This document shows, piece after piece, positions 1 to 32,000 of a DNA stretch of 32,000 nucleotides. Where the stretch lies: positions 3,660,001-3,692,000 of the forward strand of contig CP060262.1 of the NCBI GenBank assembly GCA_022646745.1, in the 5' to 3' direction. The position numbers were made by a program, and so were the translations under genes. The notes beneath the pieces are model-generated. The model worked only from the letters and a program-made list of their open reading frames with translations, made no database searches and had not been told where the DNA came from. The DNA comes from Planctomycetales bacterium (GTDB taxonomy: Bacteria; 4484-113; JAFGCY01). The first letter of the stretch is position 1. The number at the start of each line of letters is the position of its first letter.

Positions 1-1
1 G

Positions 2-454
2 GAGATCGGCCTGCATGGTGCCGCGATGGCGGCCTACCGCTGGGACCCGGATGTATGCCTGGTGGTGGACGTCGGCAACAGCACGGACTTCCCGGATACA
101 TCCAAGCACATGCGCAACGACATCCGCCTCGGTGGCGGTCCCTGCCAGCGCATAGGTTCCGCCGCGCACCCGGCGGTGGTGGACAGGCTGGATGAGGTGG
201 CGGCGCAGAAGAAGATCAAGCTGCAGCGGATCCCGATCCCGGTGCGCAGTGGTACCAACGCTGGCTCTATCTACATCAGCCGCAAGGGCATCCCCTGTGG
301 CATCCTGAGCACACCTAACCGCTACATGCACAGCCCGAGTGAAACGATTGACTTAAACGACCTGGACGCGATCCCGACCCTGATGACGGAGTTCGTGAAG
401 TCGATCAAGGCCGGTGAGACCTTCACCGTACACAAGGGCGGCCGCCTCAAATAG
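2..454 (+). CDS. M42 family metallopeptidase (FrvX/YsdC/CelM-like aminopeptidase), C-terminal part; 5' end outside the window
   Basis: The frame is open from nt 2 (EIGLHGAAMAAY...), so the listed ORF 26..454 is only the part after an internal Met. The protein shows M42-like segments: EIGLxGA, VVDVGNSTDFP, LGGGP, SGTNAGSI and PNRYMHSPSE. Stop codon TAG at 452-454. Confidence 0.7.
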   Translation, partial: EIGLHGAAMAAYRWDPDVCLVVDVGNSTDFPDTSKHMRNDIRLGGGPCQRIGSAAHPAVVDRLDEVAAQKKIKLQRIPIPVRSGTNAGSIYISRKGIPCGILSTPNRYMHSPSETIDLNDLDAIPTLMTEFVKSIKAGETFTVHKGGRLK

Positions 455-457
455 CGA

Positions 458-479
458 AATGCCCGCTTGCGCGGGCATT
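458..479. terminator. Hairpin between convergent genes, likely a bidirectional intrinsic terminator
   Basis: AATGCCCGC-TTGC-GCGGGCATT forms a perfect 9-bp stem with a 4-nt loop. It lies between the stop of the M42 gene (454) and the stop of the minus-strand gene (508). A moderately T-rich tract follows on the plus strand (ggaattctttggttgttt). Confidence 0.6.
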
Positions 480-507
480 GGAATTCTTTGGTTGTTTAGA
501 TTCAGCC

Positions 508-933
508 TCAGCGGCTGTAACGGGCGTATGCCGTATCAAGCTGCATGTCGCGCTTGATGTCACTGATGTTCTGCTCGAAGCCGAAGGGATCACCATTCGG
601 CAGGCCATTGAAGCGGTCTGAGATTCCGACATGCAGGGACAGGTTGTCGCTCAGCTGGTTGAAGTAGTTGATCGCGAAACGCAGGCGCTGGTCGAAATCA
701 CCCTCCACACCGTTGTCGGTATAGCGCATCTCATAACCGATCGCACCATAAACCGCAGTGCGCGGCTCGGGGCAGTAATCCGCCAGGTTTGCTTCAAGTT
801 GGTCACACATCCTGGAAGTCGCCTTGACCTGGTCAGCGATGCATTCGCAGCTGTCATCATTGGCGGAAGCGAAAACCGGCGCAAGCGCCAGGGAGCAGCA
901 GAGCAGTGCGGTGGTTAATGCCTTCATGTCCAT
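508..933 (-). CDS. Small secreted protein resembling the N-terminal strands of the neighbouring porin barrel (truncated porin paralogue)
   Basis: Signal-peptide-like N-terminus (MDMKALTTALLCCSLALAPVFASA). Four Cys follow in CECIADQVKATSRMCDQLEANLADYC. The segment FDQRLRFAINYFNQLSDNLSLHVGIS...LDTAYARYS aligns by eye with RFRQRIMFKLGYNQKISDCVEVGFRLS...LDRAYVKYS of the 1968..3593 porin. An alternative start is the ATG at 927. Confidence 0.55.
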   Translation of the reverse strand: MDMKALTTALLCCSLALAPVFASANDDSCECIADQVKATSRMCDQLEANLADYCPEPRTAVYGAIGYEMRYTDNGVEGDFDQRLRFAINYFNQLSDNLSLHVGISDRFNGLPNGDPFGFEQNISDIKRDMQLDTAYARYSR

Positions 934-1017
934 ATATATACCATCGAATCAAGCGGCATTTCCATAAACAGTCCAATCGGGATTCTTCGCTTCCCTGCTG
1001 GCCTCAACCGCCTTCGA

Positions 1018-1803
1018 TCAGTAGCTCAACTCGAAGTCCACATCATGGGTCAGGTCTACATGGGTGATCCTGAATCCCTTGCCGCCATCCATCTGGCTGT
1101 ATTTGATGTCACCCCTGCTGCCATCAAATGAGTATGCCTTGCCCGTCATGGGATTGATGGTCGTGCTGGACAGGGGTCCGAAACCCTCTTTCACGAGTTG
1201 CTGGATGCTATCCGGATAGTGTCCATTGACATCCAGGAATGCAATCGCTGCATAGCCAAGCTGGCGGATCTGTGCGAACTGGACCAGTTGAGCTTCGTTT
1301 CCCAGCCATTCACGGATTATCTCCTGCTGGCCAGCATTCAGGTCCTGCTCCTTCATCATTTCCGCGAACCGGTCAGCATAGCTGCCCTTGTTCGTGACAA
1401 GCGGACCGTCAACGTCTTCGGTTGATCCGTTCCAGGAGTTGTACAGGCGCAGGTCAGTGATATCTCCTTCAGCCGCAGTGCTTTCTATGTAGATGTCACC
1501 TGAGAAATCAATGCTGGCATCATCCGGATTGATTCTCTCCATTCCGTAACCCAGCAGTACATTGTCAAAAATGCCCTTCTTCGTCACCTCTGACCAGGAT
1601 GCGGGATTGCGGCCGAATGCCAGCTGGAAACCCTCGAGCGCGGCCCGAACCTGGGATTCAGCAATGTCTATCGCCCCACCACGAGTCTTCAGGCCGGGAT
1701 AATCACTTGCATACGTTGTCTCAGCTGACACTGCATTGCCTGCACTGGCAATCAGCATGGCTGCGGCAATTGCCACACCGCTGAGTTGAATCGAGGTCTT
1801 CAT
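1018..1803 (-). CDS. Secreted hypothetical protein (261 aa)
   Basis: The listed ORF 1018..1986 is trimmed to the internal ATG at 1803, which is preceded by GGAAGGAGA (Shine-Dalgarno). That start gives a Sec-type signal peptide, MKTSIQLSGVAIAAAMLIASAGNAVSA. I recognise no enzyme motif. Confidence 0.7.
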   Translation of the reverse strand: MKTSIQLSGVAIAAAMLIASAGNAVSAETTYASDYPGLKTRGGAIDIAESQVRAALEGFQLAFGRNPASWSEVTKKGIFDNVLLGYGMERINPDDASIDFSGDIYIESTAAEGDITDLRLYNSWNGSTEDVDGPLVTNKGSYADRFAEMMKEQDLNAGQQEIIREWLGNEAQLVQFAQIRQLGYAAIAFLDVNGHYPDSIQQLVKEGFGPLSSTTINPMTGKAYSFDGSRGDIKYSQMDGGKGFRITHVDLTHDVDFELSY

Positions 1804-1967
1804 AATCCATTCTCCTTCCGGGGCGCAGCAGCAATTGCGACCGAAACCCTGTATCAGCATTCCGGACGCATATGGTGGTGGATAGTTCGGAATGAAATGA
1901 CAATGGAAAGAAAAAGCCCGGCCATTGTGACCGGGCTCATTTCGTTCAAACAAGTTGTGCTGCCTGA

Positions 1968-3593
1968 TCAGAACAGGAAGCTCCACTCCACAACGTAGTA
2001 GTCATGGTCGGCCTTGAAGTCCGGCACACCGTATCCGAAGGCATTGTGCATCTTGTCCATGATGTAGTTCACGCCGACGAGGCAGTTCGGGGCCCACATG
2101 TAGTCCCAGCGCACGTTGAGCGTGTTGCGGTTGAGCAGCGGGAACTGTGCACCTTCGCGCATCAGGTTGGCACCCATCTGGCGGTAGTGGCCATACAGGC
2201 TCCAGTCGCCGCACTCCTTGCGCCAGGTGCCCCACATCGCGCCGATCAGCAGGCCGTAGTCGTCGCTCGGCTCAGTGATGATCGGGCTGGCCAGTTGCTG
2301 GTTGACAAGTGCGATGTTGTCAGCGGCGTCGCTGTCAATCGCCCACAGGTATTCACCGAAGATGTTCAGCGGACGGTCCCAGACACACTCCCATGTGTAT
2401 TCCAGGCCGACCTTGCCCATGCAGTACTTGCTGGAGAATCGGTCATCGCTGGTGCGCACGCCATCGCCGTTGAAGTCCCATAGGCCGCCGTTCTCCAGCA
2501 GGCCGTTACCCCAGAACCAGTACTCCGGCAGCTCCCCCACGTTGTCATAGGAGTACATGCCGACCCAGGCGTTGAGGCCCTCCACGAGGAAGTCGTCATG
2601 CTTCAGTTCCGTGGCGAAGTAGTAGGTGTCATCACCGAAGAACTGCTCACCGTTCTGCTCGACGAGCACGCTGGCAACGCTGGTGAGCTGGAAGTCATCA
2701 TTGAAGTGATAGGCCAGTCCCAGTCCCTCGAGGTAGAAGTTGTCAGTCATGTATCCCTCGGTCGGGATGTATGACAGGTGTGGGAAGATACCGGCGTAGA
2801 TGTCAAGCTTGGGCTTGCAGGCGTTGGTTGTGGTGCATTCCTCGCAGCAGCCGCACTTGTCCTTGCAGGACGTGGTCTGCTCGTTATACCAGCCGAACCA
2901 GCCCGGACTGTACTTCACATAGGCGCGGTCCAGGTAGATGTCCGGGGACTTGCCATCCTTGCTGCCAAGGTCGTAGGGCAGTGTGAAGATGTTGGTGCCG
3001 TTGTTGGTTGACAGGCGGAAGCCGACCTCCACGCAGTCGCTGATCTTCTGGTTGTAACCCAGCTTGAACATGATGCGCTGGCGGAAGCGCTGGCTGTCGG
3101 CACGGTCATCGGCCTGCCAGCGGTAGCGGAATTCACCGCGCCAGGCCGGACCTGGCTTCAGGCCGGCCACCTTGTCCTCCAGCGAACCGATGCGGTTGGT
3201 GTTGTCCGCCACCGCGCCTTCGAGGTCACTGACCTGGGACTGCAGCGTGTTGATGCTGTTGCCAAGTTCATCGGTGCGAGCATTGATCAGGGCAAGCTGG
3301 TCACTGAACTCAGTGCGCAGGGACTCGGCCATCACCTGGATGTTCTCCGGGCTGCCCTCGCCAACGGTGTCCAGCAGGCGGGCTATCGCCTGTGCGAACT
3401 CATAGCGGGTCAGCGTGCGGTCTCCCTTGAAGAAGCCGTCCGGATAACCCTCAATCACGCCTCGGCTTGTCAGGTAATCGAGCGCGTTGTAGGCCCAGTG
3501 CTCCGTGGAGACGTCATCGTAGGCATCGCCCGCCCAGGCGGTGCCTGCAGAAAGGATCGCTGCTGCCAGCAGCGTTGCCAGAAATACCCTCAT
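1968..3593 (-). CDS. SLH-domain outer-membrane porin (OmpM/Slp-like: SLH domain, coiled coil, beta-barrel)
   Basis: Start trimmed to the ATG at 3593, preceded by AGAGGA, giving signal peptide MRVFLATLLAAAILSAGTAWA. An SLH motif follows (HWAYNALDYLTSRGVIEGYPDGFFKGDRTLTRYEFAQAIARLL). Next is a heptad-like segment (ALINARTDELGNSINTLQSQVSDLEGAVADNTNRIGSLEDKV). The long remainder is rich in aromatic/Gly alternation and ends in ...YYVVEWSFLF, a typical C-terminal Phe for a beta-barrel. Confidence 0.8.
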   Translation of the reverse strand: MRVFLATLLAAAILSAGTAWAGDAYDDVSTEHWAYNALDYLTSRGVIEGYPDGFFKGDRTLTRYEFAQAIARLLDTVGEGSPENIQVMAESLRTEFSDQLALINARTDELGNSINTLQSQVSDLEGAVADNTNRIGSLEDKVAGLKPGPAWRGEFRYRWQADDRADSQRFRQRIMFKLGYNQKISDCVEVGFRLSTNNGTNIFTLPYDLGSKDGKSPDIYLDRAYVKYSPGWFGWYNEQTTSCKDKCGCCEECTTTNACKPKLDIYAGIFPHLSYIPTEGYMTDNFYLEGLGLAYHFNDDFQLTSVASVLVEQNGEQFFGDDTYYFATELKHDDFLVEGLNAWVGMYSYDNVGELPEYWFWGNGLLENGGLWDFNGDGVRTSDDRFSSKYCMGKVGLEYTWECVWDRPLNIFGEYLWAIDSDAADNIALVNQQLASPIITEPSDDYGLLIGAMWGTWRKECGDWSLYGHYRQMGANLMREGAQFPLLNRNTLNVRWDYMWAPNCLVGVNYIMDKMHNAFGYGVPDFKADHDYYVVEWSFLF

Positions 3594-3776
3594 TCCTCTT
3601 TCCCGTAATACGGATTTGCGGATCGGAAGGGCCGGCGATGCAGCAGCATCCCTGCATCTCATCCACTCCCAGCCATTCCTGAAACCCGGCTCCCAGGCCC
3701 GGTAATCCACGGGAGGATTCTAGCACTCGAAGTTCAAAAACTAAATAATGGATTTATCTGAGTATATTGAAGTTGA

Positions 3777-4616
3777 CTATTGCAGATCAGATGCACCTGG
3801 CTGGACTTCAGCAGCTGCGGAATCCTTCTCATCCATGCCGACCCTCGCCAGCTGCGGGTACTCAAGCGACATCTGTTCCAGGAAGCGGTTGCCGGGGCTG
3901 ATGGAACGCATGATCTTTTCGACCAGCGGCTTCGCCTCCGCATGCCTGTCCGGCGTGGTGAGGAAGTCGATCACCAGCACGCGGTTGCCCGCCGGGCCGA
4001 AGTAGACGTAGTGCGAGATGTTGCGAGAAGGTCCATCCTTCTCATACTGGGTCTCACGTTCGAACTCGAAATGCTGGAATATCATCCCGTCGAATTCCAG
4101 CGGATCAGTCCCACCCTTGAATGTCGCGCCGATGCCCTCATAGTCACTGCGGGCACGCGACACGAACTCGGTTACGCTTTCTCCCTCCTGCCGCATCGGC
4201 AGGCTGATCTTCATGTAGTCCAGTTGCTGCTCGTACTGGAACACGACTTGCGAGTCAACGGCATCCTCAAGGAAGCTGTCCCCCATTGGCAGGCTGGTGG
4301 TCCCCATCGGCAGCTTGAGGTCGAAATCGCAGCGGTAGACATCAAGCGGATAGCGCAGTGGCATGGTGCCGTCCGGCTGGGGGGCCATGAAGTCGAGGTA
4401 GTTGGTCGGGATCAGACCCTGGCGGATGGACATCCCTTCCGTGTCATCACCGATGTCCGTCACGACCTGCGGGATGTCCGGCAGTGGCGTGCCGCAGGGT
4501 GCAGGCGAGCGGTCCTGACCGAAGTAGCTGTAGGCTGCCCAGGCACCAACTGCAGTGACAAGCAGTTGCAGCAGCAATCCGCTGCCCTTCCCGGCCTGGC
4601 TCCCTTTATCGCTCAT
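3777..4616 (-). CDS. Membrane-anchored hypothetical protein (279 aa)
   Basis: One N-terminal hydrophobic helix (LLLQLLVTAVGAWAAYSYF) followed by a soluble domain of normal composition. The fully overlapping plus-strand ORF 3780..4637 is R/H/V/D-rich, as expected of an antisense shadow. It lies 21 nt downstream of the 1036-aa gene. Confidence 0.65.
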   Translation of the reverse strand: MSDKGSQAGKGSGLLLQLLVTAVGAWAAYSYFGQDRSPAPCGTPLPDIPQVVTDIGDDTEGMSIRQGLIPTNYLDFMAPQPDGTMPLRYPLDVYRCDFDLKLPMGTTSLPMGDSFLEDAVDSQVVFQYEQQLDYMKISLPMRQEGESVTEFVSRARSDYEGIGATFKGGTDPLEFDGMIFQHFEFERETQYEKDGPSRNISHYVYFGPAGNRVLVIDFLTTPDRHAEAKPLVEKIMRSISPGNRFLEQMSLEYPQLARVGMDEKDSAAAEVQPGASDLQ

Positions 4617-4622
4617 CCGTCA

Positions 4623-4628
4623 ATTATA
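4623..4628 (-). promoter_or_regulatory. -10 hexamer TATAAT exactly 6 nt upstream of the ATG at 4616 (candidate leaderless promoter)
   Basis: The minus strand reads TGA-TCAGCGCTC-TATAAT-TGACGG-ATG. There is no Shine-Dalgarno sequence between the hexamer and the ATG, and no good -35 (CCGATA at a 17-nt spacing). Confidence 0.45.
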
Positions 4629-4637
4629 GAGCGCTGA

Positions 4638-7600
4638 TCAGTCCTTATCGGGCCATTCAGGGGCAGCCTGCTCGATGCGGGTCTTGTTGTCATCCGCCAG
4701 ACGCGCCCGACCGCCAATCATCTTCAGCATGCGTGTGTCAATGCTGCGGCTGCGCTTGATTGCGATCACGCGGTCGCGATAGGCACCTGAATGTCCGGCA
4801 TCCAGCTCCAGTGCCATGCTGCAGTATGCAGCTGCCTGCTCATAGTTGCGGGCGCGCAGCAGTTCGTGCCCGAGGCGGGCGTACAGCTCGGCATCGCGGG
4901 CACCGGCATCCACCGCACGGCGCAGCAGCGGCAGGATCTCCTTGTGCTTGCGCTGCTGCTCGTAGATCCGCGCCTTCTCGAGGTAGCTGCTGGCCAGCTT
5001 GCTGTTCAGCTCAATCGCCCGCTCGAAGCAGCTCAAGGCGTAACTGGCCAGGCCCTTGCGCACGTAGGCCACGCCCAGCTGGTGGTGAATGATTGCGAAA
5101 TTGGGGTTGATCTCGAGTGCCTGCTGGAACTGCTCAATGGCCTCATCCAGCTTGCCGTCGTTCAGGTATGTGTCACCCTGCGCGAGGAAGTTGCGCGCCA
5201 GCTGGCCTTTCTTTGAGTGGCTGATGCTCTCATCTGCGAACACGTTGACATTGCCAATGCTCAGCAATACAACGCTGATGGTGCCCTCCAGGCGACGGCG
5301 GATGGCGTCTCCACGGATCAGATCCACGGTCTGGGCCGGATCGCTGGAGCTGGTTGCCAGCTCCTTGATCTCGCTGATGGAGAGCGACTTGCGCAGGCTC
5401 GGACTGAGCAGGATCAGCTGGTCGCCATCCTGCAGTCGTCGCTTGAGCATCTGCAGCCTTGCCCGCTCACCGAAGCCGATGCGCTCGAACACCTCGTCTG
5501 ACAGGGCCTTGCTTTCATCGCCGATCACCTGCTCATCCGGGATCGTCCATTTGTCCTCATTGATGTCAACCAGCTCACCCTTGCTGAGGATCATCACCTG
5601 CGCCTCGCCGCAGTGCTGCAGGTAGAGCGTGTTCTCCTGCACCACTGCCACTGCAGCACTGATGCCCATCTTGCGGGTCTTGGACTGGCCGAAGGCATCA
5701 CGGTAGACCTTCTGGTTGAGGTTCTCCATCACGCCAGTGATGAATTCCTCTGGGCTGTTCTTCTGGAGCAGAGCGAAGTCACGGCTCACTCCGCCAGGAT
5801 GGAACATCAGTTCGCGCAGGTATCCGAGGGCCTTGGTAGCACTCTTGGCGGCGTCTCCCAGCTCCGGACCTTCGCCCACCAGCAGTGCCACCGCACCACG
5901 TGCACGGTTATTGACAGCCGGCAGGCGGATCGCCAGCGTCTCCTCGCTCTTCTCACGGGCGTTCTTGCCGATCATCGACAGTTCGGCGAAGTCGAAGAAC
6001 AGGTTGGGGATCTCCACCTGCTCCTTCTTGTCATAGCCCAGCAGGCGGCTGAGGTCGTCGCGCAGCTCGGCTACGGTCTGGTAGCGCGCCAGCGGCTGCT
6101 TCTCAAGCATCCGGAGCAGTATGTCCTTCACTTCGCTGCTGATCAGGGCCGGTTCGACGCGGGTGGCGGCGGGCACACCAAGGTGGTCGTGGCGGATCTC
6201 GTCCTCGATCTTGAAGCTGAATGGCGCGTGGCCGACCAGCATCTCGAAGAACAGCACCCCCATCTGGTAGATGTCAGTGCGCACGTCGCAATCGACGTCA
6301 CGGATGAACTCAGGCGTTAGGTATTCAGCACCGTTGAAGTTCAGGTTGCCATGGCGCATCAGGAAATCGGCAACCAGGGTGTCGCCAAGCTTCACGGTGC
6401 GCAGGTCGGATGTCAGGAAGACATTGCTGGGCTTGATGCCACCGTGGTAGTGGATCTTGCTGTACTCCAGCGCCTCAAGGGACTTGCAGAGCTGGAACAC
6501 GATGCGGCCCGCGTCGCTGATCGGCAGGGTGCCACGCTTGATCAGCAGCTGCTCCAGGCTGAGCAGGCCGGCTTCCATCGCGATGTAGCCATTCTCAAAA
6601 TGAACGCCGACATCGAAGACATTCAGCAGGTTTTTATGGTGGATGTTCGTCAGGGTGCGGAAACGGGTGTGGAATACCTCGGTGTATTCCTTGTGCTTGC
6701 GCAGGTCAATCAGCTTGACGACGCAGTGCTCCTGGTCCACCGCACTCTTGCGGTCATCCAGCAGTGAGCGCTTCTCCTCCTCGATGCCCATTTCATCCTT
6801 GCGGGTATCAATCGCGCGGTAGATAGAGGAAATGCGGCCCTTGGCAATCTCTTCCTTGAGCTTGAAGCGGCCGTTGATCAGGGTGTCCAGCACGAATGTG
6901 CGGAAGGCCACGCCGCTGTCCTGCTCGCCTCCGAGCTGCAGCACGTCATCGAGCGCCTTCTGGAAGCTCTCGTAGCGATCCTCCAGTGTCGGGCTGAGCA
7001 GGCGGTACAGCAGCTCCTGGATCGGCAGGGGCAGGTGCTCCTGCTCAGCAAGCCGCTTGCGCAGCTCATCGGGATCATTGCGGTCTCCGGCGGGCAGCAC
7101 GTCCCAGCTGCGCCTGGCAGTGGCCAGTTCAAGGATGATCAGGCCCAGCGCATACATGTCAATCTGGGAGTCCTCCAGCCCGCGGTCCATCAGTTCATAG
7201 GGCGGGAAGTAGGCCAGCAGGTGGCTGCCCTCATCGGTCTTGGCCACATCGCCGGCCATGGACTTCAGCGGATAGCCGAAGAAGCCCAGCCGTACATCGC
7301 TTTCCTCAAGCGAGATGCGGATGTTGTCCGGGTGCATCATGCCGTGGAAATGCACGTCGTTTGCGTCGGCAAACACCAGCGCCCGCAGCAGGCTGCGCAT
7401 GATGCTCAGCAGTTCGGGGGACTTGAGCGCTGACAGGTTGGAATAGCTCGAAAGCGGCTTGCCGAAATCCGGCAGCACCAGGTAGGCGCGGTCCTCAAAG
7501 CGGCCCCAGGCCAGCGGCGGCAACACATCCTCATGGTTCTTCTGTGCGAGGATGATGTTGACGCGCTTGAGCTCCTCAAGCTGCTCCGGTTCAAGCATCT

Positions 7601-7748
7601 CCTCGTTAAAGAGGAGGCAGAACACCGCTTCGTGGCTTTCCTTATTGAAGCCGATGTATGTGTCCCACAACACCGAATGCGCCTTGTGGTTGTTGAGCGT
7701 GAAGCGATCTACGGTGAAATTTTGCCGTTCGGCCATCTGTTCCTGCAT
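4638..7748 (-). CDS. Multidomain signalling protein: two Ser/Thr-kinase-like domains with degenerate catalytic motifs, a PP2C-like domain with degenerate metal ligands, and C-terminal TPR repeats
   Basis: Kinase-like domain 1 (about aa 10-275): HGMMHPDN replaces HRDxKPxN, LGFFG replaces DFG, and there is no VAIK Lys or Gly loop, but FPPYE and DMYALGLIILEL are retained. Kinase-like domain 2 (about aa 285-545): VVK Lys345 is present, HGGIKPSN replaces HRDxKPxN, LGDTL replaces DFG, and TPE and DIYQMGVLFFEML are retained. PP2C-like region (about aa 590-835): GKNAREKSEE, VGEGPELGDAAKSA (instead of DGMGG), KMGIS, CGEAQ (instead of GDSR), LILLSPSL (instead of LLCSDGL) and GTISVVLL (instead of DNiT). 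TPR region about aa 850-990 (DEAIEQFQQALEINPNFAIIHHQLGVAY...). Confidence 0.75.
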   Translation of the reverse strand: MQEQMAERQNFTVDRFTLNNHKAHSVLWDTYIGFNKESHEAVFCLLFNEEMLEPEQLEELKRVNIILAQKNHEDVLPPLAWGRFEDRAYLVLPDFGKPLSSYSNLSALKSPELLSIMRSLLRALVFADANDVHFHGMMHPDNIRISLEESDVRLGFFGYPLKSMAGDVAKTDEGSHLLAYFPPYELMDRGLEDSQIDMYALGLIILELATARRSWDVLPAGDRNDPDELRKRLAEQEHLPLPIQELLYRLLSPTLEDRYESFQKALDDVLQLGGEQDSGVAFRTFVLDTLINGRFKLKEEIAKGRISSIYRAIDTRKDEMGIEEEKRSLLDDRKSAVDQEHCVVKLIDLRKHKEYTEVFHTRFRTLTNIHHKNLLNVFDVGVHFENGYIAMEAGLLSLEQLLIKRGTLPISDAGRIVFQLCKSLEALEYSKIHYHGGIKPSNVFLTSDLRTVKLGDTLVADFLMRHGNLNFNGAEYLTPEFIRDVDCDVRTDIYQMGVLFFEMLVGHAPFSFKIEDEIRHDHLGVPAATRVEPALISSEVKDILLRMLEKQPLARYQTVAELRDDLSRLLGYDKKEQVEIPNLFFDFAELSMIGKNAREKSEETLAIRLPAVNNRARGAVALLVGEGPELGDAAKSATKALGYLRELMFHPGGVSRDFALLQKNSPEEFITGVMENLNQKVYRDAFGQSKTRKMGISAAVAVVQENTLYLQHCGEAQVMILSKGELVDINEDKWTIPDEQVIGDESKALSDEVFERIGFGERARLQMLKRRLQDGDQLILLSPSLRKSLSISEIKELATSSSDPAQTVDLIRGDAIRRRLEGTISVVLLSIGNVNVFADESISHSKKGQLARNFLAQGDTYLNDGKLDEAIEQFQQALEINPNFAIIHHQLGVAYVRKGLASYALSCFERAIELNSKLASSYLEKARIYEQQRKHKEILPLLRRAVDAGARDAELYARLGHELLRARNYEQAAAYCSMALELDAGHSGAYRDRVIAIKRSRSIDTRMLKMIGGRARLADDNKTRIEQAAPEWPDKD

Positions 7749-7872
7749 ACCTAACCGCCCTCGTCTTAGATACTCATTCGACTGCTAGAGTCTACAAAAA
7801 GTTGCTTGGTTTTGCCGGAGTATTCTCAATACCCCCGCAATCTACATGACGGATACAGTCAGCCGGCGGTTA

Positions 7873-9099
7873 TCACTCGTGGCGCAATGCTTCCATCGGC
7901 TGCAGGGCTGCAGCCTGGCTGGCGGGCCAGACCCCGAAGAACAGGCCCGTCCCCACACTCATGGATACGGCCAGGAACACGATCAGGGGCGTCACCTGTG
8001 GTTCAGGGAAGTTGATGTCGCCTGGCAGCTTTGACAGGGCAGTACAGATGGTGAAGGCCAGCATGCTGCCGACTGCCCCGCCGAACACTGTCATCGCCAT
8101 TGCTTCCGCAAGGAATTGCCCCATGATCTGCCGGCTGGTGGCGCCAAGCGCCTTGCGCAGGCCGATCTCGGGCGTTCGTTCACGCACATTGAAGATCATG
8201 ATGTTCATCACCCCGATACCGCCGATGAACAGCGCCAGTGAACCCATCGTTACCAGCAGGTTGCCAATCTCCTTGATCTCCTGCTCGGCTTCCTTCTTCC
8301 ACTCCAGCCTGGTCCAGATCCTGAGCGGCTGCTCACGGTCCTCTGCCTCGGGGTCAACGGGCAGGCGTGGATGGCGGCTGTGCACCAGTTCGCGGATCTG
8401 GCTGACTGCCAGGTTCACATGGTCCATGCTGTGGGCGGATGCATCATAAGTCAGCGTGCCGTCCATTCCCAGCCGCTCCGCACCGGTGAAGTACGGCACG
8501 ACGATGAACTCATTCTGTCCCCAGGCATTGCGGTGCTCAAGGATGCCGACGACGCGGAAGCGCCGGCCGTTTAGCCGGATCATCTGCCCGAGCGGTGGGG
8601 CGTTGTAGAACAGCTTCTCCACCATGCCGACGGCCAGCACGCAGACCGGCTCCCGCAGAAGGTTGTGCTCGCGGCTTAGCGGCTCTCCGGTCTCGATCTC
8701 GTTCACCGGGATGTTGAACCAGCCCTCGTCCACTCCGTAGATCGTCATCTGACCGGCATCCATCTCGCCGAATTTCACCCTGACCTCACCATCGATGAAT
8801 GGGCTGATTGCATCGACCGCAGAGCACTGATCCTTTATCGCCTCGCCATCAGCCAGTGTCAGCTTCTCGGAACGCGGGATGCGCGTGGCACTGTTGTCAT
8901 GGTTGATGTAGAAGCCCATGTCCGTCACGCCGAAATCACTGAAGCGGCTGATGATGTCCGCGCGCACCCCCATGCTGATGGACAGCATGGTGATCACGCT
9001 CATCACGCCGATGATGATCCCAAGCGTTGTCAGGAATGTCCTGAAGCGGTTGCTGGACAATCCACGGAATGCCAGCACCAGAGTCTGCCAGTAGAGCAA
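7873..9099 (-). CDS. ABC transporter permease, MacB/LolC-type (MacB periplasmic domain plus FtsX domain), paralogue 3 of 3
   Basis: TTG start. The N-terminus MLYWQTLVLAFRGLSSNRFRTFLTTLGIIIGV is the typical TM1. A periplasmic domain of about 220 aa follows, then the FtsX signature ERTPEIGLRKALGATSRQIMGQFLAEA and three C-terminal TM segments. No nucleotide-binding domain. Confidence 0.85.
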   Translation of the reverse strand: MLYWQTLVLAFRGLSSNRFRTFLTTLGIIIGVMSVITMLSISMGVRADIISRFSDFGVTDMGFYINHDNSATRIPRSEKLTLADGEAIKDQCSAVDAISPFIDGEVRVKFGEMDAGQMTIYGVDEGWFNIPVNEIETGEPLSREHNLLREPVCVLAVGMVEKLFYNAPPLGQMIRLNGRRFRVVGILEHRNAWGQNEFIVVPYFTGAERLGMDGTLTYDASAHSMDHVNLAVSQIRELVHSRHPRLPVDPEAEDREQPLRIWTRLEWKKEAEQEIKEIGNLLVTMGSLALFIGGIGVMNIMIFNVRERTPEIGLRKALGATSRQIMGQFLAEAMAMTVFGGAVGSMLAFTICTALSKLPGDINFPEPQVTPLIVFLAVSMSVGTGLFFGVWPASQAAALQPMEALRHE

Positions 9100-9188
9100 G
9101 GCCTGAAGTCCTGAGTTGGTTTCCCGCCGCTTCCCGACGGCTGGGGCTTAGGACGCAGACTGGCAGGGAAAAGTATTCGTTTACCGGA

Positions 9189-10418
9189 TTATTCGTAGCG
9201 CAGGGCTTCGATCGGGTTGAGGCGTGCCGCCTGGCTGGCGGGCCAGACACCGAAGAACACGCCGGTCATGAAGGTGACGGCGATGGCGATGATGATCGCA
9301 TCCTGTGTGATCAACGGAGGTGGGAATCGTGCTTCTTCGGGCAGCCTGGCTATCACGCGGCACAGGATGAAGCTCAGTCCTGTTCCGATCAGGCCTCCCC
9401 CGATGCAGATCATCATCGATTCAGCAATGAACTGGGCCAGGATCGACTGGCTGTTGGCACCGAGCGCCTTGCGCAGTCCGATCTCGCGCGTGCGCTCCTT
9501 CACACTGAACAGCATGATGTTCATCAATCCGATGCCACCGATGAACAGTGACAGGCTGCCCATCACGAGCAGCAGTACGGTGATTTGCTTGGACTCAGCC
9601 TTGGCCCGCTCGCGCCATTCATTAAGGTTCCAGACCCGGATCGGCTTCTCGAACTCCTCAGCATCGGCCACCACCGGGATGCGCGGATGGTTCTTGTAGA
9701 TCGTCTCCTCGACCTGCGTCACAGCCAATGGTACGTGCCTCAGTGTCTGGGCCGCCATCTGGATTCCGAGTGACTGGTTCTGGCGCGGGATCCACTCATG
9801 CACAGTAAAGAATGGCAGCAGCACCAGGCCGTCGATGTCCTCCTCGCCGGTGCTTTCCAGCACGCCGATCACCCGGAAGTTCCTGCCGCCGACGCGAATG
9901 ATGCGGCCGAGTGCCTGGTCAAGGAAGAACAGGTTCTCCTTCGTAGTTGCGCCAAGCACGCAGACGCGCTCGCGCAGCAGGCTGCTTTCATCCGGGAAGC
10001 GCTCGCCCTCGGTGAAGTTGATCTTGTAGATGTCGAATATCTCGGGGTCGACTCCCATGCAGTTGACTTCGGTCAGTTCCTTGCTGCCCTGGCGCACCGG
10101 TGCCTGGAAGTCGATCACTGCGCTGACATGCTTCACGGCACCGCATTCACGGCGGATGCTGTCGCGGTCCTCCAGGGTCAGCTGCTCATTCGGCGGGATC
10201 TTCGCCTTGGAGCGCCAGTGGTTGATGTAGACGCCCATGCGGGTGGCACCGAGCTTGTCAAAGTCGTCAATGATCTTCTGGTTCAGGCCCTGGGTGACCG
10301 CCACCAGCGTGATCACGCTGGCAACGCCGACGATGATGCCGAACATTGTCAGGAACGTGCGGAAGCGGTTGGCCCACATGCCACGCACCGCAACCGTGAT
10401 GATTTCCAAGATGAGCAT
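9189..10418 (-). CDS. ABC transporter permease, MacB/LolC-type, paralogue 2 of 3
   Basis: ATG start. Same architecture: MLILEIITVAVRGMWANRFRTFLTMFGIIVGV ... ERTREIGLRKALGANSQSILAQFIAES. It starts 30 nt downstream of the previous permease gene. Confidence 0.85.
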   Translation of the reverse strand: MLILEIITVAVRGMWANRFRTFLTMFGIIVGVASVITLVAVTQGLNQKIIDDFDKLGATRMGVYINHWRSKAKIPPNEQLTLEDRDSIRRECGAVKHVSAVIDFQAPVRQGSKELTEVNCMGVDPEIFDIYKINFTEGERFPDESSLLRERVCVLGATTKENLFFLDQALGRIIRVGGRNFRVIGVLESTGEEDIDGLVLLPFFTVHEWIPRQNQSLGIQMAAQTLRHVPLAVTQVEETIYKNHPRIPVVADAEEFEKPIRVWNLNEWRERAKAESKQITVLLLVMGSLSLFIGGIGLMNIMLFSVKERTREIGLRKALGANSQSILAQFIAESMMICIGGGLIGTGLSFILCRVIARLPEEARFPPPLITQDAIIIAIAVTFMTGVFFGVWPASQAARLNPIEALRYE

Positions 10419-10448
10419 TTTCCAAGCTGTACCGGTCCGCCGGTGACC

Positions 10449-11687
10449 CTACTGGAAGCGCAGCGCCCGGATTGGATCCTGGCCGGCTGCCCTCATAGCA
10501 GGATAGACGCCGAAGAACAGGCCGATTGCTACGGTTACACTCGCAGCAACGAAAATTGCCATTGGCGTGACGATCGGGGGCGGGATCTGGCTTTCCTCAG
10601 GCAGGCGTGCGATCATCCGGCAGGCCAGCACAGCGATGCCAGTCCCTATCAGGCCTCCCAGCATGCAGATCACGATCGACTCCAGCAGGAACTGGTTCAT
10701 CACACTGGAGAATGTGGCACCCAGCGCCTTGCGCAGGCCGATCTCACGGGTGCGTTCCTGCACAGTCACGAGCATGATGTTCATCACGCCGACACCGCCG
10801 ATCAGGAGCGAGGTGAAGCCGACCACCCCGAGGAAGATCGTCAGGGTACGGGCGGATTCCTCACGCCGGGCCTGCCACTCCGCGGCATTCCAGAAGCGGA
10901 ACGGTTCGGTCTGGCCCTTGGCCTCATCCGGCAGCGGCACGCGGGGATGACGTTCGTGCAGCAGACGGCGCACCTCCTCCTCTGCGCGCTCGCTCATGGA
11001 GGGGTCATGCAGGCGGAAGTTCAGTGAGCCGATGCCGTTAACGCCGCTGACACGGTCCATCGCCGTGCCGATGGGGATCAGCACCCGTTCGTCATGCGAT
11101 TCCCAGCGACTGTTGCCGACGGGCTTGTATGTGCCGACCACCTTGAAGCGCTTGCCGTCAATGGTGATGAACTCATCCACCGCCGGAGCACTGAAGAAGA
11201 GTGCTTCCTTCGTCATGCTGGCCAGAACGCAGACACGTTCACGCATCAGGTTCTCGTCATCTGTGAAGAAACGTCCCTGGTCTATCTGGTAGTTGGAAAT
11301 TTCAGTCCAGTCAGGCTCGATGGCAATCACGCTGTAGGCGTCAAGCTCGATCGTATTGCGCGAGACATTGGCTTCGAGTTCCTGGATCGCGCTGACCTTG
11401 TCAATGCTAGGACAGGAGGCGCGGATCGCGGCGGTGTCATCGAGGGTGAAGCTCTCAGTCTGCGGAATCGGCACGCCACTGCTCCAGCGGTCCATCCAGC
11501 AGCCCATCCGGTTGGCGCCCCAGCGCTCGAAATCCTTCAGCATGTCCTCGCGGGTGCCGGCACTGTATGCCAAAAGCACGATCACGCTGCCCACACCGAC
11601 GATGATGCCGAGCATCGTCAGCCCGGTACGCAGCTTGTTGGCGACAATGCCGCGGATGGCTACAACGATGATCTCCCAGAACAGCAA
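10449..11687 (-). CDS. ABC transporter permease, MacB/LolC-type, paralogue 1 of 3
   Basis: TTG start, 10 nt after the stop of the adaptor gene. MLFWEIIVVAIRGIVANKLRTGLTMLGIIVGV ... ERTREIGLRKALGATFSSVMNQFLLES. Confidence 0.85.
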   Translation of the reverse strand: MLFWEIIVVAIRGIVANKLRTGLTMLGIIVGVGSVIVLLAYSAGTREDMLKDFERWGANRMGCWMDRWSSGVPIPQTESFTLDDTAAIRASCPSIDKVSAIQELEANVSRNTIELDAYSVIAIEPDWTEISNYQIDQGRFFTDDENLMRERVCVLASMTKEALFFSAPAVDEFITIDGKRFKVVGTYKPVGNSRWESHDERVLIPIGTAMDRVSGVNGIGSLNFRLHDPSMSERAEEEVRRLLHERHPRVPLPDEAKGQTEPFRFWNAAEWQARREESARTLTIFLGVVGFTSLLIGGVGVMNIMLVTVQERTREIGLRKALGATFSSVMNQFLLESIVICMLGGLIGTGIAVLACRMIARLPEESQIPPPIVTPMAIFVAASVTVAIGLFFGVYPAMRAAGQDPIRALRFQ

Positions 11688-11697
11688 TTGCTACCGC

Positions 11698-13155
11698 CTA
11701 TTCAATGGTTCTCTCAAGCACCACGGTGTCACCTTCCTCGAGCCCGTTCGTCACCTCATAACGCAGGCCGTCGAAGAAGCCCAGCTCGATGTCAACACGC
11801 TCGCGAACGTCGGTGCTGTCGGCATCAGCGGACACCTCGACGTAGGGCTTGCCTTCCTCATACTGGATGTACTGTGCCGGCAGGATCAGCACTGCGGGAT
11901 GGTCCTCCAGCACGATCTCAACGTTCGCCGTCATGTTCGGATACAGGCGCGGTTTCTGCGGCTCAGGCTTTGCCTCTTCCGCAGGCTTTTCCTCTCCTGC
12001 TGCATCACCGGCGGGCGGGCCTCCCTGGCCTCCACCTCCGCCGCCGGGCCGGCGCCCTGCACCGCCCCCGCCACCGCCACCACCGCGACGGCCACCCCAG
12101 TTGCCTCCTCCACCGCCGCCCATGCGGCCGCCGAAGCCTCCGCCTTCCATCGTGGCGCTGTTGAGGTCAATTGCGATGTCAACCGGGAAGCGGGTGCCGG
12201 TATTGCCACCGCCGGTCTCGCCCTGTGGGTAGATCTTCTTGATCTCGCCCTGCCAGACCCAGCCGGAATAGGTGTCAAACGTGATCCGGCAGGGGCCACC
12301 TACCTTGATGGTGCCGAGGTCTGTCTCCTCAATGCGGGCCTTGACGTAGATCGTTGACAGGTCGGCAACCGTGGCAATCACGGTGCCGGATGTGTTACCG
12401 GATGTCGCACTGGCAACCGCCGAGCCGATCTCAACCGGACGGGTCAGCACGGTGCCACTTTGCGGGCTGGTGATGGTGGTGTAGCCAAGTTCTTCCTTGA
12501 GTCGGTCCGTATCGGCCTGACTGGCTTCCACGTCCGCTTCGGCAATGGCGATGTCGTCAACGTCACCACCTTCAAGACCCATCTGCAGCTGGCGCTGTGA
12601 CTCTTCATAACGCAGCTTGGCCTGGTCCAGGCTCTGTTCCGCGGACTGCATCTCCGCATCCGTCGCATACTTCGGTTCATGCTCATACAGGCCGAGGATG
12701 CGGTCATAGTCGCTCTGGGCATTTTCAAAGCTGAGACGGGCGCTTTCGACATCATTCTCCAGCCGGCTGCGGGCCTCGACCGTCAGCTTGCGCTTCGTCT
12801 TCTTCAGCTGTGCCTGCGAACGCAGCAGGCGGGCCTCGCTTTCCTTGATGCTCTGGACGATCTGCTCCTTGTCCAGCTCGGCAATCGGCGTACCCATTGT
12901 CACCTCGTCACCTGGTTCAACGAAGATCGCTTCGACCAGGCCGCTGGCCTTGCTCTTCACCTCGACAAGTACGGAAGGTTCAACGACTCCGTCCGCCGGC
13001 ACGATCTTGCGCAGGTCACCGCGCGTAACTGCCGTTGTCTGGATGTCGGTTTCGACCTCCTCGGGGGCAAACAGCGGTGAGATGAACTTCCAGGCCAGGA
13101 AGCCAAGGCCGCCGATCACGACGAGGTTGATAGCAATTCGGATGAAGGTTTTCAT
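11698..13155 (-). CDS. Periplasmic adaptor (HlyD/MacA-type membrane fusion protein) with an internal Gly/Arg-rich low-complexity insertion
   Basis: N-terminal TM anchor (IAINLVVIGGLGFLAW). Lipoyl-like segments (GLVEAIFVEPGDEVTMGTPIAELD ... ITSPQSGTVL). A long coiled-coil hairpin (EARLLRSQAQLKK...RYEESQRQLQ). Beta-barrel segment (YVKARIEETDLGTIKVGGPCRITFD). The insertion is GGGFGGRMGGGGGGNWGGRRGGGGGGGGAGRRPGGGGGGQGGPPAGDAAGEEKPAEEAKPEPQKP. Confidence 0.8.
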   Translation of the reverse strand: MKTFIRIAINLVVIGGLGFLAWKFISPLFAPEEVETDIQTTAVTRGDLRKIVPADGVVEPSVLVEVKSKASGLVEAIFVEPGDEVTMGTPIAELDKEQIVQSIKESEARLLRSQAQLKKTKRKLTVEARSRLENDVESARLSFENAQSDYDRILGLYEHEPKYATDAEMQSAEQSLDQAKLRYEESQRQLQMGLEGGDVDDIAIAEADVEASQADTDRLKEELGYTTITSPQSGTVLTRPVEIGSAVASATSGNTSGTVIATVADLSTIYVKARIEETDLGTIKVGGPCRITFDTYSGWVWQGEIKKIYPQGETGGGNTGTRFPVDIAIDLNSATMEGGGFGGRMGGGGGGNWGGRRGGGGGGGGAGRRPGGGGGGQGGPPAGDAAGEEKPAEEAKPEPQKPRLYPNMTANVEIVLEDHPAVLILPAQYIQYEEGKPYVEVSADADSTDVRERVDIELGFFDGLRYEVTNGLEEGDTVVLERTIE

Positions 13156-13228
13156 GTCTGTTTTGTTCTCTGTTACCTGTCAGCGGTCTCGAGAGTGGAG
13201 GCCAGATGCCACTCAGCCGATGCCGCCA

Positions 13229-13257
13229 TTGACATCGGCTGATCCCGGGGCTATACT
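13229..13257 (+). promoter_or_regulatory. Sigma-70-type promoter for tRNA-Ile: TTGACA-N17-TATACT
   Basis: TTGACA at 13229-13234, a 17-nt spacer, then TATACT at 13252-13257. The hexamer ends 13 nt before the mature tRNA 5' end. Confidence 0.6.
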
Positions 13258-13270
13258 TCTCTTCCTCATT

Positions 13271-13347
13271 GGGTCGCTAGCTCAGTTGGTTAGAGCGCAT
13301 CCCTGATAAGGATGAGGTCGCTGGTTCGATTCCAGCGCGACCCACCA
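13271..13347 (+). tRNA. tRNA-Ile (anticodon GAU), CCA encoded
   Basis: Manual cloverleaf: acceptor GGGTCGC/GCGACCC, D arm GCTC-AGTTGGTTA-GAGC, anticodon arm CATCC-CTGATAA-GGATG (anticodon GAT), variable loop AGGTC, T arm GCTGG-TTCGATT-CCAGC, discriminator A, then CCA. It stands alone with no rRNA nearby. Confidence 0.93.
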
Positions 13348-13401
13348 TTCTCCCGATTCCCTGCTGTTTTCTGACGCAATGCTGCGCGGTTTTGTTACGC
13401 T

Positions 13402-13653
13402 TCAGAAGCGCAGGAATGTTTCAAGCGTTTCGCTGTCAATCTCTCCATTGCCTCTGATGATCGATTGCGCAAGGAATTCGGTCAGCAACAGCCTGCCGGC
13501 TGAGTCAAGTGCGGTGCGGGTGGCCTTGAACTGGGACAGTACATCCCTGCAGGGTACACCCTCCTCCACCATCCTCTGCAAGCCCCGGACCTGGCCCTCG
13601 ATCCGGCGCAGGCGCCTCAGAACATCTGCCTGCGTGCCTTCCTGATCCTGCAT
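13402..13653 (-). CDS. CsoR/RcnR/FrmR-family (DUF156) transcriptional repressor, non-canonical ligand set
   Basis: Trimmed to the ATG at 13653. ADVLRRLRRIEGQVRGLQRMVEEGVPCRDVLSQFKATRTALDSAGRLLLTEFL is the family's alpha1-alpha2 signature. Only the first Cys is present; where the family's His and second Cys are expected the sequence reads TEFLAQS. Confidence 0.75.
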   Translation of the reverse strand: MQDQEGTQADVLRRLRRIEGQVRGLQRMVEEGVPCRDVLSQFKATRTALDSAGRLLLTEFLAQSIIRGNGEIDSETLETFLRF

Positions 13654-13659
13654 CGCACC

Positions 13660-13665
13660 AGTATA
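13660..13665 (-). promoter_or_regulatory. -10 hexamer TATACT exactly 6 nt upstream of the ATG at 13653 (candidate leaderless promoter)
   Basis: The minus strand reads ...GGGACACGC-TATACT-GGTGCG-ATG. No Shine-Dalgarno sequence and no convincing -35. Confidence 0.4.
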
Positions 13666-13684
13666 GCGTGTCCCTGCCCGGCGC

Positions 13685-13713
13685 TTGCCCTGTGCACAAT
13701 CTGGAAGTATCAT
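13685..13713 (+). promoter_or_regulatory. Candidate promoter for the aldolase gene: TTGCCC-N17-TATCAT
   Basis: TTGCCC at 13685-13690, a 17-nt spacer, TATCAT at 13708-13713. The RBS GGAGGAG and the ATG at 13742 follow. Confidence 0.4.
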
Positions 13714-13741
13714 TGCGCTACTTTTCTCCATGGAGGAGACA

Positions 13742-14650
13742 ATGTCAGGCTTCTACAAACGGCCGAAACTCTCTGAACTCGACAAGCCGCTCGGCAAGCG
13801 GGTGCGGCTGCACCGCATGCTGTACGAACACGGCCCCGGCAACGGCACGCTCCTGATCCTCCCGCTGGACCAGGGCATTGAGCATGGCCCGATGGACTTC
13901 TTCAGCCATGAGGACTGCAAGTTCCCGGCCTACCAGTTCGAGCTGGCCCGCCGCGGGGGCTTCAGCGCGATTGCCGTGCATATCGGGCTGGCCCGCAACT
14001 ACCTGCGTGAAGTGGCAGGCGACGTGCCGCTGGTGCTGAAGATCAACGGCAAGTCCAACATCCCTGACAACGAGCCATTCTCCCCGCTGACAGCCACTGT
14101 GGAGGATGCCGTCCATCTCGGCGCTGACGGCATCGGCTATACGTTGTATGTCGGCAGCGGGATGCAGGAGGAGGAGATCCGCCAGCTGATGGAGGTGCGC
14201 CAGGACTGCGACCGCTTTGGCATGCCGCTGATCATCTGGGCATACCCGCGTGGTGAGGCGATCGAGCAGAAGGGTGGCCGCGACAGCTTCTACGCTGTTG
14301 ACTACGGGGCTCGCCTCGCCGAGGAATTCGGTGCGGACATCGTCAAGCTGCACATCCCGAAGATCAACCCGGCAACGGATGCCATGTCCCCTGCCCCCTA
14401 CAACAACATGCAGGTTGACCAGCTCGGTGCCTTCCGCCAGATCGTGCAGAGTGCCGGCCGGGCCTTCGTGCTGGTCAGTGGCGGCAGCAAGCTCGGAGAT
14501 GACGACATGCTGGCCAAGGTCCGCATGAGCTTCGAAGGTGGCGCCACCGGCCTGATCTTTGGCCGCAACATGTGGCAGCGCCCGATGGAGCAGGCACTGG
14601 AGATCACCGAGAAGGTGAAGGACATCATGCGCGAGTTCGGCGACCGTTGA
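13742..14650 (+). CDS. Class I fructose-bisphosphate aldolase, DhnA/FbaB (archaeal-type, DeoC/LacD superfamily) family
   Basis: Trimmed to the ATG at 13742, which sits 5 nt after GGAGGAG. Family-like segments: LILPLDQGIEHGP, VLKINGKSN, GADGIGYTLYVGS, IIWAYPRG, ADIVKLHIP (candidate Schiff-base Lys), VLVSGGSK and GLIFGRNMWQ. Confidence 0.7.
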   Translation: MSGFYKRPKLSELDKPLGKRVRLHRMLYEHGPGNGTLLILPLDQGIEHGPMDFFSHEDCKFPAYQFELARRGGFSAIAVHIGLARNYLREVAGDVPLVLKINGKSNIPDNEPFSPLTATVEDAVHLGADGIGYTLYVGSGMQEEEIRQLMEVRQDCDRFGMPLIIWAYPRGEAIEQKGGRDSFYAVDYGARLAEEFGADIVKLHIPKINPATDAMSPAPYNNMQVDQLGAFRQIVQSAGRAFVLVSGGSKLGDDDMLAKVRMSFEGGATGLIFGRNMWQRPMEQALEITEKVKDIMREFGDR

Positions 14651-14692
14651 GAATGCCGGGAGAGCTGATCCCGGACAGCACATGAATTGAAG

Positions 14693-14720
14693 AGGCTCCC
14701 TGCGGGGAGCCTTTTTCATT
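14693..14720 (+). terminator. Intrinsic terminator of the aldolase gene
   Basis: AGGCTCCC-TGCG-GGGAGCCT (8-bp stem) followed by TTTTTCATTT. Confidence 0.8.
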
Positions 14721-14737
14721 TGTGGCGACGTCCAGGT

Positions 14738-14767
14738 AAAAAAAACCCCCGGCCCATGGGCCGGGGG
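14738..14767 (-). terminator. Intrinsic terminator of the pilin-like gene cluster
   Basis: On the minus strand, CCCCCGGCCCATGGGCCGGGGG (GC-rich stem of about 9-10 bp) is followed by T8. A second hairpin, CTGCAGC-GAAT-GCTGCAG, lies at 14784-14801 between the stop codon (14815) and this terminator. Confidence 0.85.
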
Positions 14768-14814
14768 AGTTTCAGGCACTGTCCTGCAGCGAATGCTGCA
14801 GTCCTCAGCGGTGA

Positions 14815-15837
14815 TTAGACCGCATCGTTGACATCGTCGGTCATGGACTTCTTGTCGATACCAGAGTCCAGGACGATCACGACGCCATCCTTGAGGGTGT
14901 CAGAACCACCATCATTGAAGTCCAGGGACACGGCGTTGCCGGTGTTGCACAGGCACTCGACGTCCCAGCCGAAGATCGGCGTGGCGCAGTCAATGACGCA
15001 GGAGTTCGTACGGAAACGACCCTTGAAGTCACCGTTACGGTTGTACACGTCCTGACCCTTGGTGCGGACGGAACCATAGCCGGAGAGGCTGTAGCCGACC
15101 GGGTCACCGGAACCGGTGATCGGGAAGGCGATGTTGGTGCCGGCGCGCGGGTAGTAGCTGAAGTTACCGGTCAGGAACTTGTTACCACTCGGGTCGGTCC
15201 AGTCGCCACCGACGTTGCTGGGCTCCTTGAACATGTCACCGGCGTAGTCGTACGGCGGGTTGTTGTAGATGTGGTGGACGAATGCGTCACCCATGAAGGA
15301 CTGAACAGTGATCAGTCCTGCGGGGCCGAAGCACTCCCACATCTTGTCGCTCTGGCGACCACCGACGTAGCGCTGGTCGGGATAGTTACCACCAGCAGAC
15401 CACGGGAAGTGATGGATGAAGGGCAGGATGGTGTCGGTTTTGTTCTTGACGAACGGGTTGCCGGGGTAGGAAGGCATGTAGGCCTCCATCACCAGCGGGT
15501 CACCGACATCCTCTTCCGCGGCACGCCACTCGTTGCGGCGGGTCGGGTTGGAGATATCATCGACGCTCAGGTTGTCCTGATCGTCGACCCAGCTCTGCCA
15601 GACGACATCCTGGTCAGTCCAGTCACCACCGTTGATGATCAGCGGGTAGATGTTACCGGCTGAGTCAACGGAATAACGCTCGAGTGCAAGCTGAATAGCG
15701 TGCAGGTTCTGCTTAACCTCTGCTTCCTTCGCCTTATCCTTGATGCGGATGAAGTTCGGAAGGGCAATCGCCACGAGGATACCGATGATCACGATGACCA
15801 CCAGCAGCTCGATCAGAGTGAATCCTCTCTTTGTCAT
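14815..15837 (-). CDS. Large pilin-like protein P1: prepilin-type N-terminal cleavage/methylation motif, GspG-like helix and a C-terminal domain of about 290 aa
   Basis: ATG at 15837, 5 nt after GGAGGA. MTKRGFTLIELLVVIVIIGILVAIALPNFIRIKDKAKEAEVKQNLHAIQLALERY is a class III signal peptide (G|FTLIE with Glu+5). It shares the motifs YMPSYPGNPF, GYSLSGYGSVRTKGQD and a C-terminal DG..V.VLDSGIDKK with P2-P4, but it is the most divergent copy. Confidence 0.85.
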   Translation of the reverse strand: MTKRGFTLIELLVVIVIIGILVAIALPNFIRIKDKAKEAEVKQNLHAIQLALERYSVDSAGNIYPLIINGGDWTDQDVVWQSWVDDQDNLSVDDISNPTRRNEWRAAEEDVGDPLVMEAYMPSYPGNPFVKNKTDTILPFIHHFPWSAGGNYPDQRYVGGRQSDKMWECFGPAGLITVQSFMGDAFVHHIYNNPPYDYAGDMFKEPSNVGGDWTDPSGNKFLTGNFSYYPRAGTNIAFPITGSGDPVGYSLSGYGSVRTKGQDVYNRNGDFKGRFRTNSCVIDCATPIFGWDVECLCNTGNAVSLDFNDGGSDTLKDGVVIVLDSGIDKKSMTDDVNDAV

Positions 15838-15899
15838 AGCATCCTCCATAGATGATCCGAAACCAATTGACTTGACATCTAACCCGAAATCAAGGCAGG

Positions 15900-16964
15900 T
15901 CAGCCGGCAAGACTGTTGTCGCTGCCGACCTTCTTGTCCATGCCAGATCCGAGATGGATGATGAGGAAGTCAGGGATACCATCCGAGAAGGGACGCTCAT
16001 CATAGTCATCGACCTGGGTGGTGTTACCCCACATACCCGAGGTGGTCCAGGGGTTGCGCTCCTGGCCAAGGGTGAGGTAACCGGTACGCCAGTACTGGGC
16101 ACCAACCGAGTCCTCCATGCTGTCGTCAAGGTCCTGGCCCTTCGTGCGCTCGGAACCGAGGGCAGTCAGGTCGTAACCGGCGACATCAAGGCTTGCCACG
16201 TTCTGGACGTCAGCGTTGCCAAGCGGCGGAGTCATCTCCGGCGGCATGGAAGTGGCGTCGCTGTGATAAGGCACCTGATACAGGAAGTGGCCGTGGTTGG
16301 TGGTCTCATCGCTCCAACGAGCGTGATAGGCGAAGTTACCCTGATACTCAGTGCGGACCGGCTCGTAATCCGGGGCGCTGAAGAACATGTACTGCGGGCC
16401 CTCAGAGAACCACGCGATGTTCCACATCAGGTCTCCATCGTAACCGCCGAAGCAGGCATGATCCTGGTAGTTGGTGGACAGAGCGTCGATACCAAACACC
16501 TTGCTGGAGCTGCCGACCTGGAAGGGGTTACGGGGGAACTTCGGCATGTAACCCTCGTACTCAAGGGTGTCGCCGAAGCCGGAATCAATGTCAGTCTGCT
16601 GGGTCAGGTTACCCCACGCAGTGTCATTGTAATCCCATGTGTCAGTGTTCAGCCAGAACATGTCGAACGGCTGCACAATCTGGCCGGTCGTGTAGGCACG
16701 CCACGTATGCGAGCCGTTCACGCCGTTGATGGTACCGATGTTGAACAGGGACTCACCGCCGTACAGGTAGTAGGGGTAAATACCGTCATAATCGGTAGCG
16801 TAGCGCTCAATCGCCAGCTGGATCGCATGAAGGTTCTGCTTAACCTCCGCCTCACGAGCCTTATCCTTGATCTTGATAAAGTTCGGGAGCGCGATAGCGA
16901 CCAGGATGCCGATAATCACGACTACGACTAGAAGTTCGATCAGCGTGAAGCCTTTAGTCTTCAA
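15900..16964 (-). CDS. Large pilin-like protein P2 (354 aa)
   Basis: TTG start, 8 nt after AGGAGG. MKTKGFTLIELLVVVVIIGILVAIALPNFIKIKDKAREAEVKQNLHAIQLAIERYATD. Conserved blocks: YPYYLYGGE, IVQPFD, GYMPKFPRNPF, CFGG, VAGYDLTALGSERTKGQD and ERPFSDGIPDFLIIHLGSGMDKK. Confidence 0.85.
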   Translation of the reverse strand: MKTKGFTLIELLVVVVIIGILVAIALPNFIKIKDKAREAEVKQNLHAIQLAIERYATDYDGIYPYYLYGGESLFNIGTINGVNGSHTWRAYTTGQIVQPFDMFWLNTDTWDYNDTAWGNLTQQTDIDSGFGDTLEYEGYMPKFPRNPFQVGSSSKVFGIDALSTNYQDHACFGGYDGDLMWNIAWFSEGPQYMFFSAPDYEPVRTEYQGNFAYHARWSDETTNHGHFLYQVPYHSDATSMPPEMTPPLGNADVQNVASLDVAGYDLTALGSERTKGQDLDDSMEDSVGAQYWRTGYLTLGQERNPWTTSGMWGNTTQVDDYDERPFSDGIPDFLIIHLGSGMDKKVGSDNSLAG

Positions 16965-17031
16965 GACGCTAACCTCCTATTCTGGTATGGATTACGGGAA
17001 GCCACAGCAATTAACACTTGTAAGCCAAAGG

Positions 17032-17060
17032 AGTATAACTATCCGCCTATGCTTTGTCAA
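17032..17060 (-). promoter_or_regulatory. Near-consensus sigma-70 promoter upstream of P2: TTGACA-N17-TATACT
   Basis: The minus strand reads GT-TTGACA-AAGCATAGGCGGATAGT-TATACT-C. The -35 is at 17060-17055 and the -10 at 17037-17032. An A/T-rich stretch lies upstream. The predicted 5' UTR is about 60 nt and ends in AGGAGG before the TTG at 16964. Confidence 0.65.
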
Positions 17061-17280
17061 ACTAGGATTTAACAAGGCTTTGAGCGGATTTACACCACCG
17101 ATAACTAGACGCCACAGAGGGGCAAACGTTACAGGTGCCTATAGAAATTTCCAATATTTCCCCATCATTTTTCCTCACTTGACCATGGGTCCTCAATACG
17201 CTGAGACCTGATCCATAAAGGGTTCCAATTCTTAGTCTCCTCACCTTGGCAACTCCGGGCAAACTAAAGTTAACCGATTC

Positions 17281-18408
17281 TTAACCACCACCGGTCTCCT
17301 CCTCCGCTTGTGAGCCAGCTTCCCTACTTGGTACTGCGGATGGCGCCTGATTGGCAACGCGCTTGTCCATTCCGGCACCTACATGGATGATCACGAAGTC
17401 ATCCACTCCGTCGCTGAACGGCCTGGGATCGAAATCCGCCACCACTGTTCCATTCCATATTCCTCCAGTGACCCAGGGATTGCGGCCAGCCCTGTCTCCG
17501 AGATATCCACTGCGCCAGATATGCCTGCCCTGACTGTCGAGGATGGAGTCATCCATGCAGTCGCCCTTGTCCCTGTCCGATCCGAATCCAAGCAGGTCAT
17601 ATCCTGCAACATCCAGGCTGGCTACATTGGCTGAGTCCTGCTGTCCAAGTGGAGGGACAATCTCAGGTGTAAATGTTGTTGCGACGCCGGTCGCACTGAT
17701 CTGATATCCAAGGTGGCCATTGTTGCTCACATCATCTGACCACCTTGGTAGGTAAGCAAAGCTACCGGGAAAATCAATGCGCACCGTCCGGGGGTCGTTG
17801 CTCTGCATGTCCATCAGCTGCTGTGCTTCACCAAACCAGGCCAGGTTCCAGCTCAGTACCCCTGAACGGCCACCGAAGCAGGCCTGGTCGTAATTGGTTG
17901 TGTTGAGCGCGGACAGGCCGAAGCGGTTGCCGCCGGTCGCCTGGAAGGGATTGCGTGGGTACTGCGGCAGGTAGCCACCGGTTTGCAGGGCATCGCCATA
18001 AGCATGATCTCCCCTGCCGGCAGCCAGGTCGGACCAGTTTGCTCCGCCGTACCCTGCCCCACCGCTTGCCAGGTTCGCCGGGTCGAAGGGCTGGATGATC
18101 CTGCCTCCCGGATAGCCGGAATGCTGGTAAGCGGTGTTGACACCGTTCACCGTACCCAGGTTGCAGTTGAGCTCCCCGCCGTACAGGAAGTATGGATACA
18201 CTCCATCCTGATCTGTTGCATAGCGCTCGATCGCCAGCTGGATCTGGTGGATGTTGTCCCTTACATTCTTCTGGCGGTAAGTCTGGCGCGCGGAGATGGA
18301 TGGCACCAAGCCCTTCGTGACAACCGCGAGCAACATCAGGGTGATGAACAGTACCAATGCAGCGTTGCCAGCTGCTGTCAGTGCAGCCTTAGTTGAGGCA
18401 GTACGCAT
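17281..18408 (-). CDS. Pilin-like paralogue P3 lacking the prepilin cleavage/methylation motif (uncleaved N-terminal anchor)
   Basis: Trimmed to the ATG at 18408, preceded by GAGAGGAAAA. The N-terminus is MRTASTKAALTAAGNAALVLFITLMLLAVVTKG, with no G|FTLIE and no Glu+5. From NVRDNIHQIQLAIERYATDQDGVYPYFLYGGE onward it aligns with P2 and P4: IIQPFD, GGYLPQYPRNPF, CFGG, VAGYDLLGFGSDRDKGD and PRPFSDGVDDFVIIHVGAGMDKR. Confidence 0.8.
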   Translation of the reverse strand: MRTASTKAALTAAGNAALVLFITLMLLAVVTKGLVPSISARQTYRQKNVRDNIHQIQLAIERYATDQDGVYPYFLYGGELNCNLGTVNGVNTAYQHSGYPGGRIIQPFDPANLASGGAGYGGANWSDLAAGRGDHAYGDALQTGGYLPQYPRNPFQATGGNRFGLSALNTTNYDQACFGGRSGVLSWNLAWFGEAQQLMDMQSNDPRTVRIDFPGSFAYLPRWSDDVSNNGHLGYQISATGVATTFTPEIVPPLGQQDSANVASLDVAGYDLLGFGSDRDKGDCMDDSILDSQGRHIWRSGYLGDRAGRNPWVTGGIWNGTVVADFDPRPFSDGVDDFVIIHVGAGMDKRVANQAPSAVPSREAGSQAEEETGGG

Positions 18409-18546
18409 TTTTCCTCTCACGAACAGGCTGACACCCCGGAGATGCCATGGTAACGCTGTGCTTCCTGCTGTCCGCTGAGGCAGCAACTTGCCAGGTTGTC
18501 ACTTGAAGCAATTATCTTGAATCTTGAGATTGCCAATAAGACTGTC

Positions 18547-19608
18547 CTATTGATCCAGACCAGATCCAGGTTTGCGATCTATGCCAGATCCCAGATGGAT
18601 GATGATGAAGTCCTGTACGCCATCAGAGAATGGACGCTCATCAAAGTCATGCACGGGGGTCTGCCCTTCGAACAAACCCTCAACGATCCATGGATTGCGT
18701 TCCTGCCCGAGAGTAAGGTATCCCGTTCTCCAGTAGTGATTGCCGGTTTCGTTCTGCACGGAGACATCCAGGTCCTGTCCCTTGGTTCGCTCACTGCCGA
18801 GGGCGGTCAGGTCATAACCTGCCACATCAATGCTGGAGACGTTTTCAGCGTCCTGGTCTCCCAGCGGCGCTTCCATCTCTTCCAGGATTTCAGTGGCATA
18901 GCCATTGAACTCTATCTGGTGAACGAAGTGTCCGTGGTTGCAGACGGTGTCACTCCAACGCGGATGGTACGTGAAGTTCCCCTGGTATTCCGTGCGGACC
19001 GGCTCGTAATCAGGAGCACTGAAGAACATCATCTGCGGTGATTCCCCAAACCAGGACAGGTTCCACATGCACTGCCCGTCAAGTCCCCCGAAGCATGCAT
19101 GATCTGCGTAATTTGTTGCCAATGCGTCGAGGCCGAACACCTTGCCGGCTGAGCCGACCTGGAAGGGGTTGCGTGGGTACTTTGGCATGTAACCCTCAAA
19201 CTGGAGGCTGTCACCGAAACCGGCATCAATGTCCCGGTCCAGCAGGTTCTGCCAAGACGTGTCGTTGTAGTCCCATGTCTCGGTGTTTTCCCAGAACAGG
19301 TCAAACGGCTGGACGATCTTCCCAGATGGTTAGACGCGCCATTGATACTGGGGGTTTATGCCGTTCACCGAGCCCATGTTTAAAAGCGACTCCCCACCGT
19401 ACAGGCAAAAAGGGTAGATACCATCCTCATCTGTACTATAGCGTTCCAGTGAGAGCTGGATTGCATGCAGGTTCTGCTTGACTTCTGCTTCCCGCGCCTT
19501 GTCCTTGATCTTGATGAAGTTTGGCAGCGCGATTGCAACGAGGATGCCTATGATCACCACCACCACCAGCAGTTCAATCAGGGTGAAAGCTTTGTTTACG
19601 GTTTCCAT
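18547..19608 (-). pseudogene. Pilin-like paralogue P4 interrupted by a single in-frame TAA (codon at 19330-19332)
   Basis: ORFs 19330..19608 and 18547..19188 are in the same frame, and that frame is open from 19329 down to 18547. The joined reading is ...NGINPQYQWRV*PSGKIVQPFDLFWENTETWDYND..., collinear and gap-free with P2 (...NGVNGSHTWRAYTTGQIVQPFDMFWLNTDTWDYND...). The stop occupies a Tyr conserved in P2 and P3. Total length is 354 codons, as in P2. The N-terminus is METVNKAFTLIELLVV, with Ala rather than Gly at position -1. Confidence 0.75.
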
Positions 19609-19623
19609 GACAATCTCCTTCTT

Positions 19624-19666
19624 AATGATAGAAGATTATCATTATAGCCTATTGATAAACAATTAT
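19624..19666. repeat. Two short inverted repeats sharing GATA/TATC half-sites in the P4 upstream region (candidate operator)
   Basis: AATGATA-GAAGAT-TATCATT at 19624-19643 (perfect 7-bp arms) overlaps the -10 hexamer. GATAA-ACAA-TTATC lies at 19653-19666. Confidence 0.4.
19641..19646 (-). promoter_or_regulatory. Consensus -10 hexamer TATAAT upstream of P4
   Basis: The minus strand reads ...AATAGGC-TATAAT-GATAATCTTCTATCATTAAGAAGGAGATTGTC-ATG. A strong SD (AAGGAGA) sits 6 nt before the ATG at 19608. There is no good -35 (ACGATA at a 17-nt spacing). The region is AT-rich. Confidence 0.45.
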
Positions 19667-19742
19667 CGTTTAAATCACGTGGAATCCATGGTCTGGAATA
19701 AGGAAGTAAGGAAACTTTCTGGCTGAGCGGAAAACAACCTGG

Positions 19743-20951
19743 CTAGATGATCTGGCCCTGGAGCATGCGCTCCCACTTGCTGGCCTCGTCAAAGATGCCC
19801 AGGTCATCATTTTCACGGGCAAGAATCCGCGCCAGCGCTTCAACCACGAGCGGGTCGACATGCATGCCGCTCTCGTTGTCATAGCGGTCACGATGAGCCC
19901 TGGTCATCACCCGCAGCTCGGAAAGCGCTTCCGGGACAGCCATCCCCTGCTTGTAGGGCCGCGTCTGGGTCAGCGCCTGGAAAATGTCTGCCACCGCAAG
20001 GATCCGGCCCTCCAGCGGGATCTCGTCGCCACGCAGGCCGAAGGGGTAGCCGCTGCCATCCAGCTTCTCGTGGTGCATGCCGGCGATGCGGGGGATGTCG
20101 CGCAGTTCGCGGCTGAAGTTGATCCGGCGCAGCAGGAGGATCGTCTTCAGCACATGGCTGCGCATCATCGCCCGCTCCTCCTCATCCAGGCTGCCGGGCT
20201 TCTGCAGTACATTGTCAGGGATGCCGATCTTGCCGTAGTCATGCAGCACTGCCGCAATACGGATGCGCTCCACCGTGCGGCGGCTCAGGCCCATCTCCTG
20301 CGCAATGGCAACAGACAGTCCGGTCACGAGCTTCGTATGGTTGCTGGTGGTCTGGTCGCGGGAGTCAACGCTCTGCGCGAGGGTCACGATGAAACTGCGG
20401 AACTGGCGCTGCTGCTCGTCATAGAGCACGGCGTTCTCCAGGAACACGGCGGCGATGGCGGCCATGCTGGCAAACAGTTCGGAATCCTCTTCCGTGAATT
20501 CCCCATGCTCACTGCTGCCGGCTTCATCAAGGCGGTTGATGGCCTGGAACACACCGATCAGCTTGCCGTCCATGCTCTGCATCGGCACGGCCAGCAGTGA
20601 CTTCGTGTGGTAGCCGCTGCGCTTGTCAACTTCAGGGTTGAACAGCGGGCTCGAATAGGCATCGTTGACAACCACCACGCGGCGCTCTCGGGCGGCAATG
20701 CCGGCTACACCCTCGCCGATGCGGATGCGGATCTCGTTCTCGAGTCCCTCTCCCACGAAGGTGTAGAGCTGGCCGCTCTCCTCGTCAGCCAGCCACAGGG
20801 TGATGCGGTCGGCACTGACAAGCTCGCGGGCCTGGGTCATCGCCTCGGCGATCATCGGCTTCAGTTCGATGCGGCGGCTGATCAGCTGGTTGAAGCGCAG
20901 CAGCAGCTGCAGCTTGCGTGCATCCCCGGTTGCCTGTGGCGCTTTATCCAT
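19743..20951 (-). CDS. GAF domain / HD-GYP domain protein (putative c-di-GMP phosphodiesterase)
   Basis: GAF-like segment: ADRITLWLADEESGQLYTFVGEG...GEGVAGIAARERRVVVVNDAYSS...KSLLAVPM. HD-GYP segment: AAVLHDYGKIGIP ... HHEKLDGSGYPFGL ... ILAVADIFQALTQTRPY. I prefer the ATG at 20951 (preceded by GGGGAGAG) to the TTG at 20975 listed in the ORF track. Confidence 0.8.
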   Translation of the reverse strand: MDKAPQATGDARKLQLLLRFNQLISRRIELKPMIAEAMTQARELVSADRITLWLADEESGQLYTFVGEGLENEIRIRIGEGVAGIAARERRVVVVNDAYSSPLFNPEVDKRSGYHTKSLLAVPMQSMDGKLIGVFQAINRLDEAGSSEHGEFTEEDSELFASMAAIAAVFLENAVLYDEQQRQFRSFIVTLAQSVDSRDQTTSNHTKLVTGLSVAIAQEMGLSRRTVERIRIAAVLHDYGKIGIPDNVLQKPGSLDEEERAMMRSHVLKTILLLRRINFSRELRDIPRIAGMHHEKLDGSGYPFGLRGDEIPLEGRILAVADIFQALTQTRPYKQGMAVPEALSELRVMTRAHRDRYDNESGMHVDPLVVEALARILARENDDLGIFDEASKWERMLQGQII

Positions 20952-20989
20952 CTGCTCTCCCCTGTCCTGCCACAAGGCAGGCAGGTCAA

Positions 20990-21445
20990 TCAGCCGTCAC
21001 GCCTGTTCCAGTCGTATGGAATCTCCCCGCTGTGCGGGTCGATGCGGTATTCGTCCGGCTCGGAGTAATTGTACGTCTCCGTCGGGATGTTGAGCAGCAG
21101 GCAGACATCGGTACCGATGTTCTTGTAGCCGTGGTAGACGAAGTTGGGGATCTTGATCACCTGGCGGCGCTGCTCACCGATGTAGAACTCGTTGATCTCG
21201 CCTTTTGTAGGGGAGTCATCACGCGAGTCGTACAGCACGACCTTTGCCATGCCGTTGAGCACGCAGAAGTGGTCTGTCTGCAGGCGGTGGTAATGCCAGG
21301 CCTTGACGACACCCGGATAGGCCGCGGTCACATAAGCCTGGCCAAACCTGTCGTAGATGGCATCATCCGCGCGCAGGATCTCCATCAGGAAGCCCCGCTC
21401 ATCCGGAATCAGTTTCAGTTCTTTTACAGCTACACCATGGATCAT
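20990..21445 (-). CDS. RmlC-like cupin (dTDP-4-dehydrorhamnose 3,5-epimerase family, short form)
   Basis: PDERGFLMEILR, KAWHYHRLQTDHFCVLNGMAKVVLYD and IPNFVYHGYKN resemble the RmlC motifs D-x-RG-x-F-x-E, H-x-H/Q and the cupin strands. The start ATG overlaps the stop of the upstream gene (ATGA at 21442-21445). Confidence 0.65.
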   Translation of the reverse strand: MIHGVAVKELKLIPDERGFLMEILRADDAIYDRFGQAYVTAAYPGVVKAWHYHRLQTDHFCVLNGMAKVVLYDSRDDSPTKGEINEFYIGEQRRQVIKIPNFVYHGYKNIGTDVCLLLNIPTETYNYSEPDEYRIDPHSGEIPYDWNRRDG

Positions 21446-22725
21446 GCACCAACCCCGACCGGCGCCCGTAAGAGCATGTTGCTGGAATTGCTAGCAACAA
21501 GCCAGTCGAGCTGCTCGGCATGGGGTGGCAGTCCGTGGGAAAGCGCCCGTCCCAGGTTGTCGTGGGGCGTGATGCCCCAGTTACTGACCCGCTCCGGATC
21601 TAGCTCGCTCACCAGGTGGATCCTGTATCGCTCAGCGTACTGCTTCAGCTGTAGCGCGGTGGCCCCTGCAAATGTCGGCCTGCGCTCAACCACATCGCTT
21701 ATCGAACTGGCTGAGAGGTCCGCCATGTCACAGAATTCGCGGTGCCCCTCTCCTCCCTGGCAACGGGCTATCCAGAACACGCTTGCGCCGGGCTTGAGCA
21801 CTTCAACCGCATGGTCAAGCGAAGCAAAAGCCCGGTACAGGCTGCTGTCGTTGGGATAGCCACCCGCGTTAATGATAGCAATGTCCACCGGGCGCATCTC
21901 GACACGGTTGTGGTCCTCGATGAACTTCGCCCCGTAGCGCAGGGCATAGCCCGCATCTCCTCCCTGCATCCAGACGATCTCACCGTCATCATTGACAACC
22001 ACGTTGATGCTGAAATCCGGGCTGAACAGGCTGTGGGCCTCGAGCATGTCCTCGCTGACCGGATTCATCACGAGCGAGCCGCTGCAGGCGCGGGGGTGGC
22101 GCTTATGTGAACTGGCGTCCCAGAGGTGGCTCTGGTTGGAGAAGGTCGTGTCAGCACTGCAGCAGCCCGGGATCAGCCGGGCATGGCTGCCGGTGAATCC
22201 GCAGTACGGGTGCAGCTTGATGCCGCCGGTCAGGATAACCAGTTCAGCATCGCGTACGCGGTCATCCAGCCGCAGGATGGTTCCGTAATCGGTCCGGCCG
22301 TTCTTGCTGAACGAGCCTTCGGTGCCTGACTCATGCTCAATGAACTTGACCCTGTCGCAGACCTCCGGCGAGTAGTATTCCGCTCGCAGGTACTTGTCCG
22401 GGGGGTTCTTCAGCCCGCTGGCAACATAGATCGATATATGCTCGTCGCCTATGCCGGCCTGGTTGAGGTAGTTCAGCAACTCAGGCAGCCACTGCGGATA
22501 TGCGGTGTAGTAGCCGCTGTCCTCCACCACGATCATCGCACTGGAGACCTTTCGTGCAAGTACGTCAAGCGGCGGCCTGCCCATCGGGTCCATCAGCGTT
22601 GCATGCAGGGCTGCACGCAGGTTGATGAGGGGCAGCATCGTGCGTGGGGTCACATCCACCGTCTTGATTCCCGGTGGAAGCTTGAATTCCATGGCTTCCC
22701 TGCCATACTTGAACTGGTAAATCAT
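21442..22725 (-). CDS. LarA-like protein (nickel-pincer-dependent racemase/epimerase superfamily, DUF2088 N-terminal domain)
   Basis: Size of 427 aa. The N-terminal layout (KLPPGIKTVDV ... AMIVVEDSGYYT ... ELVILTGGIKLHPYCGFTGSHARLIPG ... DIAIINAGGYPND) matches by eye the LarA pattern of P-loop-like strands and xxHxxxGFSGG. The assignment is not verified by any search. The start overlaps the upstream stop (ATGA at 22722-22725). Confidence 0.5.
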   Translation of the reverse strand: MIYQFKYGREAMEFKLPPGIKTVDVTPRTMLPLINLRAALHATLMDPMGRPPLDVLARKVSSAMIVVEDSGYYTAYPQWLPELLNYLNQAGIGDEHISIYVASGLKNPPDKYLRAEYYSPEVCDRVKFIEHESGTEGSFSKNGRTDYGTILRLDDRVRDAELVILTGGIKLHPYCGFTGSHARLIPGCCSADTTFSNQSHLWDASSHKRHPRACSGSLVMNPVSEDMLEAHSLFSPDFSINVVVNDDGEIVWMQGGDAGYALRYGAKFIEDHNRVEMRPVDIAIINAGGYPNDSSLYRAFASLDHAVEVLKPGASVFWIARCQGGEGHREFCDMADLSASSISDVVERRPTFAGATALQLKQYAERYRIHLVSELDPERVSNWGITPHDNLGRALSHGLPPHAEQLDWLVASNSSNMLLRAPVGVGA

Positions 22726-23429
22726 CGGAAAATCCGTCTCCCTGCTTGTTGTGGGGGCCAGAGCCTGTTCAAGTTATACGTGGACGCGGCTCCCATTGCC
22801 ACGACCAAACCCAGACTTAACAGGACCAGCTGCCACGGCGCGAGGATGTGCGCCACAAGCAGGAAGACGACGCCAAGGGTCAGTGCGAACTGGACCGGGA
22901 TGGCGGCAAGCACGTATCCGAAGATGTTGCGCTCAATTCCAAGGGTGATGACCAGCAGGGTGATGAGCTGGGTGCAGGCTAGCAAAAGGACGAACACCAG
23001 CAGCTGGCCGATGCCAACCACTCGCAGCAGCATGCCCTGCTGTGAAGTTGCAAACATCCAGATCGTGACACCGATGAAGAAGGCCAGGCTCGGTGGCCAG
23101 AGCAGCGAGAACAGGTGACGCATGGTCGCCAGCAGCAGCTGAAACGGCGACACAAGGGTCAGGCGCAACTGCTCCACCAGTTCGCTGCGGCTGATGCTGG
23201 TCACAAGCATGGTTCCAAGGAACAGGGTGGCCAGTCCGAGGGAGAACTGGAACATCATGTACAGGCTGAACAGGCCGTAATATTCACCTAGGCTGTCTCG
23301 GAATTCCTCCAGCATACCTGCCAAGATGTTGAGGCTGATGGGGAGCACTAGGATGCAAAGCCAGGCAAAGGCTGGGTATCGGGCGCTGCGCGACCATCCG
23401 GTGAACAGGCTGATCAGCGATTGGGTCAA
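22722..23429 (-). CDS. Polytopic membrane protein (about 6 TM segments, possibly ABC-2-type permease-like)
   Basis: Strongly hydrophobic with repeated 20-aa helices (AFAWLCILVLPISLNILAGML, FSLGLATLFLGTMLV, SLAFFIGVTIWMFA, IGQLLVFVLLLACTQLITLLVI, AAIPVQFALTLGVVFLLVA, LVLLSLGLVVAMGAA). It has a TTG start, so start confidence is low. Confidence 0.5.
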   Translation of the reverse strand: MTQSLISLFTGWSRSARYPAFAWLCILVLPISLNILAGMLEEFRDSLGEYYGLFSLYMMFQFSLGLATLFLGTMLVTSISRSELVEQLRLTLVSPFQLLLATMRHLFSLLWPPSLAFFIGVTIWMFATSQQGMLLRVVGIGQLLVFVLLLACTQLITLLVITLGIERNIFGYVLAAIPVQFALTLGVVFLLVAHILAPWQLVLLSLGLVVAMGAASTYNLNRLWPPQQAGRRIFR

Positions 23430-23522
23430 GAAATATATGTATCACCGGGGCAAGGATAAAAACCTGCAATTGTGGTATTATTCCTCCCCTGACCCACGTA
23501 AGTTGCGTGGAGGAGCATTGAA

Positions 23523-23747
23523 ATGAAGAAAGACCTGCATCCCGAGCTCAAGCTCACAGAGTACGCCTGCGTCTGCGGTGAACAGTTCACCGCCCTGGGC
23601 ATCCGCGACAAGATCAGCGTGGAAATCTGCTCCAACTGCCATCCCTTCTACACCGGAAAGAAGCGTGTCGTGGACACTGCGGGCCGTGTGGAGAGGTTCA
23701 AGCAGCGTTCCGACGCTGCCGGCGGACGCGGCAAGAAGATCAAATAG
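23523..23747 (+). CDS. rpmE: 50S ribosomal protein L31
   Basis: MKKDLHPE...[11 protein letters not shown]...[10 protein letters not shown] is the canonical L31 sequence. GGAGGAG sits 8 nt upstream of the ATG. Confidence 0.93.
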
Positions 23748-23770
23748 ACTTCCGCACCCGCTGCGCGGGG

Positions 23771-23776
23771 TAGAAT
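23771..23776 (+). promoter_or_regulatory. -10 hexamer TAGAAT exactly 6 nt upstream of the GTG at 23783 (candidate leaderless promoter)
   Basis: TAGAAT-CAGCCT-GTG with no Shine-Dalgarno sequence. A small GC hairpin, CCCGC-TGC-GCGGG, lies just upstream after rpmE. Confidence 0.35.
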
Positions 23777-23782
23777 CAGCCT

Positions 23783-24925
23783 GTGAAACCCAACCGACTG
23801 CTTAGGCACCTGCTGCCAGCCTTCCTTGCCCCGGCGATCCCCTATGGAGGCCAGGCCTGTATTGAGGGCGTCATGATGAAGGGACTGAAGCACGCAGCCC
23901 TCGCTGTGCGCCGCGCCAGTGGCAAGATCGAGGTGATCGACCGTGAGGTCGTATCCCGCTTCCCTGCACTGACCCGTATGCCCTTCATCCGCGGCTTCTT
24001 CATCCTCTGGGACATGATGACGCTTGGCACCTGGGCGCTCAAGGAGAGCAACCGCCGCTTCGAGATAGACATGCTCGCGGCGGATGCCGAAGCCAAGGGC
24101 GAGAAAGTCGAGCACAAGGAAGTTGCAGCACCATCGAAGGGTTCAGTGATGCTTGAGGCAATCATGATGGTCGTGGGCTTCGCGATTGCCATCATGATCT
24201 TCAAGGTATTGCCAGCGATTGCAGCCAGCTACACCTTCGAGTGGTTCGGCTGGGGCAACCTGAAGACCATCGAGAACCCGACCCTGACCCACCAGCTCGT
24301 TGCCAATCTCGTGGAGGGACTCGTCAAGCTGGGGATCTTCGTTGGCTACATATCGCTCGTGGGCAGGCTGAAGGAGATCCGCCGGGTGTTCGAGTACCAC
24401 GGCGCTGAGCACATCGTGATCAACGCCTACGAGGACGACATGGAGAACCAGAAGATGGAGTTCATCCAGTCCCACAGTGTGGCCCATCCGCGCTGCGGCA
24501 CGAGCTTCATCGTGATCCTGATCCTCGTCGGAGTCGTGCTCTACACCTTCCTCGACTACCTGTTCGTCAGCAATGCGGCTGCCATCAATGCAACGCTGCC
24601 AGAATGGTGGATGAACAGCATCCTCGGCCCGGCGGTGCATGACAACATCCCCGGCTGGTGGATCCGCTGGCCACTGCGCATCCTGGCAATCCCGATCCTC
24701 GCCGGCATCAGCTACGAGTTCATCCGGGCCGCCTTCCGCTACTACGGCAACCCATTCCTGCGTCCGCTGCTGCGTTTCGGCATGCTGTTCCAGGCCCTGA
24801 CCACCCGCCGTCCGAGCGACGAGCAGGTGGAGGTCAGCCTGGCCAGCTTCAACCGGGTCCGTTACCTGACTGAGGACATCCCGGAGCCCGAGATCCGCCA
24901 GCCCGCCTCCAGCGCCAGCTCCTAG
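23783..24925 (+). CDS. DUF1385 family membrane protein (the conserved partner of rpmE/prfA/prmC)
   Basis: YGGQACIEGVMMKG at the N-terminus and FEYHGAEHIVINAYE ... HPRCGTSF are hallmark DUF1385 segments. Several TM helices are present. It sits between rpmE and prfA. Confidence 0.8.
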   Translation: MKPNRLLRHLLPAFLAPAIPYGGQACIEGVMMKGLKHAALAVRRASGKIEVIDREVVSRFPALTRMPFIRGFFILWDMMTLGTWALKESNRRFEIDMLAADAEAKGEKVEHKEVAAPSKGSVMLEAIMMVVGFAIAIMIFKVLPAIAASYTFEWFGWGNLKTIENPTLTHQLVANLVEGLVKLGIFVGYISLVGRLKEIRRVFEYHGAEHIVINAYEDDMENQKMEFIQSHSVAHPRCGTSFIVILILVGVVLYTFLDYLFVSNAAAINATLPEWWMNSILGPAVHDNIPGWWIRWPLRILAIPILAGISYEFIRAAFRYYGNPFLRPLLRFGMLFQALTTRRPSDEQVEVSLASFNRVRYLTEDIPEPEIRQPASSASS

Positions 24926-25003
24926 CTGGGCCTGACCCGACGTGTCATTGCCGCCCTGTGCGGCTTGTTTCTGCTCATCTATAATTAACGGGATCAATCC
25001 ATC

Positions 25004-26068
<1,065 letters not shown>

Positions 26069-26082
26069 AGCTGTACGACGAG

Positions 26083-26922
26083 GTGCGCGGCCGGTTGGAC
26101 GGCTGCAATGACGTCGTGGACAGCCGCCAGGAGACTGACAACATCTTCCGCGTGAAGCTCGGGCTGGACCCGACCGACCGCATCATCCACGCCCGCGGGC
26201 ATGTGCATACACCGGCGCTTGAATCAGTGCGCCACATCGTCAATGAGCGTGTGGCAGGTGTGCCGCTGGCCTACCTACTGGGACGCGCCGACTTTGATGG
26301 CAACAGCTTCTTCGTCACCCGCGACGTGCTGATCCCGCGCCAGGACACGGAGTTCCTGCTGCGCCGCGGTGACTGGTTCATCCGCGACCAGATCAAGCCG
26401 CGCCGCTCGATGTCGATGCTCGACCTCGGCAGCGGCAGCGGCTGCGTCGGCATCAGCATGGCGCTCAGGCACCCGCGCCTTGAGGTGGTGTTCATTGACA
26501 TCAGCCCGGCAGCGCTTGAGGTGGCAAGGAAGAATGCCCGCCTGCATGGCGTGGAGCAGCGTTGCCAGTTCCTGGAGGGCGACTGGTTCGAGCCGCTGGA
26601 CCGGCGCGACCGCTTTGACCTGATCCTCTGCAACCCGCCTTACATCACGCGCCGCAATGACCCCCTGCTGGAGAAGAGCGTACGTGACCATGAGCCACGC
26701 CTTGCGCTGTTCCTCAATGAGGACCCGCGCGAGTTCTTCTTCCGCCTCGGCCGCAGCGCTGTCAGCCACCTGCGCACCGGCGGGCTGTTCGCGGTGGAGG
26801 TTGGCTACGACACTGGCTGGCCGGCACGTGAGGCGCTGGACAAGCTCAAGAGCCTGGAGCGCGTGCAGGGCGTGCACGACTTCAACGGCACGGAGCGCGT
26901 GATCTGGGGGCTGAGGCGCTGA
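26083..26922 (+). CDS. prmC: Release-factor glutamine N5-methyltransferase PrmC/HemK
   Basis: SAM-binding LDLGSGSGCVGISMA, catalytic NPPY (LILCNPPYI), and VLIPRQDTE. It lies directly downstream of prfA. A GTG start is listed, but the frame is open back to 26059, so the exact start is uncertain. Confidence 0.85.
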   Translation: MRGRLDGCNDVVDSRQETDNIFRVKLGLDPTDRIIHARGHVHTPALESVRHIVNERVAGVPLAYLLGRADFDGNSFFVTRDVLIPRQDTEFLLRRGDWFIRDQIKPRRSMSMLDLGSGSGCVGISMALRHPRLEVVFIDISPAALEVARKNARLHGVEQRCQFLEGDWFEPLDRRDRFDLILCNPPYITRRNDPLLEKSVRDHEPRLALFLNEDPREFFFRLGRSAVSHLRTGGLFAVEVGYDTGWPAREALDKLKSLERVQGVHDFNGTERVIWGLRR

Positions 26923-26923
26923 G

Positions 26924-27529
26924 ATGACAAGCGTGCTGCAGTACTCGCATGGTGAACGTGAGGGCGTACTGGAGCAGGCCGTTGCCATGCTGGACAACGG
27001 CCGGGCGATCATCTTCCCTTCCGACACGGTCTACGCCCTGCTGGCTGGAGCAGGCAGCGCGGATGCCTACCGGGAGATCTATTCCGTCAAGCACCGCAAT
27101 CCCGAGCAGCCACTCGCACTGCTGGCCACACCGTCGCATCCGGTTGTTGGTGAGGTGATGAAGCTGCTGGAAGACCTCGAGGATGAGCAGGATGCCTTCC
27201 TCAGCGGTGAGCTGACAGCGGTGTTCCCGCGCGGCAGGCTCAAGAAGGTGCCGCAGGCCGCACTGGCACTGCAACAGGGCGGCGTCGGGATTCGCATCCC
27301 GGCCTGGGAACCGCTGTGTGAGCTGATCGAGCGCTGTGGCGGACTGCTATGGGGCACAAGCGCAAACATCAGCGGCAGCGACCCGCAGACCACCGCAGAG
27401 GAAATGCAGGCCGCACTGGACGCGATGGATCCTCAGCCCATGCTGTGCGTGCTGGTCGCCGAGGAGCTGCCGGGCAATGTCAGTGATGTCGTGCGCTTCG
27501 GCCCGGACGGACCGGAAGTGATCCGCTGA
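26924..27529 (+). CDS. tsaC: L-threonylcarbamoyladenylate synthase, YrdC/TsaC-type (short form)
   Basis: IFPSDTVYALL, VKHRNPEQPLALL (K-x-R...PL) and WGTSANISG are YrdC-domain signatures. The gene begins 1 nt after the prmC stop. Confidence 0.8.
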   Translation: MTSVLQYSHGEREGVLEQAVAMLDNGRAIIFPSDTVYALLAGAGSADAYREIYSVKHRNPEQPLALLATPSHPVVGEVMKLLEDLEDEQDAFLSGELTAVFPRGRLKKVPQAALALQQGGVGIRIPAWEPLCELIERCGGLLWGTSANISGSDPQTTAEEMQAALDAMDPQPMLCVLVAEELPGNVSDVVRFGPDGPEVIR

Positions 27530-27545
27530 CCCTGACTGCCCATTC

Positions 27546-27551
27546 TATAAT
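27546..27551 (+). promoter_or_regulatory. Consensus -10 hexamer TATAAT exactly 6 nt upstream of the ATG at 27558 (candidate leaderless promoter)
   Basis: TTC-TATAAT-CGGCGC-ATG. There is no Shine-Dalgarno sequence and no convincing -35. Confidence 0.45.
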
Positions 27552-27557
27552 CGGCGC

Positions 27558-30500
27558 ATGCCGCTATTCAACAATTCCCTGGCTGCCGCTTGGTTGCTGT
27601 TTGCCGGCAGCAGCATGCTGGCAATCATCCATCCGAATGCAGCACAGGCCAATCCGGATACCTTCATCATTGATGACCAGGTCATGGAAGTCGAGATGTA
27701 CCGGGACTTCCCTTCAATCCGGGGTTACCACATCCCGGGCAGCGGCCTCAGCTTTGATGCGGCAATCAATGGTCCCGGTACGCTCATCATCAACGGCGAA
27801 CCGGTTGAACCGGTTGTCAGCATCGTGCACCACGAGGGCACGGCCAGTTACACCATCGACCTGCCTGAGCAGCAGGTCAGCCTGCAGGTCGGTTTCAAGC
27901 TCAGGGGAGGCAGCCTGCACCTGAAGATCGGCCAATTGCAGGAACGTGGGGAATTCCGTGTGCACAGCCTGGCCTTCCGAGATGCTCCCCTGCTCTCCTG
28001 CAAAAGCGCTGCTGATGCGCAGTTCGCCGGGGCGAACATGTACACGAAGGTGGAAGGCACTGGCGATACCTACCTAGCACTCGATGGCAATGAGCCTGTC
28101 GATGATGAGCAAGCCGGCTACATGTACGCCATGCTCAGCAAGGGTGATCTGTGCGGCAGTATCTGGACCAACTCCGTCTACGACTTCCCCGATGGACCGA
28201 CCAAGCGTGAGAACGGAAGGATCTGGAAACAGACTGTTGCCGATCCCGAAGGCAAGCGCACCAATATCTGGAGTGGCGACTGGCTGCTCAGGGCTGAAGG
28301 CACCGAAGAGCTGGAGCCAATGGCTGAGGCCAGGATCGTTATTGCGCCTGACCTGAATGATGACAACGTGGTGGACTGGCAGGATGGCGCGATCGCCTAC
28401 CGCAGTGTGATGGACATCCCGCTCGGTGCTGAGCAGGTGAAGGACCAGGTGGTGCAGCGCATCGTGCACAACTTCGGCAGCCAGGCCACGAACCCCTTCC
28501 TGAAGACCCTAGATGAAACCAAGCGGATCTACAACGCCACCGGCGGGCTCGGCCAGCATGTGCTCTTGAAGGGCTACCAGAACGAAGGGCATGACAGTGC
28601 CCATCCGGACTACGGTGGCAACTACAACGAACGCGCCGGTGGGCTGAAGGACCTGAAGTTCCTCGTGGAGCAGGGAAAGCTCTACAATGCCAACTTCGGT
28701 GTGCACATCAATGCGCAGGAGGCCTACCCTGAAGCGAAGTCCTTCACGGAGGACCTGACACTGGAGCAGAAGGGCTGGAGCTGGCTGGACCAGGCCTGGG
28801 TGATTGACAAGCGGCACGATGCCCTCAGTGGCAACCGGCTCAGGCGGCTGGAACAGCTTGCCGACGAACTGCCGGGCCTGCAGTTCATTTACCTCGACGT
28901 CTGGTACCAGGACGGCTGGGAGAGCCGCCGGGTGGCCCGCGAGATCAACCGGCAGGGCTGGGCACTGACAACGGAGTTCCCCAATGCGCTGGAGTGGGAC
29001 AGCACCTGGTGCCACTGGGCGGTGGACCTGAACTATGGCGGGACTGACCTAAAGGGCCTGCACAGCGATATCGCACGCTTCATCCACAACCACCTTCGTG
29101 ACAACTGGGTGGCGAACCATCCCCTGCTTGGCGGCACGGAACTGATGGGCTACGAGGGCTGGCAGGGTCGCCGCGACTTCAATGCGATGCTGGAGACGAC
29201 CTTCCGTGCCAACCTGCCGACCAAGTGGCTGCAGCATTTCGAGATCACCAACTGGGGCGAGGATGAGATCCGCTTCAGCGGCAATGTAGTGGCGAAGCTG
29301 GTGGATGGCAGGCGCGTGATCACGCAGGATGGCCGCGTGGTGCTGGATGGTGACAGCTACCTGCTGCCCTGGCCACCCGAAAACCCTGAAAAGTACTATC
29401 TCTGGTCTGGCAGTAAAGCTGAGCATGACTGGCAATCGCACCCCGGGCTTGTAATCGATGGCAGCTTCACCGCGCAGATAATGGATGCGGACAAAGTGTT
29501 CAAGAGGGAAAACCTCGCAGCCCCGGCCGATGGAACCATGTTTCCACATCACACGGGGAAACTGGCGATCCTCGCGCCTGGCAACAATCCGTTCTTTGCT
29601 GTGCAGAAATTCGGCACAAGGTCCGCGTTTGACGACCCAGGATTCAACCAGGGCACGACTGCAAGCCTGGAGATCGCCAGTGATGATCCGAATGTGGAAG
29701 TGATTCGCAATGAATATGGCGACTTTGAGCTGCATCTGCCACCTGGCCAGCAGCACATTCTAAAGACACCATTGTCAGTACTGTCCAGTGGCAGCTATGC
29801 GATCAGCCTGGCTATTGAAATACGGGGAGCGAAACCCCGCCTTGTCGAAATATCAGTGGATGGCGGCACCGTGCCAGACGGCTACCCTGATCATGTCTGG
29901 CTGGACCATTCCGATGCGATCAACTATGTGGCCGCAGATTCGAAGCATGACCGCTCGATGCAGCGAATGCAGCTGATTGTGGATATCGACAGTCGGCATA
30001 GAAGTCCCCAGCTGGTACTGGATATCGCAGCTGGTAATGCCGAGGTGTTCATCGACGACCTGCAGTGCGTACCCGCCGTGCGCCCTCCCCTGCCCGATGG
30101 TGCTTACTTCTTCGAGGACTTTGAGCACACCGTGCGCGGCTGGTATCCCTTCGTGCGTGGTGACTGCGGCGGGGCCAGCGACATGCGCACGCATCTCTCA
30201 CAGCGCCACGACCCTTTCACCCAGCGTGGCTGGCGCGACAACATGATTGACGACGTGATAGATGGCGACTGGTCGCTCAAGAGCCATGCTGACCGACCTG
30301 GTGTGCTTTACCGCACGATCCCGCAGAACCTGCGCTTCGACCCGGGATACCGCTACATCGTCACGCTGGATTACGCATCTTCCGGGGATGAAACCCATGA
30401 GATCGTGATCAGCGACAGCAGCGGCGAGGAAGTGGTGATACCACTCAAGCAAGCGCTCGACCCGCAACCGATCCTGTTCCGCTTCCGCGCGGCGGATGAC

Positions 30501-30602
30501 GGCAGCTCCTGGATAGGCGTGCGTAAACCGGCGGATGATGACAGCGACCTCGTGATTGACAAGCTCAAGGTGGTGCAGGAGGAAACACCCGATGGCAACT
30601 GA
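27558..30602 (+). CDS. Secreted glycoside hydrolase, GH101-like (endo-alpha-N-acetylgalactosaminidase family; GH101/GH129 clan)
   Basis: Signal peptide (AAAWLLFAGSSMLAIIHPNAAQA). The segments VVDWQDGAIAYRSV, LLKGYQNEGHDSAHPDYGG, FGVHINAQEAYPEAKSF, FIYLDVWYQDGW and WALTTEFPN match my recollection of GH101 catalytic-barrel motifs. This has not been checked by a search. Confidence 0.55.
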   Translation: MPLFNNSLAAAWLLFAGSSMLAIIHPNAAQANPDTFIIDDQVMEVEMYRDFPSIRGYHIPGSGLSFDAAINGPGTLIINGEPVEPVVSIVHHEGTASYTIDLPEQQVSLQVGFKLRGGSLHLKIGQLQERGEFRVHSLAFRDAPLLSCKSAADAQFAGANMYTKVEGTGDTYLALDGNEPVDDEQAGYMYAMLSKGDLCGSIWTNSVYDFPDGPTKRENGRIWKQTVADPEGKRTNIWSGDWLLRAEGTEELEPMAEARIVIAPDLNDDNVVDWQDGAIAYRSVMDIPLGAEQVKDQVVQRIVHNFGSQATNPFLKTLDETKRIYNATGGLGQHVLLKGYQNEGHDSAHPDYGGNYNERAGGLKDLKFLVEQGKLYNANFGVHINAQEAYPEAKSFTEDLTLEQKGWSWLDQAWVIDKRHDALSGNRLRRLEQLADELPGLQFIYLDVWYQDGWESRRVAREINRQGWALTTEFPNALEWDSTWCHWAVDLNYGGTDLKGLHSDIARFIHNHLRDNWVANHPLLGGTELMGYEGWQGRRDFNAMLETTFRANLPTKWLQHFEITNWGEDEIRFSGNVVAKLVDGRRVITQDGRVVLDGDSYLLPWPPENPEKYYLWSGSKAEHDWQSHPGLVIDGSFTAQIMDADKVFKRENLAAPADGTMFPHHTGKLAILAPGNNPFFAVQKFGTRSAFDDPGFNQGTTASLEIASDDPNVEVIRNEYGDFELHLPPGQQHILKTPLSVLSSGSYAISLAIEIRGAKPRLVEISVDGGTVPDGYPDHVWLDHSDAINYVAADSKHDRSMQRMQLIVDIDSRHRSPQLVLDIAAGNAEVFIDDLQCVPAVRPPLPDGAYFFEDFEHTVRGWYPFVRGDCGGASDMRTHLSQRHDPFTQRGWRDNMIDDVIDGDWSLKSHADRPGVLYRTIPQNLRFDPGYRYIVTLDYASSGDETHEIVISDSSGEEVVIPLKQALDPQPILFRFRAADDGSSWIGVRKPADDDSDLVIDKLKVVQEETPDGN

Positions 30603-32000
30603 TAACAGACACTTCTTTGCCAGCCTGCTGGCCTGTGCAATACTGCTGGGCATGCAGGTACCGGCACAGGCAGCCTATGACACGGCGGAAGCACTGGCAG
30701 CACTGCCCCATGTGGTAATCCCCACCGGCGACATCAGCATCAGCGCAGACCAGCAGTCAGTGCGAATCGGCAACGCCTGCCTCGAGATGCAGTGGCGCCT
30801 GTCCAATGACAAGATGCTGAGCCCCGTGTTCACGAACAAGCTCGATGGCAGCAGCCTGGAGCTGGGCCACGAACTGTTCATCCTACGCATGCCGGAGGGC
30901 AGTGAGATCCCCAGTTCCGAGTTCATCCTGGATGGTCCGCCCCAGTTTGAGGCAATCAATCCGTCTGACTCCTCCCCGCGGCTGGCTGCCCGGCTATCGG
31001 GCATGAAGGTCGTTGCCAGCATGACTGCACCGGACTTCAACCTGCAGGCAAAGTACACTGCTGTGCTGCTGGCTGACTCGCACTACATTCGCCAGCAGCT
31101 GGAGATCCTGCCCGGTTCAGCATGGGAAGTGGAGGAACTGGTCTGGTTCAGCGGCGCTGACCCGGCACTGCGTGCCGGCGGGATGGTGGACGGCTCCCCG
31201 GCCCTGTGCGGCGACATCTTCCTCGGGATCGAGCATCCGATGGCGCTTAACCAGGCGGGGGCCAGCCCGGTGCAGGTCTCACAGTGGTCTCCCGAACAGA
31301 TGAGCTGGCCGGAGTACGTTGACCGGGAATGGGAGCTCGGAGACTCCGTCAACCATGACGGTCCCTGGATGCTGCGCTTCCAGTACACGGAAGGCGCGCA
31401 TCGCATCGAGATTACTACGGCAAGCCTAGTGCAGGACGGACGCGTGCTGGCGACTGATGAGCATTTCGGCGCCAGTGGCATCGCCCATGTTGACAACGAA
31501 TACAACTTCGACGTCAGCGGTTATGTCCCTGCCGGCGGTCCCGTGTTGCTTGCCGCAAATGTGCGCAGCGACCTCGGCACCGACAGCAACGGCATCATCC
31601 TGCTGGCAGACCTCACTGCGGACCCGCTGCTGTGCTGCAGCCAGCCGGTCGGTGTGACGCTTGAACCGGGCCGGCCCTACAGGCTGTCAGCCGTATGTGG
31701 GGTGGCAACACCGGGCCAGATGCGGCGCGCCTTCAACCGCTACCTTGAGCTGGAACGGGCGCATCCGTACCGTCCCTTCCTGCATTACAACTCCTGGTAC
31801 GACATCGGCTTCTTCAACAAGTATGACGAGGCGGACTGCCTCGGTGTTGTCAACGCCTTTGCCACTGAATTGCATGACAAGCGCGGCGTGCAGCTGGACA
31901 GCTTCCTGTTTGACGACGGCTGGGATGACTACGACAGCCTGTGGGACTTCCACGAAGGATTCCCCGAAGGCTTCAGCAATGTCGGTGCTGCCACGGAGGC
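30592..32000 (+). CDS. Secreted glycoside hydrolase, alpha-galactosidase-like (clan GH-D type TIM barrel); 3' end outside the window
   Basis: Not in the ORF track because it has no stop in the window. I read frame 1 codon by codon from the ATG at 30592 to 32000 and found no stop. Signal peptide: MATDNRHFFASLLACAILLGMQVPAQA. The segment PFLHYNSWYDIGF...GVQLDSFLFDDGWDD resembles the NSW...DDGW signature of GH27/GH36 enzymes. It overlaps the upstream gene by 11 nt. Confidence 0.6.
   Translation, partial: MATDNRHFFASLLACAILLGMQVPAQAAYDTAEALAALPHVVIPTGDISISADQQSVRIGNACLEMQWRLSNDKMLSPVFTNKLDGSSLELGHELFILRMPEGSEIPSSEFILDGPPQFEAINPSDSSPRLAARLSGMKVVASMTAPDFNLQAKYTAVLLADSHYIRQQLEILPGSAWEVEELVWFSGADPALRAGGMVDGSPALCGDIFLGIEHPMALNQAGASPVQVSQWSPEQMSWPEYVDREWELGDSVNHDGPWMLRFQYTEGAHRIEITTASLVQDGRVLATDEHFGASGIAHVDNEYNFDVSGYVPAGGPVLLAANVRSDLGTDSNGIILLADLTADPLLCCSQPVGVTLEPGRPYRLSAVCGVATPGQMRRAFNRYLELERAHPYRPFLHYNSWYDIGFFNKYDEADCLGVVNAFATELHDKRGVQLDSFLFDDGWDDYDSLWDFHEGFPEGFSNVGAATE

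Follow-up and report, generated by a model that had tools for sequence, protein, structure and literature searches.

The 1036-aa open reading frame at positions 4638 to 7748 (minus strand; the span takes in the stop codon) of the DNA analyzed here (32,000 nucleotides in total, hereafter the window) encodes two kinase folds and a phosphatase fold that have all lost key catalytic residues. With moderate confidence, we read the product as a predicted soluble, cytoplasmic, non-catalytic scaffold or switch that signals by binding. Profile and fold comparisons divide the protein into two Hanks-type kinase folds (KD1 and KD2), a PP2C fold, and four to five TPR hairpins. It has zero transmembrane segments, which points to a cytoplasmic, soluble location. 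A preliminary description of this DNA had proposed the frame and did not recognize its architecture as a described one. The frame is real and lies on the minus strand, which that description did not give, and all motifs quoted there are found at the residue numbers given. Similarly, no described family with tandem kinase folds, a PP2C domain, and TPRs was found in the literature searched, including the available portion of a 2025 pseudokinase review. A plus-strand reading of the same span was rejected for its many stop codons. The counts from a promoter/terminator scan were close to those of shuffled controls.

The orthologues comprise 30 full-length sequences with 56–84% identity and four with 37–40% identity, and the residue census covers 34 sequences (about 34 orthologues). 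All of them belong to one uncultured lineage and are labeled "bacterium" or "Planctomycetales". The reading frame is intact in >30 genomes. Moreover, dN/dS per module ranges from 0.00 to 0.16 in three pairwise comparisons, indicating strong purifying selection on all four modules; for each stripped fold, this selection equals that on housekeeping proteins in strength. The loss of the catalytic base and of the metal-binding Asp residues is ancestral and conserved in the family rather than a peculiarity of one sequence. One may suspect a decaying relic, or an alignment artifact behind the "dead" residues, given that the Pfam PP2C match falls below its gathering score and that the by-eye registers of the preliminary description slipped twice, by one residue each. 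However, the low dN/dS in all modules and the intact frames speak against a relic, independent profile alignments give non-acidic residues at the lost catalytic positions, and this explanation was rejected on these grounds as having practically no probability. Strong purifying selection on dead domains therefore makes a non-catalytic signaling scaffold the most likely reading. Among 1.84 billion representative proteins, the PP2C-like domain was found in no other architecture, and the score falls from 263 bits for family members to 63 bits for ordinary PP2Cs. An active precursor architecture was likewise not found: of the nearest PP2C relatives, eight long proteins with several domains were checked, and these carry zinc ribbons or no further domain and are not kinase fusions.

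For the kinase folds, Pfam detects Pkinase twice, together with TPR (Pkinase E 3.5e-31). The PF00069 score of 109 bits over two stretches, against a cut-off of 31.7, places the protein in the protein kinase superfamily, and a Foldseek search with the full-length model returned kinases. Together with the matches to Aurora kinases, StkP, and PknB described below, these results bear out the earlier recognition of two Hanks-type folds.

KD1 (aa 8–275; positions 6924 to 7727, minus strand) is a completely degraded pseudokinase according to its alignment with Aurora B/C and the family census. It matches Aurora kinases with an E-value of 1.6e-08, and its catalytic loop has degenerated to HGMMHPDN (aa 135–142; positions 7323 to 7346, minus strand; placed by profile alignment and census). 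Other landmarks are FPPYE (aa 181–185) and DMYALG (aa 197–202). The β3 Lys position is occupied by L46, the αC Glu position by V63, HRD by H135-G-M (M137), DFG by F156-F-G, and the catalytic-loop Lys position by H139. Among the 34 sequences, the β3 position is Leu in 19 and Val in 10, the DFG-Asp position is Phe in 21 and Leu in nine, and the HRD-Asp position is mostly Ser (19), Met (4), or Phe (3), among others, and never Asp (0/34). Family-wide, no conserved Lys, Glu, or Asp exists at these four key positions, in agreement with the earlier statement that this domain lacks the catalytic Asp and the VAIK Lys. The query has the catalytic-loop Asn (N142), which only 21/34 family members share. 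The replacement of DFG had been given as GFF; the Asp is indeed gone, but the triplet aligns one residue away, at F156-F157-G158 (FFG). When compared by hhalign, KD1 and KD2 match each other with a probability of 99.1%, and both contain "HG". Because this "H-G" is common to the two domains, KD1 is probably an internal duplicate of a KD2-like domain from which the Arg-Asp of HRD was already missing.

KD2 (aa 289–572; positions 6033 to 6884, minus strand), defined by alignment with StkP and PknB and by the family census, has StkP (E 3e-23), Stk1, and PknB as its best PDB matches. Its landmarks include (L)TPE (aa 477–480) and DIYQMG (aa 492–497). The catalytic loop, placed by profile alignment and census, reads HGGIKPSN (aa 435–442; positions 6423 to 6446, minus strand). 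As described before, the HRD Asp is lost (H435-G-G); the position is Ala in 23, Gly in seven, and Val in four sequences, with Asp or Glu at or beside it in 0/34. The αC Glu is also lost (R362), with Arg in 29, Lys in three, and Thr and Tyr in one sequence each. The residues retained are K345 (β3 Lys), K439, N442 (catalytic-loop Asn), and D456 (DFG Asp). Among these, K345, N442, and D456 are each found in 34/34 sequences, including relatives with identity down to 37%, and K439 is invariant or nearly so. The view that all domains are "dead" is thus right for KD1 but too strong for KD2. The supposed change from DFG to DTL holds for the last two residues (D-[AT]-L in the family) but not for the Asp, which is kept, and the Gly-rich loop is degraded rather than absent, reading A302-K-G-R-I-S in the query and A-[KR]-G-R-[IV]-S in the family, with the first Gly missing from 32/34 sequences. 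In the family alignment, neither Ser nor Thr is conserved in the activation segment.

Given the invariance of K345, N442, and D456, it is plausible that KD2 retains nucleotide binding and metal binding as well, and weak or atypical activity could accompany it. KD2 could accordingly still be an enzyme, either a weak kinase without the HRD base or a catalyst of some other ATP-dependent reaction like those of SelO and SidJ, although we consider this rather unlikely. Conservation of the four retained residues is expected under selection for ATP-Mg binding, and weak kinase activity without the HRD base has been reported for JAK2 JH2 and HER3. The available portion of the 2025 review adds that bacterial "pseudokinases" whose motifs are only partly present may have other modes of ATP binding and that SidJ is a kinase fold working as a polyglutamylase (PMC12599244). 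However, an enzymatic KD2 is difficult to reconcile with a base position without any acidic residue at or beside it in the whole family, an αC Glu replaced by Arg or Lys, the lost first Gly, and an activation segment without conserved phosphorylatable Ser/Thr residues.

The PP2C-like pseudophosphatase domain (aa 576–840; positions 5229 to 6023, minus strand) was delimited by profiles, Foldseek, and the census. As a single sequence it scores 14.3 bits with Pfam PP2C, below the cut-off of 20.3, and NCBIfam Stp1_PP2C matches aa 661–829 (E 5.8e-11). The family profile finds Staphylococcus aureus Stp1 in the PDB (E 3e-07), and hhalign against a 41-sequence PP2C profile gives a probability of 99.9% and an E-value of 4.9e-33. 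The best 50 Foldseek matches listed for the AlphaFold model of this domain are all PP2C-fold phosphatases (TM-score 0.52–0.70, probability 1.0); in the isolated domain model, the first and last strands are low-confidence. With the family profile, homology to PP2C is firm. Single-sequence phmmer against the PDB and hhalign of the family against PstP alone aligned only the central part; the motifs towards the N- and C-termini could be placed only after distant hits had been assembled into a PP2C profile. Landmarks of the domain are GEGPE (aa 625–629), GEAQ (aa 714–717), SPSL (aa 782–785), and (E)GTIS (aa 821–825). Positions of active enzymes follow PstP numbering, with the reference sequence checked against 2cm1_A.

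The three metal-ligand Asp residues of PstP (D38, D191, and D229) are all lost in the query, which confirms the earlier claim that the metal-binding acids are replaced. The D38 position corresponds to V624 (Val in 21 and Ile in six sequences; Asp in 0/34), D191 to P783 (variable; Asp in 5/34), and D229 to G822 (Gly in 34/34). The D118 position corresponds to E715 and is variable. DGMGG had been equated with GEGPE; no Asp is present, but that register is off by one residue, as D38 falls on V624 and G625 follows. Although the loss of the metal Asp residues fits a dead domain, the phosphate-contacting Arg and the acidic pair of motif I are kept: R20 corresponds to R598 (Arg in 32 and Lys in two), E24 to E602 (34/34), and D25 to E603 (31/34). 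In addition, R817-R818-R819 is invariant (34/34) and adjoins the former metal site beside the lost Asp. The active bacterial enzymes PstP, Stp1, tPphA, and PppA match aa 576–840 best, by structure as well as by profile, and share with this domain the motif-I Arg, the acidic pair, and the GD turn. They differ from it at D38, D191, and D229, which are Val/Ile, variable, and Gly here, and by an 8-residue insertion (aa 610–617) in the β2-β3 hairpin.

The C-terminal TPR array (aa 844–1012; positions 4713 to 5219, minus strand) exceeds the Pfam thresholds of TPR_1, TPR_2, TPR_8, and TPR_11, and it matches consensus TPR proteins at E 1e-57. Three closing repeats had been counted by eye; Pfam also counts three TPRs, but the model shows about five helical hairpins (pLDDT 85–92). 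The AlphaFold pLDDT is about 87 for KD1 and poor for the KD2 N-lobe (35–60). The pTM of the full-length model, 0.40, is too low, and the predicted domain arrangement was therefore left unused.

For the mechanism of the proposed scaffold, the invariant Lys, Asn, and Asp of KD2 suggest that it still binds a nucleotide, probably with metal, and this binding could act as a conformational switch like that of ATP-binding pseudokinases. The degraded Gly-rich loop and the low model confidence of the KD2 N-lobe weigh against such binding. Judging from the aligned residues, the former acidic metal pocket of the PP2C fold would now be lined by R598 and R817–R819, and such a pocket may hold an anionic ligand (e.g., a phosphorylated protein segment) without hydrolysis. 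Partners would dock onto the TPR array and KD1. Tentatively, one may go further and regard the protein as the first PP2C-fold pseudophosphatase from a bacterium and as the first natural pseudokinase-pseudophosphatase fusion, a complete kinase/phosphatase pair turned reader in which KD2 would sense nucleotide, the Arg pocket would clamp a phosphorylated partner without hydrolyzing it, and the TPRs and KD1 would assemble the complex. Bacterial pseudokinases and pseudophosphatases are almost unstudied, although such proteins are established regulators in eukaryotes. This family is a clean natural case, in which a phosphatase fold and a kinase fold with its probable copy have all lost catalytic residues. 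Moreover, KD1 has lost everything, whereas KD2 in the same chain keeps exactly the ATP and metal ligands, a contrast suited to testing which features selection maintains when a kinase fold does not serve catalysis.

Among known systems, Mycobacterium tuberculosis PknG is a Hanks-type Ser/Thr kinase with C-terminal TPRs. The next-best kinase relatives examined (P0032, P0035, and P0039) are likewise single kinase + TPR proteins, and they and PknG resemble the 1036-aa protein in having a Hanks-type fold followed by TPRs in a soluble chain of about 1000 aa. However, these three relatives have one kinase domain with a stronger Pkinase match (E 1e-47 to 1e-54) and no detected second kinase or PP2C domain, whereas the protein studied here has two kinase folds without the HRD Asp and a PP2C-like domain. 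In JAK JH2-JH1 and plant tandem kinase proteins, a pseudokinase controls the active kinase with which it shares a chain. These proteins also have two kinase folds per chain, one of them of the ATP-binding type without the HRD Asp, and JAK2 JH2 also reads "HG". Both kinase domains of the 1036-aa protein are without the catalytic base; therefore, any regulated kinase would be a separate protein. Human TAB1 is a PP2C-fold pseudophosphatase, and PHLPP2 is another, according to the accessible part of its report (PMC12002173). In both, the metal site of the PPM/PP2C fold has diverged; they are not expected to have phosphatase activity and serve as binding or regulatory modules in kinase signaling. 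However, they are eukaryotic, have no specific sequence relationship to the domain described here, and are not fused to kinase folds; compared with them, only the 1036-aa family has the Arg triplet next to the lost Asp.

The portion of the 2025 review available lists seven families of bacterial pseudokinases (ActPs1-3, GLW, CP1, DYD, and DLHK) from actinobacteria, firmicutes, cyanobacteria, and proteobacteria, with essentially no known functions, and a term search showed that this text mentions neither PP2C nor TPR nor tandem domains (PMC12599244). The names of ActPs1-3 and GLW point to actinobacteria. Compared by their descriptions there, ActPs, GLW, and CP1 have all three catalytic motifs degraded, as in KD1, and DYD and DLHK keep part of the ATP/metal machinery, as in KD2. 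However, DYD has Arg for the β3 Lys and a DYD motif and is membrane-associated, whereas KD2 has Lys, D-[AT]-L, and no transmembrane segment (PMC12599244). DLHK keeps the HRD Asp with a degraded β3 Lys and DFG; KD2 shows the reverse, and in KD1 all of these residues are missing. A COG3899 ATPase domain invariably accompanies CP1 through physical linkage (PMC12599244), but no such domain was detected here with Pfam or NCBIfam.

The gene neighborhood gives some grounds for a different role. A 279-aa gene (positions 3777 to 4616, minus strand) lies downstream, 21 nt past the stop codon, and its product has a hydrophobic anchor at the N-terminus and one domain of about 240 aa that carries no annotation. 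Its homologs are confined to the same lineage and are unannotated; where present, they start 21–60 nt past the stop codon, and the gene is likely an operon partner in the near subclade only. Within this subclade, the order of an MFP gene, one to three MacB permease genes, the 1036-aa gene, and the 279-aa homolog recurs in 10/12 sequenced places, the window counted, and one further place without DNA has the same order by gene length and Pfam. No ABC ATPase gene was found beside the permeases in the window, nor in the gene calls of the four syntenic places that have gene tables. These patterns could suggest that the 1036-aa protein is a cytoplasmic regulator or sensor of an envelope module comprising the MFP, the MacB-type permeases, the 279-aa protein, and a downstream SLH porin. 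However, the flanks far beyond the cluster are collinear too (N_methyl proteins, DeoC, LplA, a deacetylase, and an M42 peptidase), so that the linkage to the pump seems to reflect overall synteny within a narrow clade. Furthermore, an opposite-strand ApbE intervenes between the pump and the 1036-aa gene in two loci, and the 279-aa protein has an unconserved cytoplasmic tail of about 13 residues. Both neighbors are missing in two near relatives (L002/L012 and L011) and in the divergent members with enough flanking DNA (L014 and L015); the two remaining divergent members lie on 4-kb contigs that carry neither neighbor. The pump and envelope setting noted in the preliminary description thus recurs in the near subclade but not in the two divergent relatives with enough flanking DNA. 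A functional link of the 1036-aa protein to the envelope or the pump is weakly supported, and we regard the regulator role as improbable.

Location and domain content also bear on a possible immune role, in which the protein would serve as a decoy or sensor in the manner of kinase-containing anti-phage systems or of the tandem kinase-pseudokinase resistance proteins of plants. Tandem kinase architecture is typical of decoy receptors, and the kinase domains match the defense-system kinase models PD-T4-6, mad6, and MkoA. However, these matches reflect generic kinase similarity and no model matches full-length; PADLOC likewise gave only generic kinase similarity for the 1036-aa protein and nothing for the 279-aa gene. 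In the near clade, the gene lies at a conserved position of housekeeping type and not in a variable island, and the divergent relatives are flanked by genes for AlaRS, MutS2, DMRL synthase, and an rRNA methylase. In addition, no nuclease, NTPase, or other effector domain was detected in the 1036 aa with Pfam (for NTPases, also with NCBIfam). An immune function is thus very doubtful, and the non-catalytic scaffold is the reading we prefer. The public name "protein kinase" is probably wrong functionally. The NCBI record of the identical protein starts at Met5, has 1032 aa, and is named "MAG: protein kinase".

The interval 4638–7748 (minus strand) is filled by a single 1036-aa open reading frame (ORF), and its plus-strand frame is full of stops. 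The G+C content of the gene is 60.3%, compared with 59.4% for the window. Pfam assigns Pkinase in two stretches (E 3.5e-31) as well as TPR repeats, and its PP2C model scores 14.3 bits, under the gathering score of 20.3. NCBIfam reports a Stp1-type PP2C match at aa 661–829 (E 5.8e-11). Neither a transmembrane segment nor a signal peptide is apparent in the protein. The motifs quoted in the preliminary description, which had called two kinase domains and a PP2C domain apparently catalytically dead, are all present at the residue numbers given there, and the observation is real and reproducible. A word-indexed search recovered the identical protein from a 4.1-Mb contig under the NCBI title 'MAG: protein kinase [Planctomycetales bacterium]'. 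That entry has 1032 aa, which implies a start at Met5 (window 7737–7748, minus strand); GAGGGCGG lies 10–17 nt 5' of the upstream ATG.

The first kinase domain (KD1, aa ~8–275) was aligned to Aurora B/C (E 1.6e-08). This alignment places L46 at the beta3 Lys position, V63 at the alphaC Glu position, H135-G-M at HRD, H139 at the catalytic-loop Lys position, and F156-F-G at DFG; the earlier reading of the last motif as 'GFF' was off by one in register. Among the 34 sequences in the census, Lys, Glu, and Asp never occur at the four key positions, and KD1 is, as judged from these alignments, dead at every canonical position. The second domain (KD2, aa ~289–572) was aligned to StkP, Stk1, and PknB (E 3e-23). 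Its HRD position reads H435-G-G, its alphaC Glu position is R362, and its Gly-rich loop reads A-K-G-R-I-S, whereas the beta3 Lys (K345), the catalytic-loop Lys and Asn (K439 and N442), and the DFG Asp (D456) are present. K345, N442, and D456 are each found in 34 of 34 sequences, the HRD-Asp position is occupied by Ala (23), Gly (7), or Val (4), and the alphaC position by Arg (29) or Lys (3). By this pattern, KD2 is without a catalytic base and has kept its ATP and metal ligands. The claim that both kinases are dead thus stands for KD1; KD2 probably binds nucleotide instead of being inert.

The two kinase domains are homologs of each other (hhalign probability 99.1%, 19% identity), and the catalytic loop reads 'HG' in both, which suggests an internal duplication that occurred once the Arg-Asp had gone. 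Both domains also carry variable, low-confidence insertions. About 23 acidic/basic residues lie between beta2 and beta3 of KD2 (aa 317–339, window about 6732–6800, minus strand) in the closest relatives of the query and in the homolog P0017. Another homolog, P0018, is the only one with an insertion of about 35 residues in the KD1 activation segment (aa about 190–225).

For the PP2C-like domain (aa 576–840), a family profile built from aa 572–848 (alignment A2) matched S. aureus Stp1 in the PDB (E 3e-07). The AlphaFold model of this slice has a mean pLDDT of 70 (80–95 in the core, with poor termini), and the best 50 Foldseek matches listed are all PP2C-fold phosphatases (probability 1.0, TM-score 0.52–0.70), including PppA, tPphA, Stp1, PstP, PPM1K, and ABI1/HAB1. 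Catalytic residues were placed through a 41-sequence PP2C profile composed of distant profile-scan matches and M. tuberculosis PstP, the sequence of which was confirmed as identical to PDB 2cm1_A; global hhalign of the family against this profile gave a probability of 99.9% (E 4.9e-33). Relative to PstP, R20 (R598), E24/D25 (E602/E603, still acidic), and G39 (G625) are kept; D38 (V624), D191 (P783, variable), and D229 (G822) are lost; and D118 corresponds to a variable E715. Consistent with the reported replacement of the metal-binding acids, the three Asp that hold the binuclear metal center are absent. The D38 position holds Asp in none of the 34 sequences and the D229 position is Gly in all 34. 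E602 and R817–R819 are likewise invariant (34/34), and the R598 position is Arg in 32 and Lys in two. The loop R817-R818-R819-L-E directly precedes the lost D229 position.

The word-indexed search also found 29 more full-length orthologs (56–84% identity), beyond which the score falls from 1251 to 88 bits. When the PP2C-like profile was run exhaustively with HMMER against 1.84 billion representative proteins, just six or so full-length clusters and some fragments were recovered, with a drop from 263 to 63 bits at the boundary with ordinary PP2Cs. Four of these clusters (P0042–P0045), the divergent members, share the query's architecture at 37–40% identity. In a scan of one genome per species (185,579 species), the family occurs in eight species representatives, all of them MAGs with the title 'bacterium' or 'Planctomycetales bacterium'. 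The isolate name of one MAG suggests that the source environments include wastewater sludge. Profile alignment of the catalytic positions found the degenerate state across the 34 sequences, though with the KD2 Lys, Asn, and Asp retained, and this census indicates that the state is ancestral and maintained. Decay of the gene is excluded by dN/dS values of 0.00–0.155 in each of the four modules (Nei-Gojobori, window versus three relatives).

Among eukaryotes, TAB1 is a PP2C-fold pseudophosphatase. JAKs and plant tandem kinases are tandem pseudokinase-kinase proteins in which a dead domain accompanies a live one, whereas the 1036-aa protein has no live domain. PHLPP2 is a further eukaryotic PP2C-fold pseudophosphatase (PMC12002173). 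A 2025 review describes seven bacterial pseudokinase families (ActPs1-3, GLW, CP1, DYD, and DLHK), and a term search of the review turned up neither PP2C nor TPR nor tandem domains (PMC12599244). The 1036-aa protein lacks the patterns that define DYD, DLHK, and CP1 in those descriptions, and appears to belong to no family described there (PMC12599244). These comparisons with known pseudokinases, pseudophosphatases, and tandem kinases group it with pseudoenzyme scaffolds. Its architecture, from an uncultured lineage, is unusual and well defined: three enzyme folds without catalytic residues, all strongly constrained, in a soluble protein that also carries a TPR array. KD2 would bind nucleotide through the invariant Lys, Asn, and Asp and act as a conformational switch. 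The former PP2C metal pocket, flanked in the sequence-based placement by the retained phosphate-binding Arg and the invariant Arg triplet, may hold an anionic ligand, for example a phosphorylated one, without turning it over, and the TPR array and KD1 would dock partners. The full-length AlphaFold model has a pTM of 0.40. The earlier interpretation is largely right, with two qualifications, for the probable nucleotide binding by KD2 and for the weak association with the pump and envelope genes.

Upstream on the same strand are a membrane-fusion protein (HlyD/MFP) gene and three MacB-type permease genes (7873–13155, minus strand). Downstream, a 279-aa gene (minus strand), whose product has an anchor at the N terminus and lacks any known domain, starts 21 nt past the stop codon, and beyond it is a gene for a 580-aa SLH-domain porin with a Porin_5 match (1968–3710, minus strand). 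The order of MFP, permeases, the gene, and the 279-aa gene is seen at 10 of the 12 sequenced places, including the window, and in one further place without DNA the order was matched by length and Pfam. However, genes far outside this cluster are likewise collinear between relatives, ApbE lies on the opposite strand between pump and gene in two loci, and both neighbors are absent in two near relatives. Furthermore, the neighbors of the divergent members, two of which are on contigs of just 4 kb, are unrelated (AlaRS and MutS2; DMRL synthase and an rRNA methylase; a Rce1-like protease), and the 279-aa protein has a short, unconserved cytoplasmic tail and homologs restricted to the same lineage. 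Taken together, these patterns indicate that the envelope link is subclade synteny, at most a lineage-specific operon.

The upstream cluster itself is operon-like, with three paralogous MacB_PCD+FtsX permeases (408–412 aa) that vary from one to three copies among relatives. Neither the 32-kb window as a whole nor the genes called at the four syntenic places for which gene tables exist include an ABC ATPase gene. The SLH/Porin_5 protein is of an outer-membrane anchor type that occurs in certain diderm lineages. The gene after it (1018–1986, minus strand) encodes 322 aa without a Pfam match, and one related locus (L001) has two SLH porins in tandem. Two adjoining paralogs of about 350 aa each (14815–16964, minus strand) carry a prepilin-type methylation motif (N_methyl) at the N terminus as their only recognized domain, and are conserved in syntenic loci. 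Other genes encode a GAF and HD (HD_5) protein, possibly an HD-GYP-type signaling phosphodiesterase (19743–20975, minus strand), a LarA-like lactate racemase homolog (21442–22725, minus strand), a 631-aa product without a Pfam match (24143–26038, minus strand), and a 1014-aa GH101 endo-alpha-N-acetylgalactosaminidase with accessory domains (27558–30602, plus strand; E 2e-119), an O-glycan-cleaving family that is notable for an environmental MAG. Finally, a 344-aa ORF (13745–14779, minus strand) runs antisense across a DeoC/LacD-family aldolase gene (13685–14650, plus strand; E 2e-41), which is the real gene at this site. The tblastn matches that the antisense ORF gives in relatives arise from its overlap with the conserved aldolase gene, and the ORF is thus a trap for ORF-based annotation.

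Follow-up and report, generated by a model that had tools for sequence, protein, structure and literature searches.

MacB-type pumps, whose exported substrates are antibiotics, peptides, toxins and envelope lipids, have to our knowledge been studied almost solely as self-contained operons. In MacAB-TolC of E. coli a single homodimeric MacB, whose nucleotide-binding domain (NBD) is fused to the permease, works with a membrane-anchored MacA-type adaptor and a TolC-family duct. The Lol system pairs two distinct unfused MacB-fold permeases, LolC and LolE, with a separate ATPase, and has neither adaptor nor OMF. NBD and permease are also separate polypeptides, accompanied by an adaptor, in DevBCA-HgdD of Anabaena, YknWXYZ of B. 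subtilis (whose YknW we take to be a Yip1-family protein) and Spr0693-0695 of S. pneumoniae, and in these systems the NBD is encoded in the permease's operon. In Anabaena an OMF encoded elsewhere, HgdD, serves at least seven DevBCA paralogues (PMC8277102). Sharing of a motor is described in other families, where several membrane modules, each encoded apart, draw on one orphan NBD: MsmK, MsiK or MsmX in type I sugar importers, and MceG in Mce systems (PMC7658222, PMC4519317, PMC9947336). For MacB-type (type VII) permeases our literature search returned only general reviews and these importer and Mce precedents; we found no shared or orphan NBD and no precedent for one NBD with many permeases.

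Here we analyze a 32-kb stretch of a bacterial genome (the window, genome 3660001-3692000) that contains an adaptor gene and three permease genes. We judge it fairly probable that these four genes encode the adaptor and inner-membrane permease subunits of a MacAB-TolC-like (type VII ABC) tripartite exporter that is split over two loci, with an orphan NBD as its motor, the OEP encoded beside that NBD as its likely duct, the NBD serving all nine orphan permeases of the genome, and A-B and A-C heterodimers the favored permease assemblies.

Results

An adaptor and three permeases without a motor in the window

The first-pass annotation of the window described a HlyD/MacA-type adaptor followed by three unfused MacB/FtsX-type permeases, and four minus-strand ORFs with the matching Pfam domains are indeed present at the coordinates it gave (Table 1). 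The intergenic gaps between adaptor, A, B and C were reproduced as 10, 30 and 89 nt, and the flanking genes are a tRNA-Ile(GAT) upstream and a kinase-like gene downstream. GC3 values of 0.72-0.82 favor the minus-strand frames of the operon over the antisense ORFs, and the long plus-strand ORFs that cross it (e.g. 9798-11027) were rejected as genes because this pattern is against them. Comparison with same-genus orthologues indicates purifying selection on all four genes (dN/dS 0.09-0.17; adaptor 0.13, A 0.09, B 0.16 and C 0.17). The sole sigma-70-like match in the upstream boundary region faces the tRNA on the plus strand, and scans for promoters and terminators within the operon gave nothing above the shuffled expectation.

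Table 1. Features of the window and of the remote cassette (window positions unless marked as genome positions)
Feature	Position	Strand	Properties
Kinase-like/TPR protein	4638..7748	-	1036 aa; Pkinase 3.5e-31 + TPR matches
MacB-type permease C	7873..9099	-	408 aa; MacB_PCD 1.8e-33, FtsX 1.4e-16
MacB-type permease B	9189..10418	-	409 aa; MacB_PCD 5.9e-36, FtsX 4.1e-19
MacB-type permease A	10449..11687	-	412 aa; MacB_PCD 2.5e-34, FtsX 2.1e-20
Periplasmic adaptor, MacA/HlyD/YknX type	11698..13155	-	485 aa; Pfam HlyD_D23, HlyD_3, Biotin_lipoyl_2
Upstream boundary	13156..13347	.	115-nt leader/promoter region + divergent tRNA-Ile(GAT)
tRNA-Ile(GAT)	13271-13347	+	ARAGORN; divergent from operon
Orphan MacB-type NBD	genome 781292-782017		242 aa; 275 bits on MacB positions 1-234
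TolC-like OEP	genome 782022-783623		PF02321, 7.8e-30

The adaptor matches Pfam HlyD_D23 with an E-value of 3.8e-20 and scores above the cut-off of the NCBIfam RND_mfp model TIGR01730 (122 bits, cut-off 94.9). On the MacA equivalog model NF008606 it reaches 96.6 bits, below the cut-off of 342, and so it is not an equivalog of E. coli MacA. Its hydrophobic N-terminus is a membrane anchor, and residues ~335-395 form a low-complexity insert rich in Gly, Arg and Pro that is kept as a feature across the adaptor's orthologues, which are 54-81% identical to it and stand at the head of the same operon in seven relatives. The NBD-adjacent adaptors of Anaerolineae share only 24% identity with it, too low to inform on orthology.

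Each of the three permeases has a MacB_PCD and an FtsX domain (Pfam, E 1e-16 to 1e-36) and lacks an NBD of its own; by hydropathy TM1 lies at residues ~22-41 and three C-terminal segments (TM2-4) at ~280-395, with the periplasmic core domain between TM1 and TM2. They match the MacB structures 5nik, 5lil and 5gko over their full length (A aligns with residues 254-645 of E. coli MacB chain 5nik_J, E 3e-50); the permease alignment with chain 5xu1_M, from the unfused MacB-family systems, has E 9e-40, and a model of the MacB permease half gives 172-204 bits over the three, with A at 204. Their scores on the ADOP model TIGR03434, whose name presumably marks FtsX-type permeases as "orphan" in having no adjacent ATPase, are 106-125 bits against a cut-off of 622, and they are single units whereas ADOP proteins are internally duplicated. 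In MacB-type permeases the NBD docks on cytoplasmic coupling helices, one between TM2 and TM3 and one behind TM4. Permease A carries a coupling helix ERTREIGLRKALGA, assigned from its position and from the established MacB structures, and a C-terminal DPIRALRFQ; ERTREIGLRKALGA and DP[IV]xALR[YF]E-type motifs are conserved across the three window permeases and six further orphans. Because all three window permeases keep these ATPase-coupling motifs, a complete lack of an ATPase, one of the options left by the first-pass annotation, is unlikely. The motifs are generic for the MacB family and so indicate dependence on an NBD, not which NBD.

What, then, energizes them? The earlier statement that the 32 kb contain neither an ATPase nor an outer-membrane duct held in every search: Pfam found no ABC_tran domain in any window ORF of at least 150 aa, a six-frame search of the whole genome with PF00005 gave no match inside the window, the Walker A motif [AG]xxxxGK[ST] is absent from all window ORFs of at least 100 aa, and PF02321 (TolC-like OEP) has no match in the window. 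A fused or same-operon cognate NBD, as expected of a MacB-type permease, is thus not present, and the candidate NBD lies 2.9 Mb away.

A remote NBD-OEP cassette

Of the 33 ABC ATPase genes in the genome, which also has 12 FtsX-domain genes, only three belong to the MacB/LolD/FtsE class: FtsE, which adjoins FtsX; the NBD of a complete operon at 1.655 Mb (adaptor-NBD-permease-permease); and an orphan at 781 kb, the one hit of the genome-wide search for orphan LolD/MacB-type NBDs that the first-pass annotation had proposed. Its suggestion that the ATPase is encoded elsewhere is borne out to the extent that this MacB-type NBD gene lies directly behind a TolC-like gene, one of four OEP genes in the genome, from which it is separated by 4 nt (cassette span genome 781292-783623). 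Walker A, Q-loop, signature, Walker B and H-loop all read as intact in the orphan NBD, which scores 234 bits on the LolD model. Nine MacB-type permeases without their own ATPase are spread over five loci, and the genome includes two solitary permease genes. The motifs ERTREIG[LIV]R[KR]A[LV]GA and DP[IV]xALR[YF]E are common to all nine and absent from the two permeases that have their own NBD.

The NBD-OEP pair is preceded by a gene for a 292-aa polytopic membrane protein, and all three genes occur together in 12 of 12 relatives examined. We found no permease or adaptor within ~8 kb of the cassette in these relatives, and none near it in this genome. The orphan NBD is 62-93% identical across the phylum. 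A contig pattern scan of limited sensitivity with the 292-aa family located the cassette at 10 loci, in this lineage only. The 292-aa protein was considered as a YknW/Yip1 homologue and rejected at this sensitivity (hhalign probability 0.09, no Pfam match), and its confident AF2 model (pLDDT 82) has no PDB fold match at E<=0.001. Anaerolineae carry Yip1-adaptor-NBD cassettes, but no similarity was seen between the 292-aa protein and the Yip1 neighbor of the NBD's closest Anaerolineae homologue.

All sampled genomes of the phylum, which is small and uncultivated, have the split layout, and one orphan NBD together with several NBD-less permeases is a pattern also seen in relatives. An NBD was found at none of 15 places in relatives that are orthologous or paralogous adaptor-permease loci, and in two distant small genomes 0/5 MacB-type permeases have an ABC NBD within 5-6 kb (positive controls passed). 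Operons of this kind in the phylum as a rule comprise an adaptor and one to three permeases and lack an ATPase, so the first-pass annotation was right to call the arrangement unusual when it is set against textbook E. coli operons, but not within the phylum. It had also said that a common, already described operon type of the lineage would count against it; half of this applies, in that the arrangement is common there, but no published description of the split layout was found in the literature.

Relatives of the permeases and of the NBD

The three distinct permeases, which had been presented as a puzzle, have an ordinary history. B shares 45% identity with C and 43% with A, and B and C form a clade of sister paralogues (support 100/99). 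Permease C was found only in a same-genus relative (G001), and sister genera hold one or two permeases, the single-permease state occurring in G003 and G006. On this tree and distribution, the third permease stems from a tandem duplication, at genus level, in a two-permease operon and does not reflect a special three-component design. The ancestral operon would have had an adaptor and two different permeases, the second of which would have been duplicated within the genus to give B and C. The periplasmic domains are 30-38% identical versus 45-55% for the membrane domains, so the former appear to have diverged fastest.

The closest relatives of permease A outside the phylum sit in complete operons, ordered OEP-NBD-adaptor-permease in Gemmatimonadales (locus L136), OEP-adaptor-NBD-permease in Selenomonadaceae and one further lineage, and NBD-permease in Chloroflexia. 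The NBDs of these operons find their best match in the orphan NBD (58-67% identity, 265-329 bits), as against 42-45% (~190 bits) for the NBD of the 1.655 Mb operon and 36-42% for FtsE. Their OEPs have either no match among those of the genome or ~22-25% identity to an OEP other than the cassette's, too diverged for an orthologue call, so the duct is chosen here solely for its adjacency to the NBD. The Gemmatimonadales operon contains the same four protein families in the order that the two halves would give if joined; identity is 58% between its NBD and the orphan NBD, and 36% between its permease and permease A. It differs in being contiguous with one permease, whereas here the cut falls between NBD and adaptor and there is more than one permease.

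Discussion

We infer from the gene census and the best-partner comparison that the window operon pairs with the remote cassette and that several permeases share its NBD. The system is probably a hub-like split variant of a known pump and appears to be the norm in the phylum. Its motor would be the unfused orphan NBD and its exit duct likely the adjacent OEP. A pair of NBDs would sit on the conserved coupling helices of the permease dimer and, by binding and hydrolyzing ATP, would power mechanotransmission in the periplasmic domains, and a hexameric adaptor would join the permeases to the duct; these steps are carried over from established MacAB-TolC. With the E. coli pump the system shares the permease architecture, a membrane-anchored MacA-type adaptor, a TolC-family duct in the genome and an NBD that matches that of MacB. 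It differs in that the NBD is unfused and encoded with the likely duct at a distant locus, in that three different permeases replace one homodimeric MacB, and in the adaptor, which is 485 aa long, has the low-complexity insert and scores under the MacA equivalog cut-off. Unlike DevBCA-HgdD, YknWXYZ and Spr0693-0695, the remote shared part here would be the NBD (with the OMF).

Could the permeases borrow another motor, either FtsE or the NBD of the 1.655 Mb operon? Both are of the same broad class as the orphan NBD, and ABC modules of other families are known to cross-talk, but both lie beside permease partners of their own, the coupling motifs differ in the permeases of the complete operon, and the NBDs that are co-operonic with the closest outside permeases are far more like the orphan NBD. 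In addition, G004, G007, G010, G012 and others lack a second MacB-type NBD (E<=1e-40) yet have 3-5 orphan permeases, and we consider such borrowing unlikely. It is less probable still that the motor was lost and the proteins persist as ATP-independent, permease-like scaffolds or sensors. The lack of an NBD in cis and the syntenic kinase-like gene downstream fit that idea, but in all nine orphans few segments are as well conserved as the cytoplasmic coupling helix and the C-terminal helix, an intact and highly conserved orphan NBD of the matching class is present, and all the genes are under purifying selection. A Lol-like lipoprotein extractor, with a LolC/E-type pair plus an extra copy, would explain the unfused and probably heteromeric permeases, the separate ATPase and the LolD score of the orphan NBD. 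However, an operon headed by a membrane-fusion adaptor and an NBD with an OEP gene next to it are characteristic of tripartite pumps, not of Lol, and the permeases reach only 34-51 bits on lolCE (TIGR02212, cut-off 362) and 30-39 bits on LolC (NF008076, cut-off 473), far from equivalog membership and well under their scores on the MacB permease half; we regard a Lol function as very improbable in place of efflux.

A less remote alternative, though one we hold only tentatively, concerns assembly: each permease may form its own MacB-like homodimer, giving three parallel pumps with one common adaptor. MacB and FtsX are homodimers (review PMC5985334), this genome has solitary permease genes, and since G003 and G006 have one permease in this operon an A-like homodimer must be viable there. 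Against this, though not decisively, two differing adjacent permeases recur, as in LolC/LolE-type heterodimers, in three genera at the window locus, at paralogous locus 2 and in a pair at 1.50 Mb. Duplication of the second permease and the fast divergence of the periplasmic domains therefore lead us to favor putative A-B and A-C heterodimers that may have different substrate ranges.

Under the preferred split pump, the nine orphan MacB-type permeases most likely all depend on the one NBD as a hub, in the manner of MceG or of the NBDs that sugar importers share, and this would need regulated or competitive assembly. The known multitask ATPases MsmK, MsiK, MsmX and MceG serve importers or Mce lipid transporters, whereas the NBD here is MacB-type and its sharing is putative. 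In its most general form, to which we give an even chance, the proposal is that of a hub-and-spoke type VII ABC system, fixed across the candidate phylum, in which a single NBD co-transcribed with the duct energizes every MacB-type permease (nine here, with or without adaptors and including alternative, duplication-born A-B and A-C heterodimers). If this is true, specificity modules could be gained, lost and duplicated independently of the motor, and mechanotransmission ABC transporters would have their first described multitask NBD. With motor and duct at one locus and substrate-handling modules scattered, phylum-wide, a modularity of type VII ABC systems like that of sugar importers and Mce would follow, and the system lends itself to a clean test of the permease combinations that one NBD is able to drive. 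As to annotation, it would account for both the "ATPase-less" permease operons and the "permease-less" ATPase operon of this genome.

The kinase-like gene lies 124 nt downstream of the operon on the same strand, and no terminator-like site was predicted in the gap between it and permease C (7749-7872). It is a syntenic neighbor that is possibly co-transcribed with the operon, and its product, which has HGM and HGG at the expected HRD positions, is an unproven candidate member of the exporter system. Its orthologue follows the permeases in G001, G004, G005 and G007.

The window operon encodes a MacA-type adaptor and three MacB-type permeases

The four genes under study (Table) are separated by gaps of only 10, 30 and 89 nt. 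Pfam searches assign HlyD_D23, HlyD_3 and Biotin_lipoyl_2 domains to the adaptor, and permeases A, B and C all have both MacB_PCD and FtsX. The permeases score 172-204 bits against the permease half of MacB (NCBIfam) and just 30-51 bits against the NCBIfam Lol models, whose cut-offs are 362-473. The full length of permease A can be aligned to solved MacB structures (5nik_J residues 254-645, E 3e-50), and hydropathy places one TM segment (TM1) near residues 22-41, with three more in the C-terminal part. The operon frames are favored over long antisense ORFs by a GC3 of 0.72-0.82, and dN/dS values of 0.09-0.17 for all four genes against the same-genus relative show that they are under purifying selection. 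Promoter and terminator scans of the operon were uninformative. The first-pass annotation had described an adaptor and three permeases with neither ATPase nor outer-membrane duct in the window, and this description was fully upheld by Pfam, NCBIfam, Walker A and OEP (TolC-like outer-membrane channel) searches: the window contains no ABC_tran domain, no Walker A motif in ORFs of at least 100 aa and no TolC-like gene.

The adaptor carries a Gly/Arg/Pro-rich low-complexity insert (GGGFGGRMGGGGGGNWGGRRGGG...) at residues ~335-395, between the beta-barrel and membrane-proximal domains. Every family orthologue retains such an insert, but the L138 adaptor, which comes from outside the lineage, lacks it; at the corresponding place the longer Gemmatimonadales adaptor has another insert, which also contains Gly but differs from this one.

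Locations of the features discussed (window coordinates unless marked genome; L-numbers are loci in other genomes)
Feature	Location	Strand	Length	Remark
Adaptor	11698-13155	minus	485 aa	
Permease A	10449-11687	minus	412 aa	
Permease B	9189-10418	minus	409 aa	
Permease C	7873-9099	minus	408 aa	
Kinase-like/TPR protein	4638-7748	minus	1036 aa	
Tandem paralogous ORFs (three)	13745-16964	minus	344-354 aa	
SLH/Porin_5 protein	1968-3710	minus	580 aa	
Orphan NBD (unfused ATPase)	genome 781292-782017			275 bits on MacB positions 1-234
Polytopic membrane protein	genome 783686-784564	minus	292 aa	also L120:6001-6879
Second NBD	genome 1656305-1657042 (operon at 1.655 Mb)			in complete adaptor-NBD-permease-permease operon
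FtsE				adjoins FtsX
ATPase-less locus 1	window operon			three permeases
ATPase-less locus 2	genome 3.09 Mb			paralogous adaptor, two permeases
ATPase-less locus 3	genome 1.50 Mb			permease pair
ATPase-less loci 4 and 5				one permease each
Secreted protein, sister genera	L106:7118-8143 (G004), L109:6945-7973 (G007), L110:7217-8227 (G005)		~340 aa	
Lipoprotein-like signal peptide protein	L107:4336-7929, L108:4557-8150 (G003, G006)		1197 aa	between adaptor and permease genes
Anaerolineae cassettes	L133:3658-6756, L135:3673-6804			Yip1 - YknX-like adaptor - NBD

Which ATPase could energize the permeases?

A six-frame search of the whole genome, a single 4.11-Mb contig, found 12 FtsX-domain genes and 33 ABC ATPase genes, only three of which are of the MacB/LolD/FtsE class (FtsE, the second NBD and the orphan NBD). 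The nine remaining MacB-type permeases (147-225 bits on MacB) lie at five loci, all without an ATPase. It had been suggested that the ATPase for the window permeases is encoded elsewhere or absent, and the recommended whole-genome ATPase search yields a candidate, the orphan NBD, whose catalytic motifs all read as intact.

The orphan NBD lies 4 nt downstream of the gene for a TolC-like protein of 533 aa (PF02321, 7.8e-30), and that gene is itself preceded by one for a 292-aa polytopic membrane protein. This cassette was found in all 12 relatives inspected, in each case with neither a permease nor an adaptor gene within ~8 kb, and the orphan NBD is 62-93% identical across the phylum. The 292-aa protein is always ahead of the OEP-NBD pair and has a confident, all-helical AF2 model (pLDDT 82); it has no Pfam match and no PDB fold match, and no likeness to Yip1/YknW was detectable.

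Two cytoplasmic motifs, ERTREIG[LIV]R[KR]A[LV]GA between TM2 and TM3 and DP[IV]xALR[YF]E at the C-terminus, are common to all nine orphan permeases but are not shared by the two permeases encoded with an NBD of their own. In other phyla, the proteins nearest to permease A (33-38% identity) are encoded in complete operons with the gene orders OEP-NBD-adaptor-permease (Gemmatimonadales), OEP-adaptor-NBD-permease (Selenomonadaceae and one further lineage) and NBD-permease (Chloroflexia). The NBDs of these operons match the orphan NBD best (58-67% identity, 265-329 bits), as against 42-45% identity to the second NBD and 36-42% to FtsE, and their adaptors match both of the adaptors that head orphan-permease operons; no orthologue of their OEPs could be assigned by similarity. 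The Gemmatimonadales operon has the same gene order as the two halves found here would have if joined, the cut here falling between NBD and adaptor.

We infer that the window operon and the NBD-OEP cassette physically pair, that the pump uses the cassette OEP (one of four OEPs encoded in the genome) and that one NBD serves all nine orphan permeases; the subunit stoichiometry and substrate of the pump are likewise inferred. By analogy with MacAB-TolC (PMC5985334), such a pump would work by mechanotransmission.

The split layout across the lineage

The genome belongs to a small uncultivated phylum with ~20 species genomes. Every relative that has the orthologous adaptor operon has it without an NBD, and the five MacB-type permeases of two distant small genomes all lack an ABC NBD within 5-6 kb, in a search whose positive controls passed. 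Separation of permease operon from NBD-OEP cassette is thus the rule in this lineage. NBDs that are separate polypeptides, permease heterodimers and outer-membrane channels that are shared and encoded at a distance are all known, for example from DevBCA-HgdD, LolCDE and YknXYZ (PMC5985334, PMC8277102), and "multitask" NBDs serving several transporters are known among type I importers and in Mce systems (PMC7658222, PMC4519317, PMC9947336); our literature search turned up no account of a MacB-class NBD whose gene sits beside that of an outer-membrane channel and away from all its permeases. In the Anaerolineae cassettes, whose NBDs are 65-66% identical to the orphan NBD and which have no permease gene alongside, a YknWXYZ-like system is split along a different line.

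Origin of the three permeases

Permeases B and C are sister paralogues in a maximum-likelihood tree (support 100/99), and both have orthologues in the genome of the same-genus relative. Three sister genera have the adaptor and two permeases, and one has the adaptor, a 1197-aa secreted protein (which may be a pump substrate or accessory) and then a single permease. The third permease therefore arose by tandem duplication of the second one at the level of the genus, and the presence of three permeases, which the first-pass annotation had called unusual in combination with a remote or absent ATPase while proposing the paralogue phylogeny, is in itself ordinary. Identity among the paralogues is 30-38% in the periplasmic domains versus 45-55% in the membrane domains, and this faster periplasmic divergence fits diversified substrate or partner recognition. 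Going by LolC/E as a parallel and by the repeated occurrence of two-permease operons, A-B and A-C heterodimers would be favored over homodimers.

Neighboring genes

A divergent tRNA-Ile(GAT) gene lies upstream of the operon, and the kinase-like/TPR gene begins 124 nt downstream of permease C. Its product has two kinase-like domains, in which the catalytic HRD is replaced by HGM and HGG, and C-terminal TPR repeats. Orthologous genes are found behind the permeases in four genera (G001, of the same genus, and G004, G005 and G007, of sister genera), and the protein might have been conserved as a regulatory partner or be just a syntenic neighbor. In three sister genera the second permease gene and the kinase-like gene are separated by an oppositely oriented gene for a conserved ~340-aa secreted protein, which has no counterpart in the window. 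The 580-aa protein, with an SLH domain and a Porin_5 segment, could be a porin or outer-membrane tether resembling OmpM, and two of the three tandem ORFs have an N-terminal prepilin-type methylation motif (PF07963).
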